A DNA stretch of 64,000 nt from a bacterium UBP8_UBA817 (GTDB lineage: Bacteria; Margulisbacteria; Marinamargulisbacteria; UBA817), in the NCBI GenBank assembly GCA_002296285.1, contig DBHX01000055.1:297-64296 (forward strand), read 5' to 3'. A model generated the notes under the pieces. That model made no database searches. It was not told the DNA's origin and was given only the letters and a program-made list of their open reading frames with translations. How positions within the stretch are numbered: the stretch's first letter is position 1; every line of letters begins with the position of its first letter. The position numbers were made by a program, and so were the translations under genes. This document shows positions 1 through 64,000 of this stretch, piece by piece.

Positions 1-25
1 ATCGTATCATAATCAGCGCTATCAT

Positions 26-427
26 ATGCTCAATATGAATTCTTTTCATTCCCAGAGATTAAAGAAATTGGGGGTTCTTCAAACGTTGTTTTTGCTGAAA
101 TATGTTTTGTCTCAATATGATCATCGCAGTCAGTCTGGCCATTTTCAAACCCTTGTGTTTTCAATGAGCGAATGGCCCATGTCGTCCATGCAGTTGTGTG
201 TCGATGTGTGTCAAATTAATGGGGTTGATTTTAAAATGAACCATTGGCTTGACCTCATGCATGTGAGTCAGTTTGTATCGAAACAACAGTTCTTTTCAGC
301 ATCAAGACGTCAGGATCTGTTTAAATTAAACCAACAATTGATACCATCTTTGGACCCCTTAACCTGTTATTCTCTTTACCAAGAATGGGAACATTGGTTT
401 AATACGTTGTATGATTATTGGCGTTGA
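26..427 (+). CDS. Hypothetical protein. It may be 5'-partial, since there is no in-frame stop between the window start and the first ATG.
   Basis: The ORF is 133 aa and overlaps the tsaB start by 17 nt. No recognisable motif was found. Confidence 0.3.
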   Translation: MLNMNSFHSQRLKKLGVLQTLFLLKYVLSQYDHRSQSGHFQTLVFSMSEWPMSSMQLCVDVCQINGVDFKMNHWLDLMHVSQFVSKQQFFSASRRQDLFKLNQQLIPSLDPLTCYSLYQEWEHWFNTLYDYWR

Positions 428-1034
428 CGCAACCCATCGATGGATCCAACAAGTGGCTGTTTCTGAGAAAGAAACTCAATTTTCTCAGTGGGAGGGGCCG
501 ATTGAGGAACTGCCGAATCGAATTGAACCACTACTAAGTTCCGATGCCCCATTGCGTGGTGGGTTGGTGGTATTGGGGCCTGGGTCGTATACGGGCATTC
601 GGCTATCATTAACCACCATGAAAATGCTCACTTTGGTGCATGATGTTCCCTTGATGGGAGTATCTTTATTTGATGCGTATTTGCAGTTGAATTATGCATT
701 GATTCAGGGGTTGGTGCTCATGACCAGCCCTTCACGAAAAGGCGTGTTTAATTCCCAATTATTTCAAACCAATGCCAGTGGATTTAATCCAATATCATCG
801 TTATTGCAAATTCGGGAAGATGGCATGCAAGATTGGTTGTCTCGTTATACAGCCCCCATTTATTGGTTGCATCTTGGTTCTTCGGATATTTCAGTTGATG
901 TGCCCTCGATTCATTGTCAAAACGTACGCTTGGATTTGGTTGCGCTTGTTGATCATTACAGCGATCGTATTTCAAAAATGAACCCTGAATCGGGTTTATT
1001 TCCCATTTATTCTTACCCACCAGTGATGTCATAA
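411..1034 (+). CDS. tsaB: tRNA threonylcarbamoyladenosine biosynthesis protein TsaB (YeaZ-like, inactive Kae1 homolog).
   Basis: A GPGSYTGIRL motif and overall ASKHA-like pattern typical of the YeaZ/TsaB family. The protein is about 207 aa. Confidence 0.65.
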   Translation: MIIGVDATHRWIQQVAVSEKETQFSQWEGPIEELPNRIEPLLSSDAPLRGGLVVLGPGSYTGIRLSLTTMKMLTLVHDVPLMGVSLFDAYLQLNYALIQGLVLMTSPSRKGVFNSQLFQTNASGFNPISSLLQIREDGMQDWLSRYTAPIYWLHLGSSDISVDVPSIHCQNVRLDLVALVDHYSDRISKMNPESGLFPIYSYPPVMS

Positions 1035-1061
1035 AGGGTGAGTTTTTCTATTAAATCAAAT

Positions 1062-1088
1062 CTAGCACTCTATTGATTAGAGTGCTAT
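1062..1088 (+). promoter_or_regulatory. CIRCE operator (HrcA binding site) overlapping a -10 box, immediately upstream of hrcA.
   Basis: A cTAGCACTC-N9-GAGTGCTA inverted repeat that closely matches the CIRCE consensus TTAGCACTC-N9-GAGTGCTAA. The TATAAT box at 1086-1091 overlaps it. The hrcA ATG lies at 1099. Confidence 0.85.
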
Positions 1089-1098
1089 AATTGGCTTA

Positions 1099-2094
1099 AT
1101 GAATCAACGTCAACAAGAAATTTTAACATGTGTTGTGGATCGATTTATTGACTCACATCAACCCATATCCTCGAAGATGGTCCTCGATATGTTATCGATT
1201 CAATTGTCATCAGCAACCATTCGTCAGGTGTTTTCTGTGTTGGATAAAAATGGGTATGTTGAAAAGCTTCATACATCATCTGGGCGAGTTCCCACAGATA
1301 AAGGGTACCGTGTGTATGTTGATGCAATTAAAGGTGAAGGTGCAACCCTTGACCTGGACGGTCATGTTACGGATCAGTCCTATCATGTTAAATTTCGTTA
1401 TGTTTTTGATCGATTATTGACGCATGTGGCGAATAAAACCCCATACATATCAATGCTTTCGCTCAATGACAAAGCGTTGTCGGATGTTGCAATGATTAAA
1501 TATGTTTCGATTAGTTCTCATTATGGATTAATCCTATTGTTTCATCGGGTTGGTATTGTATCCGAACATTATGTTCGTTTTGATCAAGATGTCTCGACCT
1601 GCGATGTGGATAACCTCATTGACATTTTATTGAAATCGCTTCAAAAAAATCAGGGGTTGCAATGTATTGTGAATGAATTTTCTAACAAGGATGCCCACTT
1701 TCTTGAATGTGTTTTTAATGTGATTCAGAAAAGTGCTTCGACATCGGTTGCGTCAGATCAGGTGATGATTAAGAACGTAACCAAATGTTTATCGTTGTCT
1801 GATTATGCGGATAAAGATGCGGTTCAGCAGTTATTGGACGTTTTGGATGATTCGTTGGTCATTCATCGGTTAATGAATCATGGGTTTCAGGCCAATGAAT
1901 TGGATGTTTTGATTGGCCATGAATTAAATGATGATCGTTTGAATTCAGCCAGTTTTATATCCATTCCCATTTGTTTGGATGGTGTTCATGTGGCATGTTT
2001 GGGCATTCTTGGCCCAAGTCGCATGGATTATTTATCGATTATTCGATGGTTAAGTTCTACAGAAACTCTAGCCGAGCTAAATCAAGTTTGTTAA
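1099..2094 (+). CDS. hrcA: Heat-inducible transcription repressor HrcA.
   Basis: A 331-aa protein in first position of the hrcA-grpE-dnaK-dnaJ arrangement, with a CIRCE element upstream. The N-terminal winged-helix segment (QRQQEILTCVVDRFIDSHQPISSKMV) is typical of HrcA. Confidence 0.88.
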   Translation: MNQRQQEILTCVVDRFIDSHQPISSKMVLDMLSIQLSSATIRQVFSVLDKNGYVEKLHTSSGRVPTDKGYRVYVDAIKGEGATLDLDGHVTDQSYHVKFRYVFDRLLTHVANKTPYISMLSLNDKALSDVAMIKYVSISSHYGLILLFHRVGIVSEHYVRFDQDVSTCDVDNLIDILLKSLQKNQGLQCIVNEFSNKDAHFLECVFNVIQKSASTSVASDQVMIKNVTKCLSLSDYADKDAVQQLLDVLDDSLVIHRLMNHGFQANELDVLIGHELNDDRLNSASFISIPICLDGVHVACLGILGPSRMDYLSIIRWLSSTETLAELNQVC

Positions 2095-2106
2095 AGTAGG
2101 TGATAT

Positions 2107-2676
2107 ATGTCGAAAAAAGAAGTTAAAAGTACAACAAAAAAACCAAAAACAAAGTCAAAAAAAGCCGTCAAATCTGATTTTGAGTTGAATGAACTACAAG
2201 CACAAGTGTTAAGCTTGACCAAAGAAAATGATGATTTGAAAAAAGAGATGGATGAGTTTAAAGATCAGTCTCTTCGTGCTTTGGCTGAACTCGAAAATGT
2301 GAAACGGCGTAAAGAGCAAGAAAAAGTGGACGCCATTAAGTTTGGCAATGAACGTTTAATTTTGGATTTGTTGCCCATTTTAGATGCGTTTCAATTGGCC
2401 ATGTCTCAAGGAGATGTGTCTGAAAGTAAGGATGTTGTTGCGGTTGTTTCAGGATTTGAAATGATCCAAAAACAGTTGGAGCAGTTTTTAGAGAAATCAG
2501 GGGTTGTTCGCATTAATGCGATTGATCAACCGTTTGATCCGAATCTGCATCAGGGAATTTCTCAAGAATCACACCCTGATAAAGACGTAAATACAATTGT
2601 GAAAGAAATGCAGCCTGGATATACGTTGAATGATCGTGTTATTCGACCGTCCATGGTTGTGGTATCAACAAAATAA
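2107..2676 (+). CDS. grpE: Nucleotide exchange factor GrpE.
   Basis: A 189-aa protein with a Lys-rich N-terminus, a coiled-coil region and the GrpE C-terminal beta domain (KRRKEQEK... [18 protein letters not shown]). It sits between hrcA and dnaK. Confidence 0.9.
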
Positions 2677-2690
2677 TTAAAGGAGTTATT

Positions 2691-4619
2691 ATGAGCAAAA
2701 AAGAATCAAATAAAATTATTGGTATTGACTTGGGAACCACCAACTCTTGTTTTGCAGTGATGGAGGGTAAAGATGCGGCCGTTATTGCAAATGCAGAGGG
2801 TGCGAGAACCACGCCATCGATTGTTGCTTTTACGGGGTCAGAGACCATTGTTGGTCAAGTGGCCAAACGTCAAGCAGTGACCAATCCGTCGGGTACCGTT
2901 TATTCCGCCAAGCGATTTATTGGTCGTAAGTTTTCTGAGCTTGCAGATGATGAAAAGAAAATGCCATATTCTGTGGTTCAGCGAAAAGATGGTGGTATTG
3001 AGTTTAAGGTTCAAGATAAAACCTATGCGCCTCCAGAGATTTCAGCGCGTGTGTTGCAGAAAATTAAGGCTGATGCCGAAGCTTATTTGGGTGAAACCGT
3101 TACGAAAGCTGTCATTACGGTTCCGGCTTACTTTAATGATTCTCAACGAAAAGCAACCAAAGATGCCGGGGAAGTGGCAGGGTTGGATGTATTAAGAATC
3201 ATTAACGAACCAACAGCGGCGGCATTGGCCTATGGTTTGGATAAGAAAAACGATCAAAAAATCGCGGTTTATGATTTTGGTGGGGGCACGTTTGATGTGT
3301 CCATTCTCGAAATCGGAGATGGCGTTTTTGAAGTATTGGCAACCAATGGGGATACCCACCTTGGAGGTGATGATTTGGACCAAGTCATTATTAATTGGTT
3401 GGTTGATGAGTTTAAAAAAGAACAAGGCGTTGATTTGAGCAATGATCAAATGGCTGGCCAACGTTTAAAAGAAGCCGCAGAAAAGGCAAAAATTGAATTG
3501 TCTTCAACACAGGCCACCGACATTAATTTACCGTTTATTACCGCGGATAATTCAGGTCCAAAACATTTGAATGTTAATTTAACGCGTTCAAAATTTGAGC
3601 AAATGATTGATGATTACATCAAGCGTTCCATTGATCCTTGTAACAAAGCATTGGCTGATGCTGGCTTGTCTGCGAATGAAATCGATGAAGTTATTTTAGT
3701 TGGTGGTACGACCCGTATTCCAGCCATTCAAGAATCCGTTAAGTCTTTCTTTGGCAAGGAGCCAAGCAAAGGGGTAAACCCTGATGAGGTGGTTGCTTTG
3801 GGTGCCGCTATTCAAGGTGGTGTATTGGCTGGAGATGTTCAAGATGTGGTTCTTTTGGATGTTACCCCGTTATCTTTGGGAATTGAAACATTGGGTGGGG
3901 TGTGTACCAAACTTATTGAAAGAAATACGACCATTCCATCATCCAAAAGCCAAGTGTTTTCAACAGCAGCGGATAACCAAACCAGTGTTGAGATTCATGT
4001 GCTTCAAGGTGAGCGAGAAATGGCGGCAGACAACCGAACGTTGGGTCGATTCATTCTTGAGGGGATTGCTTCAGCACCCCGTGGTGTTCCTCAGGTTGAG
4101 GTTTCCTTTGACATTGATGCAAATGGTATTTTAAATGTGAAAGCCAAAGATAAAGGAACGGGTAAAGAGCAAAAAATTACCATCACAGCGAGTTCAGAGT
4201 TATCGGAAGATGATATTGAACGCATGAAAAAGGAAGCGGAAGCATCCTCTGAAGAAGATAAAAAGAAACGTGAAGCCATTGAAGCTAAAAACAATGCGGA
4301 TAACTTAATTTATCAAACAGAAAAGACCATGAATGATGCCAAAGATAAGTTAAAAGATGATACCAAAGCATCGTTAGAAGCGGGTATTAATGAATTGAAA
4401 GAGGCGCTAGCATCTGAAGATACAGATAAAATCAAGGAAAAGTCAGATGAGCTACAAAAGAAAGTGCATGAATTTTCTCAGGAGCTCTACCAAGCCAATC
4501 CTGAAGCGGCCGCTGATGCAGCGTCAGCACAGCAAGATGAGCCCTCTCAGGAAGAAGCTAAAAAATCCGATGATAATGTGGTGGATGCGGATTATGAGGA
4601 AGTTGAAGAGAAAAAATAA
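2691..4619 (+). CDS. dnaK: Molecular chaperone DnaK (Hsp70).
   Basis: The three canonical Hsp70 signatures are all present: [26 protein letters not shown] and [14 protein letters not shown]. The protein is 642 aa. Confidence 0.97.
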
Positions 4620-4645
4620 ATTGTTAGGGGGGGCACTTTAAACTT

Positions 4646-5713
4646 ATGGCCAAAGATTTATATAATGTTTTAGGAATAGAAAAAGGTGCGAATGAGCAGG
4701 AGATTAAACGTGCGTATCGTCGTTTGGCTCGTGAGTATCATCCTGATGTTAATAAATCAGCTGGAGCGGATGAAAAGTTTAAAGAGGTTCAATCCGCCTA
4801 TGATGTTTTATCTGATCCACAGAAGCGGGCCCGTTATGATCAGTTTGGGGTGACCGATGATCAAGCCGGGGGCTTTGGTGGGGGTGGTTTTGGTGGCTTT
4901 GAGGGATTTTCTGGTGGGGCTGGTTTTGAAGATGCGTTTGGTGACATTTTTGAGTCCTTTTTTGGTGGATCTCGTGGTGGTGGCGGTGGGGCACGATCAT
5001 CGGGTCAACAAGCCGGTGAAGATTTGCGATATGATTTAACCATTTCATTAGAGGAAGCGGCCAAAGGGTTTAAAAAAAATATTGAGTTATTTTATTTGGA
5101 TGTTAAAAAAGGGAGTACAAGGTCGTGCCCTCAATGCAATGGGGTCGGGTATGTCGAGGTTGTTCAGAGAACCATTCTAGGTAGCATATCTCAGCGAAGC
5201 CCTTGTCCAACGTGTCATGGTACCGGTGGTATTGAGCGAGAAAAGAAAAAGAAAAACATTGATATAAAGATTCCTGCGGGGGTTGAGACTGGCATGAAGT
5301 TGCGTGTCAGTGGGGAAGGAAATGCGGGGATCGGTGGTGGTCCGCGTGGTGATCTATTTGTGGTGATTACGGTGAAGGAGCATGATGTTTTTCATCGAGA
5401 AGGGAATGATTTGATTTTGGAAGTGCCGGTGCCATTATCTCAAGTGGTGTTGGGTGCGGTGTTGCGTGTTCCTACTTTGGAAGGAAAGACGGATTTGAAA
5501 GTTCCTGCGGGAACTCAGGCTGGGACTCGCTTTCGATTAAAAGGGAAGGGCATCAAAAACATTAAAGGATTTGGGCATGGTGACATGTATGTCATCGTTA
5601 ATGTTGATATTCCAACGAGTCTTACGAAAGATGAAAAAGAATGTTTTGAGAAAATTTCAAAGCTTCGAGGCGATGAAAAGCGTTTGGCCAGTGCTTTGGA
5701 TGCGTTGGTATAG
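4646..5713 (+). CDS. dnaJ: Molecular chaperone DnaJ.
   Basis: A J-domain containing the HPD motif (YHPDVNK), a G/F-rich linker, and a CxxCxG zinc-finger region ([16 protein letters not shown]). Confidence 0.95.
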
Positions 5714-5783
5714 GGTTTAGTTTATTTATCAACTGTTATGTCAGTGTTTGTTCTTTGAACGAACCCTCCCTGACGGGCCTAAT

Positions 5784-5993
5784 ATGCAATATATGGCAGG
5801 TGGTGATATCCCCATTACTTTTACTCAATTAGAAACCGGCCAACTAAGTATTAAACAATGTTTGGTGCATATTCGAACTGAACCTGATGGAAGTGTAAGA
5901 ACATACAAAGGTACTGAACAAACTCCCATAAAATTTGGCTTAGAATTTGGCCGTGTTGAGCAGTGTTTGTCATGCGTTGCTAACGCGTCCTAA
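5784..5993 (+). CDS. Small hypothetical protein, copy A of a tandem paralog pair. The start site is uncertain, and the ORF track gives 5748.
   Basis: Its protein sequence aligns with the downstream ORF: PDGPNMQYMAGGD..RTEPDGSVRTYKGTEQTP versus RPNGRGRMEFIGDD..RKYPTGRTIVYKGTASSP. Confidence 0.3.
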   Translation: MQYMAGGDIPITFTQLETGQLSIKQCLVHIRTEPDGSVRTYKGTEQTPIKFGLEFGRVEQCLSCVANAS

Positions 5994-6006
5994 TGGGCGC
6001 GGCAGG

Positions 6007-6255
6007 ATGGAATTTATAGGCGATGATCAGGCCCCTGTTGTTTTTATGTCTGAACCAGAATCAGCGCATATGAGTGTTCGCTGCCTAACGTTTTCTCGAA
6101 AATACCCCACAGGGAGAACGATTGTATATAAAGGGACGGCGTCGTCACCCGTTGTAAGAGACCCAAATGGAAAGGTTTCTAAATATGAGTCTATGGTTAC
6201 AGATCATATGGTTACAGATGATCCTAATGCTTCCTCTTACTGCGTCATAAGTTAA
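6007..6255 (+). CDS. Small hypothetical protein, copy B of the tandem paralog pair. The ORF track gives a start of 5947 in a different frame from copy A.
   Basis: It is paralogous to copy A. An internal Met (MEFIGDD) lies at the position homologous to MQYMAGGD of copy A. Confidence 0.3.
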   Translation: MEFIGDDQAPVVFMSEPESAHMSVRCLTFSRKYPTGRTIVYKGTASSPVVRDPNGKVSKYESMVTDHMVTDDPNASSYCVIS

Positions 6256-6321
6256 TGGCTGTGGTGTCTAATTTAGGATGATAACGTATGGGTTAAACGG
6301 TTGGGGTCATTGATGCCATCG

Positions 6322-7050
6322 TTAGTCTCGACGGCTTTGAAGCTTGGCAAGTAAGCGTAAAATTTCAATGTAGAGCCAAATAAGGGTGACCATTAAGCCA
6401 AAAGCCCCATACCACTCCATGTATTTCGGCGCCCCTTGTTGTGCCCCTTGTTCAATGAAATCAAAGTCTAAGACTAGGTTCAATGCGGCGATAACCACCA
6501 CGACGGCACTAAACCCAATGCCAATAATGCCGTTGCCATACACACTGGTGATGCCCATCCCAAATAGTCCCAAGACAAAATTGATCATGTAAAAAATAAA
6601 AATGCCACCGGTGGCTGCGACCAACCCTAATTTGAAGTTTTCCGTGACCCGGATTTTACCGGATGCATATGCACAGAGCAGCGCAAAAAGGGTGCCAAAG
6701 GTTAAATATACGGCTTGGATCACGATGCCTGGGTATTGTTGATTGAACATGACCGAAATGCCACCCAATAATAAGCCTTGAAGTGCGGCATATATCGGGG
6801 TAGTGGTTGGGGCCCATTCTTTTTTGAATGCGGTGATGATGGCCGTGATGAACCCGCCAATGCCACCCAATAGCATTAAGCCGGGGGATGGGTTGGTCCA
6901 CGTAAATGTGGCGGCTAAAATTAAAATGCCCAAGGAAATATAGGTTTTATTTACGGTTCCTTGAATGGTCATGCCTGTAGTGGTATCGGCTTGACGCACC
7001 TGGTTAAATATTTTTGCGTTTAACGCTGGATTGGCTGTTTTCATTAACAT
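6322..7050 (-). CDS. Bax inhibitor-1/YccA family inner-membrane protein.
   Basis: A 242-aa protein with seven predicted TM helices, a conserved N-terminal NP...TMT-like segment and a charged C-terminal tail. This is the typical BI-1/YccA architecture. Confidence 0.75.
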   Translation of the reverse strand: MLMKTANPALNAKIFNQVRQADTTTGMTIQGTVNKTYISLGILILAATFTWTNPSPGLMLLGGIGGFITAIITAFKKEWAPTTTPIYAALQGLLLGGISVMFNQQYPGIVIQAVYLTFGTLFALLCAYASGKIRVTENFKLGLVAATGGIFIFYMINFVLGLFGMGITSVYGNGIIGIGFSAVVVVIAALNLVLDFDFIEQGAQQGAPKYMEWYGAFGLMVTLIWLYIEILRLLAKLQSRRD

Positions 7051-7350
7051 GATTGATTCTCCTCATTTATATTTTACAGAAATTTGATTAAAAATGCGAA
7101 ACTTATTCAGTCTTTCCTTGATTGTTTGGTATTCTATGACGGTGCGAGTTGAAAATTCATCGTGTTTGGGTCAATCTACAGATCATGATACATGGGGCCC
7201 GTCGTCGAATAGTCACCAAGACGGTGTGATGATGAATGCTACCTATCAAACGTTGCAACAGGCGATGCGGAAGGCTCAATGTGGCGACAAAGAAGCCTAC
7301 GAGAATGTGTTAATCCTTGCATTTATAGGGGATTAAAAAAATGATTTTTT

Positions 7351-7375
7351 GGGGGAGTTTATTCCCCCTTTTTTT
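7351..7375. terminator. Rho-independent terminator-like hairpin, possibly bidirectional.
   Basis: A GGGGGAG-ttta-TTCCCCC stem-loop followed by T7 on the plus strand. An A7 run precedes it, so the minus strand reads the same way. Confidence 0.45.
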
Positions 7376-7396
7376 GGATTTTGTTAATCTATTAAC

Positions 7397-8734
7397 GTGT
7401 TAGTTAAAAATTCAGATTATTCTGGTCAAATTACTGATCAAGGAAAAAAAGGGGAGGGCATCGTTTGGCGGGATGGGTTCCCCGTGTATATTCCCAATGG
7501 CATTCCAGGTGACCAGGTTGAGTTTAAAGTGCTTAAAGTGGACAAGCGTCGGGCATTTGGAAAATTACTGCGTGTGATAGTGCCTAGTTCTGACCGAGTT
7601 GAGCCGAAATGTTCGGTTGCCCTTCAATGCGGGGGGTGCCAACTTCAACATCAATCTCAGGTATCGCAAGTGAGGTTTAAATCAAACGTATTGGTGTCTC
7701 GGTTGTCTCGGTTTGTGGATTTGTCCAATGTTCTTGTTCAACCAATGGTATCGGCGGATCGCCAATGGGCCACCAGAAATAAGATGCAATTTGCCTTTGG
7801 CATGGGGAATGATGGTCTTAAGATTGGCCTTTATGCCCCACGTTCTCATCGTGTGGTGAATATGGACTATTGTGAGATCATGTCTGCATCAATGAATCAA
7901 GTGCTGGCGGCCATTCGAGCTTGGCATGCGGTGGCTCAGGTTTCCGTATTTAACGAGTTGACGGGGGAGGGGGTATTGCGGCATGTGAGCGTTCGGCATT
8001 CCTATGTTACGGGAGAACTTATGGTGATCTTGACCGTGGGAGAGGGTTTTGATTATTCGGGGGTTGTTGCCGCAATTCAAGGGGTGGATGGTGTGTGCAG
8101 TATGTATGTATCTATTCAATCGGATCCCAGTGATGATCGTGTTTTGGGTGATCACCTGGATCTTGTATGGGGATGCTCAACGATTCGAGATGTGGTGTGT
8201 GGCACGACATGTTATGTGTCCCCAAAAACCTTTATGCAAGCCAATGCGATGCTTGTGAATCGGTTGTACCAGATACTAATGAAATCACTGAATGTTCAAG
8301 GTGCATTGGTGGATTTATATTGTGGGGCGGGGGTTCTTACCTGTTCGCTGGCGCGTCATTATGATCAAGTGATTGGTGTTGATAATAATGAATCCGCCAT
8401 TGGTGATGCCCAACGAAATGCCAAAGAAAATGGTCTGAATGTTGAGTTTGTTTGCCAAGATGCGGGCGACTTTTTACGTGCTTATTCCGATGAGGATATG
8501 ACCATTATTGTGGACCCGCCTCGGCAAGGGTTGGCGATTGTTCCTGAATTGCTTCAAAAAAAGCCAAGCCAAATTGTGTATGTGTCATGTTATCCAGATA
8601 CCCTGGGGCGAGATTTGCGGGGGTTTGTTGAGGGGGGGTATCGCATCTCATCCATTCAAGGGGTCGATATGTTTTGTCATACCCCGCATATCGAATGCGT
8701 GGTTGTTTTGGAGTTTTTAGGGGGAAGTGAATAA
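7397..8734 (+). CDS. rlmD: 23S rRNA (uracil-5-)-methyltransferase RlmD/RumA. The gene has a GTG start.
   Basis: An N-terminal TRAM domain, a Cys cluster for the 4Fe-4S site (CSVALQCGGCQLQH), a class I methyltransferase fold with a DPPRQG motif, and a C-terminal catalytic Cys region. Confidence 0.85.
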   Translation: MLVKNSDYSGQITDQGKKGEGIVWRDGFPVYIPNGIPGDQVEFKVLKVDKRRAFGKLLRVIVPSSDRVEPKCSVALQCGGCQLQHQSQVSQVRFKSNVLVSRLSRFVDLSNVLVQPMVSADRQWATRNKMQFAFGMGNDGLKIGLYAPRSHRVVNMDYCEIMSASMNQVLAAIRAWHAVAQVSVFNELTGEGVLRHVSVRHSYVTGELMVILTVGEGFDYSGVVAAIQGVDGVCSMYVSIQSDPSDDRVLGDHLDLVWGCSTIRDVVCGTTCYVSPKTFMQANAMLVNRLYQILMKSLNVQGALVDLYCGAGVLTCSLARHYDQVIGVDNNESAIGDAQRNAKENGLNVEFVCQDAGDFLRAYSDEDMTIIVDPPRQGLAIVPELLQKKPSQIVYVSCYPDTLGRDLRGFVEGGYRISSIQGVDMFCHTPHIECVVVLEFLGGSE

Positions 8735-8976
8735 GGAATGAACGTCAATTGGGGGGAGGCTTCACTTGATGATCCATTTTTTGTAAAGTATCAAATTGGG
8801 GGTGGATTGTGTGGTTTAAAAGGGGATTGGCCACCCATTCAGGTGGCGTTTTATTAATATTTAAGTTATAGTACTGTTAATTTCTACTATTTGTAGATAT
8901 AGGCAAAAACTATTGCATTGTTATAGTCTAAGACTTATATAAATTTCTACTATTAGTATGATTAGACTAGATTAAG

Positions 8977-9210
8977 TTCAAACAACTTTAAACCCATGCA
9001 ACTGGTGACAAATTGTGACCGAAAATGTGATCGCAAATAAGCTCAATATCATACCAGCATACAAGTAATACTTGTGAACTGAATGAGTTTAAATTCCAAA
9101 AAACCCCAATTGGAAGTCGCAATTTGCGACATCCAATTATCTAAAAAATAGGGCAACTTTCAAGAAATCCTTGATAGTTCAAATGACTTTAAATCGACGC
9201 AACTGGTTAC
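8977..9210. repeat. A pair of imperfect 33-bp direct repeats (8977-9009 and 9178-9210) bracketing two perfect 15-bp palindromes.
   Basis: DR1 is TTCAAACAACTTTAAACCCATGCAACTGGTGAC and DR2 is TTCAAATGACTTTAAATCGACGCAACTGGTTAC, matching at 27/33 positions. The palindromes are ACAAGTAaTACTTGT at 9061-9075 and GTCGCAAtTTGCGAC at 9116-9130. DR2 overlaps the 3' end of fic. Confidence 0.5.
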
Positions 9211-10307
9211 GTGTTAAGATCATCTAAAAATTGAAGGGTATATCGAGTTGATTTCAAGTGCCCAGTTTTCTTTAAGATATGTAGTTCAACAAGGTGTTGA
9301 AGGTCTCTTGTTGCGGTAGCTCTGGATGTTTTCGAAATTTTAATGTAGTTTTCAGAACTTAACCCGCCTTTAAATCCACCTAACCCTTCATCAAATATTC
9401 TTAAAAGCACCATTGTCTGTCGTTTATTTAACTCTGGATGAGAACGTATTTCTGATTTTTTAACGATAAATTGAATCAATTTAATGGTATGTTTTTGAGC
9501 CATTAGAATGGTGTCGCTAAAATAGTTGATCCAACGATTAATGTTTAATGTTCGATTGTTTTTCTCGAATTGCAAATAATACTCGCGTTGATTTTCAAAT
9601 ATGACTTTTGATAACGACATTAAGGTTGGGGTTTCGGTGTGTTCAGAGATTATTTTTTTAACCAATGCTCGCCCAATGCGACCATTGCCATCTTCAAATG
9701 GATGAATGGATTCGAAATAAAAATGGGCAATGCTTGCACGTATCAAGCATGGTAATGGCGCTTTGCCATTGGGAGATGTGTCATTAAACCACTGAATGTA
9801 CATATCCATTTCAGCTTTTACATTGGATGATGGCGGTGCTTCAAAATGAACCTTTGGGTGTCCAATATTGCCCGATACAATCTGCATGGGCTCATTCCCA
9901 GATCGGTACCTCCCAGGCCGTATATTTTTGTCGTGCCCACAAACTCTTTTGTGAAGTTCGTATAAATAGGAGTGACTGAGCTTTTTTTTATAGTTCGAAT
10001 AAATAAATATCATCATGTTTGAAACCCCACGCTCTTTTTCAGGGATTTTTTCATTGGTTTGAATGCCGAAGTTTTTTTTAATCGAGGATTGAATGCTTTT
10101 TCGATCCAGGTACTCACCTTCGATTTCACTTGTTTTGAGCGCTTCTTCAGATATTAGTTCAATTTCAATGTCCTTAAGCGAATCCCTATTAATAACACTT
10201 ATTGCACCAGTCATAAGACTGGCTTGTTTAATGAATTCGATTTCTTTTTCATTATCAATAGAAAAATTAAATGTTGGCCATTCAGGTTGTTCCCAGTTCC
10301 ATTTCAT
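9207..10307 (-). CDS. fic: Fic family protein (AMPylator/Doc-like).
   Basis: The canonical Fic motif HPFx(D/E)GNGR is present as IHPFEDGNGRIGRAL. The protein is 366 aa. Confidence 0.88.
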   Translation of the reverse strand: MKWNWEQPEWPTFNFSIDNEKEIEFIKQASLMTGAISVINRDSLKDIEIELISEEALKTSEIEGEYLDRKSIQSSIKKNFGIQTNEKIPEKERGVSNMMIFIYSNYKKKLSHSYLYELHKRVCGHDKNIRPGRYRSGNEPMQIVSGNIGHPKVHFEAPPSSNVKAEMDMYIQWFNDTSPNGKAPLPCLIRASIAHFYFESIHPFEDGNGRIGRALVKKIISEHTETPTLMSLSKVIFENQREYYLQFEKNNRTLNINRWINYFSDTILMAQKHTIKLIQFIVKKSEIRSHPELNKRQTMVLLRIFDEGLGGFKGGLSSENYIKISKTSRATATRDLQHLVELHILKKTGHLKSTRYTLQFLDDLNT

Positions 10308-10346
10308 GAGCTATATCCTTTAAAGTATCGATCAAATATACCGTCA

Positions 10347-10448
10347 TTATGAGTCATAAAAATAGAAATATCAAACATTATAATTGATCGTAATGAGTTA
10401 TAAAATAATATATTTAGCTCAAAAAAAGATAAATAATGAGCTATAAAT
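10347..10448. promoter_or_regulatory. Three direct repeats with a TAATGAGYTATAAAA core, spaced 43-44 bp apart, upstream of fic.
   Basis: The copies are TTATGAGTCATAAAA at 10347, TAATGAGTTATAAAA at 10391 and TAATGAGCTATAAAT at 10434. They lie 40-140 bp upstream of the fic start on the minus strand. Confidence 0.35.
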
Positions 10449-10665
10449 TTTTCGTTTTTAGATTTATCCCGAGAAAGAAACCGGCTTCAATCCAAATATC
10501 TATGTGGACACGTTCAATGAGGATCCACAATTCACAGCAGAAGAGACCATCACACTTGGTGAAGGCCAATGGGTCTTTTCATTAAATTGATTAATTGTTT
10601 AATTCTTTTTTTGTGATTTTTTTGATCAGAGCGGCTGGTTTTTTAACGGAATGTATTGATTTTGA

Positions 10666-11205
10666 CTACTTTTGTGCGTTTTGTTGATGTTTTTTGTGAA
10701 TTTTTGATAGGTTTACGTACTTTTTGGCCCATTGTTGTTGTTTTTCAATGGTGTCTTGGGGCGTGGGCTTGATGATTTTTCCTGGGGTGCCAACCACCAA
10801 TGAAAATGGTGGGATGACTTGGTTTTCAAGGACAACGGCACCAGCGCCAATGATGCTGCCTCGTCCGATTCTGGCGCCAGATAAAATGATGGCGCCAATG
10901 CCAATCAAGCAACATTCTTCAACATGACACCCATGCAAATTGACATGATGCCCAACGGTCACATCGTTTTCAACAATGCAGGGGAGGTCATTTTCAAGGT
11001 GAATGATGCACCCGTCTTGTATGTTTGAGCGTTCGCCAATGACGATTTTGTTAATATCACCTCGCAAAACACTGTTGTACCACACCGAGGCATCTTTTTT
11101 GATGGTGACATCGCCCATCACCTGAGCGCCGGGGGCAATGAAGGCATCTGTATCGACCTGAGGTTGTTTGGTTAATGTGTTTTCGGGGAGATGAAATTGA
11201 ATCAT
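10666..11205 (-). CDS. Gamma-class carbonic anhydrase family protein (hexapeptide-repeat, YrdA/PaaY-like).
   Basis: A left-handed beta-helix hexapeptide repeat pattern with conserved His residues (HHVNLHGCHV). The protein is 179 aa. Confidence 0.8.
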   Translation of the reverse strand: MIQFHLPENTLTKQPQVDTDAFIAPGAQVMGDVTIKKDASVWYNSVLRGDINKIVIGERSNIQDGCIIHLENDLPCIVENDVTVGHHVNLHGCHVEECCLIGIGAIILSGARIGRGSIIGAGAVVLENQVIPPFSLVVGTPGKIIKPTPQDTIEKQQQWAKKYVNLSKIHKKHQQNAQK

Positions 11206-11395
11206 GGTGATACTTTATCTTAAATTGATGTTTGAATACAATATAAGTTGTGAATTTATCGATATATGTTGTGAAAGGGCATGATTGAAAGGGTCGGTGT
11301 TGAGTTGATTTGGTTCATTTTATTGTATTTTTTGACGACTTTACATGTTTTCACGTATAATTTGAATAGATTCAACACCTTGGAGATAACAACCT

Positions 11396-12136
11396 ATGGC
11401 AGGTCATAATAAATGGTCGAAAGTTAAACATATAAAAGCCAAAGAAGATGCAAAAAAAGGCAAGGCATTTTCAAAGGTTGGTCGTGATATTACCATTGCG
11501 GCGCGTCAAGGTGGGGATAACCCAGACATGAACCCGGCGTTGCGTTTGGCCATACAAAAAGCCCGAGATGTCAATATGCCCAAAGACAATATCCAGCGTG
11601 CCATTGAAAAAGGTGCTGGTACAGGTGAGGGGAATGCATTGGAAGAAATTATCTATGAAGCCTATGCGCCCGGTGGGGTGGCCATTTTGATTCGATCCTT
11701 AACAGACAACAAAAACCGAACGGTTCCCAATGTTCGTGCCGCGCTATCAAAGGCCGGTGGTAGTTTGGCCAGTTCCGGTGCTGTGAGCTACTTGTTTGAG
11801 AAAAAAGGGGTGCTGTTGTTTGATGATGATTGTGATTCTGATCATGTCATGGAATTGGCCATTGAGTCGGGGGCCGATGATGTGGATGTGCAGGATGATG
11901 GTTCCGTTGAAGTAACCACCACTCCCGAGGGGTTTGAGTCTGTGGTTGCCGCATTTAACGCGTCTTCTGTGGGGTATTTGGACGCCTCAATTGAGATGGT
12001 ACCTCAAACCCGCATTTTATTGGACATTGAAAAGGCAAAGGGTTTTTTAAAACTCATCGATAAGTTGGAAGACGATGACGATATCCAAGACGTTTTTCAT
12101 AATGCAGAGTTTCCCGATGAGGCCGTGGAGGGTTAG
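11396..12136 (+). CDS. yebC: YebC/PmpR family DNA-binding transcriptional regulator.
   Basis: An N-terminal MAGHNKWSKVKHIKAKEDAKKGKAFSK segment that is diagnostic of the YebC family. The protein is 246 aa. Confidence 0.9.
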   Translation: MAGHNKWSKVKHIKAKEDAKKGKAFSKVGRDITIAARQGGDNPDMNPALRLAIQKARDVNMPKDNIQRAIEKGAGTGEGNALEEIIYEAYAPGGVAILIRSLTDNKNRTVPNVRAALSKAGGSLASSGAVSYLFEKKGVLLFDDDCDSDHVMELAIESGADDVDVQDDGSVEVTTTPEGFESVVAAFNASSVGYLDASIEMVPQTRILLDIEKAKGFLKLIDKLEDDDDIQDVFHNAEFPDEAVEG

Positions 12137-15100
12137 ATGAAGCGGTTACTAATTGGTTTGTTTGTACTTCTTTTTTCGGTGGATGGATTTTCGGCCATTA
12201 CTGTATCCGATTTTGAACAAATTAATCTCGGTCGTGTTATTCGAGAAACTGAAACGGGTGCATTAAAGTTTGTGATTGTATCTGATGAGGCTGCTGGTGA
12301 GGTATGGACCCAATTAAAAATAAATAGTGTCAATCTGTTTGATGCTTCAGACCAATCAAAAATTACGGATGTTAATTTGTATTATGATGATGGTGATGGG
12401 GTATTTGATTCTGGCGATTCTGGCGATTCTGTGATTTCTGTAACAAAAACAATTACTGCAGATAATTTTGAATTTGATTTTACGGAATCCATCGATACGA
12501 CTCAAAAAACAATCATTATTACGTTTAAATCGGGTTCAACGATTCCTTTAACATCGGCCCCGGATATTCAACTAACTGAGTTGAATGGTGGTACAGCCGC
12601 AAATGGAATACAAACGGCTGCTAAAAAAATAGATATTGTTGGGCTGGATGTTGCTTTTGACGATTTGTCATCGGTCGAAGAGCTTGTTTATGATGCTGAC
12701 GCAACTAAGTTTCCTTTGCTTGAATTTAAATTAACGCCGGATACTGGTGAAGCTGGTTATTTTATTGAAAATATTATTGTTAACAATAGTCAAAATAACT
12801 TTGATGCAACAGAAACAAATCATGGGGTATCTGCTTTGCACTTATATAAAGAATCAGATGATGAGGCTGCTGATCCACCTGTTACCTTTGATGCTTCAAC
12901 AGACACCTTACTTAAGTCGATTACGAATGTTAGTGGTGATCCTGTGACCTTTAACTCCACAAATGCAGCCACCTTTTCATTTGATTTATCTGATGGCGAT
13001 AACCGAAAAATTACGGATAAAAAAACATTTTACGTTGTGGCGGATGTTGGCCCATCAACAAACATTGAAATCAATGACACGGCAGTCCAAATAAATGCGA
13101 AGGTGACAAGCTTAACAGGCACAGGTGTGGGCTCAAGTTATTCCTATGGGCCAATTAATATTTCCGGTGAAGACCATAATAATCGATCGGTTTCTTTGGC
13201 GGGCATGATCATTAAATCTGTTGAAAATATTTTTCCGAGCATGAACGCGGCTGCGGGATTAATCGATATTCCCATTTTAAAGTTTGTTGCTAAGTCGGTG
13301 GGTGTAAAGACACGTTTAAAGAAATTGGTCATAAGCAACGATGCCAATACGTTTGATGTTAATTCAAACCAATCTGGGATTACCAATTTGTCCCTGGTTT
13401 TAGAAGATGGTTGTGACACAAACCCACCAAGCTATGATTCTGACTCATGTTTGGGCGAGTATACTGGTTATGGGGTTGACGGACCAAATAATAGCCCTAA
13501 CTTGGATAGCATCATTGAAGATGCTGATGCGTCAAATTATTCAGAGAAAATTACAGAGATTGGTGTCGGTAAAACATCAAATTCTTTTTTTCAAATTACG
13601 AGTGAGTCTTCTGCAACGTTTGATCATATTGGCACCGGAACGGCGGCAGGTGCTTTTAAAGAATTTGATGATGACATTGGGACGAACCTTGATGTAGATA
13701 CTGGTAAAGAGAGGGCGTTTTACATTTTGGCCGATTTTGGTGCGAATATGAGTTCTGGGCAGTCCGTGAGTTTGAACATAAGTGCGGATACCAGGGCGAG
13801 TTATGATAATAATTCTGATAATGATTATACAAATGATGATAATTATAGTGCGTTAAAAATTGGGTCATCATTACCTTTAACAGTGGCACCTACCCAATCG
13901 ATTACGGTTGTTGATCCTCAGTTAACCATCAAAACACCTTTGGATGTGGCCATTGGGGACAATGAGGTTGGGCTTTTTTGTGATACAGATATGGATGCCA
14001 ATTGCACGAATGGTGCTGGCGGCACAAAGAAGTTGGTGGCGGGCATGTATGATGTGCTGATGTATGTGTTTGATTTCGATGCCTCGATTTCATTATCTGG
14101 GGTTTCTTTTGAATTTCAATCCCCCAACCGCTATTTTAGTCAGGAAAGCATTGGCATATCAAAACTATCGCTGTATTTAGACAAAGACAAAAATGGGGCC
14201 TTGGGGTCTGGCGATATCTTTTTGGGGTCTACGGATGCCTTTACTAATTCGGGCAAGACAGGAACGATTTCAAATGTTTCTTTGCCACAGGGAAAGGATC
14301 AAAAATTATTGTTGTTGTTTGATATTGGGCAACGTGTGTCAGATTCAACGGATCAACTGTCTATTCAGTTATCCAATGTGATTGCTTCTGATAATGTTGT
14401 TGCCGGAATGTTTCCCAATCCCATTTCGCCGTACACGTATAATGTGGTGGCGCATAAACTGAAATTGCAAAAATTAATATCGGATATTTCTGATACCAAT
14501 GTGATTACCCAAGCGTCAACGTTTGATGTAACGGCGTACGTTGAGCCAACAGAGGAAGTAGATGAGCATGAAATTCAATTGATTCAGGTGGGGTCTACGG
14601 GCGTTCCCTTATCGAGCCCTAAATTTTATTTGGGTGGGGTGTCCGGTAGCAATCGCACCTATGAGTTTTCTCACACTTTTTTGCCTGATGTGAGTTATGC
14701 AGCGAACAATTTATTTGATAATCATGATACAGACTCGTTGGGTGCTGGTGTTGCGCTCAATTTGGTGTATCGTGTATCGGCTGCAAACATTACATCGGAA
14801 GGCAATTACCTGATTGACTTTGATGTTTATTATAAGATGACGGATGAGGCTTATTTGTTATCGTCAAGAACAACCAATGAACCAGTGAATATACGATTGA
14901 CCCGTTCGAAAGGGGCGGGCACGGATTATAAATCAGCCGTTGCGTTATCGGGAAGTAGCAGTGAGGCCAAGAGTGACAAAATCACACCATCGATGACCAC
15001 AACAAATAAAGTGTATACCTGGTCACTTCCAGCCTATATTGAATCGGTGTCGGTTCAAGTCAATAATACCTTTACCTCATTTAACAATTATCAGTCGGTG

Positions 15101-15682
15101 CCTCAAAATGCACAATTAAAGATTCAATTTATCGATAGTGGGCAAGATATTGACCCCAGTTCGTTATCGTTGCAATTGAATGGCACCACCCTTAAATCGG
15201 AGTCCGAGATATCGGTCAATTCATCGGAGGCCTATTATGAGTATGATGCGTTGTCTGGCGAGTTATTGGTGAGCTCCATTGGGGATGCCAGTGGCACATT
15301 GACTGTATCAGCGAATGATAATTTTGGACAGGCCTATCCGTCAGCCCCATTGATTTTCTTTACGAGTGCCACGTTGGAAATTGAAAAGTTTTTTGTGTAT
15401 CCCAATCCGTTTTCCCCATCCATTCGATCATCTGGCGTGACTTTTGGGTTCTCATTAACCCAATCCGCGACAGTGAGTATTAAGGTATATGATGCCATGG
15501 GCCGTGAAATTAGTCAGGTGCCAGCACAAACCCTTGGTATGGGGTATCAAACCATAAGTTGGGATGCCATTATTGCTTCATCATCAAAATTTATACCTTC
15601 TGGCACCTATTATTTGAAACTAACGGCAACGGATACCGATGGGGCTTCGAAAGTGGCGACCACGAAATTGGCGGTGTATTGA
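12137..15682 (+). CDS. Large secreted Asp-rich (Ca-binding-like) protein with a C-terminal T9SS-CTD/FlgD-Ig-like sorting domain.
   Basis: A signal peptide (MKRLLIGLFVLLFSVDGFSA) and D-x-D-G-D-rich motifs (YYDDGDGVFDSGDSGDS). The C-terminal beta-sandwich segment (FFVYPNPFSPS...VTFGFSLTQSATVSIKVYDAMGREI...GTYYLKL) resembles the Por-secretion CTD/FlgD-Ig family. Confidence 0.7.
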   Translation: MKRLLIGLFVLLFSVDGFSAITVSDFEQINLGRVIRETETGALKFVIVSDEAAGEVWTQLKINSVNLFDASDQSKITDVNLYYDDGDGVFDSGDSGDSVISVTKTITADNFEFDFTESIDTTQKTIIITFKSGSTIPLTSAPDIQLTELNGGTAANGIQTAAKKIDIVGLDVAFDDLSSVEELVYDADATKFPLLEFKLTPDTGEAGYFIENIIVNNSQNNFDATETNHGVSALHLYKESDDEAADPPVTFDASTDTLLKSITNVSGDPVTFNSTNAATFSFDLSDGDNRKITDKKTFYVVADVGPSTNIEINDTAVQINAKVTSLTGTGVGSSYSYGPINISGEDHNNRSVSLAGMIIKSVENIFPSMNAAAGLIDIPILKFVAKSVGVKTRLKKLVISNDANTFDVNSNQSGITNLSLVLEDGCDTNPPSYDSDSCLGEYTGYGVDGPNNSPNLDSIIEDADASNYSEKITEIGVGKTSNSFFQITSESSATFDHIGTGTAAGAFKEFDDDIGTNLDVDTGKERAFYILADFGANMSSGQSVSLNISADTRASYDNNSDNDYTNDDNYSALKIGSSLPLTVAPTQSITVVDPQLTIKTPLDVAIGDNEVGLFCDTDMDANCTNGAGGTKKLVAGMYDVLMYVFDFDASISLSGVSFEFQSPNRYFSQESIGISKLSLYLDKDKNGALGSGDIFLGSTDAFTNSGKTGTISNVSLPQGKDQKLLLLFDIGQRVSDSTDQLSIQLSNVIASDNVVAGMFPNPISPYTYNVVAHKLKLQKLISDISDTNVITQASTFDVTAYVEPTEEVDEHEIQLIQVGSTGVPLSSPKFYLGGVSGSNRTYEFSHTFLPDVSYAANNLFDNHDTDSLGAGVALNLVYRVSAANITSEGNYLIDFDVYYKMTDEAYLLSSRTTNEPVNIRLTRSKGAGTDYKSAVALSGSSSEAKSDKITPSMTTTNKVYTWSLPAYIESVSVQVNNTFTSFNNYQSVPQNAQLKIQFIDSGQDIDPSSLSLQLNGTTLKSESEISVNSSEAYYEYDALSGELLVSSIGDASGTLTVSANDNFGQAYPSAPLIFFTSATLEIEKFFVYPNPFSPSIRSSGVTFGFSLTQSATVSIKVYDAMGREISQVPAQTLGMGYQTISWDAIIASSSKFIPSGTYYLKLTATDTDGASKVATTKLAVY

Positions 15683-17949
15683 TGGTGAAATATTTATTTC
15701 TTTGGTTAATCTGTGCACTTCCAATTTTGGGTCAAACAACGCAGATGGGGGCCGTGAATATTCAAACATCCATGACATCAGCGGACATTGCATCGTTTGG
15801 TCGCATTACGCCATATGAAACCCAATCGATTGGCAATGTGCTTATTAATCCCGCCTCGTTGGGTGGCATTTCATTTAATCAAATGACGGTGTCCACCTAT
15901 CAATTGTCATCGCAGTTTGATTATCGTCATTTTAATTTTGTTATTCCTTATGGTGATTTGGTGTATGGGATTTCTTATGGTACCAATATTACTTCAGGGT
16001 TTATTGAAACGGACATAAACAATGGGGTGATTTATGATATCGGATCATTCTCCTCAGGTTTTGACGTGTTGCATTTGTCAATGGGGCAAAAAATTAATGA
16101 AGGGTTTTTCTTTATTGATCACTTTAATTATGGGTTTGGTTTGAGTATGTTGACGCAGGTGATCGGTTCCGAGCGTCGTTCACCCGGGTATGGACTGGAT
16201 GTTGGCGTGATTGCCACGACATTTTTTGATCAGTTTTGGTTGGATCGTGTGGATGTTGGGTTTTCCGTTATTAATGCCGTATCCACGGGGTTGCCGTCTT
16301 GGACCTATGATGCCAATGTGGGGACCAGTGAGCAACAGTTGATTGAACGACAAATCTATACCGGTGCAAAGTTTAATTTATTTAACTATTCAACGGCCAT
16401 TCATACGGGCGCCTATGTTCAAGGATTTTCGTTAAGAGATCTAATGTTTGGGATGGATTTTCAAGTAGCGAATGGCTTAAATGTGCGATTATCTACAACT
16501 TATGATATGTTGCAGGGACAGGAATTTATTTATAATTTTGGGTCAGGGCTCATGTTAAAACGTGTCGCAGGGTTTGGGAACAGTGTGTATGATATGTCGG
16601 TGGACTATAATTACACCATGTACCCGTTCCCGAGGTCCAATGATCCATCACATACCATTAGTATGACATTTTTAGGTCAATCAACCGATCAACGACCGGT
16701 GGTTCTTCTTCCTGAAAAATCCTATGATACCGATCAACCAACCGCTAGTTTTTCGGGAACGTCTGATCGCAATGCCTTTATTTATATTTACAATGGTGAA
16801 AGCTTGGTTGGCCAAGTGGCGGCGAATAATAATGGGAAATGGGAAGTCAATGATTTGTTTTTAGATGTTGGATATAACGCCATTACGTTTCGTTCAAAGT
16901 CGGGTACGAATGATTTGTCCAAACCATCCCCTCCGGTTGTTGTCCATTTTGATCAAAGCCCCCCTGTAATTTCAACTGAACTTGATATTATGTCGGATCA
17001 GGTATCCATTCGCTTGACATCAAATGAACCATTAAAAGAAGCACGCTTGGTATCTGGCAATGAAACCTTGCGATTCAAAAAGATTTCGGATGCGATCTAT
17101 ACATTGGCGGTTCCATTGCCCCCTGAAATGAAGTCTGGAAACCCATTGCCAGAAAAAATGATGTCCTATGATATCGTTGCCATGGATCGCATTGGCAATC
17201 AATCACCCACAGAATCCGTTTCTTTTTTTGTTGAACCGTTATTTCCAGCGGATCAAGCGGTAGTGTATAACGATGCCATTACCGTATTGGGGTATGCGTC
17301 GCCTTATGTGGAGGCTATTTCTGTGAACGGGAAACGCATTGAAACCGATAAAAACAATGGGTTCTCAAAATCCGTGCAATTGAATTATGGGAAGCAATTG
17401 GTTGAATTAAATGTGAAAACAAGAAATGGGCAGCGGTTGAACTATTATGCTCGGTTATTGTGCATGAAGCGTTTTTCAGATATTCCAAAGTTTGCAAAGT
17501 ATCGTCGTGATATCGAGTTCTTAGCCACTCTTGGGTATGTGTCCGGAAAAGACGATGGATTATTTCATCCGGAAGAAGAAATGACACGACGGGATGTTAC
17601 ATTGGCCATTGCAAAACAACGAAATATTGAGCCCAAGGCATTGGATTATGACCCATTCTTGGATGTTTCTAAATCAGATCCTGATGCTGGGATTATATCT
17701 GCAGCCGTTGATGCCGGCATTACTTATGCATTTGCAGATGGTACTTTTAAACCGGATGAAAAGGTATCCGTTGCCAATGCTTTTAAGATGTTAAATAACT
17801 CCGGTGTGATTGATAGTGAGGATATTGTTGTGAGTAAAAAGCCCATTAAGCGGTATGAATTTGCGCTTTATTTTAAACAAGTTCGTCGTTATGATCAGCG
17901 GGTGATTTACCTGATGGATTGGGACCAGGGGTATAAACTTCCGAAGTAA
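15682..17949 (+). CDS. Beta-rich envelope protein with Ig-like domains and C-terminal SLH (S-layer homology) domains. The start was corrected to the ATG that overlaps the upstream stop (TGATG).
   Basis: A signal peptide (MVKYLFLWLICALPILG) and an N-terminal beta-rich region with alternating hydrophobic residues. Two C-terminal SLH-like segments are present: FSDIPKFAKYRRDIEFLATLGYVSGKDDGLFHPEEEMTRRDVTLAIAK, and DPDAGIISAAVDAGITYAFADGTFKPDEKVS. Confidence 0.65.
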   Translation: MVKYLFLWLICALPILGQTTQMGAVNIQTSMTSADIASFGRITPYETQSIGNVLINPASLGGISFNQMTVSTYQLSSQFDYRHFNFVIPYGDLVYGISYGTNITSGFIETDINNGVIYDIGSFSSGFDVLHLSMGQKINEGFFFIDHFNYGFGLSMLTQVIGSERRSPGYGLDVGVIATTFFDQFWLDRVDVGFSVINAVSTGLPSWTYDANVGTSEQQLIERQIYTGAKFNLFNYSTAIHTGAYVQGFSLRDLMFGMDFQVANGLNVRLSTTYDMLQGQEFIYNFGSGLMLKRVAGFGNSVYDMSVDYNYTMYPFPRSNDPSHTISMTFLGQSTDQRPVVLLPEKSYDTDQPTASFSGTSDRNAFIYIYNGESLVGQVAANNNGKWEVNDLFLDVGYNAITFRSKSGTNDLSKPSPPVVVHFDQSPPVISTELDIMSDQVSIRLTSNEPLKEARLVSGNETLRFKKISDAIYTLAVPLPPEMKSGNPLPEKMMSYDIVAMDRIGNQSPTESVSFFVEPLFPADQAVVYNDAITVLGYASPYVEAISVNGKRIETDKNNGFSKSVQLNYGKQLVELNVKTRNGQRLNYYARLLCMKRFSDIPKFAKYRRDIEFLATLGYVSGKDDGLFHPEEEMTRRDVTLAIAKQRNIEPKALDYDPFLDVSKSDPDAGIISAAVDAGITYAFADGTFKPDEKVSVANAFKMLNNSGVIDSEDIVVSKKPIKRYEFALYFKQVRRYDQRVIYLMDWDQGYKLPK

Positions 17950-17956
17950 TTTTTAA

Positions 17957-18859
17957 ATGATGACGACGCTTAGGGTAGGTCTTATGGGCGCAGGGGCAGT
18001 GGGTTGTTTTTACGCGGGGCATATGGCCAAAAAAGGGGCCCAGGTCACCATTTTAACGCGATGCCCTGAGGTGTATGATTCACCCATTTGTATTAACTCG
18101 GTGAATGGTGATTTTTCATTTACACCTGCCGCTATTCGATCCATTCATGAGCCTGTCGATGTTGATGTGCTTATTCTTGCGACCAAGGCCTTGCCGTCCA
18201 TTGATCAAGTGGCATTGATTCGGCCATTTATGTCAAACCAAACAAAGTTGATGGTGATTCAAAATGGGATTTTTGTTGAAGATGATTTGTTGAAGGCGTT
18301 TCAGCAACCCATATTTCGTTGTTTGGCCTTTATATGTGTGTCTCGTTTATCACGAACCCAAATTCATCATATGGATTTTGGGGCACTGTCCATGGGGTGC
18401 TTAAATGCTGATTTGGATTTATTTTCTGAGGACCCGTTGATCGACTTGCTAAAGGATTTGGATATTCCGTTTCGATTGACGCAGCGTATTCAACAATCGA
18501 TATGGGAAAAACTGGTATGGAATGCGCCGTTTAATCCACTGTCTGTGCTTTGTGGTGGGCTTACAACGGAGCAATTACTTATGGATTCTGATATTACAGC
18601 ACGCGTGATTGCCATTATGAAAGAGGTTCAATTGGTTGCCACTAGCGCCGGTGTGACCATTACCGATGACTTTATTCAACAAAAAATCGAACAAACCCGA
18701 CAAATGGCGCCGTATAAAACCAGCATGTGTTTGGATTATGAGGCGGGTTTGGCGATTGAGGTGGATGCTATTTTAGGAAACCTGTTAAACTATGCGGATC
18801 AACAGTCGGTTCATATCCCTCAAATTTATCGTCTTTACAATGACCTGAAGACATTGTGA
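17957..18859 (+). CDS. panE: 2-dehydropantoate 2-reductase (ketopantoate reductase, ApbA/PanE family).
   Basis: An N-terminal Rossmann motif (LMGAGAVGCFYAGHMAKKGAQVTILTR) and a C-terminal ApbA_C-like region. The protein is 300 aa. Confidence 0.78.
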   Translation: MMTTLRVGLMGAGAVGCFYAGHMAKKGAQVTILTRCPEVYDSPICINSVNGDFSFTPAAIRSIHEPVDVDVLILATKALPSIDQVALIRPFMSNQTKLMVIQNGIFVEDDLLKAFQQPIFRCLAFICVSRLSRTQIHHMDFGALSMGCLNADLDLFSEDPLIDLLKDLDIPFRLTQRIQQSIWEKLVWNAPFNPLSVLCGGLTTEQLLMDSDITARVIAIMKEVQLVATSAGVTITDDFIQQKIEQTRQMAPYKTSMCLDYEAGLAIEVDAILGNLLNYADQQSVHIPQIYRLYNDLKTL

Positions 18860-18927
18860 ATTTGCTTTATTTTCTTGATGTTTAATTTCCACTGAAACTG
18901 GGAATAACAAATAGTTCAGGAGAATTT

Positions 18928-21678
18928 ATGCGATTTTTTTATTTAATGGTATTGATGGTATGTTCATTGCAGTTTTCTCTTTTTTCAGTAACTGGGAATG
19001 TCAATGTTCAATTTCTACTTGGGGACAATGAGAATGGGGTGTTTGAGGGCACGTACAATATTACGTTTGGGATTTATCCCTCTCCAAATATGGAGGAGAG
19101 TCAGGCATTGTGGAAAGAAAGGCATGAATTAATTATTACTCAAGGGAAAGTAAGTCAAATTTTAGGAACCAAGACGGTTCTTGATTATCATCTATTTAAA
19201 TCGGATAAATTATACGTTGGGCTGTCGTTTGAAGAGTTGAGTGATCGCGTATTTGTTCCGCTGATTAGTGTGCCAGCGTCGGTGGTGTCCAAATATTCTG
19301 TGTATGCGCGTGAAATTGAATATACCGCGGATTGGATGAAGGTTAATACCCAAAATCAGAGGGTTGGCATTGGAATTACTCAAAACTTAACCGTTCCATT
19401 TCAAGTGATTGGATCGGCCAATATTACATCAGTGAATGCAACCGGGGAACTGCATAGTCCGGATGGCTATAATGTTCATCAGTTGGATTATTTGAAACTG
19501 GTTAATTTGGATGATTACTCGTTGTCGCCATTTGATTCTCCTTCGCGTACTTCAAATAATTCCCCAACCAAGGATGTTGTTTTTGTTACAACGTCTGGAA
19601 ATGTTGGGGTTGGCATTTATGTAACCGCTGATATTACGGAACAATTGCATGTCAGCGGGAATTTAAAGGTGGATAACGGCACGTTTAGTGGACAATCAAG
19701 CATGCATTTGGTGGGTGATGCGGGGAATGTCTTGACGGATCAGGATGGCCTGCAGTTGATGTGGGATTCAAATAAAGCGGTTTTTCGGGCGGGGTATTCA
19801 TCGGGAGGTAACTGGTCTATTGATCAAAATGGTAACTACTCAGCCGCCTTTGGGTTGGATAATGAGGTTTCAGGTCACTATGGGTTTTCTGCAGGGCAAG
19901 ATAATACGGTTAACACCATTCATGGCATTGCTTTTGGAAAAAGTAATCAGGTTGCCCATCGATTTTCTGGCATACTTAGTGGTGAAGCCCATCGTATTTA
20001 TGCAACAACGGATACCAATGGGGGGTATATGACCATTGCTGGGGGAAAGGATAATTCATTAACAGGTGATTATGGGTTTATTGGTGGCGGCAATGGCAAT
20101 CAAGTATTGGATGATTCGAAATATGCGTCCATTGTTGGTGGAAAATCCAACATTATTTATGGCTCATCTGATTATTCTGTGATTTTGGGTGGGAAAAATA
20201 ATAAAATTTATGGGGACTATTCCGTTGCGATGGGTAAAAATGCCCAAATAGGGTCTTCTTTAGAAGCTCATGATGGGGTGTTTATGTTTGCGGATAGTAC
20301 GGTTCAACAGGGAGCGACTTTGCGGAGTTATTACCCAAATCAGTTTTTGGTGCATGCCATCAATGGCATTCTTTTTGGACTCAGTGACTTTAATCATAAA
20401 GTCGATTTGGAGATTGATGAGTTTAAAACCTATCCTCCCTCCACTCAAACGGTTAAAGATCATACCATACGAACGGCTGGGGATATTGTGGCGGCGGATG
20501 AGAATGGTAACTTGGGGTATTTGGTGGGGGATGGGACCTACATTACCAATGTTTCCAGTTTATGGATGAGTAATAGTGCGGATAGTTCTGTTTATTTGGA
20601 TACTCAACGGGTGGGCATTGGTGCAGATAATAGTGCGGTTCCTGCAACGGCTATATTGTATTTAAAAGAGAATGCATTTCCATCGAATATTCGAATTGAA
20701 TCAGATTCTGCTGGGTTACTCGATGTTGGCGTAGATGGGGAAGATTCTGTGATTGAATCCAGCAATCAGTTGTTATTTAAACGATCTGGAACGGATATTT
20801 TTGAAATTACAAATAATAATGAGTTTTACTCCAAGGTTAATGTTGGAATCAATAAACCAAACCCTGAGCATGCTTTGGATATTGATGGGACGGTAAAAAT
20901 TACAGAGGGGTTGGAATCGGGTGGCCTAACCACCTCGGGGACCATTACGGCCAATGCTTTTGTCGGGGATGGATCTGGCATAACGGATGCTCAAGTTTCG
21001 TATATGGTCCCCGGTAGTGCTAGCGCTATAAGTGGGCAAAAGCATTTGGTGATGAGTAATGATGGGTTTGTGGCTATTGGGCAGGTGGCGCTTGATTATG
21101 CCAGTTCTTCATCGAGCAGAACCGTGGATGCATTGCTTCATGTAGGTGATGCGGGCTCAACGCAACTGAAACTTGAAAAAACAGGGGATGGACGATTTAC
21201 AACCATGACATCTGGGGCTCAATTTGATTTAACGTTTCATAACTATTATACGGATACAGATAATATATTTTCCATCAATTCGAAAAAAACTGATTCTCAA
21301 ACCTCATTGGTGATGGTGTCTGCGAAAGGGCATGTTGGGATATTGAAGGATCCGACAGCTGAGGATGCCTTGTCGGTGAGTGGCAATGTATCGGCCACGA
21401 CATTTTCAGGAAATGGTGAATATATCACCAATGTGCAATTGGATTCCGACCAAAGTACTCAAATTACGTTTAACTCGATCATAACATTCAAGGAAATGTT
21501 GAAGTTGGAGCCTCATAACCATAATGACCCTCCCTCATGTACAGCAGCGGACGTGGGTTCCATTTATTCGATTTATTCAGGGGATACTAATTCAGGGTCC
21601 GTGGCGATTTGTGCATGCATTGCGGAGGGGACTCGGAAAAACTTGATTGATAATACAAAAGATATTGCATGCCAGTAA
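18928..21678 (+). CDS. Secreted fibre-like protein of 916 aa, with YadA-head/Hep_Hag-like Gly-Asn beta-roll repeats and a Cys-rich C-terminus. It is the first member of the fibre array.
   Basis: A signal peptide and repeats of the form GGKxNxIxGxYSVILGG (aa ~290-440). Fibre-type motifs such as QRVGIGITQNLTVPFQVIG and GxxGIGT..P...L.V.G are present. The C-terminus carries 5 Cys (SCTAADVGSIYSIYSG...VAICACIAEG...IACQ). Confidence 0.7.
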   Translation: MRFFYLMVLMVCSLQFSLFSVTGNVNVQFLLGDNENGVFEGTYNITFGIYPSPNMEESQALWKERHELIITQGKVSQILGTKTVLDYHLFKSDKLYVGLSFEELSDRVFVPLISVPASVVSKYSVYAREIEYTADWMKVNTQNQRVGIGITQNLTVPFQVIGSANITSVNATGELHSPDGYNVHQLDYLKLVNLDDYSLSPFDSPSRTSNNSPTKDVVFVTTSGNVGVGIYVTADITEQLHVSGNLKVDNGTFSGQSSMHLVGDAGNVLTDQDGLQLMWDSNKAVFRAGYSSGGNWSIDQNGNYSAAFGLDNEVSGHYGFSAGQDNTVNTIHGIAFGKSNQVAHRFSGILSGEAHRIYATTDTNGGYMTIAGGKDNSLTGDYGFIGGGNGNQVLDDSKYASIVGGKSNIIYGSSDYSVILGGKNNKIYGDYSVAMGKNAQIGSSLEAHDGVFMFADSTVQQGATLRSYYPNQFLVHAINGILFGLSDFNHKVDLEIDEFKTYPPSTQTVKDHTIRTAGDIVAADENGNLGYLVGDGTYITNVSSLWMSNSADSSVYLDTQRVGIGADNSAVPATAILYLKENAFPSNIRIESDSAGLLDVGVDGEDSVIESSNQLLFKRSGTDIFEITNNNEFYSKVNVGINKPNPEHALDIDGTVKITEGLESGGLTTSGTITANAFVGDGSGITDAQVSYMVPGSASAISGQKHLVMSNDGFVAIGQVALDYASSSSSRTVDALLHVGDAGSTQLKLEKTGDGRFTTMTSGAQFDLTFHNYYTDTDNIFSINSKKTDSQTSLVMVSAKGHVGILKDPTAEDALSVSGNVSATTFSGNGEYITNVQLDSDQSTQITFNSIITFKEMLKLEPHNHNDPPSCTAADVGSIYSIYSGDTNSGSVAICACIAEGTRKNLIDNTKDIACQ

Positions 21679-21937
21679 TTTAACCATGGTATAAAATTTT
21701 TTTATCGAGTGATATGTTTGATTTTAACTGTGTGACTTATTTCATATCCTGCATTTTGTTTGTTGATTGCCAAAAAATGGATGATTCTGAGTCATTTTTT
21801 ACGGATTGGATGGATTTCGTTTGAGTTTTATTTTTTGTCAATTTCATCATGGCTATTTTTGTTGAAAACTAAGATGCTTTTTCCTTAAATTAATGTTTAA
21901 TCCCCTGAAAAAAAGGGAATAAAACAATGGTGAATTC

Positions 21938-24900
21938 ATGACATCTTTAAATCGGTTTTTATTTGGATGTGTTTTTTTTCTTATGCTGTGGGGCGGCCCA
22001 CAGGTTTTTGCTGAGCGATTTTATTCCATTAATAATACCTTGCCCTCAAATGTGGTCATATCTGGGGTGATTCATCCGGATGATGAGAGGACTTACAATG
22101 GCGAATATGAGGCTTTGTTGGAGTTTTTTAACGACGATGGGAGTGCCCCAACCGTTAATGTCACAAAACAAGTGACATTTCATCAAAATTATTTTCGAGT
22201 TCAAGTGGATTTGGTGTCCATTTTACATTCCATGTTTTTACATCGAAAAAAAATGTTTGTTCGCTTGAGCATTGATGATGTCAATATTACGTTGCCATTT
22301 GCATCCGTTCCAGTCACCATTAAATCGGGGCTGGCCACAACCACCAATCGAATGATTGACGATAATGTGATGTCAATTGACTATGATCAACAACGGATTG
22401 GCATTGGTACCAGCGTTCCTTCGAGTACGGTGCATGTGGTTGGCACGGTGAATGCCACTGAGTTTTTTGTGGGTGATGGATCACAATTAACCAACTTAAA
22501 GTATGCCGGTGGGGATAATTATAATTTTTTAAAATCTCAAAACGGTGAGTTTGTGGTTATTACCGTGAATGCCATTGGAAAAATGATGGTGGGAGGTCGC
22601 ATGGGGGTGGATATTCCAAAATATGATTTGCAAGTGTATGGATCGTTGCTTGTTGAACCCAACGAAAGGGTGTCTTCGGACATTATTTCGGGCGCTGGTT
22701 CTCGGTGGATGTGGTATTCTGATCGATCAGTATTGCGAATTGGGTATACGCCGTCTATCTACTGGGATGACGCCTACAGTGGGGATGACTCCATTGCGTT
22801 TGGGTATGCCACCATCGCGCAAGGCAATCATTCCATTGTTGGTGGAGGGTATTACAACTTGGCCCAAGCCGATTGGGCGGTCATTGCTGGAGGAAGTGAT
22901 AATATCATTCGTGGTGAACAGGGGATCATTTTGGGTGGTCAAAAAAATACCATTCGTAGTGAATCATCCATTATTTTGGGTGGTCTTGATAATATTGCCA
23001 GTAAAAATGCCGTTGTGCTGGGTGGGTTTGACAACGCATCCTTTGGTGTTGGTGGGGTTGTTTCCGGATATAGAAATTTTTCTTCTGGTGAGGAAATTCT
23101 GATTTTGGGTGGAAAAAATAATACGGGGTTTGCTCCGAAATCGTATTTAATTGGATCCAACATCACCACTTTAGAAGAGCATTCCCACTCCCTTTTGATT
23201 AATGCCTCAAATACATCCGATGAATCGGTGGTTTCCAGTCATATAAAAATTAAGGCGCCTGCTGGGGTTGGTATTGGTACCAATGAGACGCTTTCAAATG
23301 GATTAACCATTCAAGGTGCGGTGTCGGCAAATATGCTTTATGGTGATGGGAGTCAAATTCAAAATTTGAAAAATCCACAAAGTGCATGGACCCCACACCC
23401 ATTGGATCCGAATTTTTTAACTTATCCTCATCGATTGGGCGTGTTAACGCGTGATTTATTGGAGTCGTTGAATGTTAGTGGAAGCATTCATTTGTCTGGG
23501 GTTGCTCAACCCGATGCTGGGACCATTCGTTATGAGAATGATGATTTTTCTGTGTATAAAACAGGAATTGGTTGGGTCAGTTTGACAATGAGTGATACGG
23601 ATACCACCTACAATGCAATAGAGAGCATGGTGTTGGATGATTCAAATTTGACGTTTTATATTGCAACTCAAAATGCCATCATTGGACAGGTAAAGAAGTG
23701 GAATGGGCAATATTGGGATCATGACTATTTGGATCAATTTATTGAAGAACCTGAATTGTCGAGATTTAATGATGTGAGCTTGCCCAAACGGTTGTATTTG
23801 CCCACCGGTGATGTGGCCATTAATTTGGGTGTTGACCCTTCAAATTTAACCCCGTTTAATGCGCCATTTACAGTAATTACAAAACCGAATAAATCAACAG
23901 GGCTCTATTTATTTGACAATAATTCTGATAGTGAAAAGATGATTTCACTGTCCGTGTCTCCACCAGGACTTCACTTTCAGGCCTATTATGATGGGGGCAT
24001 GTTTCGACAGACCAATCAAGATGGCGGTGGCATTGTTCAACATGGCAATACCTTATCGATGTATGTGGATGATGCGACCGGTGTGGCGGTGAATGGGCTG
24101 TCCATATCGTCAACGAATATTCGAATTTTTGAGGGGGATTTTAATGATCCCTCGGTTCCTTTTTATGTGGGGGGTGATATGACATCAAAATCGTTTGTAT
24201 TTCATACAGACCTAGACGGTGTTGGTATTTATTTGAGAGCGCCGTATATGCAAAATAATAATGATCGATCGGTGTTGTTTCACCAAAAAAATGATGGGGA
24301 ACTATTTATTCAATCGGTGGATCAGAGCGGTGATATGATTTTTCGGAATTACCAAGGCCAAATGGCTGTTCTTCGATCATCCACGAATGGGAAGACCAAG
24401 TTTGGGCTTACCAGTGGATCGGTACGATCAGGGCTTGATATTGAAATGGGCGATACCCACGTTTCCGATGGGTATGGGATTCAATTTAACCAACAATCGG
24501 TAAAAAAATCAGGCATTACGTTTGATTCGTCAGATTCAAAAAGAATTCAAATTCATACATCATCTGAATTTGATGTCCCAAATGTTGAAGTCTCTGAGTT
24601 GGGCAACGTTGGATTTAATGGCCCGGTCAATGATGCCCATGATTTGGTGGTTAATGCCGTGTCAGGTCGTCAATCCATTGTTCAAATTGATACGGTTGCG
24701 GCACAAAATCCGGGATTATTGCTGCAATCCGATGGGGTGGCTGGCGATAGTGACGATGGTGATTTTTCGGATCTTCGAGAATCTTACTTCTTTGGATCAA
24801 GTGGCGATTCATTAACGCTAAATGAAGGTGATAAGTCGGCCATGATGATTTCTCAAGATGGGTATGTTGGCGTGTATGATTTAACCCCAACATCGGCCTT

Positions 24901-27664
24901 ATCCATTGGTTCCGATGTGGTTATGCTGAATCAGTCTGGGGTTTATATGAAAGACTCTGATGGGACCAGTGCGCCGTTGATTGTGATGAATGATGATACC
25001 GTGCAATTAAAATCATCCAATAACTTGCAACTATTTGATTCGAATGGGTTCATTTCATTGAGTATCAATAACTCTGGGGTGGCCATTAATCGCCATAAAT
25101 TACTGACCCAACTTAATGCGCAGCCGATTGGGCTTGAAGTCAGCGGTTCGGTGATGATTAATGGGGACATTTTTAATTCTATTGGTGATAAGATTTTTCC
25201 ATTGGATGTTTCAAATGTCGAGCGGACGACCACTGCATCAATGATCAATACGATTCACATTGATACTGCATCCGGACTTACATTGGAGGGTGACAATTTA
25301 GCGAATAAGTTAATTGTTAAAGGTGCAGGGTATTACAATCGAATTAAGTTACCGAATGGAGATATTTTATCAGCCACTAAAAATATGGACCTTCGACTGG
25401 TTGGGCGAGGGATTACCGTGACCTCAAATAATTATGAGGACCAAGGGACGCTTGCTGTTAATGACACCCTAAAATTACTTAATGATTTAATTTCTGGTGG
25501 TGAAATTAAAAGAGATTTAACCGTTCAGGGAAATTTTCGTCTGATCAATGATAAGATCTACGGGAATGCGGCTGGTTTAACCAATATTCCATTTCATTGG
25601 CAGCATGTGACGCGCAATAATACGACCATTCCTGATTTGCCAGGGGCGCATCCAGATACGTATTCGGATGAAGGTGAAATTTATTACATGCTTGGTAATG
25701 TTGGGATTCATACCCATGCGCCATCCACACTTTTTGAGGTGGTTGGGACATCGTCGATTAAGGAATTGATTGTGCCAACAAAATTACTGGTGTCAGATGT
25801 TGTATCAACAGGCAATTTATATTTTGATGCGGCAAAAAAAATGGCGTTTAGATCCAATCAAGGGAATATTATTTTTGGGCGAAATGCAGCGAGTGAGTCC
25901 CTTCCAAATTTTTCTCCTTGGATGATGTTCACCGAGGATTCTCAATGGCTCATTGGTACAAATTATTCGAATTATCTCATCGATATTGGTAAAGGTAGTG
26001 CGAATGATGAAACTGAAGTGCGTATTGAGTCAGATCCTGGCATGCAGATTGATTTTAATCGGCGATTATCTGATGTGTGGCTTCAATTGGGGTATGATGA
26101 TACGGGGGCACGTTTTGATCGAACGTTTGATAACGCTAATATTCAAGTCAGTGCCTCAAATTCCATGGGATTTTATACCAATCATTCCACCAATTCCATT
26201 TTTATGAGCGAGAATGGTCATGTTGGTATTTTTACCAATCAACCGAAAAATTCATTGGATATCAATGGCGAGATGTCCATCGGGTATGAGGTTCAAGCCC
26301 CACCCAATGGGTTGATTGTAAAACGTTTGGTGGGGGTTGGTATGAATCCAGAGAATTTACCGCTTTATCCATTAGAGGTGAGTGGGTCGGTCATTGTTGG
26401 TGAACCGTATGTTGCTGGCATTTCCTCTGGTTTTTTTATTAATGGTGATGGGTCTTATCGATTATTTGTTGGTGGTGATCCCATCGGTAGTGAAAAGGTG
26501 TTTTTTAATAATCATTTATCCATCAAAGATGGGGCACTTTATATTCGTGAAGGGATTGATGCTGGAACTGAAATTATTCGTGATAGTACCACGGCCAAAG
26601 TGGATCAATGGAATCAAGTGGAAGCCAGTAAAGGGTTAAAAATTAATGCCACCAAAGATATGTCATTTAAGACGTTTGATGGTTCTCAATGGAATGATGA
26701 ACTGGTGATTAATTCTGTTGGCCAGTTTGGCATAGGAACGGTTCCAAATCAACCACTCCATATTTTTGATAATGATAATGATGTGAGTGTTAAGATCAAA
26801 TCAAGCAGTGAATCTTTGATTCATTTAAGATATGACAGTTATCAAGCCATGATTGGAACAACGTCTGACGGCTTTCAAATAAAGACCAATTCGTCGTCAT
26901 TTGCAAATTCTGAATTAACGATTGTTCAAAATAAAGTGGGGTTTAATCAAAGTAACCCTGATTCAAATTATAAAGTTGAGGTTGGTGGAACGGTGAATGC
27001 CATGGACTATTGGATTAAGGATCAATACACGGCATCTGGGTTTCGCTCGTTTCAAACGGTTCCAACCGGTGTGGTTGTTTTGTGGTTGGGCACAGGTACG
27101 CTTCCTACGGGATGGGCCGAATGCAATGGGTCCAATGGGTGTCCCAATATGGCGGATCGATACGTTAAAGGATGGGATGGTTCATCATCAAATTTGCAAG
27201 GATTTGGTGGTTCAAACGATGGGGTGTTATCGGCCACAACCCATGATCATACCAGCGCATCGCATTACCACCGATTAACCAGCCCCGGCCATTCTCATGC
27301 CGTCAATGTTGATAATCATCGAGTGAATACCCATTTAAATAATGATAATGCGTATCGTGATGGGGCGGATACTACGGGTAGTAGTTACACTATTTTGACT
27401 GATTTAGGTAGTCATCGGCATTCATTGGATTATACCCACAACCACAATGGGATTACCTTTACCGGTGGTGTGCATGGTGCTAACCATAATGACTCTGATT
27501 CGGAATCTCATGGCCATGGTGGATCCAATGCCAGTTCGTCTGATACCAAGACGGTAGGGACGGGTAGCAATGCACTGGGAAATAACGGGGATCAGCATCA
27601 GCACACATTTGATAACAAACCTCAGTCAAGGTATGTTCGGTTTATCGTAAAGGTGGATGAGTAA
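21938..27664 (+). CDS. Giant secreted tail-fibre-like protein of 1908 aa with a C-terminal phage tail-collar domain that contains His-rich HxH inserts.
   Basis: A signal peptide, the fibre motif QRIGIGTSVPSSTVHVVG...FVGDGSQLTNL, and a Gly/Asn beta-roll repeat block at nt ~22790-23160. The C-terminal collar domain (nt ~27058-27661) reads VVLWLGTGTLPTGWAECNG...RYVKG... followed by multiple HxH motifs and ends ...DNKPQSRYVRFIVKV. Confidence 0.78.
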   Translation: MTSLNRFLFGCVFFLMLWGGPQVFAERFYSINNTLPSNVVISGVIHPDDERTYNGEYEALLEFFNDDGSAPTVNVTKQVTFHQNYFRVQVDLVSILHSMFLHRKKMFVRLSIDDVNITLPFASVPVTIKSGLATTTNRMIDDNVMSIDYDQQRIGIGTSVPSSTVHVVGTVNATEFFVGDGSQLTNLKYAGGDNYNFLKSQNGEFVVITVNAIGKMMVGGRMGVDIPKYDLQVYGSLLVEPNERVSSDIISGAGSRWMWYSDRSVLRIGYTPSIYWDDAYSGDDSIAFGYATIAQGNHSIVGGGYYNLAQADWAVIAGGSDNIIRGEQGIILGGQKNTIRSESSIILGGLDNIASKNAVVLGGFDNASFGVGGVVSGYRNFSSGEEILILGGKNNTGFAPKSYLIGSNITTLEEHSHSLLINASNTSDESVVSSHIKIKAPAGVGIGTNETLSNGLTIQGAVSANMLYGDGSQIQNLKNPQSAWTPHPLDPNFLTYPHRLGVLTRDLLESLNVSGSIHLSGVAQPDAGTIRYENDDFSVYKTGIGWVSLTMSDTDTTYNAIESMVLDDSNLTFYIATQNAIIGQVKKWNGQYWDHDYLDQFIEEPELSRFNDVSLPKRLYLPTGDVAINLGVDPSNLTPFNAPFTVITKPNKSTGLYLFDNNSDSEKMISLSVSPPGLHFQAYYDGGMFRQTNQDGGGIVQHGNTLSMYVDDATGVAVNGLSISSTNIRIFEGDFNDPSVPFYVGGDMTSKSFVFHTDLDGVGIYLRAPYMQNNNDRSVLFHQKNDGELFIQSVDQSGDMIFRNYQGQMAVLRSSTNGKTKFGLTSGSVRSGLDIEMGDTHVSDGYGIQFNQQSVKKSGITFDSSDSKRIQIHTSSEFDVPNVEVSELGNVGFNGPVNDAHDLVVNAVSGRQSIVQIDTVAAQNPGLLLQSDGVAGDSDDGDFSDLRESYFFGSSGDSLTLNEGDKSAMMISQDGYVGVYDLTPTSALSIGSDVVMLNQSGVYMKDSDGTSAPLIVMNDDTVQLKSSNNLQLFDSNGFISLSINNSGVAINRHKLLTQLNAQPIGLEVSGSVMINGDIFNSIGDKIFPLDVSNVERTTTASMINTIHIDTASGLTLEGDNLANKLIVKGAGYYNRIKLPNGDILSATKNMDLRLVGRGITVTSNNYEDQGTLAVNDTLKLLNDLISGGEIKRDLTVQGNFRLINDKIYGNAAGLTNIPFHWQHVTRNNTTIPDLPGAHPDTYSDEGEIYYMLGNVGIHTHAPSTLFEVVGTSSIKELIVPTKLLVSDVVSTGNLYFDAAKKMAFRSNQGNIIFGRNAASESLPNFSPWMMFTEDSQWLIGTNYSNYLIDIGKGSANDETEVRIESDPGMQIDFNRRLSDVWLQLGYDDTGARFDRTFDNANIQVSASNSMGFYTNHSTNSIFMSENGHVGIFTNQPKNSLDINGEMSIGYEVQAPPNGLIVKRLVGVGMNPENLPLYPLEVSGSVIVGEPYVAGISSGFFINGDGSYRLFVGGDPIGSEKVFFNNHLSIKDGALYIREGIDAGTEIIRDSTTAKVDQWNQVEASKGLKINATKDMSFKTFDGSQWNDELVINSVGQFGIGTVPNQPLHIFDNDNDVSVKIKSSSESLIHLRYDSYQAMIGTTSDGFQIKTNSSSFANSELTIVQNKVGFNQSNPDSNYKVEVGGTVNAMDYWIKDQYTASGFRSFQTVPTGVVVLWLGTGTLPTGWAECNGSNGCPNMADRYVKGWDGSSSNLQGFGGSNDGVLSATTHDHTSASHYHRLTSPGHSHAVNVDNHRVNTHLNNDNAYRDGADTTGSSYTILTDLGSHRHSLDYTHNHNGITFTGGVHGANHNDSDSESHGHGGSNASSSDTKTVGTGSNALGNNGDQHQHTFDNKPQSRYVRFIVKVDE

Positions 27665-30600
27665 TGCTTAAGAAGATCCTATGTTTGTTAAGCTTATTAT
27701 TTATTGCAAGCATTGCGCGGCCCATTACATTTCAATTGTATGTATATGATACGGCCAATCAAGAACCCTTGAATACAACAGATGTTGTGGCGATTCAATC
27801 GTCGTTTGTTGATGCGAATGGTGTTGTTTATTTTGAAACATCCCAAGATCAGCAAGTTTCCAATGGGATTTTACATATGACACTTGACTTGGATCTAAGT
27901 GATGGCTCTCAATTAATGGCATTTGATCAACCAGGAATGCAAATCAAAGTGAATTTATTGGACGATGAGCTTCTTATGCCATTGGAATCCATGCCATTAT
28001 CGATTGGTTCAAACTTGTCAGACCGAACCTTTCAAATTAATGATCCCGATTTAATGACCATTCAATACAATGAGGGGGTTGTCAATATTGGTGGCGGTCG
28101 ATCCACTGAAAATGCGTTGCATGTTAATGGGGTGCTTACAGCCGATTATTTTAAAGGGGACGGTGAATTTATTTACAATGTTGTGGGGTCTGGATTTAAT
28201 GATGATCACTCATTGGAACGAAATTTTTCCCGGTCTTGTCCTCCAAATGTGTCACGGCCCGAGTGTTCTTATGGAAATGATGTACTTTATATTAGTTCAA
28301 ACCCATTTGTTGGTATTAATACAACGCAGCCAAAAATGTTGTTGGATATGGTTGGGACGGTGTTATTTACCAAGGGACAAGATAATGTTGGTGGGTTGAC
28401 CTTTCCTTTGAAAAAGCATCAATCACTCATGGCCTGGGATCATAGTTCTGCTGCGTTTAGAGCAGGGTATGTTAGTCGAGATGCGAGTGTCTCGGCGGAG
28501 GGCTTTTCTCGTTCATCCGTTTCCATTGGTCGTGATGTTTTTATTTCTGGTAGAAATTCATCGGTGATTGGGGGGCAGGGGCATGATATTTCTGGGAATT
28601 TTTCATCCATTTTAGGTGGGGAACAAAATTCGGTTACGGGTAATTATTCTGTATTGGTTGGAGCTCGTTCAGATCAAATTCATAAAAGTTATGTATCTAC
28701 CATTGGTGGTGAAAGCAATATTGTTTCTTCAAACTATTCGGTGCTGCTTTCATCGAGTTTTAATACATTGGGTGGGGAGTATATTACCATTATGGGTAAA
28801 AATAACTTGGTGAATGGGGAGTCTGTATTTGTCTATGGCGATAATAATCAAATCAACTCAAATCACACCATTGTGATGGGGAACTCATCTTTGATTAATC
28901 ATGATAATTCTTGGGTGGTGAATGTGTCTTCAACGGTATTGGCTCAAACAACCAACCCCAATCAGGTCATTTGGATGGCCGATCAGGGAGTATCAATTAA
29001 TACCGATGATTATTCTGAATCATTGGTGGTTGGAGGGGATCTGATGGCGAGTATGATTTATGGTGACGGGTCTCAACTGACCAATGTATCTGCGGTAGAT
29101 AAATATTGGTTAATGGTTGACAATATCATGACCAATGAAAACTATTCATTGGGCATCGGTACATCGTTGAAGCGAAACAATCGAATAAATCTAAGGTATG
29201 GATTAACGTTAAGTTCTGATGGTTCCACTCGTCCGGGCACAATGGCCTATGAACATGGGGATTTGATTGGTTATGGGGAAACGGCAACGCATTCATTATT
29301 GGTTCAGGATACCGATACCGTTTACAACGTTAGTTCTGAATTTTTAAATGATAATAATGTGTTGTATTTGTCGACAGCAAATGCAATGGCGAATGACTAC
29401 CTTGTGTTTACTGGTCAAGCTTGGGAGCCAAAAGTAAAATCACTATGGGTTGATTCATCATCATTTTTGTCGTATTCAAGACCGGTTTCTTTATGGAAAA
29501 ATCAATCGTATTTTGGTCGTCTAACGATGGCTCATCCAACATTAAATCACATGGTTTTTTCGGATGCGACGCATACCCAAGGCATGTCGTTGAATGTTGC
29601 CGGTCTAAAGGACAACAATCAAGTATTTGCATTTGGGTTTAATATCAAGGATATTGAGGAAAAACAGCCGTTTAATGTGCTGAATGATTCGTTTTTATTT
29701 CACTTTGATTCACTCAATGGTGGTATTGTGATTCAAAATTTAACCAATTCGTTAATGGAAATTGACCGATACACAGACATTAACTTTTTTGATCATGCTG
29801 GTTTGATGGATATTAATATTCCAACAAAAACAAGGGTTGAAAGTATTGTGATTGATGATGGGGATGATTCAGAAATGGCGCATGTTAATTTTATTGATGA
29901 CCCATTTATTTCGGTGAACTCAGCGGGTCGAATACGGTTTCAAACACCTGAAACGGCCACGATTAATTTGCGTATATTACCACCGACTTATGACTCGCTG
30001 TTGACTCAAACCCGCTTGCAAGTTACGGATCGCTCTGAAGTCATATTATCCCATCAAGATGGTTTTTCTGTGGGGCAACCAATGTTAACCATACCTGAGG
30101 GGAATATGCTTATTGATGTTGGCTATGGCATTGGTGTATTTGACTCTGATGGATCAATGAAAACAGGGGGGCGAATTTTTTCGGATGCGGTGGTATTTAC
30201 ACCCGACTCTTCTGGATTAAATCGTGTTTATTTTCATGATATTGGGTTTGGGGTTCGCACAACGCCGGATCAATTGGTTGTGATTCAAGATAATGATGTT
30301 AGCATGTTGGTGAAAAAATCGCCACAAGATGATGCCAGCTCCTTGGTATTTTCTAAACAGATGCTCCCAAAATGGACCATTCAATCGGGTGCTGAGTTGG
30401 GCGCATCGACGTTGGTTATTCGTAATGCCCAGGCCATAGAGATACTAAAAATGAATCAAAAGATTCTGATTAATTCACCCAATTCACCATCAAAAGAAAT
30501 TAGTATGAATGGAAATCTTACGATCATGGATTCAAATCTTCAGTTAACGCCAATGAGTGGTTCAGATAATCCAACAAATGCCATTCCGTTTGTTTTTATT

Positions 30601-33288
30601 GATGATGCTCAATTGCGTTTTTCGCCATTGATTGACTCTGTTGGTTTTGAAATTCATTCAGATGGGACCCAACAAATGAAGTTTCAACATTCTAAGGTGA
30701 GTTTTGGCTCAACGGATGTGCCCAGTTCGCCAACCAATAGTGCCTATGTTCGTCAGGGGGCTTTTATTTCAGATCGCTTAATGTTAAATGATGAACATAT
30801 TGAGTTTAAAACAATTCGAACCCCAACCAATCGTTTTATTCATGATTATCGCAATCAGGTGCAGCGCCTGTCGTTTGATTTTGATTCAGGATTCGACATA
30901 TCAACCCCGTCGGACAATGCGGTTGTCTTAACATTTTTAGACCATTTTTCAAATATGAGTTCGGTGTCTGCCAATATTGTGATTACCCCAAACACTCAAA
31001 TTATTACCCCAAATGGCATTGATATGATGTCGTTTCTTGGAGATAATATATCCATTCAGGCCAATAATGTTGACTCTGAAGGGGATCCAGATGGATCCAT
31101 GGATTCATTAACGTTTTATAATGACTTAATGAATGGGGGCACAATCAATGGGGATTTGTTGATTTCAGCGACATTAAATTTCATTGGTAATGATTCAGAT
31201 GGCGTGGTGAATGGTTTTGAGGGTGATATCTCCAATATGTTTAATATACCATTTCCATGGCATCATACGGTGACTGAAAATGGCGAGTTGGTTCATTATG
31301 AGTATGTGATTACTGAAAATGTGGGTATTGGTCTTACAAACCCGCAATACCCACTCCAAGTGGCTGGTGTAACGTCCATGAATATTGCTCAATCGCCATC
31401 CATTAATGTGCAGAAAGATTTTGTTTCGAATAAGGATTATCTGAATATGGTTGCTGATGGCAATGAATTTAACGTAACGGTGAACTCATCAGGAATGATG
31501 AATGACTCGGTTCTTCAATGGAGTGGTGCGCGGTTGACGGATAATATTTTTGGATTGAATGGGTTTAACACAGCCTATACCATGTCGCTTTATCCAAAAT
31601 CTGAGGGTGTCAATGCGGACCTTTACATTGAGGGAAGAGAGCGGGCTCGATTTACCCTGCACGAAGCGTTTGATTTATTGAGTGATGCCAGTGGTGATAT
31701 GCATGTCACTGCGCTTGGCTCTGTCAATGATTTGATATTCATGAACCCAAGTACAAGCCTCTATGTTTCAACGGATCAACGCTTGGGCATTGGTATGTTT
31801 AAAAAACCTCAAAATAGTTTGGATGTTTCGGGAAATATGGTGATTGGATCATCATTGGCGGGAACCATTCAAGCACCTCAGAATTCCGTGATGGTTCAAG
31901 GGAAGTTGGGGGTTGGAACCCGTTCCCCGGACGCCTATGCTGATGTTCAAGGATCGGTGGTGGTTGCTGAATCTGATGGTTATTTGGGCGCCATTACAGG
32001 GTTGTCCAATGATTTGGTTGTTGAAACCAAATTATTTATTGATGAACTAGATCCAAGTATGACTGAGAGCATGCTTGTGAATGGCGATATGCTGGGCATT
32101 GGGAATGTGTATTTTAATAAAACGGCCAATGCAGCGACGTCCGAATTGGCATTTTTTAATGATTCTGATTCTCGTGTGGCAATTGGTTATGGGCAAAGTA
32201 AAACCGATCGGTCACTGGCTATTTCTGGTAAAACATATGTAAAACTTACTCCAAAGTACAATATTAAAGGGATCTATATTGATTCTGCAAAGCGTGTTGC
32301 TTTGGGCCATGACGCTCCGGAATCATTATTTCATGCAAAGAAAAATAATATCTCAATGAAATTAGAGGCAACGGGTAATGGGGATTCAACCGTTAAATTT
32401 GAATCTGGAAAGAATGGTTTGATGGGGATTTCCTCGGCTGTTCAAAGTCAATTCTTGTTATCAGATGGTGAAAACTTGCAAACAGCCGGATCCGATGTAT
32501 CGATTGATAGTGCTGGCAATGTGGATATTGGATACAATTTGGCCAATTCCCAAACAGTTCAGCCCACTCACTCAGTGAGAGTGGACATCAATGGAAAAAT
32601 CAATGCGGGCAGTGTGCTTGAAAATGGGCAAGTATTGACACATATGCCTGAGGGTAGCATCATCATGTGGTCTGGCTATATGTCACAGCTTCCCGATGGT
32701 TGGGAGCTATGTGATGGAACCACCACTTGTCCTCAAAACTTGGAGGGTTATTTTGTGTTGGGGAAATCCTCAGGTCAAACCGTGGGTGAAGACGCGGGTG
32801 TTGATACTTTCTCAGTTGCAACATCCAGTGATTATTCCCATAAACATGTTTCAAATCATACACATGGTGGATTTACATCGACCGCTCATGGGCATAATGA
32901 TTTAGATATTGGTGATAAGAATGACACAACGTATACATCGGGTAACGATGTGCCCAGTGGCACTAGTTCTGTGGGCCAGAGTGGATTCACAGAAACTTGG
33001 GAGGAGTGTTGGTGGATTGATCTTTTTGGTTTGTTTTGTGAGGAAAAGAGTCGGTGGCATGATTATCCATCGCATGTTGGGTACAATGGGCCATCAACAT
33101 CCAATGGGCATCATAATCACTCAGTGACCATTAATCATGGTCATAATTCGAGTGTTAGCAATGACACTCATTCCCATACCTTGGCTGATCAATCTCATGA
33201 GCATGCCAATGCAACGCATGACCATACCGTTGATAATGAACCGATTTATTATCAATTGGCGTTTATTTACTTGAAAGGAGAAGGATAG
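27664..33288 (+). CDS. Giant secreted tail-fibre-like protein of 1874 aa, with the same C-terminal tail-collar and HxH-rich architecture.
   Basis: Its start overlaps the upstream stop (TAATG). A signal peptide, the GDGEFIYNV fibre motif, and a Gly/Asn repeat block at nt ~28510-28900 are present. The collar domain (nt 32644-33285) reads GSIIMWSGYMSQLPDGWELCDG... with eight HxH motifs and ends ...DNEPIYYQLAFIYLKG. Confidence 0.78.
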   Translation: MLKKILCLLSLLFIASIARPITFQLYVYDTANQEPLNTTDVVAIQSSFVDANGVVYFETSQDQQVSNGILHMTLDLDLSDGSQLMAFDQPGMQIKVNLLDDELLMPLESMPLSIGSNLSDRTFQINDPDLMTIQYNEGVVNIGGGRSTENALHVNGVLTADYFKGDGEFIYNVVGSGFNDDHSLERNFSRSCPPNVSRPECSYGNDVLYISSNPFVGINTTQPKMLLDMVGTVLFTKGQDNVGGLTFPLKKHQSLMAWDHSSAAFRAGYVSRDASVSAEGFSRSSVSIGRDVFISGRNSSVIGGQGHDISGNFSSILGGEQNSVTGNYSVLVGARSDQIHKSYVSTIGGESNIVSSNYSVLLSSSFNTLGGEYITIMGKNNLVNGESVFVYGDNNQINSNHTIVMGNSSLINHDNSWVVNVSSTVLAQTTNPNQVIWMADQGVSINTDDYSESLVVGGDLMASMIYGDGSQLTNVSAVDKYWLMVDNIMTNENYSLGIGTSLKRNNRINLRYGLTLSSDGSTRPGTMAYEHGDLIGYGETATHSLLVQDTDTVYNVSSEFLNDNNVLYLSTANAMANDYLVFTGQAWEPKVKSLWVDSSSFLSYSRPVSLWKNQSYFGRLTMAHPTLNHMVFSDATHTQGMSLNVAGLKDNNQVFAFGFNIKDIEEKQPFNVLNDSFLFHFDSLNGGIVIQNLTNSLMEIDRYTDINFFDHAGLMDINIPTKTRVESIVIDDGDDSEMAHVNFIDDPFISVNSAGRIRFQTPETATINLRILPPTYDSLLTQTRLQVTDRSEVILSHQDGFSVGQPMLTIPEGNMLIDVGYGIGVFDSDGSMKTGGRIFSDAVVFTPDSSGLNRVYFHDIGFGVRTTPDQLVVIQDNDVSMLVKKSPQDDASSLVFSKQMLPKWTIQSGAELGASTLVIRNAQAIEILKMNQKILINSPNSPSKEISMNGNLTIMDSNLQLTPMSGSDNPTNAIPFVFIDDAQLRFSPLIDSVGFEIHSDGTQQMKFQHSKVSFGSTDVPSSPTNSAYVRQGAFISDRLMLNDEHIEFKTIRTPTNRFIHDYRNQVQRLSFDFDSGFDISTPSDNAVVLTFLDHFSNMSSVSANIVITPNTQIITPNGIDMMSFLGDNISIQANNVDSEGDPDGSMDSLTFYNDLMNGGTINGDLLISATLNFIGNDSDGVVNGFEGDISNMFNIPFPWHHTVTENGELVHYEYVITENVGIGLTNPQYPLQVAGVTSMNIAQSPSINVQKDFVSNKDYLNMVADGNEFNVTVNSSGMMNDSVLQWSGARLTDNIFGLNGFNTAYTMSLYPKSEGVNADLYIEGRERARFTLHEAFDLLSDASGDMHVTALGSVNDLIFMNPSTSLYVSTDQRLGIGMFKKPQNSLDVSGNMVIGSSLAGTIQAPQNSVMVQGKLGVGTRSPDAYADVQGSVVVAESDGYLGAITGLSNDLVVETKLFIDELDPSMTESMLVNGDMLGIGNVYFNKTANAATSELAFFNDSDSRVAIGYGQSKTDRSLAISGKTYVKLTPKYNIKGIYIDSAKRVALGHDAPESLFHAKKNNISMKLEATGNGDSTVKFESGKNGLMGISSAVQSQFLLSDGENLQTAGSDVSIDSAGNVDIGYNLANSQTVQPTHSVRVDINGKINAGSVLENGQVLTHMPEGSIIMWSGYMSQLPDGWELCDGTTTCPQNLEGYFVLGKSSGQTVGEDAGVDTFSVATSSDYSHKHVSNHTHGGFTSTAHGHNDLDIGDKNDTTYTSGNDVPSGTSSVGQSGFTETWEECWWIDLFGLFCEEKSRWHDYPSHVGYNGPSTSNGHHNHSVTINHGHNSSVSNDTHSHTLADQSHEHANATHDHTVDNEPIYYQLAFIYLKGEG

Positions 33289-36200
33289 TGTTTGGCCGGG
33301 CCATTTTTTCGTTCCTTTTTGTGATTAGTCTATCTCTTTTTGGAAGTGATTATACCCATCGTCTTCAATTAAATATTAATTTGGCAAAATCGTATTCCAA
33401 TGGCATTCACCAATCCATGGTTCCAGTGATTGGAACTCACAATGTTGATATTGAGATTGTTCCCTTACTTACGGATGGGTTTGGGGATCCATTTTGGTCA
33501 TTGTCTAAAGCGACGTATATTGATAAAGGTGATTTGGCCATTTCTGTTGAAGATTCATCCATGGATTGGGTTCATTTATTAAGAAATAATGAACTGTATT
33601 TTCGTATTCGGGTACTGGATGATTTGTTGGATATTCCATTTGAGGTGTTGCCGTATTCAACATTATCTGATTTTACGGATCGTGCTAAGTATTTTCATGA
33701 TGATTCAATCATTAAGGTGGATTATGAGCACGCTCGTTTGGTGATTAATTCCTCCACCTCCAATGCTGAATTGGCGGTGAGTGGATCTATTCGTGCGGGC
33801 TATTTTTCAGGGGATGGATCAGAATTAACCAATTTAACTGGCCCTGGATTTAATAATGAATACTCTTTGAACTCCGATGATGGTATTCATAAAGATGTGT
33901 TACTCATTGATTCAACGGGAAATGTTGGCATTCATACCATAACTCCCAATGCTCGAATTCATGTGAAGGGCAATACGGTGTTTCAGGGGGTTGCAAATCC
34001 TGATTTGGAGGGTTATTTGGTGCCATCCGGTGCGGTATTGATGTGGGATCCTTCAAGGGGTGCTTTTCGATCGGGTCAATTTGAGGGTCCGGTGAATTCA
34101 AGTGATATTGGGGCCTATTCGATTGGTTTTGGTGATGATGTGCTCATTAAATCAATGTATTCATCCATTTTAGGTGGGGATAATCAAGTGATTGAAAGAA
34201 CTGGATTATCTTCGGTGATTTTGGGTGGTCAAACTCATTCGATTTTAAATAACTATTCGGTGGTTGCTGGTGGCTATAGAAATTTAATTGGTGGTGAATG
34301 GAGTGTTGTTCTTGGTGGTCGAGAGCACAATGTCTATGGTGATTACAATGTTGTTTTGGGTGGGGATCTAAATGAGGTAAGGGGTGGATTAAATACCGTG
34401 ATTGGTCGAAATAATGTCATGATGGGGGACTTTTCAATTGCCATTGGATCCAACCATAATGTTTCTTCAAATCTGTCGGTAGCGTTGGGGAAAAATACTC
34501 AGTCGAATAATTACTATTCCACGATTTATTCGGATGGTGTGAATGAGATCGCGACAAGTAAACCTGAGCAATTTGTGGTTTATTCAACTCAAGGTGTTGG
34601 CATTAATACAACTCCTGAACAAGGATTTTCGTTGACGGTTTCTGGCAATATCAAAGCCAATAAATATTATGGGGATGGTCGGTATGTAAGAAATATTATT
34701 GCAGGTCAGGATTATTGGAGACAAGTTTCATCACCACAGGGCATTTATTATATGCATGGACCAGTATCTGTTGGAACCATTTCATCTTATGCTAATTTGA
34801 CGGTATCTGGTGGGATTACCATTCAAGACGCTGATCAGGCCTCCAATGGAACCATGGGTTTTTCTGAGCAAGATGGGTTGCGTTTTTTTCATGATGAATG
34901 GATCTCTATGGATCAAGTTGATACCGATACCACATTGAGTGCTGGGAGGGGGACTCAATTGGATGACACGACATTTTCGTTGGCCCCAATGGGCGCTCAA
35001 GCCCATCAGGTGATCTATTTTAATGGCAGCCGTTGGGCTCCAAAAATACCCTTTATATGGCAACCTCATGAGAATGGTCATTATTTAGAAAAGCAATGGG
35101 CGTTATTTGATGATGCATCGTCCTCTACTCTTAAGTCGGCGGTTGTGATTGAATCGCCCAGTGGGGGAACGATTAAACCTTATCCTTTGGTGGTTGGATT
35201 AACGGATACCATGATGGTGTCGCCCCAAGATAACATCATGTTTTTTAATTTGGACTTTAGAGATAGCAATAAAGATAGTTATCAGATTGTTAATGCGCTT
35301 GGTCAACGTGTGGGGGATACGTATGGTGGATTGATTCGTGTAACGGATAAATTATTGAGTATTCAACAAACCAAAGTTCCTGCAACATCGCAAGATGTTG
35401 TTCAAATGAGATCGTTGTTAAATATGACGCCAACCAGTTTATATATTCATGAGGATGTTCCTCAAGCCACATTTGATTCCAAAGGATCCATTGGGTTTTT
35501 ACATACCATTGTGGATAAAAATAATATTGGGTTTGGTCATCAAGTGAATATTTGGAATCGATTTCCAAATTACTTGTATTTAGACCAAGGGAATCACCTT
35601 AATTTCTTTGCGGGTAATGATGCCGTTTCACAACCCATTCAGTTTAAAATCAATGGTCAAAATCAATTAACATTTAATTCCGATGGTGACATGATTGTTG
35701 GGAACGGTGTGGCCCATGCCAAATTATCAATCTTTGGTGGCGGTCTTTCATTTAATGTGGATGACACGCTTATTGAAGGAACCATGCGGTATGGAAAGTG
35801 GGCATCCATTCACTCGGTGTCAGTCGCTGATCCATCGATTTATGTTCAGGTGAATAATGAGGTCGTTGCAGATATTGGGCATTTAAGTATGGCCATTGGT
35901 ACAAAGAATTCAACATTGGTATCCATGTTGGGAGTATCCGAAACAGCCCCTTTGCTGAACCTTCGATCATCACAAAACTCTGTGGTAAGATTAGAAAATT
36001 CAGAATCAAATGCCATGTTTGCCAATCAGGACGGATCATTTTATCTAAAACATGAGTCGGCGAGTCAGCCGCTTTTGGCATTGGATGGGTCTCAGCATGT
36101 TAGTTTTCTGACATCAACGTTTTCAGAAAAGCCAACCCGTGAAGTTGTCATAAATGGTAGCATTGAGTTGTCCAATGCGGACTCCATATTGCTTCAAGAT

Positions 36201-38795
36201 GCACAAAAATCAACCATTCTTTCAGTTTCAAAAAGTGGAAACAATGTTATGATGACGCATCAAAACCCTGAGCCGATTCGATTCAGTTCTGCCAGTGATT
36301 CTGTGATGATGTTGGTGTCAGCCAATCGAAAAGTAGCCATTCAATCGGAAACGGTGACTGAGAATGCGCAGGTATATGTTGTCGGGGATATCCTATTTGA
36401 TGGCCCCATATATTATCAACATGGCGGAGAAAATCAGTTGGTTCAATCCTTTGTTCTTGATAAGTCATCCAGTGATTCAGCCAATGAGTTGGAGGTAAGG
36501 TCCATAAAATCTCTGATTGTGGATGAAGAATCCGGCGTTGGGTTATCTGTCATTGATGCTGACTCGATTCGGTTGTCAGCCCCGGGGTATTATCGCAAAA
36601 TGTTTGAAACCCCAGAGTATGATGGCATTGATGTGGACCCACTAAATGACCCGTTTTATGTTGAGGCCAATGGGAAAGATATTCTTGAGTTGAAAGAGGT
36701 GTACCCGAATGGCGGTGTTTCTATTAATATGTTGGATACAAATAGTGATGGTGTTGGGGATGCTATTGAGTTGTATAATCCGTTGATTGATGGTGGTATC
36801 ATCAATGGTGATGTGACATTAAATGGGCGGTTGGAGCTTCGAGGGGTGAACGCCAATGGTAGTCGAGTGTCTAATATTCCATTTCGATGGATTAAACGCA
36901 TCAATGATTTGACGTATTCTTCAGGTAATGTTGGGATTAATACATCATCTCCGAATTATGTTTTGGAGGTTAATGATCTGATGCATACGGATGAACTTAC
37001 TGTATCTGATCAATTAATTGCGCAACAGATCGTGTTTGATGATTCTACAGCGACAACAGTCAATCAGAACATTACATATAGTGTGGATGCGGACAATACG
37101 GAGTCCAATGATCAGATGATCTTTAACTCAGCCAATGGTCCGTTGTTAACATTGAAGGCCCAAGGCAACAATCAACAGATTGGGGTTTTTAATGAATTGC
37201 CTGAAGTGGATCTTCATTTAAAGCGGACGGGGACACCCGCCAAGGTGTTGTTTGAAAGTGAGCCGTCTGGAAAATCTGGCATTTCATTCATGGCATCTTC
37301 TTCTGGAAAAGGTGGCGTGTTTCAAATTAATAACAGTCGGGACGACAATCCTTCTGGGGGTGGCCCCAATGAATCGGTGCTTATTTCCAGTGGGAATATC
37401 ACCTTGCATACCAATGGGGCCCCATCCGTGTATGTAACGGATCATTCTGTATCCATTAATAAAGCGGTTGATCAAAATGAATTTTATGCCGATAATACCG
37501 TTACCGTTGGTACTGATTTTGCTGGGGTTGTGGTTAACTCTGATCAGGGGTTAACCATTCAAGAAAAGTTATTTGTTGGTCATGAAAATGCCGTGGAGCC
37601 TGGAGCCACCTTTTATGCCAAAGATGCATTGATGGTTGGGGATACGGTGGCAAAGCCGACTAATTTTAAAGGGGTGATTGTTCAGAGGCATTTGGGTGTT
37701 GGATTGTCACAACCAAGTGAAGGAATATCTGTCAAAGGGGGCTTGAAATTAAAGAATGAATTATTGATGCATAGTGATCGTTCAACGCCGTTATTTAAAA
37801 TTACGCCAACGGCATTTGATGTGATTCCTACCAATCGAAGTTTGGATTTTCAAGTATCGAAAGAATTGTTTTTTTCAATTGATCAACAGCGTGCGATGAC
37901 GATTTTTCAAAATTCAGTAACCATTGGCTCAGATGCCGAAAAAGACGATAGTAATTTCTTTTTGGTTGATAATGTGTCCGCCAATGGTGCCAAATTATTT
38001 TTGGACGATCAAGCGGGGTTTCCGAAGATTCATTTTCAATTAAATAATGGAAGCCGTCATGCGAGCATTGGCATTGATGCACATGCTTCAATAACCAAAG
38101 TATTAATCAATGCAAATTCCCAAAACCCGTCTTCTGAAACAAATATGATTGTTACGCCAGGGAAGGTCGGTATATCAAAAACCCCCGATCATGCATTGGA
38201 TGTGAGTGGGACATTGAAATCAGAGACGATTTATTTGAATGATGATCGCATGTACCCGGTGCCGCCTGGTGCCATCGTCATGTGGTCAGGAACAACCCCT
38301 CCGGCGGGGTGGCAGTTGTGTGATGGCTCAAACAATACGCCTGATCTAAGAAATAAATTCATTAAAGGATCAAATTTTGATGGCATGAATATCACGGGGG
38401 GGCAAAATTCTATGTCAATTACGGGGGGTGCTCATAATCATATTGGTGGTGCTCATGATCATTCAATTTCTGGGGGGACCCATGCGCATGAAACAACAGT
38501 AAGTCCGTCGTCATTTAATAGTGTTGGGGCTGTTACGGTTTCATTAAATCGATCCGATTATCGTTCTAATGGAGGGTCGGGTGATAACCCAAGTCATACT
38601 CGCTCCCATGGTCACAATAATCCAACATCTCACACTCATGATTTATCTGGGCAAGGCGATGGTGGGGAGCATCATGAGCAACATGCGGATACTCCAGGAA
38701 CGCACACTCATGCTGGTGGTGGGCATACGCACACTTGGGATAATCAACCGGCCTATTATATTTTGGCATTTATTATTAAAGTATCGGATACGTAG
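33288..38795 (+). CDS. Giant secreted tail-fibre-like protein of 1835 aa, with the same C-terminal tail-collar and HxH-rich architecture.
   Basis: A GTG start overlaps the upstream stop (TAGTG). A signal peptide, the FSGDGSELTNL motif, and a Gly/Asn repeat block at nt ~34110-34500 are present. The collar domain (nt 38261-38792) reads PPGAIVMWSGTTPPAGWQLCDGSNNTPDLRNKFIKG...GGAHNHIGGAHDH...HTHTWDNQPAYYILAFIIKV. Confidence 0.78.
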   Translation: MFGRAIFSFLFVISLSLFGSDYTHRLQLNINLAKSYSNGIHQSMVPVIGTHNVDIEIVPLLTDGFGDPFWSLSKATYIDKGDLAISVEDSSMDWVHLLRNNELYFRIRVLDDLLDIPFEVLPYSTLSDFTDRAKYFHDDSIIKVDYEHARLVINSSTSNAELAVSGSIRAGYFSGDGSELTNLTGPGFNNEYSLNSDDGIHKDVLLIDSTGNVGIHTITPNARIHVKGNTVFQGVANPDLEGYLVPSGAVLMWDPSRGAFRSGQFEGPVNSSDIGAYSIGFGDDVLIKSMYSSILGGDNQVIERTGLSSVILGGQTHSILNNYSVVAGGYRNLIGGEWSVVLGGREHNVYGDYNVVLGGDLNEVRGGLNTVIGRNNVMMGDFSIAIGSNHNVSSNLSVALGKNTQSNNYYSTIYSDGVNEIATSKPEQFVVYSTQGVGINTTPEQGFSLTVSGNIKANKYYGDGRYVRNIIAGQDYWRQVSSPQGIYYMHGPVSVGTISSYANLTVSGGITIQDADQASNGTMGFSEQDGLRFFHDEWISMDQVDTDTTLSAGRGTQLDDTTFSLAPMGAQAHQVIYFNGSRWAPKIPFIWQPHENGHYLEKQWALFDDASSSTLKSAVVIESPSGGTIKPYPLVVGLTDTMMVSPQDNIMFFNLDFRDSNKDSYQIVNALGQRVGDTYGGLIRVTDKLLSIQQTKVPATSQDVVQMRSLLNMTPTSLYIHEDVPQATFDSKGSIGFLHTIVDKNNIGFGHQVNIWNRFPNYLYLDQGNHLNFFAGNDAVSQPIQFKINGQNQLTFNSDGDMIVGNGVAHAKLSIFGGGLSFNVDDTLIEGTMRYGKWASIHSVSVADPSIYVQVNNEVVADIGHLSMAIGTKNSTLVSMLGVSETAPLLNLRSSQNSVVRLENSESNAMFANQDGSFYLKHESASQPLLALDGSQHVSFLTSTFSEKPTREVVINGSIELSNADSILLQDAQKSTILSVSKSGNNVMMTHQNPEPIRFSSASDSVMMLVSANRKVAIQSETVTENAQVYVVGDILFDGPIYYQHGGENQLVQSFVLDKSSSDSANELEVRSIKSLIVDEESGVGLSVIDADSIRLSAPGYYRKMFETPEYDGIDVDPLNDPFYVEANGKDILELKEVYPNGGVSINMLDTNSDGVGDAIELYNPLIDGGIINGDVTLNGRLELRGVNANGSRVSNIPFRWIKRINDLTYSSGNVGINTSSPNYVLEVNDLMHTDELTVSDQLIAQQIVFDDSTATTVNQNITYSVDADNTESNDQMIFNSANGPLLTLKAQGNNQQIGVFNELPEVDLHLKRTGTPAKVLFESEPSGKSGISFMASSSGKGGVFQINNSRDDNPSGGGPNESVLISSGNITLHTNGAPSVYVTDHSVSINKAVDQNEFYADNTVTVGTDFAGVVVNSDQGLTIQEKLFVGHENAVEPGATFYAKDALMVGDTVAKPTNFKGVIVQRHLGVGLSQPSEGISVKGGLKLKNELLMHSDRSTPLFKITPTAFDVIPTNRSLDFQVSKELFFSIDQQRAMTIFQNSVTIGSDAEKDDSNFFLVDNVSANGAKLFLDDQAGFPKIHFQLNNGSRHASIGIDAHASITKVLINANSQNPSSETNMIVTPGKVGISKTPDHALDVSGTLKSETIYLNDDRMYPVPPGAIVMWSGTTPPAGWQLCDGSNNTPDLRNKFIKGSNFDGMNITGGQNSMSITGGAHNHIGGAHDHSISGGTHAHETTVSPSSFNSVGAVTVSLNRSDYRSNGGSGDNPSHTRSHGHNNPTSHTHDLSGQGDGGEHHEQHADTPGTHTHAGGGHTHTWDNQPAYYILAFIIKVSDT

Positions 38796-38933
38796 CTTAG
38801 GCGCTGCTAATTGTCATGCCTTTTTTGTTCAATGTCTTCTTGGATTTTCACTCCCTTCGGGATCTCACGGGGTACACCCTAATGTCACTGAGTAACAAAT
38901 AAAGATTTACACAAGTATAAAGATAATTAATTC

Positions 38934-38951
38934 TGTATTTAATAAAATACA
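38934..38951. promoter_or_regulatory. Palindromic operator-like site 18-35 bp upstream of the small HTH gene.
   Basis: A perfect inverted repeat TGTATTT-aata-AAATACA, followed by an ATACtGTAT mini-palindrome. Confidence 0.4.
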
Positions 38952-38968
38952 TACTGTATGTTAATGAA

Positions 38969-39391
38969 ATGAGCTACAAAAAAGAAGTTCTATTTAATCA
39001 AGCAATAGATATTATTAAAAAGCATAACATCACAAGCATTGTGAGCTTAATCTCTTATATGCCATGTCAAAGAAGTACTTTCTATGAACATTTCCCTAAT
39101 AAATCGGACAAATCGGACACCTTAAAAAAAGAGATAGAGAAAAACAAGGTGTTCATGAAAGAGAAATTGGTTAATATATGGCTTGATCCAGAAAAGTCAT
39201 CACCAGCAGAGCGAGTCTTTTTTTACAAGCTATGCATGAATCAAGAAGAAAAAGAAATACTTTATGATACTCAGATTAAAAAAAGAATTGATCCCCCTAA
39301 ACATGAAATAACATTAAACCTAATTGATAGTAAGAATGAGGCCTTAAATACGGTTCGTGATAAAGAAAATTCAATCCTTAAAATAGTTTGA
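38969..39391 (+). CDS. Small DNA-binding protein with a TetR-like N-terminal HTH. It is AT-rich and probably part of the island.
   Basis: The segment ...AIDIIKKHNITSIVSLISYMPCQRSTFYEHFPNKSD matches the TetR HTH signature (...G...t......aGvs.gtlYhHF.sKe.L). The protein is 140 aa. Confidence 0.4.
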   Translation: MSYKKEVLFNQAIDIIKKHNITSIVSLISYMPCQRSTFYEHFPNKSDKSDTLKKEIEKNKVFMKEKLVNIWLDPEKSSPAERVFFYKLCMNQEEKEILYDTQIKKRIDPPKHEITLNLIDSKNEALNTVRDKENSILKIV

Positions 39392-39493
39392 CTTTAAAAA
39401 TTTGAGCCTATAAATAAATATTAATAAGGGGGGATAAAATGGGGTTATTTAGTCCACCATTAAAGCCCTCCAATATCGGCAATAAAAGAAACC

Positions 39494-39525
39494 AGGGGGG
39501 GAGTATCCCCGCCCCTCTTTTTTTT
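39494..39525 (+). terminator. Rho-independent terminator downstream of the HTH gene.
   Basis: A GGGGGGG-agtat-CCCC(g)CCCC stem-loop followed by a T8 run. Confidence 0.5.
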
Positions 39526-39574
39526 GGGGATTACTTTATATTACGAACCAGGGGGTGTCTTTTCTGTATTCGTT

Positions 39575-40270
39575 ACAAACCCTCAAATGGTGGAAAGTCA
39601 GTCGACCCCAAACATTGAACTGAGGGCAGCTAAGCCAACGATATTAGTTAATCCCGAAGATTGTGCTTCATCTACAGAAGATTGTTCTCCATTTACATCT
39701 GTGGGACATTCACAATTATAAATATCTAAGCTTAGGGGTGGTTCATATTTCCCCCCGCTTTCAACTTTATCTGTACAATTTTGCCATGGTCTAAAAAGCG
39801 CCTTACCTACAGCCAAATATGTGCTACAGTTCAAACCTGTAACACTTTGTTTATCCTTAGGAGGTATGGTGGGCTCCTCTACAATTTTAGAATAATAGGG
39901 GTTGTAATCTGGGGATCCTGTAGACCTAGTAAATTTACCCTTATTTCCTTCATCAACACACTCAGCCTTATCGTAAATTTGACGGGCTTTAATTACAAGT
40001 TCTGAGTTTTCATCACCATATTTGCATATATCTTCAATGCCTTCTCTAAGTCCTCTTATTCTTTCGCTTTGTATACTGATAATTAAGCCTGTTTGATTTA
40101 CCGGTGTTTGTGATTGAGCTGAAGAGGAAGCACCCAACCCTAATGCGACAACTCGACAAATATTTCTTATTCCAATCATAATTCTTAACCTCTATTTATT
40201 TTTATTTTACTTTACTAAAAATCATGAGAAAATTCAACGTCCAATTAACAACCCCTCAAATAGTGGAAAG
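39575..40270. repeat. 23-bp imperfect direct repeats (39575-39597 and 40248-40270) flanking the single secreted-protein gene.
   Basis: ACAAACCCTCAAATGGTGGAAAG versus ACAACCCCTCAAATAGTGGAAAG, matching at 21/23 positions. Confidence 0.55.
39598..40179 (-). CDS. Secreted Cys-rich hypothetical protein.
   Basis: A signal peptide (MIGIRNICRVVALGLGASSSAQS) and 8 Cys in 193 aa. It is flanked by 23-bp direct repeats. Confidence 0.5.
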   Translation of the reverse strand: MIGIRNICRVVALGLGASSSAQSQTPVNQTGLIISIQSERIRGLREGIEDICKYGDENSELVIKARQIYDKAECVDEGNKGKFTRSTGSPDYNPYYSKIVEEPTIPPKDKQSVTGLNCSTYLAVGKALFRPWQNCTDKVESGGKYEPPLSLDIYNCECPTDVNGEQSSVDEAQSSGLTNIVGLAALSSMFGVD

Positions 40271-40403
40271 AAAAAAGATTTGAAATGCCTCAACCGATGG
40301 AATGGAATTGATCAAAATATCATTCGGAGATAGGGAGGGGTCAAAGGCTTAGCATGTGACCCCATCATATCGAATCGCAACGATTTGAGGCTAAATTAGG
40401 GAT

Positions 40404-40448
40404 AATGGCACAGTGTGCAATAAAACAATAAATGGCACAGTGTGCCAA
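40404..40448. promoter_or_regulatory. Two copies of AATGGCACAGTGTGC, each containing the inverted repeat GGCACA-G-TGTGCC, spaced 27 bp apart.
   Basis: The copies sit at 40404-40420 and 40431-40448, just left of the iteron origin. Confidence 0.4.
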
Positions 40449-40525
40449 AGTCCTTTCGCATTTTCGGACATTGCTGGAAACTTCCTTTTTTCTTCCACCA
40501 TTTTTATTTTGACACAATCAATTAA

Positions 40526-40818
40526 TTGCCACCCTATTGCCAACATCTTGCCACCCCTTTGCCACACTATTACCACCCTTTTGCCACCCCTATATTTATA
40601 TAGAATTGCACTCAAATATATACATATTTCCCAATAATTGCCACAAATAATAGCAAGTTACTGGAATAATCACAAAAACCCAAACGAAACTGGCAAAAAA
40701 TCCAAAAGGGTGGCAACTTTGCCACTTTTAGCCTCAAAATTACGATTTTTTAAGGGTGGCAATTCGTGGCAATTAGCCTCAAACCACTGTGTCAATTTTG
40801 TGGCAATTTTAGTGGCAA
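40526..40818. other. Iteron-type replication-origin-like region. It has six phased 11-bp direct iterons, an AT-rich spacer, and inverted iterons.
   Basis: TTGCCACC-type motifs start at 40526, 40537, 40548, 40559, 40570 and 40581, with an exact 11-bp period. The AT-rich segment spans 40592-40705. The inverse motif (G)GTGGCAA occurs at 40708, 40754, 40765, 40800 and 40812, with a degenerate copy at 40788, also in ~11-bp phase. There is also a palindrome GTGGCAActTTGCCAC at 40710-40725. The region abuts the 3' end of the SF3 helicase gene. Confidence 0.6.
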
Positions 40819-40825
40819 TTAAGTT

Positions 40826-42256
40826 TTATGAGGATTTTTCCCCGATGCCCAAATAGTAGAAATGGCGTTCCCCGTTTATCATTAATCTTTCTTTCCTTAC
40901 CTTTTCTTTTCTGAGCTTACTCACAATTTCTTTTCCGATGGCGTTTATGTTTAACTCACCAGAAAGGTTATTTAACTCCATATATTCGGAATACAAGTCC
41001 TGTAACCTGTCCGATCGAATCTTCGCGTTTTCATTCACGATTAAATTGTTTTTGATAAAGTCTTGAATCGGGTCAATCACCTTTAAATAGGCATTTGTTG
41101 CCTTTTCAATGTCTTTGCTTGGTCTAAACCTGTAATTCCTGTCCTGGAGCCTTTTTAGGCCTTGTAGGGCAAAAAGAAAAACTTGCTTAAACTCTTTTTC
41201 GAGAATATCGTTAGCTAGATTAACATTTACCTCATCATTAGGAACTTGCCTCGTGAAAGGGATATTCAGAACACGTCTGGCGAAACCATGTGAGTTATCT
41301 GGCACTTCTGGGCAATGGTTGACTGCAAATATAAGTTTTGCGAATGGTTTATATGACACCAAGGGTTTCCCCTTAATATTTATCGTGATTCGATCACCAG
41401 CAACAATGGCCTTAAATACTCCAGTATTGGCATCTTCTTTGAATCTCATGCGTTTGCTTTCCGCACTGATTGAGGCTGTTTTACCGATCAAATCAGAATT
41501 ATAAAATTCCTTATTGAATGATTCAAAAGTTAGTGACGATGTGTTTTCTTTGCCCAACAAGCCAGTTAAAACATCGCATATAACGGACTTACCATCCTGA
41601 CCACTTCCCCAAAGAAAAAAGGCTTTTTGTGCCTTTGTGTGGCTTGTTAGACAGTATCCCATCATTTCTTGAATCAAGTCCAAGGTCTCTTGGGGTTCCT
41701 CGTAGTAGGCATTAAAAAAGGTATCTTCAAAGTATTTTTTGAGGATGGGTGCATTATCAAGTGGATTAAAATGAACGTCATTCACCTTGTCTAAATCATC
41801 GCCAGAAAGCGATATTTTAAACATATTCGTATTATATATTTTTGGGTTATGGGGAATTAGATTGAATGTTTTTGAGCCAATATCTAGAATACAGTTGTCC
41901 AGTATTAAATAATCCCTTTTATCGTTTATTTCACGTTCCATTTCAATTAGTGAGATTAATTCAAGGTGTGCTGAAATTTGTGATGCCTTACTTTGTGTTG
42001 CCTTTTGTCCATTGTCGATAGTCTCTAAAATCTTTAGGGCTTCACTTTTGATACGAGCCTTACTGTCTAGCTTCTTCCATATTTTGCCATCATACACATA
42101 AAAATCATCGGATGTTGGAACATAAAGAACATTGCCTAGCTTTTCTTTTAATGCTTCGGTTATTTCCTTGTCTGTTGATTTGGTATGGAGTTTAAACTTC
42201 TTTTTTTCTTCCATCACCTGTATTTCTGTTTCTTCGGCGTTGATTACGTTCTTCAT
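40826..42256 (-). CDS. Phage/plasmid primase-helicase, P4/D5 family C-terminal region (D5_N plus SF3 NTPase). No N-terminal primase domain is evident.
   Basis: Walker A is FLWGSGQDGKSV. Walker B and the arginine finger lie in ...KLIFAVNHCPEV...GFARRVLNIPFTRQV. The upstream D5_N-like segment reads DYLILDNCILDI...LIPHNPKIYNT. The overall match to the phage/plasmid-primase P4 C-terminal family is strong. Confidence 0.8.
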   Translation of the reverse strand: MKNVINAEETEIQVMEEKKKFKLHTKSTDKEITEALKEKLGNVLYVPTSDDFYVYDGKIWKKLDSKARIKSEALKILETIDNGQKATQSKASQISAHLELISLIEMEREINDKRDYLILDNCILDIGSKTFNLIPHNPKIYNTNMFKISLSGDDLDKVNDVHFNPLDNAPILKKYFEDTFFNAYYEEPQETLDLIQEMMGYCLTSHTKAQKAFFLWGSGQDGKSVICDVLTGLLGKENTSSLTFESFNKEFYNSDLIGKTASISAESKRMRFKEDANTGVFKAIVAGDRITINIKGKPLVSYKPFAKLIFAVNHCPEVPDNSHGFARRVLNIPFTRQVPNDEVNVNLANDILEKEFKQVFLFALQGLKRLQDRNYRFRPSKDIEKATNAYLKVIDPIQDFIKNNLIVNENAKIRSDRLQDLYSEYMELNNLSGELNINAIGKEIVSKLRKEKVRKERLMINGERHFYYLGIGEKSS

Positions 42257-42753
42257 ACCTTCGCCCCCATTGCTCTTTGGACAAGCGTTTTTACGTCACC
42301 TTTATACTTTAAAAAGTAATCGGTTAAATCTTCACCCTTGAGGCTACAAACATCACTCAGATCAATCATGGTGATGTAAATATCCCAAAACTCATCGCCA
42401 TTGAAATCAATAATGCTAAGGTTCATGCCGCTGCCAGCATCATCAAATTTATAGTGTCTGGCCTTATCAATAAATACCAAATGGTTTTTTTGGATGAAGA
42501 GCTCATCTTTTCCAAAATCATTGATAACAATAATGTCTTTAAGCCCATCATGATTAATGTCAATGATGGAACAAGCCAGTCCAACACCGGTTGATTCAAT
42601 GGTTGGTATTGAAATCATTTTAAAAGTGTTGTTGTCATTGATAATAAGTTTGTTCGGTGCGGCGTTTCTACCATTTATGGATGGTTGGTCCTTCATTATT
42701 TGTGTAACATAAATGTCCAAATCGCCATCATTATCAATATCATTGGTACACAT
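42253..42753 (-). pseudogene. FG-GAP/Ca-binding repeat protein, C-terminal portion. It is probably the 3' part of a single gene interrupted by a frameshift.
   Basis: D-x-D-x-DG motifs (DIDNDGDLDIYV, IDINHDGLKDIIV, IDFNGDEFWDIYI). Its start lies 15 nt downstream of the stop of the preceding ORF, in a frame offset by 1. Its stop overlaps the helicase start. Confidence 0.5.
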
Positions 42754-42767
42754 TGTAAATGCGTTTG

Positions 42768-44069
42768 TTAAAGGGATGTGTTGTTTTTTTTCAAAATTGA
42801 GTGGTGATATTTGTTCAATAAACGTGATTTTTTTGAGGATAGGGCAATTAAATCGAGACGATAATCTTGATTAAAATCAATCGCGTATACTGCGGATAGC
42901 CGTTTGTCTGATGGGTAAGTAAATACTGGGGCTGAAAATCCGTCGGGAGTATTGATGTGTATGGTGAGCTGGTTGTCTTGAGGGATAATCAGATCGACTC
43001 GTCCATCGTTATTTATATCGACACTGCTTAGGTCACTAAAGTACCCTTTATTGCTTTTTATTTTTTTATTAATCGGAGTTTCAATGATGTGATTAGTTTT
43101 AAAATATGGTTTCGGTTGAATATTATTTTTGATGGTCCAGTTAAATTCAATATCATTGATTTGATGAAACTTTTTTCCATAACTCTCATATTTTGTTAAA
43201 AGATCAAAGATTGATATGGACATCTCTTTTGCTAATGTAAAGTAAACAGCATAAAATTCAGAGATCCGTTCAGCCAATAATTCCAATGCAAAAGGGTCCA
43301 TAATGGCGGTTCTGTAATTGGTTTGAATTTCTTTAATGGTATCCCAGTGCATGATGGTATCTCGAATGCTATCCAATGTGTAGTGTCGTATGGTTATTAA
43401 TTTTAGATCGTCCTTTGGTTGTTTTAATTGCATGGCCACTTCCAAATCGCCATTGTTGAGCAACTTGAATGGTAATGTTTTGAGCAAATGATTAAATTCA
43501 TCTTCAAAGGTTACAATTTGGTAGGCAAAATCTGTTTTATTGATGTCTTCTTTGTTTATTTCTGAGAATTGATTCGTATCTATTCGCAATGAATCAATCG
43601 GGAATAGTAAAAAATTTAAGTTTTTAATGAAGTGTTGTTTTAGTAAATCAATTTCTTTTTGATTGACGGGTAGTTTAAATATTTTGGAGAGTAATTTTGC
43701 TTGATATTCGGATGTTAAGGGTTGTTGCCAAACGGTATCGTTGTATTTCATCAGTGCGTTGATTTTATTTTTTGTGATATTATTTGATATTTTTTTTAGC
43801 CAAAACAGGTATAAAAATGATGTTTTTTTATTGGGTGTATTTATTGGTTTTAAGTTCAATTCACGTCTGATTTCTTTGTAGGCAAATTGGATATCTTCTT
43901 TGGTAATTTTGGGATGATGATTGCGAATGGCTGATTCCTTTGCAAAGTGCAATAACTTTGTATTTAAATGCGTTGAAATTGAGACTAATTGGTGAATGTT
44001 TGAGACAGATAATTCCATTAAAATTGTTGTATCAATGTTTTCATTTCCCAAGTCAAATAGGATGGACAA
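42768..44069 (-). pseudogene. FG-GAP repeat protein, N-terminal portion (433 aa). An A8 tract lies in its last codons (plus-strand T8 at 42784-42791).
   Basis: VDINNDGRVDLII and IDFNQDYRLDLI motifs. The C-terminus ...ILKKNNTSL is encoded across the poly-A run. A 1-nt slip would fuse it to the downstream ORF. Confidence 0.5.
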
Positions 44070-44084
44070 TAAATATCGGAAATG

Positions 44085-44492
44085 TTAAGTTAAACGGTGA
44101 TAATGATATTGCTGATTTTCAATCAGTGTCATGGAGTCTGTTTGGTTTGTGATTGGGTTTAGCCAATGGGCATTTTCTTGACCAATGATATGCAATAGAT
44201 TTTCTGAAAATGATGCATCATTGCTGGATGCAGATTGCCAAATATTCCATAGCAATGTTTTCATTGCTTCAATTTTTAGGGTCATGGCAAAGTATGTTAA
44301 TGGAAGGCGTGCTTGGTGAAATTCCATCATTCGAACGGTTGACCAACAGGTGCAGTCTTTTTCTATTTCTTGTTTATGGATCATTGAGTTTAATGTTTTT
44401 GCTGTTAATATTAAGTGAGGTGTTAACAGTGTTTTATATCCAATGAGTGTTGTTGCACCGAGTATGAAAATTGTGAGAATTATTTTTCGCAT
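44085..44492 (-). CDS. Hypothetical secreted protein.
   Basis: A signal peptide (MRKIILTIFILGATTLIGY). The gene is AT-rich and 135 aa long. Confidence 0.4.
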   Translation of the reverse strand: MRKIILTIFILGATTLIGYKTLLTPHLILTAKTLNSMIHKQEIEKDCTCWSTVRMMEFHQARLPLTYFAMTLKIEAMKTLLWNIWQSASSNDASFSENLLHIIGQENAHWLNPITNQTDSMTLIENQQYHYHRLT

Positions 44493-44544
44493 GTCAATTT
44501 TTACATTCTTATATTGTTAAAAAAAAGTTAAGTGATCTCATTTT

Positions 44545-45417
44545 TTAGTTTAAATAGATGCTCTTTAAAAATGTATTTAGAATACTGGAGGATAAAAGAA
44601 AAATATAAAATAAGTAGAGAATGTAGATAAATTTTAATTTAATGTCCTCTTTTTTTATCAATACAAATCCCATGGTTAATAATGCGTAAGCAAATCCTCG
44701 AATGGGTAGAACAAAGTAAAGGCTGCCAAAGATTAATAAAAATGAATGTTGCCAAATGTATACTTTTTTTCTTTTTAAAAAGAATAACAATGCCAGTATT
44801 CCTTCAATAATGAGTGTGTACCAGGTGAGGAACTTGCTGATGGGATGTAAAATATAGGGGCCGGCATTTAGTATGACTGTTTTGGTTTCATAGGTGACTT
44901 TATTTATCAGGTATATATTTTCTGATATCACTTCTGAAAGGTTGTATTGAATGAGTGGCCCAATAAAATTAAACCGTTGATCAGTAATTAATTTGTAATA
45001 AAAGAAATCTCCGCTTAAAAAGTTGGGGTTTAATTTCTGAACGAATGCGTATGCCATGCAAAAAGCGATGAGGTATTTTGCGGATAATTTTAATGATTCA
45101 TGTTGATTGGTTGTGAAAAAGCTTGTGCAAATGGCCAATAGCCAATACCCCCAAAGGTAAATGTGATTATCGATGATTTGCCAATTTTGTATGACAAATA
45201 GAAAATAAAAAGTGGTGATCGAGATCCAGTAATATTTTGAATGTCGACTTCGTTCAAACAATATCCCAATGCTTCCCAATGTAAGTATTGGGAGATATAT
45301 TATGGGGTTGCTTTCAATAATCGATTCAAAATGAAGCACGATAAAAAATATGGAGAGTAAAATTGAGAATTTTTGTGGATGAATGACTCGCAATTGTTGG
45401 GTAATTTTTTGTATCAT
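44545..45417 (-). CDS. Polytopic integral membrane protein of unknown function.
   Basis: About 8 predicted TM helices in a 290-aa, AT-rich protein. Its start overlaps the upstream gene's stop. Confidence 0.5.
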   Translation of the reverse strand: MIQKITQQLRVIHPQKFSILLSIFFIVLHFESIIESNPIIYLPILTLGSIGILFERSRHSKYYWISITTFYFLFVIQNWQIIDNHIYLWGYWLLAICTSFFTTNQHESLKLSAKYLIAFCMAYAFVQKLNPNFLSGDFFYYKLITDQRFNFIGPLIQYNLSEVISENIYLINKVTYETKTVILNAGPYILHPISKFLTWYTLIIEGILALLFFLKRKKVYIWQHSFLLIFGSLYFVLPIRGFAYALLTMGFVLIKKEDIKLKFIYILYLFYIFLLSSSILNTFLKSIYLN

Positions 45418-45908
45418 TTTAAATAATTTATTTTTCGAATTAATTTGGGTTCTAATGTAAAGGATCGTTTATTAAAAGATAAGTCAAATACCTGAATTTC
45501 GACAGAATCAAATTTGGCGATGGTATCCTGTGCCCTTAGTTTGTTATTTTTTCCAATCATCGTAACACTTTTTTTTGGGGTATTGATATTTTGATAGATC
45601 CAAATTTTTTTCGTTAGTGTTTTTGTTAAGCTTTCGAGTGATAAATATTTGGGATAGTATTTAATTTTTTGAAACTCAACCATTTGATCTGGGCTTGGCA
45701 TCGCGCATTCAAATGCCCCTCGATTTAATAAGTGTATGTGAAAGAATCGGGTATTAATTCTAGAAAACATCCCAAATCCGCCGCCTTTCCAATGATCCAA
45801 GTGATCGACACTGGCAAGGTATATTTGACGAAGTGCGACCATATTTAATATCAGTATTGGTATAAAGGCTGGCCAAAATATTTGGAAAGTTTTAACTATT
45901 TTTTTCAT
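45414..45908 (-). CDS. Hypothetical protein with an N-terminal TM helix.
   Basis: A 164-aa protein whose gene overlaps both flanking genes by 4 nt and 17 nt. Confidence 0.4.
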   Translation of the reverse strand: MKKIVKTFQIFWPAFIPILILNMVALRQIYLASVDHLDHWKGGGFGMFSRINTRFFHIHLLNRGAFECAMPSPDQMVEFQKIKYYPKYLSLESLTKTLTKKIWIYQNINTPKKSVTMIGKNNKLRAQDTIAKFDSVEIQVFDLSFNKRSFTLEPKLIRKINYLK

Positions 45909-46641
45909 TTAAGATTAAATCTAAGTATGGTGACAATTTGCAGGTGATTGGCATAATATAATTGTGTTGATTTTTTTCTTTGCATTGTTGAATGATATCT
46001 TTTGCGATTTTGATATTATAATCCAATGATAGATTGAACTGTGGGGGAAATACAACATTATTTCTAGATGTCCAGTAATTGTATGATTTTTCAGTCAACA
46101 CCGGTGAAATTCCGATGAACCATTCGCATGGATTGCACTGATCTAATAATATATTCACTAAGTTCACATCAAACAAAGGTTGAGTAAACAGTCCTTTTGC
46201 ACCGGCAGCTAGTTTTTTTTGTGAATAGCTAAATTCTTCTTTAAAACTCTGACGATAGGGGTCATGACCGGCGTAAATGGATAGGTTGGTGTAGGCGGTA
46301 CTTAATTCTTTGATGACCGATATGATGTTATGTTTATATACGGGTTGCAATGGGTTGGGTGGGGGGTCCCCAGAAATGATCAATATGTTTTGAATGTTGG
46401 CCATAAGAAGGTTTTGACACAGTTGATGAAGTTCCTCCGTAGAAAAATCACAGATGCGAATATGTGGGATGCAGTTGATATTTTCTTTTGCCAAATATTC
46501 ACAAGCGGTATAACTGCGGTTATTGATTCGCAATATGTCAGGAACATTAATCCCATTGATTTGAGGGAAGGTATTCATTGCCCAATGGCTTTCATTTATT
46601 AGTTTGTTTATCTCTGTTGGGACGAGTTCTAAGAAAACCAT
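45892..46641 (-). CDS. Methylenetetrahydrofolate reductase-like (MetF family) protein.
   Basis: The segments LELVPTE..., ...CIPHIRICDFS... and ILIISGDPP resemble the MTHFR motifs (fEfFPP, HLTC, LRGDPP). The match is divergent. Confidence 0.45.
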   Translation of the reverse strand: MVFLELVPTEINKLINESHWAMNTFPQINGINVPDILRINNRSYTACEYLAKENINCIPHIRICDFSTEELHQLCQNLLMANIQNILIISGDPPPNPLQPVYKHNIISVIKELSTAYTNLSIYAGHDPYRQSFKEEFSYSQKKLAAGAKGLFTQPLFDVNLVNILLDQCNPCEWFIGISPVLTEKSYNYWTSRNNVVFPPQFNLSLDYNIKIAKDIIQQCKEKNQHNYIMPITCKLSPYLDLILNEKNS

Positions 46642-46704
46642 AGCCTTATTTTATCAAATAAGTGGGTCATGATTAACCTTTAATTTTTAAGGGGGGGATG
46701 GATT

Positions 46705-48615
46705 TTATAACGAGGAAAGTGATCGGTTTTTTAACGTTTCTTTTAATGTTGTTTTGATTTGATCCGGGTGCAGATTAATTTCTTTGTACAAGTCATTTAC
46801 TGGGCCATGGTCAATGAATCGATCAGGTATTGAAAAAGATATCCAATCTGACAGTGGTTTATTTAAATCACTAAATTCATTGAGCATGTAATTGTATACG
46901 CCACCAATTTTTGAGCCATCTTCAATTACGGCAATTGTTTTCGCGGATTGAATTAATGGTGTTAACGTATTTTTGTCTAATGGTTTAATGAAGCGTAAAT
47001 TAACCACTGAAATTGATGCGTTGCATTCGCTTGATATTTCATTGGCGATGGTCACTGATGGCCATACAAAATTGCCCGTTGCAATAATCAGGATATCGAT
47101 CTCTTCGCGTTTAGGTGGCACAATTACTTGGCATTTTCCATAGTGTATGTCAGATAGTTGCTGCCCATCTTCAATTGGAACTTCGCCTCTTGGGTATCGA
47201 ATGCTTACAATTTTGTCTTCTGTTGATGCCCATTTGAGCATTTGTTTTAATTCAGTGCCGTCTTTTGGCGCACAAATCACCATGTTTGGGATCAATAGTA
47301 AGTAGCTGTAGTCAAATACGCCATGATGGGTGGGGCCATCAGCACCAACCAATCCGGCGCGATCGATTGCGAAGATCATGGGAAGTTTTTGGAGGCAGAC
47401 GTCGTGAATGACTTGGTCAAATCCTCGTTGTAAAAATGTGGAGTATATTGCCAATACGGGTTTTATCCCACCTTTGGCCAACCCAGCGGCAAATGTAACC
47501 GCATGCTCTTCTGCAATGCCAACGTCATAATATCGATCTGGAAATTGTTGTTCATATTTAACCAATCCACTGCCTTCTCTCATGGCCGGAGTTATGACAT
47601 GGATATTGGGATTTTTCTCAGCAATTTGAATGATTTCATTTCCAAAACATTCGGTATAGGTTGGGCGTTTTACGGTTGTTTTGTCAGTGGCTGACTTTTG
47701 TGCCGATACGCCATGATATTTTACGGGATTTTTTTCTGCCACATCCATTCCTTTTCCTTTGGTGGTCATGATATGAAGCATAACGGGCCCATTATAATCT
47801 TTGGCATATTTTAATGATGCCATGACGGCGGTTAAATTGTGGCCATCAATGGGCCCCAAATATTTGAAACCAAATTCTTCAAATAATACCCCGGATGGAA
47901 TATCGAGTAAGCTGCTACGAAATCGTTTGACTGTTTTTTCAATGCGTCGTTTCATTGGGGTGCCAATTTTAGGTATTCGATCAAATATGCGTTGAAATTT
48001 GTCTTTCATTTCGTCGTAGACTTTGGTGGTTCGAATGTTGGTGATATAATTGGCCATTGCGCCAACTGGTGGAGAGATGGACATGTCATTATCATTTAAA
48101 ATGCAAATGAAATTCCCTTTTAATTCTTTGATATTATTCAATGCTTCGTATGCCATGCCTCCAGATAGCCCTCCATCTCCAAGAACGCAAACAACGGAGT
48201 GGTTTTCCTGTCTTGCATTTCTGGCTTGCGCAAGGCCAATGGCGGCACTTAAAGATGTCGAGGCATGTCCGGCACCAAAGGTGTCATGATCGCTTTCAGA
48301 AATTTTAGCAAAGCCAGATAATCCTTTATATTGTTTGATGGTGTACATTTGATTCAATCGTCCCGTGAGCATTTTATGCACATAGGTTTGATGGGAGGTG
48401 TCCCATAAAAATTTGTCCGTTGGGCTATTAAAAATGGTGTGCAATGCCAATGTTATTTCAACCACTCCCAAGTTGGATGCCAAGTGCCCGCCCACGGTAT
48501 TGGTGATGTCAATCAATCGTTCTCTAATTTCTTTTGTTAATTGATGCAATTCATCATAACTTAAATTTTTTAGATCATTTGGTAAGTTTAGAGAATCTAA
48601 TAATATATGAGCCAT
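46705..48615 (-). CDS. dxs: 1-deoxy-D-xylulose-5-phosphate synthase.
   Basis: A 636-aa protein whose N-terminus (LLDSLNLPNDLKNLSYDELHQLTKEIRERLI...GGHLASNLGVVEITLALH) and GDG thiamine-diphosphate motif (VCVLGDGGLSGGMAYEALNN) are typical of DXS. Confidence 0.95.
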   Translation of the reverse strand: MAHILLDSLNLPNDLKNLSYDELHQLTKEIRERLIDITNTVGGHLASNLGVVEITLALHTIFNSPTDKFLWDTSHQTYVHKMLTGRLNQMYTIKQYKGLSGFAKISESDHDTFGAGHASTSLSAAIGLAQARNARQENHSVVCVLGDGGLSGGMAYEALNNIKELKGNFICILNDNDMSISPPVGAMANYITNIRTTKVYDEMKDKFQRIFDRIPKIGTPMKRRIEKTVKRFRSSLLDIPSGVLFEEFGFKYLGPIDGHNLTAVMASLKYAKDYNGPVMLHIMTTKGKGMDVAEKNPVKYHGVSAQKSATDKTTVKRPTYTECFGNEIIQIAEKNPNIHVITPAMREGSGLVKYEQQFPDRYYDVGIAEEHAVTFAAGLAKGGIKPVLAIYSTFLQRGFDQVIHDVCLQKLPMIFAIDRAGLVGADGPTHHGVFDYSYLLLIPNMVICAPKDGTELKQMLKWASTEDKIVSIRYPRGEVPIEDGQQLSDIHYGKCQVIVPPKREEIDILIIATGNFVWPSVTIANEISSECNASISVVNLRFIKPLDKNTLTPLIQSAKTIAVIEDGSKIGGVYNYMLNEFSDLNKPLSDWISFSIPDRFIDHGPVNDLYKEINLHPDQIKTTLKETLKNRSLSSL

Positions 48616-48627
48616 GTGAGGATTATA

Positions 48628-49065
48628 CTAAAAACTAATCATATTATACATAGCTAAGGAAATAATAATGCCAATGCAAATGCCAGCAATTATTTCTGGA
48701 AATGTATGACCTGTGTGCTCGTTGAGTGTGGGTTCACCGTGACGCAATACGTTTTGGTTCAATATTTTTGCATGTTTTCCAACCGTATGACGAATACCTC
48801 TGGCATCATAAATCACGACCAATGATAATACGACAGCCAAAAAAAAGTGTGAAGAGTTAACGCCGTTTTTTAATCCAATCGACAAGGTGATGGCTGTAAT
48901 TAATGCCGAATGAGAGGACGGCATGCCACCGGATCGAGTTAATGATACGAAATTTACTTTATTTCCTGTAAGAAGCATGATGATTAATTTAATGGCTTGT
49001 GAAATAATCATGGCCGCAATGGATGCGATTAATGGGAAAAAATTATCTAAAATATTAATGAACAT
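48628..49065 (-). CDS. Divergent PAP2 family membrane protein (YuiD-like acid phosphatase/haloperoxidase-related).
   Basis: A GGMPSSHSA motif with three or four TM helices in a 145-aa protein. Confidence 0.72.
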   Translation of the reverse strand: MFINILDNFFPLIASIAAMIISQAIKLIIMLLTGNKVNFVSLTRSGGMPSSHSALITAITLSIGLKNGVNSSHFFLAVVLSLVVIYDARGIRHTVGKHAKILNQNVLRHGEPTLNEHTGHTFPEIIAGICIGIIISLAMYNMISF

Positions 49066-49978
49066 TTGGAACTCCTATATCAAAAATGTAATTAAAGATG
49101 GTGCTTAATTCGGATGCCGAATAAGGCAGTGTCTGAATCAGTTCAAGGCCTTTATTTTTATGGACTAGGGCTTCTTTTTTTGCACCGTCAAGGCCCAAGA
49201 GTGATACATATGTTAATTTATTTTGCATGGCGTCTTTTCCAGGGCTTTTTCCAAGGGCTTCTAAGCTGGAGGTTTCATCTAAAATGTCATCGATGATTTG
49301 AAATAACAATCCAAAATGGTGCCCAATCTTTTCCATGGTTGAATGGATGGCTTTATCTTCAGAAGCGATGGTGGATACCAAGGTGAAGCAGGCTTTTAAT
49401 AATGCGCCAGTTTTTAAATTGTGGATTTGTTGCAGTTGGTTGAGTGATGCTTGGGTTGAATGGTTGGATTTTAAATCAAGCACTTGGCCACCGGCCATCC
49501 CATGAATCCCACAATTTGATGAAAATGTTTTGATTCCATCAATGGTTTTTTTCTCTGATGTGTATTTTGGGAGTTCCGATGCAAGATATTCAAATACATA
49601 AGTATTTAAAACGTCGCCGGCAAGAATGGCGATATCTTCACCAAATGCTTTGTGGCAGGTTGGTTTTCCCCGTCGAAAGTCGTCATTATCCATGGCGGGG
49701 AGATCATCGTGTATCAATGAGTAACAATGAATGAGCTCGATGGCAATTCCAATGGGTATCCCGACGCTAATTGAGCCAGTTAAACTTTTTTCTGTAGCTA
49801 AGCAAATGAGTGGTCGAATTCGTTTCCCTGGGGCTGTAACGGAGTAATTGATGGCTTTTTCTAAGATGTTTCGTTCATCCGATAAATTAAATTCAATGGC
49901 TTTTTTTAGTGCAATTTCAAATGTCGGGAGGTAACTGTTTTGAAGCGACTCAAGATTCATTGGTTGATTTTTCTGCAT
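49055..49978 (-). CDS. ispA: Polyprenyl diphosphate synthase (farnesyl or geranylgeranyl diphosphate synthase).
   Basis: The first Asp-rich motif is LIHDDLPAMDNDDFRRGKPT and the second is IIDDILD. Confidence 0.88.
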   Translation of the reverse strand: MQKNQPMNLESLQNSYLPTFEIALKKAIEFNLSDERNILEKAINYSVTAPGKRIRPLICLATEKSLTGSISVGIPIGIAIELIHCYSLIHDDLPAMDNDDFRRGKPTCHKAFGEDIAILAGDVLNTYVFEYLASELPKYTSEKKTIDGIKTFSSNCGIHGMAGGQVLDLKSNHSTQASLNQLQQIHNLKTGALLKACFTLVSTIASEDKAIHSTMEKIGHHFGLLFQIIDDILDETSSLEALGKSPGKDAMQNKLTYVSLLGLDGAKKEALVHKNKGLELIQTLPYSASELSTIFNYIFDIGVPNVH

Positions 49979-50171
49979 GTTTAATTTTTTGTGTTAACTC
50001 TTTCATAATGGTGTTTAATTCAGTGACTTTTTTTAAGGTGTCTTGATAAATCTCTATTTGACATTCAAAGTCTAGATCGTTTGATTTTAGGCTGTTTATG
50101 GCATGTTCTAATTCTTCAATTTGTTGTTTTACTGACATGGTTAATGGTTGCTTTGGCCTTTCCGTTGGCAA
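49950..50171 (-). CDS. xseB: Exodeoxyribonuclease VII small subunit.
   Basis: A 73-aa helical protein whose gene overlaps both xseA and ispA. It sits in the typical xseA-xseB-ispA arrangement. Confidence 0.7.
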   Translation of the reverse strand: MPTERPKQPLTMSVKQQIEELEHAINSLKSNDLDFECQIEIYQDTLKKVTELNTIMKELTQKIKHAEKSTNES

Positions 50172-51291
50172 GTCTCATAAATATAGTATCATTTTTTGCT
50201 ATTTGCTGAATAGTTCTAATGGGAGATTTTTGGTTGTTTTCGCAATAAATAAACCCATTGCTTAATTTTGAAATTGGGTTTAATGCCATGATTTTTTCAT
50301 GAAGATGGTGAATCTTGGTTAATAATGCATCAAAATTGGCATTCAATGTGATTTTGGCCAACTCTGAAACGTCTGTTATTTTTGATTGCAAAGCATTGGC
50401 TTGATCCATTAACTGATGTTGAATGTTGGTTAATTCATTATTTATGACATGAATTGGTTCCGTTGAATACTGCGCCAACCACTGAATCATGGCTGTGGGT
50501 GTTTCAAAATGTGTGTTGGCACATAAACAGGTGAGTGTGGTGTTTATGTCATGCCCAATGCCTGCAATAATGGCGGCACTTGATTGAACAATTTGGTTGG
50601 CGAAATGGTCGTCATTAAAGCAGTCAAAATCATGTTCTGCTCCGCCACCTCGTGAAATGCAAATGACATCTGGGGATAGCGATTCCGCAATGGTTAGCGC
50701 TTGCCGTAACTCCTCAGGAGCAAGTAATCCTTGCACAGATGAAGGGATTAAAATAGATTCAAATGTATGGGGCGTTTTAGATAAAATACTCATAATATCA
50801 TGGTGTGCTGCGGATTGATTGGCTGTAATGATGCAAACTTTTTCAATAATTCTTGGGATATGTTCGATTGTTTTTGTCGTTAATTTGCCATCTTTTTTAA
50901 ATTGAGCCAATCGGTTGTCGAGGATTGATTTTTTTTGCCCCATTCCACCCAACTGAATCCGCACGCCTGAAAAAATCAGTTGGCCTTTATTTTTTAAAAA
51001 TTTGCACTGCCCAATTATTTCGCATTTATCCCCTTTTTGTATTACGGGAATTTTTTTTAAATGTTGATTATAAATTACACATTGCAGATGCGCGCCTTCA
51101 TGGCTAAGTGTTAAATAAAGATGGTCTTTGTTGTTGTAGTAGTTAAATTGAGTAATTTCTCCGGAAATGCATAGTTTATTTAATTGCAATTGATGATGCA
51201 CAATATCTGCAAACACTTGGTTGAATTCAGAAACGGTGAATTGTAAGTGATTCATATTTAAGAAATTATCAGAAATTACTGTTTTTATCAC
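50116..51291 (-). CDS. xseA: Exodeoxyribonuclease VII large subunit.
   Basis: An N-terminal OB-fold (TVSEFNQVFADIV...ISGEITQFN) followed by a catalytic and coiled-coil C-terminal region. The protein is 391 aa. Confidence 0.85.
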   Translation of the reverse strand: MIKTVISDNFLNMNHLQFTVSEFNQVFADIVHHQLQLNKLCISGEITQFNYYNNKDHLYLTLSHEGAHLQCVIYNQHLKKIPVIQKGDKCEIIGQCKFLKNKGQLIFSGVRIQLGGMGQKKSILDNRLAQFKKDGKLTTKTIEHIPRIIEKVCIITANQSAAHHDIMSILSKTPHTFESILIPSSVQGLLAPEELRQALTIAESLSPDVICISRGGGAEHDFDCFNDDHFANQIVQSSAAIIAGIGHDINTTLTCLCANTHFETPTAMIQWLAQYSTEPIHVINNELTNIQHQLMDQANALQSKITDVSELAKITLNANFDALLTKIHHLHEKIMALNPISKLSNGFIYCENNQKSPIRTIQQIAKNDTIFMRLANGKAKATINHVSKTTN

Positions 51292-51331
51292 GTTTTAATG
51301 GGATGTTTAGTGATTTGGCGTTGATGATCGG

Positions 51332-52150
51332 TTAGTTTGGGATTAATTTGTACAGGCCATGGATGGGAAGTCTCACCCATGGCGTTACCCATTGCAGGGT
51401 GGTGAGTGTTTGTTTCTTCCAATGAATTTTTTTGATATTAAGAATGAGTTGTTTGTTAATGCTTAAGGATTCATTGGTTGAAATGGTCATTCGTGATGGT
51501 TGTGATCCCCCCGTCCATAAAGTGTCTTTATGATTTTTCTTATGAACGATTTCAGTACGGAATTGTTCGATTTGAAGTTTGACGGCATCGACTTTTTTTT
51601 GTTTTTTCAGCCAAATGGGGTCCAATACAAATGGTTTTCCAAATAATTGCCCATGAAGTTTTTCTAAAATGACATGTTCCATGTCAATGGTTAATGTTCC
51701 AATGGGGTGGCCATTTTCTGTGAATAACACTGCGTTGCCTTCAATGGATGCGATTATGGTTGTTTTTTTTGAGCTGAATTTAAACCTTTTATCGGGAGTA
51801 TTGGCCGTTGTTTTTGACAATGACCAATGATCATTGGGTGAGTTTAACAACATTTCTCGAAAAATAAGCGCTTCATAAATACTTACTTGAATGCTTACTT
51901 CTTTGAGGAGTGAATGGGACAGTATTTTTCGTGGGGTTTTTTTTAATTCCAGAAAAATCTCATGGACATCGTTGATTTCTTTTCGCCATTCGTCTTGGGA
52001 TATGTCATCAAAAATATCCATGGATGGGGCAATCCACCGGGCATACATTTCATCTGGGTCACTCAAATCAATAGATTCTGTGTCTTGGGAGATTGTTGGG
52101 TTATGTATTATGTGTTGTTGAGGAATATCAAATGCTGAAAATAGTTGCAT
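51332..52150 (-). CDS. Hypothetical protein.
   Basis: A 272-aa ORF with no recognisable motif. Confidence 0.4.
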   Translation of the reverse strand: MQLFSAFDIPQQHIIHNPTISQDTESIDLSDPDEMYARWIAPSMDIFDDISQDEWRKEINDVHEIFLELKKTPRKILSHSLLKEVSIQVSIYEALIFREMLLNSPNDHWSLSKTTANTPDKRFKFSSKKTTIIASIEGNAVLFTENGHPIGTLTIDMEHVILEKLHGQLFGKPFVLDPIWLKKQKKVDAVKLQIEQFRTEIVHKKNHKDTLWTGGSQPSRMTISTNESLSINKQLILNIKKIHWKKQTLTTLQWVTPWVRLPIHGLYKLIPN

Positions 52151-52251
52151 GATGTTTAGTTTAAATGATGGATTGAAAGGGCGCTAGTGGGTCAATTTTT
52201 TGCACCTAAAAACTTGTTTATTTGAGTTGATTACACTAACATGAAACTTTA

Positions 52252-53160
52252 ATGAGCAAACTTTTTAACCACTGCATTGGATTGCGTTTTTTAACAAAAG
52301 AATCAGTCGTTTCCATTTTAGATGAAGCAAAAAAAATCAAATCTGGCGATGTCATTGTTGATTTGAAGAATCAATCGGTTGTTCATGTATTTTTTGAGCC
52401 ATCTACTCGAACTCGGTTATCATTTGAAATGGCGACCCAACGTTGTCATGCGTTTCCCATGATGTTGGATGTTGAGACCAGCTCATTAACCAAAGGGGAA
52501 TCGTTGGTGGATATGATGCGAAACATTGAATCTCTTGGGGCTCGTGCGGTGGTTGTGAGGCATTCAAATGGGGGGATCCCATATTTTATTAGTCAACAAT
52601 TAGCCATTCCTGTTATTAACGCGGGCGATGGCTATCATGAGCATCCATCTCAAGGATTATTGGATCTTTTTACGTTGCAGGAGCGTTTGGGGGATTTGTC
52701 TGGCAAACACATTTTAATTTTGGGGGATATTATGCATTCTCGGGTGGCTAAATCCAATATCTGGGGGTTGTTATCCATGGGGGCAAAAGTGAGTGTTGCG
52801 GGTCCTCCAAATTTAGTGCCTGACTGTGTGAAAAAGTGGGGGGTTGACGTTTGTTTTAATCTCGATGATTGCTTGCCCAACGTTGACGCTGTCAATGTTC
52901 TTCGGATTCAGTTTGAACGACAGCATGGCATTGCGTTGCCTTCAATCCGGGAATATCGTGAGCAGTTTGGTTTAACTCAACAGCGACAGGAATTATTAAG
53001 TGATCATGCCATTGTGTTGCACCCAGGCCCAATTAATCGAGGCGTTGAGCTGGATTCTGATGTGGCTGATGGTAAAAAGAATGTGATTTTGGATCAAGTA
53101 TCGAATGGTGTTTTTGTTCGAATGGCGATATTATCTTTGTTAATGGATGGTGCGTCATGA
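52252..53160 (+). CDS. pyrB: Aspartate carbamoyltransferase catalytic subunit.
   Basis: The carbamoyl-phosphate binding motif STRTR (FFEPSTRTRLSFEMA) and an HPGP(L)-type aspartate-binding motif (HPGPINRGVEL). Confidence 0.92.
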   Translation: MSKLFNHCIGLRFLTKESVVSILDEAKKIKSGDVIVDLKNQSVVHVFFEPSTRTRLSFEMATQRCHAFPMMLDVETSSLTKGESLVDMMRNIESLGARAVVVRHSNGGIPYFISQQLAIPVINAGDGYHEHPSQGLLDLFTLQERLGDLSGKHILILGDIMHSRVAKSNIWGLLSMGAKVSVAGPPNLVPDCVKKWGVDVCFNLDDCLPNVDAVNVLRIQFERQHGIALPSIREYREQFGLTQQRQELLSDHAIVLHPGPINRGVELDSDVADGKKNVILDQVSNGVFVRMAILSLLMDGAS

Positions 53161-54386
53161 GTATTGCAATTGTTAATGGCAAGTTATTGGATGAGCAAAA
53201 TAAAATTAATGTCCGCAACTTATTAATTCAAGGAAAAAAGATTACGGGTGTTGGGTACATTCCTGATGAGGATGAGGGGGCATTGGATGTGTTTGATGTG
53301 TCCCAATCCATGATTTTGCCCAGTACGTTTGACTTTTTTTCAATGCCTGAGGTTGGGGATATTGTTAAATATACCCATCGTATTCAGTCCAAAGGGATGC
53401 TGCATTTGGCCTATCTCCCCAATGATGCTTCGTGTGCATTGGATCGTCCGGAGGACATTGCTCGGATGATTGATCAGCTTGGTGAAAATGCCGAGCGTGT
53501 GTCTTTTGTTGCTTGCGCGTCGAAGGCGAATGGTCCCAATGAACTTTCTGAATTATCCATGTTGATTTCTGCGGGAGCGAAAGCCATTTATTTTGGCCGA
53601 ATTATTGAAAATGAAACGTTGTTTAAACAAGCCTTAACTTATGTTGATATGATTGGTGTTCCCATTGTTTTTGGTCCCATGACAAAAATGGAGAAAAATG
53701 GGGCCCATTTAAATGCCGGGGCGACATCGTTTGAAATAGGTATTCGAGGGGAATCTGAAGATGATGAGCTAAGCTCTGTCCAATATGTTTTATCGATGTT
53801 GCAATCCCACCCAAATATTCCCATTCATTTTCAAAGTATTTCATCCATTGCGGCGCTTCAATTGATTCATTCAATGAAACAACATCGATCAAATCTAAGT
53901 GTTGGTGTGTCTCCATTTCATCTGGTGTTTTCCGATGAGTATTTGAGTCACTATAATCAAAGATTGAAATTTAACCCCCCGCTCAGGTCATCTGAAACCA
54001 TGCGGTTACTAAGAGAATCTTTAACGAATGGTATGGTGGACCATTTAACCTCGCTTCATCATCCAACGCTTGGGGATTCGCAAGAAAAGTCTTTTTTTGA
54101 TCATTCATTTGGCTCTGAAACCATTGATTCTTTTTTTCAGGTGGTGTCACATTGTTTGGTGGAAAGTCAATTATCATTGGATTATTATCACTCTCTTTTA
54201 TCATGTCCCCAATCATTATCCTTGGTTCAGCCATTGGTGTTGGGGCTCAATTCAAACGCGTCGTTTATTGTTTTAAAAGCTGTGGCTGAGTCATTGCAAT
54301 CTCATGTGTTGTTTGGTGATATTGAGTTTGAATTGCAGGGGGGCGTTCAAGTGATTATGAAAGATGGGGAGTTGATGAACACATGA
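53157..54386 (+). CDS. Dihydroorotase-like protein. It is probably a non-catalytic PyrC' partner of the ATCase, since the metal-binding His motif is missing.
   Basis: A 409-aa amidohydrolase-like protein overlapping pyrB by 4 nt. The N-terminal DxHxH motif is replaced (region ILPSTFDFFSMPEVGD). Confidence 0.65.
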   Translation: MSIAIVNGKLLDEQNKINVRNLLIQGKKITGVGYIPDEDEGALDVFDVSQSMILPSTFDFFSMPEVGDIVKYTHRIQSKGMLHLAYLPNDASCALDRPEDIARMIDQLGENAERVSFVACASKANGPNELSELSMLISAGAKAIYFGRIIENETLFKQALTYVDMIGVPIVFGPMTKMEKNGAHLNAGATSFEIGIRGESEDDELSSVQYVLSMLQSHPNIPIHFQSISSIAALQLIHSMKQHRSNLSVGVSPFHLVFSDEYLSHYNQRLKFNPPLRSSETMRLLRESLTNGMVDHLTSLHHPTLGDSQEKSFFDHSFGSETIDSFFQVVSHCLVESQLSLDYYHSLLSCPQSLSLVQPLVLGLNSNASFIVLKAVAESLQSHVLFGDIEFELQGGVQVIMKDGELMNT

Positions 54387-55957
54387 CGTATCAAACCTTG
54401 TATCGAAAGTATCGCTCCAATGATTTGTCCGAATTGGTTGGGCAATCGCACATTATTCAAACGTTAAATAATGCACTGGCTCATGATCGATTGTGTCATG
54501 CTTATATTTTTTCCGGGCCACGTGGCACTGGAAAAACATCAACGGCTCGTATCCTCGCGAAAATGGTCAATAAAACTACGGATAATGTTAATGATTGTCA
54601 AATTTGTCAAAAAATTGCCAAAGGGTTGTGTGTGGATGTGATCGAGATTGATGCAGCGTCGCATACGGGCGTGGATCACATGAGACAGTTAACCGAGCAA
54701 GTTCAATTTCTTCCAGTTGAGGCTAAATACAAGGTCTTTATCATTGATGAGGTTCATATGTTGTCAACGGGTGCTTTTAATGCGCTATTAAAGACATTGG
54801 AAGAGCCGCCTAAAAATGTATTGTTTATTTTAGCAACAACTGAATTAAATAAAATTCCAGCGACGATTCAATCGAGGTCTCAGACATTGCATTTTCGCTT
54901 GTTGGATGCCGATCAAATCAAGTCCCATGTATCAACGGTCTGTGAGAAAGAATCGTTTTCAATTGAACCGGCGGCATTAAACCGATTGGTTCAGGTGGCC
55001 AATGGCGGCATGCGGGATGCATTATCATTGTTGGACCAGCTCATGAGCATTAGCTCATCAACGCATATTTCCTTATCCGATATTACCGAATTATTGGGGT
55101 CTTTGGATGAATCTGAGATGTTGAATTTTTTATCACAATGTTTTGATTTTCAACCTCAGGCATACCATTTGCTGAAAGATTATATGGACCAGGGCATGGA
55201 TGTATTTCAGTTGTATGATGATCTTGTTAGTTACCTGCATCGTGAGTTGCTGGTGAATGACTCTCATTCTTTTTCAATTTCAAATGCACAACTATCGATA
55301 TGGCTGCATTGGTTTTGTGATCAAATCACGTATTTAAAAAATACCCCAACGCCCGGGATTGCTGCCCAAGTGGCACTATATTCAAAGATTCATGCGAAAG
55401 CCGTTATTCAGGAACCTGTGATTATTTCCCCCGTGTCTAATCCGCGGCCGGAAAGGACGGTGGTGCAAAAAGAGCCCCCCCCACAACCCATTCCTGAGTC
55501 TAAATCAAGCCCTCAATCTGAATCAGAAGCTCCAATTAATTCTGAAAAATCTCCAGTACAATCATCGGTTTCATTGCCAAAGCAATCGTCAGATTCTAAG
55601 GCGGTATGTGCACGAGTATTGGCTACCCTTGCCAATGAGTTTCAAGTGTTAAAGCCAGTATTAAGTAAGGCCACACTGCTTGAAAATGACAATACCCTTT
55701 GTTTGGTTTTGGAAGAGACGTATCAGTTTTTTCAAAAGAAATTAAATGAGGAAAAATTTAAAGTTCGTTTTCTTGAATTATACAATGACTTATCGACTCA
55801 AACTGTATCAAAATGGTTGGTAACCTCGGATGTGAATCAAATCTATCAGACGGAGAAAGTGAATGAAATTGAGGTGTCTAACTCACCATCGACGTCGATA
55901 CAATCCAAAACAATTAATCAAATCATTGAAATGTTTGAGGCCCAAGTAATAAAATAA
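54383..55957 (+). CDS. dnaX: DNA polymerase III subunit gamma/tau.
   Basis: Walker A is GPRGTGKTSTARILAK. A Zn module is present (CQICQKIAKGLCVDV), along with a DEVHML box and the sensor motif SRSQTL. Confidence 0.92.
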   Translation: MTYQTLYRKYRSNDLSELVGQSHIIQTLNNALAHDRLCHAYIFSGPRGTGKTSTARILAKMVNKTTDNVNDCQICQKIAKGLCVDVIEIDAASHTGVDHMRQLTEQVQFLPVEAKYKVFIIDEVHMLSTGAFNALLKTLEEPPKNVLFILATTELNKIPATIQSRSQTLHFRLLDADQIKSHVSTVCEKESFSIEPAALNRLVQVANGGMRDALSLLDQLMSISSSTHISLSDITELLGSLDESEMLNFLSQCFDFQPQAYHLLKDYMDQGMDVFQLYDDLVSYLHRELLVNDSHSFSISNAQLSIWLHWFCDQITYLKNTPTPGIAAQVALYSKIHAKAVIQEPVIISPVSNPRPERTVVQKEPPPQPIPESKSSPQSESEAPINSEKSPVQSSVSLPKQSSDSKAVCARVLATLANEFQVLKPVLSKATLLENDNTLCLVLEETYQFFQKKLNEEKFKVRFLELYNDLSTQTVSKWLVTSDVNQIYQTEKVNEIEVSNSPSTSIQSKTINQIIEMFEAQVIK

Positions 55958-55978
55958 TAAAAAAAGGAGCAAATAATT

Positions 55979-56311
55979 ATGTTAGAAAAATTTAAAAATA
56001 TGGGAAAAGCACTTAAGGAAGCCCAAAATATGAAGGGAATGATGGAGGAAGTCCAAAAAGAATTGGAAAAAAGTGTGATTCCAATCACTGAAATGGGTGG
56101 GAAAATTAAGATTGAGATTACGGGAGAACTTCAAGTGGTTAAGTTTGAAATGGATCCGTCATTATTTACCCAAGATCAAAAATCAAATGTTGAGTCTGCC
56201 ATCAAGCAAGGCTTCTCAAAGGCCATTAAGCAAGCCAAAGACTTAGCAACCAATAAGTTGCAATCGGTCACTGGTGGATTGTTTTCTGGTGGGCTTGGCA
56301 CTGGTGCATGA
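55979..56311 (+). CDS. ybaB: Nucleoid-associated protein YbaB/EbfC.
   Basis: A 110-aa protein with a typical YbaB pattern (MGKALKEAQNMKGMMEEVQKELE...GGKIKIEITG). It sits between dnaX and recR. Confidence 0.85.
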   Translation: MLEKFKNMGKALKEAQNMKGMMEEVQKELEKSVIPITEMGGKIKIEITGELQVVKFEMDPSLFTQDQKSNVESAIKQGFSKAIKQAKDLATNKLQSVTGGLFSGGLGTGA

Positions 56312-56924
56312 TGACTCCTTTGGTCAGCATGATTCACGATTTCCACTCGACGATTTAATTCAGCATTTTTCTTTTTACAAAGGCATTGGTGCAAAAACAG
56401 CTCAACGATTGGCGTTGGAGACCATTATGTTGTCCCCTGAAAAAGTCCAATTGTTTGCAAACTCTTTGGTTGAAACAAAAAAGAATATTAAGTTTTGTTC
56501 CGAGTGTTTCTATTTAACGTTGCAAGAACAATGTCATATTTGTTTGGATGCTACGCGTGCTCGAGATACCGTGTGTGTTGTCTCTGAGCCCAAAGATGTG
56601 TTGAGTATTGATCAGTCAAAATCCTACAATGGATTATTTCATGTATTGGGGGGTGTTATTTCGCCATTGGATGGCATGTATCCTGAGGCATTGCGATTTA
56701 AAGAGCTTCAGGATCGACTATCAAAGGGGGTAATTAAGGATGTTATTCTTGCACTTAATCCCACGGTTGAAGGGGATACGACCAGTTTGTATTTGCAAGA
56801 ATTGTTGTCTCGAACGTCGGTGAATTTATTTAAATTGGCTCAAGGAATTCCGATTGGATCTGACGTGGCCTATTTGGATGAGGTGACCATTGATCGAGCA
56901 TTCGAAGGGAAGCAAAAACTATGA
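56304..56924 (+). CDS. recR: Recombination protein RecR. The start is uncertain; the ORF track begins at 56274, overlapping ybaB.
   Basis: A helix-hairpin-helix segment (GIGAKTAQRLA), a C4 zinc finger (CSECFYLTLQEQCHICLD) and a Toprim domain. Confidence 0.85.
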   Translation: MHDDSFGQHDSRFPLDDLIQHFSFYKGIGAKTAQRLALETIMLSPEKVQLFANSLVETKKNIKFCSECFYLTLQEQCHICLDATRARDTVCVVSEPKDVLSIDQSKSYNGLFHVLGGVISPLDGMYPEALRFKELQDRLSKGVIKDVILALNPTVEGDTTSLYLQELLSRTSVNLFKLAQGIPIGSDVAYLDEVTIDRAFEGKQKL

Positions 56925-58459
56925 TGGATGAAAAAATTATTCATTTTGAAGAAGACATACAACGATTACTATCCATTTTACCAGATAAAATTCAATCGTA
57001 TCTAAGATCGCATGCCGAGTTAAATCAATTGTATGAAATTGTGATGGATATAGGGCATCCTCCGTCGATTCGATTTGATGGGAAGCACGAGCGTTTAACC
57101 TCATTTTCAGATGTGTCTCAGGAAGATTTGGATCATGTGGTGTCTCAAATTGGTGAGTTTAATTCTGATAACCGTGCGGGGATTGAGCGCACATTGCATC
57201 GAATTTCTGCGATTCGAAATCGTCAGAACAAAATTTTAGGTTTATCCATTCGTGTTGGAAGAGCGGTGATTGGCTCAACTCAACTCATTGAAGATTTAAT
57301 TTCAGAGGGTAAAAACTTATTGATTTTAGGGCCTCCGGGGGTTGGTAAAACCACGAAGCTGCGTGAAGCTGCACGCTATTTGTCGATTGAATCTGATCGT
57401 CGGGTGATGGTCATTGACACATCCAATGAGATTGGTGGTGAAGGTGATATTCCACATCCAGGCATTGGGTATGCGCGTCGGATGCAAGTGTTGTCCCCTG
57501 AAATTCAAGATAAAGTGATGATCGAAGCCGTAGAAAATCATACGCCCCAAGTCATTGTTGTGGATGAAATTGGTACTGAGTTAGAATCCAAGGCGGCGCG
57601 AACCATTGCTGAGCGTGGTGTTCAATTAATTGGTACGGCGCATGGCGATGATTTTGTGAATGTTTTAAAAAATCCAACATTATCGGATTTATTGGGTGGC
57701 ATTCAGTCCGTTATTCTCGGGGATGAAGAGGCGAAGATGCGAGGAACTCAAAAGACGGTGTTGGAACGAAAAGCCCATCCGACCTTTGATTTTATTGTTG
57801 AAATTAAACATCGTCACAGTGTTTCGGTGTATAAAGATGTGGCCAAGGTGGTAGATTTATATCTTCGTGGTGAAGATTACAAGCCTGAGATACGTCAAAT
57901 TGATCAGGGAGAAATTGTAAAAGAAGAAGAAAATATTTACTGGTCCGATGAGTTTGATGCGGGGATTCATTATTCACCGGATACAATAACCAATATTTTT
58001 CCATTTGCCATTAATCGTGATAAATTATTTTCGGCCATACGCGACTTAAATGTTGCCGCTGATATTTCTCATACGATTGCCCAAGCGGATTTATTAATTA
58101 CGACGCAATCGCAAGTGAAATCCAATCAAAAAGTAAAGCAATTGTTGAAAGGGCATCGCATTCCTGTGCATGTAATTAAGTCCAATTCTCAAAAATGTTT
58201 GCAGGAATTTTTAAGGGAATATTTTCAGTTGGATCAATCAGATGAAGCCATTCATGATGATATTATTAATGAAATTAATAGCATTTGTGACCGTGTGATT
58301 GCTGAAAAACGAGCCTTTGATGCGGCGCCGCGCAATTCATATCAACGTCGTTTGCAGCATGGGATTGCTTCTGAGCGAAATTTAAGCTCATTAAGTATTG
58401 GTGAGGAGCCAAATCGGCGAGTTCGAGTGTATCCTCAATTGTCGCCCAATAAAAAGTAA
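56921..58459 (+). CDS. R3H domain-containing AAA ATPase (Ycf45/SpoIIIAA-like family).
   Basis: Walker A is LILGPPGVGKTT and Walker B is QVIVVDEIG. The C-terminal R3H motif reads QRRLQHGIASERNLSSLSIGEEPNRRVRVYP. Confidence 0.7.
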   Translation: MMDEKIIHFEEDIQRLLSILPDKIQSYLRSHAELNQLYEIVMDIGHPPSIRFDGKHERLTSFSDVSQEDLDHVVSQIGEFNSDNRAGIERTLHRISAIRNRQNKILGLSIRVGRAVIGSTQLIEDLISEGKNLLILGPPGVGKTTKLREAARYLSIESDRRVMVIDTSNEIGGEGDIPHPGIGYARRMQVLSPEIQDKVMIEAVENHTPQVIVVDEIGTELESKAARTIAERGVQLIGTAHGDDFVNVLKNPTLSDLLGGIQSVILGDEEAKMRGTQKTVLERKAHPTFDFIVEIKHRHSVSVYKDVAKVVDLYLRGEDYKPEIRQIDQGEIVKEEENIYWSDEFDAGIHYSPDTITNIFPFAINRDKLFSAIRDLNVAADISHTIAQADLLITTQSQVKSNQKVKQLLKGHRIPVHVIKSNSQKCLQEFLREYFQLDQSDEAIHDDIINEINSICDRVIAEKRAFDAAPRNSYQRRLQHGIASERNLSSLSIGEEPNRRVRVYPQLSPNKK

Positions 58460-58461
58460 TC

Positions 58462-59079
58462 ATGTTTATCACGTTTGAAGGTATTGAGGGTTCTGGAAAA
58501 TCAACACAGCGAAAGCGTTTATTGCAATGGTTGGATCAGCAAAACATATCGTATATTTCAACCCGAGAGCCTGGGGGAACTGGGGTGGGGCATGTACTAA
58601 GAGATTTATTATTGTCCAATACCTCGTCTATTGTTTCTAATCGTACCGAGCTTTTTTTGTTTGCGGCTGACCGATGTGAGCATTTGGCACAGGTCATTCG
58701 TCCAGCGTTGGCGCGTGGTGATTGGGTGATTTGTGATCGGTATGTTGATTCAACGTATGCCTATCAATGTGGTGGTCGAGAGCATAATGAACAGGATATT
58801 TTGGATATTATTCGACTGACCAATGCGATTGAGCCAGATCTGACATTTCTATTGGATATGTCACCAGAAGAGGGGTTGCGTCGTGCGAAAGCGCGTGCGG
58901 ATTTGGATCGGTTTGAAAATGAACAATTATCGTTTCATCAACGGGTACGCGAAGCGTATTTGAAAACAGCAACTAAACATCATCATCGATTTTCCATTAT
59001 TCCTTCCGATGGACAATCCGTTGATGCTATATTTGATATGATTGTAACAAAAATTAATGAGCGGAGGCAGATGGCATGA
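58462..59079 (+). CDS. tmk: Thymidylate kinase.
   Basis: P-loop FITFEGIEGSGKSTQ, a DRY motif and a LID region. Confidence 0.9.
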   Translation: MFITFEGIEGSGKSTQRKRLLQWLDQQNISYISTREPGGTGVGHVLRDLLLSNTSSIVSNRTELFLFAADRCEHLAQVIRPALARGDWVICDRYVDSTYAYQCGGREHNEQDILDIIRLTNAIEPDLTFLLDMSPEEGLRRAKARADLDRFENEQLSFHQRVREAYLKTATKHHHRFSIIPSDGQSVDAIFDMIVTKINERRQMA

Positions 59080-59819
59080 GCAAGGTAAAAGTAATTGTAA
59101 ATGGTGCAAAAGGAAATATGGGGAAAGCATCGGTTCAAGCCATTGAAAATGATGGCGAGTTGGAGTGTGTTTCACAATGTGATGTTGGATCAAATTTAAT
59201 GGATGAAATTGCATCCAAATCCCCGGATGTCATTTTAGATTTTACGCATCCAAATGTTGTGTTCTCTAATACTAAGACCATTATTGAATCAGGCAAACGG
59301 GCGGTTGTTGGGACCACCGGTCTAACAGAAGTTCAGTTAAAAGAGTTGGATGAATTATCAAGAGCCAATAATACAGGTGTGTTGGTTTGCCCAAACTTTG
59401 CGATTGGTGCGGTTTTAATGATGCAGTTTGCGGCGCAGGCCTCAAAATATTTGCATGAAGTTGAAATTATTGAATACCATCATCCGTATAAAGCCGATGC
59501 CCCATCTGGGACAGCCATCAAAACAGTGGATATGATTCATGATGTATCCCCAAATGTTAATGAACATTTTGGTGATTTTAAGCAAACTGAGCTTATTGAA
59601 GGCTCAAAAGGTGGGTATTACAAAAATGTTCCAATTCATTCGGTTCGACTGGATAGTTATATTGCATCTCAGGAAGTGCTCATGGGATCTCCGGGGCAGC
59701 GCTTGACCATTCGTCACGATAGCATGGATCGCATGAGTTTTATGCCAGGGGTATGTTTGGCCATTAAAAAGTCAGTGGATGTTACGGGATTGGTCTACGG
59801 CTTAGAAAAAATACTGTAA
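59076..59819 (+). CDS. dapB: 4-hydroxy-tetrahydrodipicolinate reductase.
   Basis: An N-terminal NAD(P)-binding segment (KVIVNGAKGNMGK) and the DapB signature E(I/V)xExHHxxKxDAPSGTA, present as EIIEYHHPYKADAPSGTA. Confidence 0.92.
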   Translation: MSKVKVIVNGAKGNMGKASVQAIENDGELECVSQCDVGSNLMDEIASKSPDVILDFTHPNVVFSNTKTIIESGKRAVVGTTGLTEVQLKELDELSRANNTGVLVCPNFAIGAVLMMQFAAQASKYLHEVEIIEYHHPYKADAPSGTAIKTVDMIHDVSPNVNEHFGDFKQTELIEGSKGGYYKNVPIHSVRLDSYIASQEVLMGSPGQRLTIRHDSMDRMSFMPGVCLAIKKSVDVTGLVYGLEKIL

Positions 59820-59876
59820 GCAAATATTCTTTTATTCGGTTTGTTTGGGTTTGTAGTTAATGCTTTGAATGCATGC

Positions 59877-60533
59877 CTACGGAACCAATACCGCACTCAC
59901 TATTCGGTTTCTTAAGGAGTTACGATAAATGCTTTGGAATGTTTTTGGATTGCTCTTTATATGCTGATACAGGTCATTTAACTTTAAGGAACGGGCACTG
60001 GTTAAACCGGCCGCAGTATCGAATCCATTCGCTATCAGTCCGCTGAATAAAAATTGTGTTCCTAGTGATTGCATCCAATGATGATTAGAATTATATGACG
60101 TGCTGACCCCAGCCCAGTAGCAGGTTTCTCGGCATATTAATGGGATGATTAATGCCGAGGTTCTTGGATTTTTTGTAATGTGGTGCCGAGTGAAATACTC
60201 CATCATCAAGGGGCCCGTTGCAGCCATGAACGGAATGGCCATTTTTAACGGTTTGGATGGTGGGGATACACTTGATGCAATGTGACCACTGGTATTTGAA
60301 AGAACAAACCCAATGCCATACTGTGCAATTCCGTACTTTGAAATGGTTGCTTTGGGCCCTGCTTGAGTGATGGATTTTTGAATCAGTGGCCATAGACCGA
60401 TGAGTGAGTCGAAAATCCCAGCCAATGCAGCGCATTTGATTTCGGAATGTTTGCTTTTTTGGATGTTTCGAAGTTGATTACCAGCCCAGCTTTTATTGTA
60501 TAAATCATCGATTCTACTTTGAATAGCTTTCAT
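59877..60533 (-). CDS. Hypothetical protein.
   Basis: A 218-aa ORF with no recognisable motif and possibly membrane-associated segments. Confidence 0.35.
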   Translation of the reverse strand: MKAIQSRIDDLYNKSWAGNQLRNIQKSKHSEIKCAALAGIFDSLIGLWPLIQKSITQAGPKATISKYGIAQYGIGFVLSNTSGHIASSVSPPSKPLKMAIPFMAATGPLMMEYFTRHHITKNPRTSALIIPLICRETCYWAGVSTSYNSNHHWMQSLGTQFLFSGLIANGFDTAAGLTSARSLKLNDLYQHIKSNPKTFQSIYRNSLRNRIVSAVLVP

Positions 60534-60642
60534 GTGAAATTGATCTTAATCTACGTTAATTTATTTAATTCTTTAAATATTTTTTTAATTGCAAGATGAT
60601 GATTGAGATGAGTGTTTTGATGGGGTATGATGGATTCATATC

Positions 60643-61290
60643 ATGAACTATTTGCTACCATTTCGGTTTAATTATTTTTATCCAAAATTTAAAAAGCAAT
60701 CCATTACTATTTTGGATGTTGGGTGTGGAAATCAGTCCCCAACGGTGACCAAGAAGTATTTTCCCCATTGCGTTTATCATGGTGTGGATCGAGCCAATTA
60801 CAATAACAGTGATCAAGACATGGCATTAATGGATGCCTATTTTGAATTGGATTTAGAGACCAGTGCACTCGATGAACTGTCCGATAACTTTTATGATTTA
60901 ATTGTTTTGTCTCATGTCATTGAGCATATTGATAATGGCTTGGATGTTGTCGAGCGATTATCGAAAAAATTGAAATCAGGTGGGCATATTTATATTGAGT
61001 ATCCGTCATTGAAATCATTGCAATTGCCATCGGCACAGGGGTCCCTCCATTTTTGTGATGATGATACCCATAAGCGCTTGTATCATATGATGGATATTGC
61101 CAATCAATTAATGGCCAATGGCTGTCGCATTATTGTTGCTAAAACCAGGCGAAGTAAAATTCGGTTATTTTTATCCCCGATTGGTTTTGTTTTTAATATC
61201 TTTTATTTTTTATTGAAAGGTAACATTCATTCTTGGCTCATGTGGGACATCTTTGGTTTTGCTGAGTTTATCATTGCAAAGAAACATTAG
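60643..61290 (+). CDS. Class I SAM-dependent methyltransferase.
   Basis: Motif I is ILDVGCGNQSP and a post-I acidic residue is present. The protein is 215 aa. Confidence 0.6.
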   Translation: MNYLLPFRFNYFYPKFKKQSITILDVGCGNQSPTVTKKYFPHCVYHGVDRANYNNSDQDMALMDAYFELDLETSALDELSDNFYDLIVLSHVIEHIDNGLDVVERLSKKLKSGGHIYIEYPSLKSLQLPSAQGSLHFCDDDTHKRLYHMMDIANQLMANGCRIIVAKTRRSKIRLFLSPIGFVFNIFYFLLKGNIHSWLMWDIFGFAEFIIAKKH

Positions 61291-61361
61291 ACGGACGCTA
61301 ATATAGGTGACGATTGTGTTTGTTTGTGATAATTTATTCATAGATTAACTGAGGAGTTTTT

Positions 61362-62366
61362 ATGTCTAAAAAATATCGAGTTGGGGTGGTTGGCGCAACT
61401 GGTGTGGTTGGTCAAGAAATTATAAAAATTTTGGAAGCTAGAAAGTTTCCAGTTCAGTTATTGCGATGTTTTGCTTCTGAACGGTCCTTGGGTCAAACGG
61501 TTGAATTTAACGGTCAACGCATTGATGTTGAGGTGTTAAGCCAGGAAACATTGACCGATTTGGATTTTGCACTGTTTTCAGCGGGGTCTTCCATCTCGAA
61601 AGAATATTGTCCAATTGCTGCTGAGAGGGGGATTGTTTGTATTGATAATACGTCGCATTTTCGAATGGAAGAAGGCATTCCATTGGTAGTTCCAGAGGTA
61701 AATAAAGATGCATTAAAAAATCATAACAATATCATTGCCAATCCCAATTGTTCTACGGCACAAATGATGGTGGTATTAAAACCCATATTAGATGCGGTTG
61801 GTATTAAACGTGTGGTGGTATCCACCTATCAATCTGTTTCTGGTGCAGGGTCTTCGGCAATCAAAGAGTTGGAAGATCAATCCCGCGCGAATTTGTCCGG
61901 TCAAGAACTGGCACCGAAAGCGTTTAGCGCACCGATTGCCTTTAATGTGATTCCTCAGATTGATGTTTTTTTGGACAATGGATACACCAAAGAAGAAATA
62001 AAAATGATCAATGAAACAAAGAAGATATTGGGAAGTGACGATATAAAAGTAACTGCAACGACGGTTCGTGTTCCCGTTTTTGTGTCTCATAGTGAAGCCA
62101 TTAATATTGAAACTCAGCAATATTTATCAGCGGATGATGCCAGAAAATTATTGGCCAATACCCCTGGGGTAAAAGTTGTTGATGATCCAGAAAAATTAAA
62201 ATACCCAACCCCACGTGATGCGGCGGGTAAAGATGATGTTTTGGTGGGACGAATTCGTCAAGATGTTTCGATTGACAATGGCATTGAGCTTTGGTGTGTT
62301 GGTGATAATTTAAGAAAAGGTGCGGCCTTAAATGCGGTTCAAATTGCTGAAGCATTGATTGCGTGA
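61362..62366 (+). CDS. asd: Aspartate-semialdehyde dehydrogenase.
   Basis: An N-terminal Rossmann segment (RVGVVGATGVVGQEII), the active-site Cys context NPNCSTAQMMVVLKPI, and a C-terminal dimerisation domain. Confidence 0.92.
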   Translation: MSKKYRVGVVGATGVVGQEIIKILEARKFPVQLLRCFASERSLGQTVEFNGQRIDVEVLSQETLTDLDFALFSAGSSISKEYCPIAAERGIVCIDNTSHFRMEEGIPLVVPEVNKDALKNHNNIIANPNCSTAQMMVVLKPILDAVGIKRVVVSTYQSVSGAGSSAIKELEDQSRANLSGQELAPKAFSAPIAFNVIPQIDVFLDNGYTKEEIKMINETKKILGSDDIKVTATTVRVPVFVSHSEAINIETQQYLSADDARKLLANTPGVKVVDDPEKLKYPTPRDAAGKDDVLVGRIRQDVSIDNGIELWCVGDNLRKGAALNAVQIAEALIA

Positions 62367-62959
62367 GAACGGTACCCCATTCAGCCGTTGTTGATTATTA
62401 TAATGACTGTGCGTTAAGCATTAAGGATGATGCCAAGGCCATGGGCTGGTCATCGAGATTTAATCAACGATTGCGCTTTGACGTGTTTAATTACTTGGTT
62501 GATTTTACTGGGGTATCTGTATTGGATGTGGGTTGTGGGGATGGGGCCTTTTTTCATTATTTAGTGGATCAGGGGATGGATGGCGGTTATAAAGGTATCG
62601 ATATTTCCAAGCACATGGTTCAGCGGGCACATGCCCGTTACCCTGGGATTAATGTGCGTCAGGCTGATTTTTTTGATGTTCAGGATGATTATGATGTGGT
62701 GGTATGTTCGGGTGGATTGAGCATGTGTTTTGGGGATCCCATGCATTATTTATCGGCGGCGATTGATCAGTTGTTCTCTATTTCATCGTCTCATTTAGTA
62801 TTTAATTTACTGAGTGATCATGCCCCATCAACGTCCGATAAATTTAATCAGTATCACCCGGCCAGTGTATTGGATCTTTGTTTTAAGAAAACACCTTATG
62901 TTACCCTTCACCACGGTTACTTACCGAATGATTTTACATTGCATATGGTAAAAAGTTAA
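62363..62959 (+). CDS. Class I SAM-dependent methyltransferase.
   Basis: Motif I is VLDVGCGDGAF. The protein is 198 aa and its gene overlaps asd by 4 nt. Confidence 0.6.
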   Translation: MRTVPHSAVVDYYNDCALSIKDDAKAMGWSSRFNQRLRFDVFNYLVDFTGVSVLDVGCGDGAFFHYLVDQGMDGGYKGIDISKHMVQRAHARYPGINVRQADFFDVQDDYDVVVCSGGLSMCFGDPMHYLSAAIDQLFSISSSHLVFNLLSDHAPSTSDKFNQYHPASVLDLCFKKTPYVTLHHGYLPNDFTLHMVKS

Positions 62960-62965
62960 TCGATA

Positions 62966-63679
62966 TTATTTTTTTATAAATATTGCGTGTCCATTGATGT
63001 TATGAATAAACAAACGATCGTTTTTATCTTTCTCTTCGTTAACTAATTTAATAATGCCGCTGCAGTTTAGGGCCCCGTAATCATCAAAAACAATGATTCC
63101 GCCAGGAACTAGTTTTGGCCATATCCAATCCATAATGCTTTTTGCTGAATCATAAACATCAACATCAATATGGCAAAAACGAAAAACTTCATTTTGATCA
63201 ATTTGATGACTGGTTTCTTCTGGAAATACGCCTTCTAAGATTTTTGTGTTATTTAAGTTTAATTTTTTTAATAAATTTTCCACATCACTTTTTGATGTAT
63301 CCGAATGTTCTCCATCATAATAATTATTATCATTTTCTCCAGATTTAACGACGCCTTTAAATGTGTCACAAAGGTATACTTTGCTATTTGGGCAGTGTTT
63401 TTTTGATTGATATGCAATTAGTGCTCCGCTACCCCCTCGCCAAGTTCCTATTTCTATGATTTCACCGGACAGTTTTTTTGATTCTTTAATAAGATTCCAC
63501 AATTCGTAACACCGATGATAGGTTGAGAGTGTATTTAATTGGACTTTATTGTAAATCAAATTAAATTCTTCATTATTGAGCCAAGGTGTGTATTCATTTG
63601 TATTGATTAGCCCGATGTTTATCCTAAATTTTCGTGCCATTCTTTTTATTGGTTCTTTGATGTACGTTATTAATCGCAT
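62966..63679 (-). CDS. TylF/MycF-family O-methyltransferase (macrocin O-methyltransferase-like).
   Basis: The segments IIEIGTWRGGSGALIAY and CDTFKGV match the TylF family pattern (G.W.GGS...DTFeG). Confidence 0.65.
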   Translation of the reverse strand: MRLITYIKEPIKRMARKFRINIGLINTNEYTPWLNNEEFNLIYNKVQLNTLSTYHRCYELWNLIKESKKLSGEIIEIGTWRGGSGALIAYQSKKHCPNSKVYLCDTFKGVVKSGENDNNYYDGEHSDTSKSDVENLLKKLNLNNTKILEGVFPEETSHQIDQNEVFRFCHIDVDVYDSAKSIMDWIWPKLVPGGIIVFDDYGALNCSGIIKLVNEEKDKNDRLFIHNINGHAIFIKK

Positions 63680-64000
63680 GGTTATATCGTATTACAAATT
63701 CAACCCAATTAATAACTATTTCAAACATTAAAACGACGCCTTTTATTTGTTCAAACAATATGAGAACTTAAATTATAAATGGTTAAAGTGTGAATTATTT
63801 TAAAGGCTCTTTTTTTTAAGTGAATACCCGCACCCAGGCATCGTGGTTTGCCCGATTCGTTTTGACCTTGGGTATTCCCGGCAAATCAATGGCCGTCGCT
63901 AATAAATACTGCATTTTCCGTTCTTTAGGTAATTGCATGAGTAGATCATGATTTGATCATTTTTGTACCAACCTTTGAGTGTGAAATTGTATACAAATGT

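What the first reader, a model, noticed from the sequence alone, without database searches (positions are those of the whole stretch)
12137..17949. A translationally coupled pair just upstream of the fibre array: a Ca-binding secreted protein with a T9SS/FlgD-Ig-like C-terminal domain, and an envelope protein with C-terminal SLH domains.
The 1181-aa protein has a signal peptide, many D-x-D-G-D calcium-binding-like motifs and a C-terminal beta-sandwich (YPNPFSPS...SIKVYDAMGREI...GTYYLKL). This resembles Por-secretion CTD and FlgD-Ig sorting domains. Its stop overlaps the start of the next gene (TGATG at 15680-15684). That next protein has a signal peptide, a beta-strand-rich N-terminal half that could be a barrel, Ig-like middle domains and two C-terminal SLH motifs. 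SLH domains tether proteins to pyruvylated cell-wall polymers. Finding them at the C-terminus, after a putative barrel, is the reverse of the usual OmpM/Omp-alpha layout. The pair may be a cargo with its anchor or a dedicated export-and-anchoring module. Its position directly 5' of the fibre operon, with only panE between, hints at functional linkage to the fibres.
Basis: partly seen in the sequence, partly recalled or inferred. Interest (0 to 1): 0.6.

Follow-up and report, generated by a model that had tools for sequence, protein, structure and literature searches.

The report
PorV-like wall-anchored barrel with partner protein
Two overlapping genes in a marine Margulisbacteria genome encode a large secreted protein with a type-IX-secretion-style sorting tail and an outer-membrane barrel related to PorV, the protein that holds such tails, fused to a cell-wall anchor; this combination has not been described and lies outside the bacterial group where type IX secretion is known.

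Summary
The two genes, their TGATG overlap, the C-terminal sorting-type domain and the SLH domains are real. The "many D-x-D-G-D calcium motifs" are not.

Gene B's N-terminal third is a beta-barrel. [quoted passage not shown] Three Ig-like domains and an SLH module follow it.

Gene A is an all-beta protein. Its last ~95 residues score as a T9SS type A / FlgD-Ig domain, the kind of domain that PorV and PorQ bind.

The organism is a Candidatus Marinamargulisbacterium, from a phylum sister to Cyanobacteria. T9SS is reported only from the Fibrobacteres-Chlorobi-Bacteroidetes (FCB) superphylum.

The A-B pair, mostly with a 1-nt stop/start overlap, is conserved in all nine related loci examined. In the four most distant loci the downstream genes are unrelated, so linkage to the fibre genes is not supported.

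Best reading: a cargo and its cognate anchor. The barrel sits in the outer membrane, is tied to the wall by an Ig spacer plus SLH, and holds gene A by its tail. Docking, surface exposure and absence of a T9SS translocon are inferred, not shown. I rate this a new variant of known kinds, of moderate-to-high interest.

The parts
11332..11361 (+). Best sigma-70-like promoter match (TTGACG-18-TATAAT) upstream of yebC. It is a possible start of a yebC-geneA-geneB-panE transcript.
   Evidence: This is a consensus match only (11 of 12 positions). The number of sites in the region is not above shuffled expectation, and no convincing terminator lies between yebC and panE.
11396..12136 (+). yebC/pmpR-family gene. 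Its stop codon abuts the gene A start, and a GGAGG lies 5 nt before the gene A ATG.
   Evidence: (NF001030, 322 bits). yebC lies directly upstream of the pair in L002-L006, L008 and the JGI 3300072015 locus.
12137..15682 (+). Gene A: 1181-aa Sec-exported all-beta protein. The N-terminal ~350 aa are variable and the C-terminal ~600 aa are conserved. It is the proposed cargo or surface partner.
   Evidence: Orthologues are 822-1181 aa. Gene A diverges faster than gene B (64% against 83% identity to SCGC AG-343-K17).
12137..12196 (+). Signal peptide of gene A (aa 1-20, MKRLLIGLFVLLFSVDGFSA).
   Evidence: Read from the sequence. No predictor was run.
14180..14215 (+). The only EF-hand-like loop in gene A (DKDKNGALGSGD, aa 682-693). 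It is largely conserved among the closer orthologues and degenerates in the most divergent one aligned.
15395..15679 (+). C-terminal T9SS type A / FlgD-Ig-like beta-sandwich of gene A (aa 1087-1181). It has YPNPFSPS, GREI, SGTYYLKL and a terminal KLAVY.
   Evidence: TIGR04183 17.9-29.7 bits in five of six orthologues scanned. (FlgD_ig in four of these, Por_Secre_tail in one, nothing in L006). (profile hits FlgD at 4e-7, the PorZ CTD at 1e-3 and the PorU CTD at 1.5e-3). (one copy per locus).
15680..15684 (+). TGATG stop/start overlap of gene A and gene B.
   Evidence: The same 1-nt overlap (TGATG or TAATG) is read in L002, L003, L005 and L008, and the called coordinates of the JGI locus show it too. 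L006 abuts as TAA|TTG.
15682..17949 (+). Gene B: 755-aa envelope protein with the order signal peptide, PorV/PorQ-like barrel, three Ig-like domains, SLH module.
15739..16686 (+). PorV/PorQ-family (FadL-like) outer-membrane beta-barrel domain (aa ~20-335). It includes the N-terminal segment with the conserved NPASLGG motif (aa 56-62). The last strand, HTISMTFLG, resembles a beta-signal.
   Evidence: about 15 consecutive antiparallel strands over aa 67-331, block pLDDT 55-81. (Foldseek: PorV chains 8gl6_F and 6h3i_F give the lowest E-values among barrels, followed by OmpG, FapF and FadL). (family profile against PDB PorV, E 2.9e-7). (relatives hit NF033709 down to 5e-23). (hhalign 99.9%).
16714..17466 (+). 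Three tandem Ig-like beta-sandwich domains (aa 345-425, 426-520, 521-595). The third is Glucodextran_B-like. They are the proposed periplasmic spacer.
   Evidence: PF09136, 34.6 bits; pLDDT 81-91 across most of the second and third domains; SiiE and Bap BIg-type hits.
17467..17946 (+). C-terminal SLH module (aa 596-755). It has two full SLH motifs plus a degenerate third helix pair. It is the proposed anchor to the wall or to pyruvylated secondary cell-wall polymer.
   Evidence: PF00395, 63.3 bits, 2 stretches; six helices over aa 608-744; the most conserved part of the protein.
17957..18859 (+). panE (2-dehydropantoate 2-reductase), 7 nt after gene B. It is a neighbour in Marinamargulisbacteria only and is not part of the conserved module.
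   Evidence: It is absent downstream of the pair in L006, L007, L008 and ERZ27297570.

Best explanation
This is a conserved two-gene envelope module of Margulisbacteria.

Gene B is exported by Sec. Its N-terminal domain inserts into the outer membrane as a PorV/PorQ-family (FadL-like) beta-barrel. A barrel's two ends lie on the periplasmic side, so the rest of the chain hangs into the periplasm. Three Ig-like domains act as a rigid spacer, and a C-terminal SLH module grips the peptidoglycan-linked secondary cell-wall polymer. Gene B is therefore an outer-membrane-to-wall tether. It is built like OmpA (barrel first, wall binder last) but uses the SLH anchor typical of Terrabacteria.

Gene A is translated from the same message by stop/start coupling and is also exported by Sec. 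It is a long chain of beta-sandwich domains that ends in a T9SS type A / FlgD-Ig-like domain. That tail docks non-covalently on the gene B barrel, as the uncleaved tails of PorU and PorZ dock on PorV and PorQ in the type IX attachment complex. Gene A is thereby held on the envelope, most likely on the cell surface with its fast-evolving N-terminal part outermost.

Shown here: the domain identities, the homology to PorV/PorQ and to T9SS/FlgD tails, the gene overlap, and conservation of the pair.

Inferred: the tail-barrel docking, SLH binding to the wall polymer, surface exposure, and how gene A crosses the outer membrane.
For: Barrel:
- The AlphaFold model has about 15 consecutive antiparallel strands over aa 67-331.
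- In Foldseek against the PDB, the barrels with the lowest E-values are PorV chains of the SprA translocon: 8gl6_F (E 5.9e-7) and 6h3i_F (E 3.3e-6, TM 0.59). OmpG, FapF and FadL follow.
- An exhaustive HMMER scan found 113 cluster representatives. About 50 have the same barrel-Ig-Ig-Ig-SLH order.
- Distant members hit NCBIfam NF033709 'PorV/PorQ family' at E 2e-8 to 5e-23, plus the PorV2 and PorQ models.
- The window's subfamily aligns to those members at hhalign probability 99.9%, E 1e-33, over 300 columns.
- A joint profile hits PDB 'PorV' at E 2.9e-7, the only significant barrel hit.
- The shared N-terminal GAR..G.G...D....NPA motif is visible.

Tail:
- TIGR04183 scores 27.6 bits (cut-off 23) and FlgD_ig 27.3 bits (cut-off 27).
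- Five of six orthologues scanned hit TIGR04183, three of them above the cut-off.
- The tail profile hits FlgD Ig domains (4e-7) and the tails of PorZ (1e-3) and PorU (1.5e-3).

SLH and Ig domains.

Pairing:
- Gene A-like and gene B-like genes are adjacent in all nine related loci examined.
- The 1-nt overlap is seen in five of them, plus one that abuts.
- The gene A body, not only its tail, is homologous in L008 (1.6e-92) and L006 (3.5e-20).
- The tail occurs once per locus.

[quoted passage not shown] PorV binds cargo at the cell surface (PMC8754138).
Against: - The window protein itself gets no PorV/PorQ hit at E <= 0.1 in NCBIfam, and its own subfamily profile finds nothing in the PDB.
- Even the best relative (82 bits) stays under the curated NF033709 cut-off of 90.
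- By TM-score OmpG (0.60-0.67) fits the barrel as well as PorV does, and barrel confidence is only moderate (block pLDDT 55-81).
- No physical interaction was tested. A complex could not be modelled.
- The gene A model is poor (pLDDT 45) and its fold matches are non-specific.
- In T9SS the tail meets PorV outside the cell, after passage through SprA/Sov. No such translocon is known in this phylum, so how an 1181-aa protein would cross the outer membrane is unexplained. Gene A could be periplasmic.
- Conserved adjacency could reflect co-regulation of two envelope proteins without direct binding.
Confidence: 0.55

Rival explanations
1. This is a bona fide, previously unrecognised type IX secretion system in Margulisbacteria. 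Gene A is an ordinary T9SS cargo and gene B is the PorV shuttle of a full machine (SprA/Sov, PorKLMN, PorU) encoded elsewhere in the genome.
For: The tail passes the TIGR04183 cut-off. The barrel is PorV/PorQ-related.
Against: Reviews place T9SS only in the FCB superphylum (PMC11205867, PMC12398890). No paper in the searched library links it to Margulisbacteria. No T9SS component is encoded in the 64-kb window or in about 170 kb of related loci. A wall-anchored SLH-fused PorV could not diffuse as a shuttle. Only one tail-bearing gene occurs per locus, always the neighbour of the barrel.
Confidence: 0.1
2. Gene B is simply this lineage's outer-membrane tether and channel, working like OmpM or OmpA and possibly taking up hydrophobic substrates as FadL does. 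Gene A is an unrelated periplasmic or secreted protein that shares an operon with it.
For: Barrel plus SLH is the loose definition of an OmpM-type tether (bioRxiv 10.1101/2021.05.31.446380). The barrel also resembles FadL and OmpG, with weak Toluene_X hits in relatives. Gene B is much more conserved than gene A.
Against: This does not explain why a protein carrying exactly the kind of domain that PorV/PorQ-family barrels bind is the upstream, translationally coupled neighbour in all nine loci examined, across very different genomic contexts. The tether role itself is compatible with the best explanation and is included in it.
Confidence: 0.25
3. The pair is a flagellum-associated module, because the tail resembles FlgD and one relative sits next to flagellar genes.
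For: The tail profile hits the FlgD Ig-like domain (4e-7). In L007 the pair abuts fliK, flgE and fliMNOPQR.
Against: Only the Ig-like domain is matched: hits to full-length FlgD models cover just that domain and score far below their cut-offs (25.7 against 230 bits). Gene A is 1181 aa, against 138-232 residues for the solved FlgD chains it matches. It has a Sec signal peptide; flagellar proteins are exported by the type III pathway (my knowledge). Eight of the nine related loci have no flagellar neighbours.
Confidence: 0.03
4. One reading: the pair is an export-and-anchoring module dedicated to the downstream fibre proteins.
For: The order yebC-A-B-panE-900aa-giants is syntenic in the Marinamargulisbacteria-type loci that extend far enough.
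Against: The pair occurs without panE or fibre genes in L006, L007, L008 and ERZ27297570. The fibre proteins have no tail domain and no SLH. In the JGI locus a kinase gene and another gene on the opposite strand separate the 818-aa protein from the giant.
Confidence: 0.05

Closest known systems
PorU-PorV and PorZ-PorQ pairs of the T9SS attachment complex (Porphyromonas gingivalis)
   Same: A PorV/PorQ-family outer-membrane barrel holds a large protein by its C-terminal Ig-like domain (PMC5562754). Here the barrel family and the tail family (where the PorZ and PorU tails are among the PDB hits) are both matched.
   Different: The known pairs are in Bacteroidota and depend on the SprA/Sov translocon; the phylum here is Margulisbacteria. 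As far as I know and as far as the searched literature shows, no SLH-fused PorV or PorQ has been described, whereas gene B carries three Ig domains and an SLH anchor. The window protein is below the curated family cut-offs. Here the two genes overlap and are always adjacent.
OmpM / SlpA / cyanobacterial SLH-porins (outer-membrane tethers of diderm Terrabacteria)
   Same: One polypeptide joins an outer-membrane barrel to an SLH domain. In the characterised non-Firmicute cases that domain binds pyruvylated wall polymer. Such proteins are reported in Cyanobacteria and their sister clades, including Margulisbacteria (bioRxiv 10.1101/2021.05.31.446380).
   Different: The order is reversed (barrel N-terminal, SLH C-terminal). 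The spacer is made of Ig domains, whereas in OmpM it is, to my knowledge, a coiled-coil stalk. The barrel is PorV/FadL-like, not a porin of the OmpM type. There is an obligate tail-bearing partner gene.
OmpA
   Same: The layout is the same: an N-terminal barrel, then a periplasmic C-terminal wall-binding domain.
   Different: The wall binder is SLH, not OmpA_C. The barrel is larger and of a different family. Three Ig domains are inserted between barrel and wall binder.
SprB/SprF-type cargo and barrel gene pairs (type B CTD cargo next to a PorP/SprF-like barrel in Flavobacterium). This comparison is from my own knowledge and was not checked here.
   Same: A large surface protein gene is followed directly by the gene for its cognate outer-membrane barrel.
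   Different: The tail is type B rather than type A, the barrel belongs to the PorP/SprF family, the system depends on T9SS, and there is no SLH domain.

Membership tests
SLH domain (PF00395) | The HMM score reaches the gathering threshold, with repeated motifs. | tested here: met
   63.3 bits against 20.8, two stretches from aa 597. The model shows six helices over aa 608-744.
SLH domain (PF00395) | Binds pyruvylated secondary cell-wall polymer, with CsaB pyruvyl transferase present in the genome. | not testable with these tools
   Only 64 kb of the genome is available, and no PS_pyruv_trans hit was seen among the ORFs scanned. Co-occurrence of CsaB and SLH in diderm Terrabacteria is reported in bioRxiv 10.1101/2021.05.31.446380.
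T9SS type A sorting domain (TIGR04183) | The HMM score reaches the curated cut-off, and the domain lies at the extreme C-terminus of a Sec-exported protein. | tested here: met
   27.6 bits against 23, aa 1087-1168 of 1181. Orthologues score 27.2, 25.8 and 29.7 (above the cut-off) and 19.4 and 17.9 (below it); one has no hit.
T9SS type A sorting domain (Pfam PF18962 Por_Secre_tail) | The HMM score reaches the gathering threshold. | tested here: not met
   14.0 bits against 27. The best orthologue scores 21.8.
T9SS cargo | The genome encodes the translocon and motor (SprA/Sov, PorK/L/M/N) and the PorU sortase. | not testable with these tools
   None is present in the window or in the related loci, but whole genomes could not be scanned. 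T9SS is reported as restricted to FCB (PMC11205867, PMC12398890).
FlgD Ig-like domain (PF13860) | The HMM score reaches the gathering threshold. | tested here: met
   27.3 bits against 27, a marginal pass. Orthologues score 25.4-31.5. The tail profile against PDB FlgD gives E 4e-7.
FlgD hook-cap protein | Match to a full-length FlgD model, FlgD-like size, and flagellar type III export rather than Sec. | tested here: not met
   Full-length FlgD models are matched only over the Ig-like domain and far below their cut-offs (25.7 against 230 bits). The protein is 1181 aa and starts with a Sec-type signal peptide.
PorV/PorQ family (NCBIfam NF033709) | The HMM score reaches the curated cut-off (90 bits). 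| tested here: not met
   The window protein gets no hit at E <= 0.1. The best family relative scores 82.2 bits, E 4.8e-23.
PorV/PorQ family (NCBIfam NF033709) | Homologous FadL-like outer-membrane barrel with an N-terminal G-x-G...D...NPA segment. | tested here: met
   hhalign gives 99.9% probability, E 1e-33, to relatives that hit NF033709. The joint profile against PDB PorV gives E 2.9e-7. In Foldseek, PorV has the lowest E-value among barrels. The motif is visible.
PorV (T9SS shuttle, NF033710) | A free barrel that shuttles cargo between the translocon and the attachment complex. | tested here: not met
   No NF033710 hit beyond E 0.075 in one relative. Gene B is fused to a wall anchor, which is incompatible with free diffusion; this last point is an inference.
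OmpM | N-terminal SLH, then a stalk, then a C-terminal porin barrel. | tested here: not met
   The order is barrel, Ig x3, SLH. The barrel is related to PorV/FadL, not to porins. Gene B does meet the loose definition of 'SLH plus barrel in one protein' used in bioRxiv 10.1101/2021.05.31.446380.
Calcium-binding repeat proteins (RTX / D-x-D-x-D-G type) | Multiple copies of the acidic Ca-binding motif. | tested here: not met
   There are no D-x-D-G-D and no D-x-D-x-D-G motifs, and one DKDKNG. No Ca-repeat family reaches significance.

The most novel reading that the evidence does not exclude
The pair is a self-contained surface-display module that works without T9SS, in a phylum sister to Cyanobacteria. 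A wall-tethered PorV-like barrel permanently holds, and perhaps helps to export, one dedicated tail-bearing protein, possibly the main surface-layer protein of these cells. This would mean that recognition of the Ig-like sorting tail by PorV/PorQ-type barrels is older and more widespread than the type IX machine. T9SS could then have recruited a pre-existing anchor-cargo pair. It would also mean that Terrabacteria have a second, non-OmpM way of tying the outer membrane to the wall.
Probability: 0.25. Interest if true: 0.8.

Novelty: new variant of a known kind. Interest (0 to 1): 0.6.

Why it matters
Two open questions become testable with a two-gene system.

First, where did the type IX secretion system's tail recognition come from? 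Here the PorV/PorQ-type barrel and the type A / FlgD-Ig tail occur as an overlapping gene pair in a phylum where no T9SS has been reported. In none of the loci examined does another T9SS gene lie nearby. That suggests a simpler, possibly ancestral or laterally acquired, anchor-cargo relationship.

Second, how do diderm Terrabacteria hold their outer membrane to the wall? The accepted tether is OmpM (SLH first, porin last). This family has the opposite order, an Ig-domain spacer and a different barrel family. An exhaustive scan found 113 cluster representatives at 50% identity.

For marine microbiology, gene A is a candidate major surface protein of uncultured Marinamargulisbacteria. Its variable N-terminal part is consistent with exposure to phage or grazer selection, though that is an inference.

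If the tail-barrel docking proves wrong, what remains is a new domain architecture for an outer-membrane tether, which is useful but modest.

Tried and rejected
- The single genome-contig scan with gene B found only an unrelated SLH protein of a Peregrinibacteria MAG (L001). The source genome or close relatives are not in that collection at pattern level.
- The word-indexed profile search with the barrel alignment returned mostly fragments. Only one distant homologue (P0028) was useful.
- The narrow barrel profile A2 found nothing in the PDB. Only the widened profile A5 reached PorV.
- The gene A model was poor (pLDDT 45, 8-sequence alignment). Its Foldseek hits (alpha-2-macroglobulin, complement, integrins; TM <= 0.16 in the top 30 hits) say only 'chain of beta-sandwiches'.
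- Rejected: Ca-binding repeat protein.
- Rejected: FlgD or a flagellar role.
- Rejected: lipoprotein. There is no lipobox, and the Cys in the gene B signal peptide is not conserved.
- Rejected: fibre proteins as further cargo.
- Literature searches for PorV with SLH, and for Margulisbacteria with type IX secretion, found nothing relevant.

Full report
**What is there.** The window carries a tightly packed, same-strand run. It consists of yebC (11396-12136), gene A (12137-15682, 1181 aa), gene B (ATG 15682 to 17949, 755 aa) and panE (17957-18859).
- The yebC stop abuts the gene A start, and a GGAGG lies 5 nt upstream of that start.
- The gene A stop TGA (15680-15682) shares its last base with the gene B ATG.
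- panE starts 7 nt after gene B.
- The best promoter-like match lies upstream of yebC (11332-11361). No convincing terminator lies inside the run (consensus matches only).
- The surroundings are housekeeping genes: hrcA-grpE-dnaK-dnaJ, a tRNA methyltransferase, dxs and others.

**Organism.** One example is SCGC AG-343-K17, at 83% identity for gene B and 64% for gene A. This phylum is a sister of Cyanobacteria and belongs to the diderm Terrabacteria (PMC6349859; bioRxiv 10.1101/2021.05.31.446380).

- The coordinates, the overlap, the signal-peptide-like N-termini, the C-terminal beta-sandwich and the SLH motifs are all real.
- TIGR04183 (T9SS type A sorting domain) scores 27.6 bits against a cut-off of 23. 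Pfam FlgD_ig scores 27.3 against 27. Pfam Por_Secre_tail reaches only 14 against 27.
- SLH scores 63.3 bits in two stretches. It is preceded by a Glucodextran_B-type Ig domain.
- The 'many D-x-D-G-D motifs' do not exist. There are no literal matches and one conserved DKDKNG loop. Looser patterns are near shuffled expectation.

**Gene B.** An AlphaFold model built on 18 orthologues (mean pLDDT 71) shows the following:
- a low-confidence N-terminal segment (aa 1-66) that contains the conserved NPASLGG motif;
- about 15 consecutive antiparallel strands over aa 67-331 (block pLDDT 55-81);
- three beta-sandwich domains over aa 347-594 (pLDDT 81-91 across most of the second and third);
- six helices over aa 608-744, as expected for an SLH module.

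In Foldseek against the PDB, the Ig part matches bacterial Ig-like adhesin domains. The barrels with the lowest E-values are chain F of 8GL6 and of 6H3I. OmpG, FapF and FadL follow. One search confirms that these chains are PorV of the type IX translocon.

Sequence evidence makes this homology rather than mere fold resemblance:
- An exhaustive HMMER scan with the barrel profile found 113 cluster representatives.
- Local domain mapping shows about 50 of them share the barrel-Ig-Ig-Ig-SLH order. Shorter (~600 aa) and longer (~1270 aa, extra Ig/SLH) variants also occur.
- Distant members hit NCBIfam NF033709 'PorV/PorQ family' at E 2e-8 to 4.8e-23, and also PorV2 and PorQ models. All are below the curated cut-offs.
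- In Pfam the same members give weak hits to the related FadL/UPF0164/DUF5723/TraF_2 families.
- The window's subfamily aligns to these members with hhalign probability 99.9%, E 1e-33, over 300 columns.
- A joint profile hits PDB PorV at E 2.9e-7, the only significant barrel.
- The window protein on its own hits no PorV model.

I therefore call gene B's barrel a remote homologue of the family, not a member by curated thresholds.

**Gene A.**
- Orthologues range from 822 to 1181 aa. The N-terminal third is variable and rich in indels. The C-terminal ~600 aa are conserved, and the terminal domain ends in K(L/M/W)AVY.
- The structure model is poor (pLDDT 45). It shows only an all-beta, multi-sandwich chain, and its fold matches are non-specific.
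- Five of six orthologous tails hit TIGR04183, three above the cut-off. Four hit FlgD_ig and one hits Por_Secre_tail.
- A tail profile hits FlgD Ig domains (4e-7) and, more weakly, the C-terminal domains of PorZ (1e-3) and PorU (1.5e-3).

**Conservation of the pair.** In nine related loci a gene A-like gene sits immediately upstream of the gene B-like gene. Five of these are Marinamargulisbacteria-type relatives. Four are much more distant: L006, L007, L008 and ERZ27297570.
- The 1-nt TGATG/TAATG overlap was read in L002, L003, L005 and L008, and the called coordinates of the JGI locus show it too. L006 abuts.
- The body of gene A, not just the tail, is homologous in L008 (1.6e-92) and L006 (3.5e-20).
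- The tail domain occurs exactly once per locus.
- yebC precedes the pair in seven of the nine loci.

What follows the pair differs between near and distant loci:
- In the Marinamargulisbacteria-type loci that extend far enough, it is followed by panE, a ~900-aa protein and the giant fibre-like proteins.
- In the distant loci it is followed by SHMT, by flagellar genes, by groES/EL or by pdxA.
- The fibre proteins carry no tail domain and no SLH.

The pair is therefore an independent module. Its position next to the fibre genes is a lineage-specific neighbourhood.

**How it most likely works.** A barrel's two ends face the periplasm, so the Ig domains and SLH of gene B must be periplasmic. The barrel sits in the outer membrane, the three Ig domains span the gap, and SLH binds the wall polymer. 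That makes gene B an outer-membrane tether with the layout of OmpA and the anchor of OmpM.

The family to which its barrel belongs is the one that binds Ig-like sorting tails in T9SS. PorV binds cargo tails at the cell surface (PMC8754138). PorU and PorZ are held on the surface through PorV and PorQ respectively (PMC5562754).

The simplest reading of an always-adjacent, translationally coupled tail-bearing partner is that gene A docks by its tail on gene B's barrel. Gene A's faster evolution, concentrated in its N-terminal part, fits exposure on the surface. The docking, the exposure and the route across the outer membrane are inferences.

T9SS is reported only in the FCB superphylum (PMC11205867, PMC12398890), and I could not scan whole Margulisbacteria genomes. 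A cryptic T9SS therefore remains a low-probability rival. A periplasmic location for gene A also remains possible.

**Comparison with known systems and novelty.**
- The closest functional analogues are the PorU-PorV and PorZ-PorQ pairs.
- The closest architectural analogues are OmpM-type tethers (reversed order, different barrel and spacer) and OmpA.
- The searched literature does not mention PorV together with SLH, or Margulisbacteria together with type IX secretion.
- Public annotations call gene B 'S-layer homology domain-containing protein' and gene A 'hypothetical'.

I rate it a new variant of known kinds.

Noticed in passing
window 9207-10307 (-): A Fic/DUF4172 gene lies between the tRNA methyltransferase and the hexapeptide transferase. 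It is absent at the same position in the syntenic relatives L002-L005, so it looks like a strain-specific insertion.
   Followed up: partly
window 39598-45417 (-): A low-GC stretch (32-37% against ~41% elsewhere) lies directly after the fibre genes. It carries a D5_N/DUF5906 primase-helicase (40826-42256), two FG-GAP repeat proteins (42253-44069) and several ORFs with no family. It may be an integrated mobile element.
   Followed up: no
window 21938-38795 (+): Three tandem ~1835-1908-aa paralogues, with overlapping stops and starts, give only weak beta-roll (LbR_Ice_bind) hits. The last one has a faint phage tail Collar hit near its C-terminus (aa 1661-1683). None has a sorting tail or SLH.
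   Followed up: partly
L004 12179-12430; L005 8462-8704; JGI 3300072015 locus 6033-6284: A conserved 80-83-aa ORF sits between gene B and panE in some relatives. It is missing from the window, where only 7 nt separate the two genes.
   Followed up: no
L007 10001-13801 and downstream: A 1266-aa variant of gene B with duplicated Ig and SLH modules directly abuts a flagellar gene block (fliK-like, flgE-like, fliM/N/O/P/Q/R). Several ~1270-aa representatives share this enlarged architecture.
   Followed up: partly
window 11396-12136 and L002-L006, L008: yebC/pmpR is conserved immediately upstream of the pair, even in distant genomes. In the window its last codons contain the Shine-Dalgarno sequence for gene A. 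Regulatory or translational coupling between a YebC-family factor and this envelope pair is unexplained.
   Followed up: partly
P0024, and the L003 and L004 loci: Several database 'proteins' of this family are artefacts of frameshifted long-read assemblies. P0024 is a chimera of the gene A tail and the gene B barrel, and the genes are split in L003 and L004. Counts of short family members should be read with care.
   Followed up: no

Follow-up and report, generated by a model that had tools for sequence, protein, structure and literature searches.

The alpha protein of phage P4 reportedly combines primase, helicase and origin-binding domains in one 777-aa polypeptide; its C-terminal winged helix is said to bind “type I” iterons of eight bases (TGTTCACC), and crr is reportedly required as a further site in cis (Ziegelin et al. 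1993, 1995; Yeo et al. 2002). P4 can be maintained as a plasmid. Among true plasmids, IncQ (RSF1010) encodes the RepA helicase, the RepB' primase and RepC, and carries the ssiA and ssiB hairpins. The closest known system to the locus described here is the pri-rep-ori module of the staphylococcal pathogenicity islands (SaPIs; Rep1 and PriRep5, PDB 7OLA/7OM0), whose origin has iterons directly 3' of rep, an AT-rich centre and opposed iterons on each side, with recognition by a C-terminal winged helix (PMC9371898).

The present locus lies in a 64-kb stretch of DNA, the whole of which is hereafter called the window. The initial annotation had read it as an iteron-type origin beside an SF3 helicase gene, in an integrated replicon or satellite-like element. 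Our analysis indicates that positions 40325-40825 are probably the vegetative origin of a primase-Rep-origin plasmid module, of which an arc of about 3.49 kb has been captured in a Candidatus Marinamargulisbacteria chromosome (Table 1).

Table 1. Features of the origin region and of the chromosomal insert, in window coordinates.
Feature	Position	Strand	Remark
Junction A, right half of plasmid palindrome (GGGT-AC-ACCCTAATGTCAC)	38870..38888	+	chromosome resumes to the left
140-aa putative helix-turn-helix (HTH) protein gene	38969..39391	+	also on plasmid
193-aa ORF in plasmid-cargo position	39598..40179	-	inside the segment absent from L027
Conserved hairpin	40325..40372	-	core GGGGTCA-N13-TGACCCC at 40337-40363
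Third TTGAGGCTAA copy	40385-40394		opposed
Two palindromic operator-like boxes, TGGCACAGTGTGC(A/C)A	40404..40447	.	
Conserved motif AATGGTGGAAGAAAAAAGGAAG	40481..40502	-	directly after the phased array
Rep-distal array, six TTGCCAC-type iterons	40526..40588	+	11-bp spacing; orientation opposite to proximal cluster
AT-rich spacer, presumed DNA-unwinding element	40589..40709	.	one lone iteron at 40638-40644
Rep-proximal iteron cluster	40710..40818	-	five or six copies; directly 3' of helicase stop codon
Two TTGAGGCTAA boxes	40728-40737 and 40773-40782	-	interleaved with proximal iterons
Rep gene, intact, 476-aa SF3 helicase	40826..42256	-	D5_N, ATPase core and C-terminal winged helix
DnaG-type primase remnant	42253..42375	-	last 40 codons and stop; fused in frame behind FG-GAP pseudogene
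Junction B, chromosome/plasmid	42362..42365	.	4-bp microhomology TCAA

Architecture of the probable origin region and the Rep helicase

Direct reading and a repeat search agree on six phased iterons starting in exact 11-bp steps at 40526, 40537, 40548, 40559, 40570 and 40581. In order, they read TTGCCACC, TTGCCAAC, TTGCCACC, TTGCCACA, TTACCACC and TTGCCACC; three of the six are thus one-base variants. Exact TTGCCAC heptamers number 17 in the whole window, 11 of them inside 40526-40818. On the far side of the spacer, the inverted form GTGGCAA starts on the + strand at 40710, 40756, 40766, 40800 and 40812, with a degenerate copy at ~40790 (on the helicase strand, TTGCCAC at 40818, 40806, 40772, 40762 and 40716, and a degenerate TTGACAC at ~40795). 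These proximal copies form pairs 10-12 bp apart with TTGAGGCTAA boxes between them, and no continuous 11-bp array; one opposed iteron copy takes part in the palindrome GTGGCAAAGTTGCCAC at 40710-40725. The spacer has an A+T content of 70%, against 60% for the window, which rises to 80% in a 46-bp core (40592-40637) adjoining the phased array. The TTGAGGCTAA box occurs four times in the window, where 0.07 copies are expected, and three of these lie in the origin region. No DnaA box with at most one mismatch was found in 40180-40830.

Beyond the phased array, AATGGCACAGTGTGC stands at 40404 and 40431 and nowhere else in the window; the protein binding these operator-like boxes is probably encoded outside the window. 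The hairpin further on (DNA fold z-score -2.4) is a candidate priming or other cis site; a search of 38800-42400 returned no Rfam match, even at E<=1. A promoter/terminator scan gave 18 sites against 14.3±3.5 expected, i.e., chance level, and the only terminator-like elements in it are the two palindromes. The initial annotation had thus correctly placed the six iterons, the palindrome and the two unique AATGGCACAGTGTGC copies. It was also right about the recurrence of inverted GTGGCAA and the sequence of the hairpin, but the ~11-bp phase it gave the former holds only in part and the core of the latter lies one base away from where it had been put.

The Rep gene encodes a protein with matches to the Pfam D5_N (2.8e-8) and DUF5906 (SF3; 1e-18) domains; its 476 residues hold these two domains only, with no N-terminal primase domain, and it also matches PHROG “DNA primase” families. 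Both motifs from which the helicase had originally been recognized are in place (GSGQDGKS at residue 217 and RRVLNIPF at residue 327), and the SF3 core is complete, with Walker A, Walker B, motif C and the arginine finger. The loss of conserved catalytic residues had been named as a point that would speak against an origin; K223, E266, N313 and R327, conserved across 54 homologues, are all present. In the AF2 model (pLDDT 87), residues ~405-473 are predicted to form a winged helix with the order beta-H-H-beta-beta (pLDDT mostly 83-92, with one block at 74). The top Foldseek match of this model in the PDB is SaPI5 PriRep (7OLA; TM 0.67/0.73), with ~425 aligned columns for the 7OLA chains in which the C-terminal domain is built and 366-382 for those without it. 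Rep is presumed to be the origin-binding initiator.

For Rep-iteron binding, melting of the AT-rich DNA and the direction of replication, we draw on analogy with the SaPI Rep proteins and phage P4 alpha. The winged helix of a hexameric SF3 helicase would read the TTGCCAC(C) iterons, six of which would lie on one face of the DNA, given their 11-bp phase, beside the AT-rich stretch, with the five or six opposed copies on its far side. Binding of Rep would melt the AT-rich DNA without DnaA, the helicase would load itself onto the melted DNA and the partner DnaG-type primase would then start synthesis.

A family of free circular plasmids and its iteron words

The same origin layout is found 3' of an orthologous helicase in seven other family members, in the constant order primase gene, helicase gene, iterons, AT-rich DNA, phased inverted iterons, operator palindromes and conserved hairpin. 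Among these are four distinct circular sequences of 6.3-7.4 kb recovered repeatedly in independent metagenome assemblies: L007, which closes through a 127-nt terminal overlap into a 6,342-bp circle, with the junction spanned by the permuted contigs L006, L008 and L009; L013, L014 and L015 (overlaps of 127, 107 and 77 nt; 6,545 bp each); L034-L040, from seven assemblies (overlaps of 127, 119 and 30 nt; 7,420 bp each); and L055, a 6,506-bp circle, which was the single further close member found by helicase-alignment scans of genome, viral and metagenome contigs. The wrap-around of L006 was rejected as proof of circularity, since it has only 93% identity over 381 bp, so that for this type circularity rests on the L007 overlap and the permuted contigs. 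L007, L013, L035 and L055 thus each join a complete set of replication and maintenance genes to a circular molecule, as expected of autonomous plasmids.

With ~6-9 called genes, the free circles are limited to the primase, Rep, a serine resolvase and small proteins of the helix-turn-helix (HTH) type. Their primase is encoded on its own, as a 362-384-aa DnaG-type protein with a CHC2 zinc ribbon and a Toprim domain, and in L035, L007 and L013 a three-subsite palindromic region follows the 3' end of the resolvase gene. Neither the circles nor the insert showed a Rep_3 match. Cumulative GC skew, computed for three circles, has an extreme adjoining the phased array; it was rejected as a replication signal because gene orientation and the G-rich iterons account for its sign. 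No close relative of the family was found in PLSDB, GenBank phages, IMG/VR or GTDB representative genomes, and these circular marine plasmids are previously undescribed.

The elements of the origin are retained across the family to varying degrees. All complete relatives have 11-bp-period arrays of five or six units (TRF also reports period 11 in L013), and the proximal cluster is at the same place in L035, L011, L012, L007, L013, L111 and L112. The AT-rich spacer keeps its position in all members, the TTGAGGCTAA box is present in every one regardless of its iteron word, and AATGGTGGAAGAAAAAAGGAAG is found in L035, L011, L012, L007, L013 and L055 in addition to the window. The operator-like box has three copies in L007; in its stead, L035 has four copies of TGGAC-N3-GTCCA, and L013 has four of GGGACACAGTCC. 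L035, L007, L013 and L055 all keep the hairpin, whose lower stem shows three compensatory pairs in L035; it is the last block common to the window and the L007-type plasmids.

This conservation bears on the question of whether the repeats form an operator, a partition (centromere-like) or a copy-control array, the plasmids having their true origin in another place. The palindrome and its equivalents in the relatives precede a T-run and rate as terminator-like on the helicase strand, and the plasmids bear other repeats, namely palindromic boxes and 35-bp tandem units, of which L007-type plasmids have about ten that could be an alternative cis site. However, the iteron/AT-rich/inverted-iteron block is the sole repeat block common to all eight members, the 35-bp repeats are lacking in L035 and the window, the position and geometry match those of experimentally defined SaPI origins, and the free circles encode neither a partition ATPase nor a second initiator. 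We accordingly regard a non-origin array as decidedly unlikely and retain the vegetative origin.

Six different iteron words are used by the eight family members on the one shared layout. As read from the sequences, the word varies with the C-terminal winged helix of Rep, whereas the helicase core shows no such link. In L035, the iterons are those of the window and the Rep tail (residues 437-476) is 95% identical; in L111, the core is closer still (97.3%), but identity in the tail drops to 77.5% and the iterons read TTGCCTACC/TTGCCCA. As the family counts eight members, two of them sharing a word, this co-variation could in part reflect lower constraint on the C-terminal tail. Arrays of TTGCCTACC are the iterons of the L111/L011 type. 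Together, the co-variation and the recurrence of the same architecture on the free 6.3-7.4-kb circles support the initial reading of an iteron origin beside an SF3 helicase.

The chromosomal insert and its junctions

Foreign DNA in the window is confined to 38870-42365, a contiguous plasmid arc that took the place of the 3' end of an FG-GAP/ASPIC gene. The close relative L027 (~95% nucleotide identity) has the empty site, with an intact 3' end of the FG-GAP gene in place of this segment. Besides the whole Rep gene, origin, operator palindromes and hairpin, the arc holds 40 primase codons, two small genes and half of a res subsite. It lies between chromosomal genes and has no resolvase gene, no small HTH regulator genes and, but for those 40 codons, no primase gene. 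The plasmid is thus truncated in the chromosome, as the primase and resolvase genes of its free relatives are missing, which bears out the earlier suggestion of an integrated, decayed replicon. L027 likewise supplies the presence/absence polymorphism that the initial annotation had proposed to look for, but the extent it gave, 38.8-46.6 kb, was too large: the foreign DNA amounts to 3.5 kb and not ~8 kb.

Both junctions were resolved by three-way comparison of the window, L027 and L035. At junction B, the ORF 42253-42753 matches FG-GAP in residues 5-76 and the plasmid primase C-terminus in residues 127-166; this remnant is 77.5% identical to L011 and also matches L007, L012 and L013, and blastn aligns position 6398 of L035 with window position 42377. 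At junction A, a res-like site is interrupted within the palindrome that forms its outermost subsite. A chromosomal sequence bearing on this junction is CACGGGGGACACTCG. Of the two small genes, the 193-aa ORF lacks a plasmid counterpart: L035 has an unrelated 239-aa gene in its place, and tblastn against the first plasmids gave no match. The same search found nothing for the 140-aa gene, which was placed later through a 90% cluster whose member P0125 (>=90% identity) adjoins the resolvase gene on a 7,420-bp circular plasmid; its DNA is 92.5% identical to L035 2526-3254, and its product has a sub-threshold RepB_C match (18 bits against a cut-off of 27.3).

Small high-copy plasmids may be joined wrongly in metagenome assemblies, and the juxtaposition of plasmid and chromosome might be suspected of being such a chimera. 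This is hardly credible here, as both junctions are spanned identically in independent assemblies from different assemblers and samples (Tara scaffolds, a 122-kb SPAdes node and MEGAHIT k127 contigs) and all free plasmids recovered are 8-14% divergent from the insert. L002, with different upstream gene calls, was considered as another genomic context and rejected: its DNA is 99.9% identical to the window, and the differences arise from gene calling in the FG-GAP pseudogene. The host belongs to the Marinamargulisbacteria according to its DXS homologues and housekeeping neighbours; the free plasmids are assigned to the same group only from the integration and a similar G+C content.

The gene content and junctions also bear on whether a decayed P4- or PICI-type phage satellite lies behind the element, as half of the initial annotation's “integrated replicon or satellite-like element” would have it. 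Its SF3 D5_N helicase belongs to a family typical of P4, PICIs and phages, as the PHROG matches indicate, and the top structural match is a SaPI Rep. However, none of the satellite hallmarks (integrase with att, master repressor, capsid or packaging-hijack genes) was found in the insert or the complete free circles, the absence of a visible integrase or excisionase having been observed at the outset. The relatives are 6.3-7.4-kb circles restricted to replication, resolution and HTH genes, which also lack antirepressor, capsid-redirecting and terminase small-subunit genes, and the nearest IMG/VR and GenBank phage relatives are at ~30% identity or less. Moreover, the junctions are of microhomology or res-like type, not att sites at a tRNA gene, and the window has no tRNA gene. 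A satellite origin is thus very improbable, and of the two alternatives the plasmid fragment stands.

The chromosomal module is most likely a recently captured, non-autonomous remnant of such a plasmid. Its origin may be inert, because three of its 12 iteron cores bear a substitution relative to L035 and the primase gene is gone. Alternatively, the chromosomal rep-ori could have been retained for a function, either as an incompatibility or exclusion locus, which through its iterons and resident Rep would titrate or handcuff the Rep of incoming TTGCCAC-type plasmids, or as an auxiliary DnaA-independent chromosomal origin. The Rep ORF is intact in every insert-bearing assembly, while a nonsense codon and a frameshift interrupt the FG-GAP gene beside it; the iteron cores diverge less from L035 than the other bases (3/84 against 24/223); and nature does contain a free plasmid whose iterons are identical and whose winged helix is 95% identical. 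Against this, the insert-bearing contigs are 99.9-100% identical to each other, so the insert may be too young for decay, the three core substitutions are already in place, promoter-like sites occur at chance frequency, and a single lineage is known to carry the insert. Retained function is therefore unlikely, if less so than the alternatives considered above; if true, it would make the locus a plasmid-derived “immunity” locus or a second, DnaA-independent origin in this Marinamargulisbacteria lineage.

Implications and comparison with known systems

A full-text literature search found no relevant plasmid for the Marinamargulisbacteria, and none appears to have been described. The integration ties cryptic 6-7-kb circles, which turn up repeatedly in ocean metagenomes, physically to a host, and the minimal pri-rep-ori cassette that it defines, of ~3.5 kb, could be a starting point for genetic tools in a candidate phylum without cultivated members. 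In this family, six iteron words go with diverged winged helices while the helicase cores are nearly identical, a natural series that lends itself to work on initiator-origin specificity and, through it, on the evolution of plasmid incompatibility. For annotation, the locus is a warning that a MAG may owe an intact “P4-family primase” gene to a stranded piece of plasmid.

With the SaPI pri-rep-ori, the present module shares an SF3 self-loading helicase (here predicted) with a C-terminal winged helix, an origin directly 3' of rep with opposed short iterons flanking an AT-rich centre, a primase gene directly upstream of rep and the lack of a DnaA box. SaPI Rep is the best match among solved structures in both sequence (5e-15) and fold (TM about 0.7), but sequence identity is only ~21%. 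The iterons are 7-9 bp long here, with a strict 11-bp phased array of six, whereas SaPI repeats measure 5-6 bp. The present primase is a protein of its own, of the DnaG type; the module is carried by small plasmids with a resolvase rather than by integrase-bearing, phage-inducible islands, and the host is of an uncultivated marine phylum.

P4 alpha likewise joins a D5_N/SF3 helicase to a C-terminal winged-helix domain, but the present plasmids differ from P4 in their separate primase gene, in an origin abutting rep and in the absence of the P4 integrase and capsid-size genes. The phased direct repeats adjoining an AT-rich unwinding element recall the classical iteron plasmids (pPS10, RK2, F and R6K), and as in these, the iterons are probably also determinants of incompatibility and copy control. 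Unlike them, the family has no Rep_3/RepA winged-helix dimer initiator and no DnaA boxes; as its initiator is itself the replicative helicase, loading of the host DnaB is presumably not needed. Finally, whereas the IncQ helicase is not of the SF3 type and IncQ has a separate iteron-binding protein, RepC, the two systems agree in being small plasmids with their own helicase and primase, and in combining iterons, an AT-rich region and a hairpin as a putative priming signal.

The iteron array and the adjoining helicase

Direct reading of positions 40200-42400, together with a repeat finder, confirmed the array of six iteron units described in the initial annotation, with spacings of exactly 11 bp. 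The 64-kb window contains 17 exact TTGCCAC heptamers, 11 of which cluster in 40526-40818, the remaining six being dispersed singles. The array is followed by a spacer of 70% A+T (60% for the window as a whole), reaching 80% in a 46-bp core. The inverted motif does recur as had been noted, but only partly in ~11-bp phase: its copies do not run as one unbroken array but form pairs 10-12 bp apart with two TTGAGGCTAA boxes between them. The palindrome and both AATGGCACAGTGTGC boxes match their earlier description, and the stem-loop is present but displaced by one base. No DnaA box was detected in the origin.

The D5_N and SF3 helicase domains previously proposed for the adjoining gene product (Rep) were recovered, with all residues invariant or nearly so across 54 homologues being present. 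A domain search found no primase domain in this protein, whose PHROG matches are to families labelled DNA primase or helicase. In its AlphaFold model (pLDDT 87), residues 405-473 form a winged helix. The top solved-structure match by both sequence (5e-15) and fold (TM 0.67/0.73) is the primase-helicase of the Staphylococcus aureus pathogenicity island SaPI5 (7OLA); for chains including the C-terminal domain the alignment spans ~425 columns.

Coordinates of features in the window and in related DNA
Feature	Window position	Strand	Details or counterpart
Phased iterons	starts 40526, 40537, 40548, 40559, 40570, 40581		TTGCCACC, TTGCCAAC, TTGCCACC, TTGCCACA, TTACCACC, TTGCCACC
A+T-rich spacer	40589-40709
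Inverted iterons	40710, 40756, 40766, 40800, 40812		GTGGCAA on + strand; plus one degenerate copy
Palindrome	40710-40725
TTGAGGCTAA box (10 bp)	40385-40394, 40728-40737, 40773-40782		three of four window copies within origin
AATGGCACAGTGTGC boxes			two copies
Hairpin	40337-40363
SF3 helicase gene (rep)	40826-42256	-	476 aa; D5_N + SF3 (DUF5906)
Insert	38870-42365
Insert, L035-like arc	38870-39597		L035 2526-3254, 92.5% identity
Insert, middle	39597-40446		unlike L035
Insert, L035-like arc	40446-42377		L035 4465-6398, 86.4% identity
Junction A, right half of plasmid palindrome	38870-38888		full palindrome TCAATAGGGT-AC-ACCCTAATGA
Res-like subsites			L035 2440-2560
FG-GAP/UnbV_ASPIC pseudogene	42362-44492	-	in-frame stop 44085-44087; frameshift near 42830
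Native flank (blastn)	52168-42362		L027 6448-16253
Native flank (blastn)	38877-34059		L027 17038-21909
Three tandem giant ORFs	21938-38795	+	1908, 1874, 1835 aa
Fic/DOC-family gene	9207-10307	-	DUF4172 N-terminal domain
35-bp tandem units			L013 4517-4856
G/C palindrome			L013 4089-4104; L006 ~2258-2275

A family of small circular plasmids

Helicases 56-93% identical to that of the window were found on small metagenomic contigs, which include circles closed by terminal overlaps: one of 6,342 bp (L007; overlap 127 nt), with L006, L008 and L009 being permutations that span its junction; one of 6,545 bp from three assemblers and samples (L013, L014, L015; 127, 107 and 77 nt); one of 7,420 bp from seven assemblies (L034-L040; 127, 119 and 30 nt); and one of 6,506 bp (L055; 99 nt). 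In these circles the gene for the SF3 helicase comes immediately after that for a DnaG-type primase (CHC2 zinc ribbon and Toprim; 362-384 aa). Beyond it lie ~0.9-1.5 kb without coding sequence, the gene for a serine resolvase and a handful of genes for small helix-turn-helix (HTH) proteins; phage structural genes, an integrase and a partition ATPase are absent from the circles. Only the primase, helicase and resolvase are common to all family members.

Every member with enough sequence shows an identical order of elements 3' of the helicase stop: a direct-iteron cluster interleaved with TTGAGGCTAA boxes; a short palindrome and then a T-run; AT-rich DNA; five or six inverted iterons with an exact 11-bp period; and a conserved motif, AATGG(T)GGAAGAAAAAAGGAA. 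These are followed, in the window, L035, L007, L013 and L055, by two to four palindromic boxes, likely bound by the HTH proteins, and a strongly conserved hairpin (L055 was checked for the motif, boxes and hairpin only). Between the hairpin and a res-like site, L013, L007 and L055 carry ~10 tandem 35-bp units (GAAAAAGATTTAAAAACCCTTTTTTATAAGTC...), possibly a partition or copy-control site, which neither the 7.42-kb plasmid nor the window has. The non-coding parts of the 6.3-6.5-kb plasmids also contain a perfect G/C palindrome, CCCCCCCTAGGGGGGG, that the window likewise lacks.

The iteron word itself changes between members, and the last 40 residues of the helicase follow this word rather than overall relatedness. 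In the AlphaFold model this variable tail corresponds to the recognition helix and beta-hairpin wing of the winged helix. Such constancy of architecture with changing words is what marks a protein-binding cis element co-evolving with its binding protein. The TTGAGGCTAA box, kept in all family members irrespective of the iteron word, probably binds something besides the variable winged helix, e.g., a host factor or the primase.

Iteron words and helicase identity to the window Rep (core, residues 31-404; tail, residues 437-476)
Member	Iteron word	Relative to window	Core	Tail
Window	TTGCCAC(C)
L035	TTGCCAC(C)	same	94.7%	95%
L111	TTGCCTACC / TTGCCCA	differs	97.3%	77.5%
L011	TTGCCTACC / TTGCCCA	differs	93.0%	72.5%
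L012	CTGCCTACC	differs	89.3%	65%
L007	TTGCCCA	differs	80.4%	60%
L112	GTCCACC	differs	65.4%	45%
L013, L055	ATGCCACC

A plasmid fragment in the host chromosome

The flanks carry housekeeping genes (hrcA, dnaK, dnaJ, dnaX, recR, asd, dxs, an exonuclease VII subunit gene and a pyrB-like gene), and the best named homologues of DXS are from Candidatus Marinamargulisbacteria, with 86% identity to an SCGC single-cell genome. Several Tara and ENA assemblies of 105-125 kb, made independently, contain the same DNA as the window; since all insert-bearing contigs are 99.9-100% identical, the insertion looks recent. The relative L027 (97% DXS identity, ~95% DNA identity, same gene order) has an intact 955-aa FG-GAP/UnbV_ASPIC gene between a 290-aa gene and a giant gene. 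Its blastn correspondences with the window indicate that ~3.49 kb stands in place of 784 bp of native DNA, and the FG-GAP pseudogene of the window has its last 243 codons replaced by the insert. L027 thereby supplies the comparison with strains lacking the segment envisaged in the initial annotation. L028, a more distant single-cell genome, likewise has no insert. The ~38.8-46.6 kb extent proposed there proved too large: positions 43000-46000 (G+C 0.31-0.33 over the pseudogene and three unknown ORFs) are present and syntenic in L027 and are therefore native. The three giant ORFs, which end 75 bp before the insert and are kept in L027 and L028, essentially lack Pfam domains, with sub-threshold ice-binding and tail-collar matches only. 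Around the Fic/DOC-family gene, G+C is locally low (0.36).

The insert aligns collinearly to part of the 7.42-kb plasmid. It is of the L035 type in its helicase, iterons and 140-aa gene (86-92%), but not in its middle, which has a 193-aa gene, GGCACA boxes and a hairpin; here the boxes and hairpin are like those of L007-type plasmids (85% identity), and the 193-aa gene matches neither type. The donor was thus a mosaic family member, and modules have evidently been exchanged within the family.

In L035, L007 and L013, the serine resolvase gene is closely followed by a res-like set of three related palindromic subsites (ATAGGGT / ACCCTAT arms). Junction A coincides with the midpoint of the outermost one, whose core the chromosomal target GGGGGACACTC resembles. 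A random break in a 7.4-kb circle would, by our estimate, come within ~2 bp of any of the three subsite centres in only ~0.2% of cases, and we therefore infer a resolvase-made break or crossover at this end. At junction B, marked by a 4-bp microhomology (TCAA), the last 40 codons of the primase gene remain, joined in frame to FG-GAP sequence; this end may have been made by an illegitimate deletion.

The chromosomal copy is missing the primase, resolvase and small HTH proteins; its rep has kept its full length and its motifs in every assembly. The chromosomal and L035 origins share 91% identity, with iteron cores better conserved than spacers; three of 12 cores carry a substitution in the window, while all 12 are perfect in L035. 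Together, the layout shared with free circles, the absence of the insert from L027 and the co-variation of iteron word and helicase tail uphold the earlier view of an iteron origin and SF3 helicase in an integrated, decayed replicon. In sharper terms, they support a genuine iteron origin and its cognate SF3 Rep helicase, which stem from a hitherto undescribed family of small plasmids of marine origin and persist in the chromosome as a fragment truncated to 3.5 kb.

Relationship to known replicons

No close relatives were found in PLSDB, GenBank phages, IMG/VR or GTDB representative genomes (<=~36% identity), and a literature search returned no paper linking plasmids to Marinamargulisbacteria. 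The satellite-like element initially suggested was not borne out: an integrase, att site, repressor and packaging genes were sought and are all absent, which excludes a SaPI, PICI or P4 satellite; a classical Rep_3 iteron plasmid was also rejected. Of interest are the host link to an uncultivated phylum that the integration gives, the minimal replicon, and the series of iteron words and winged-helix specificities that the family provides in nature. In SaPIs, iterons flank an AT-rich centre just 3' of rep, with equal shares on the two sides and opposite orientations; they are recognised by the C-terminal winged helix of Rep, and the helicase loads itself with no other factors needed (PMC9371898). 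The window locus shares this iteron/AT-rich layout downstream of rep with the SaPI pri-rep-ori, and its module would work like both that system and the alpha primase-helicase/ori of phage P4. The kind of system is already known; the plasmid family is new.
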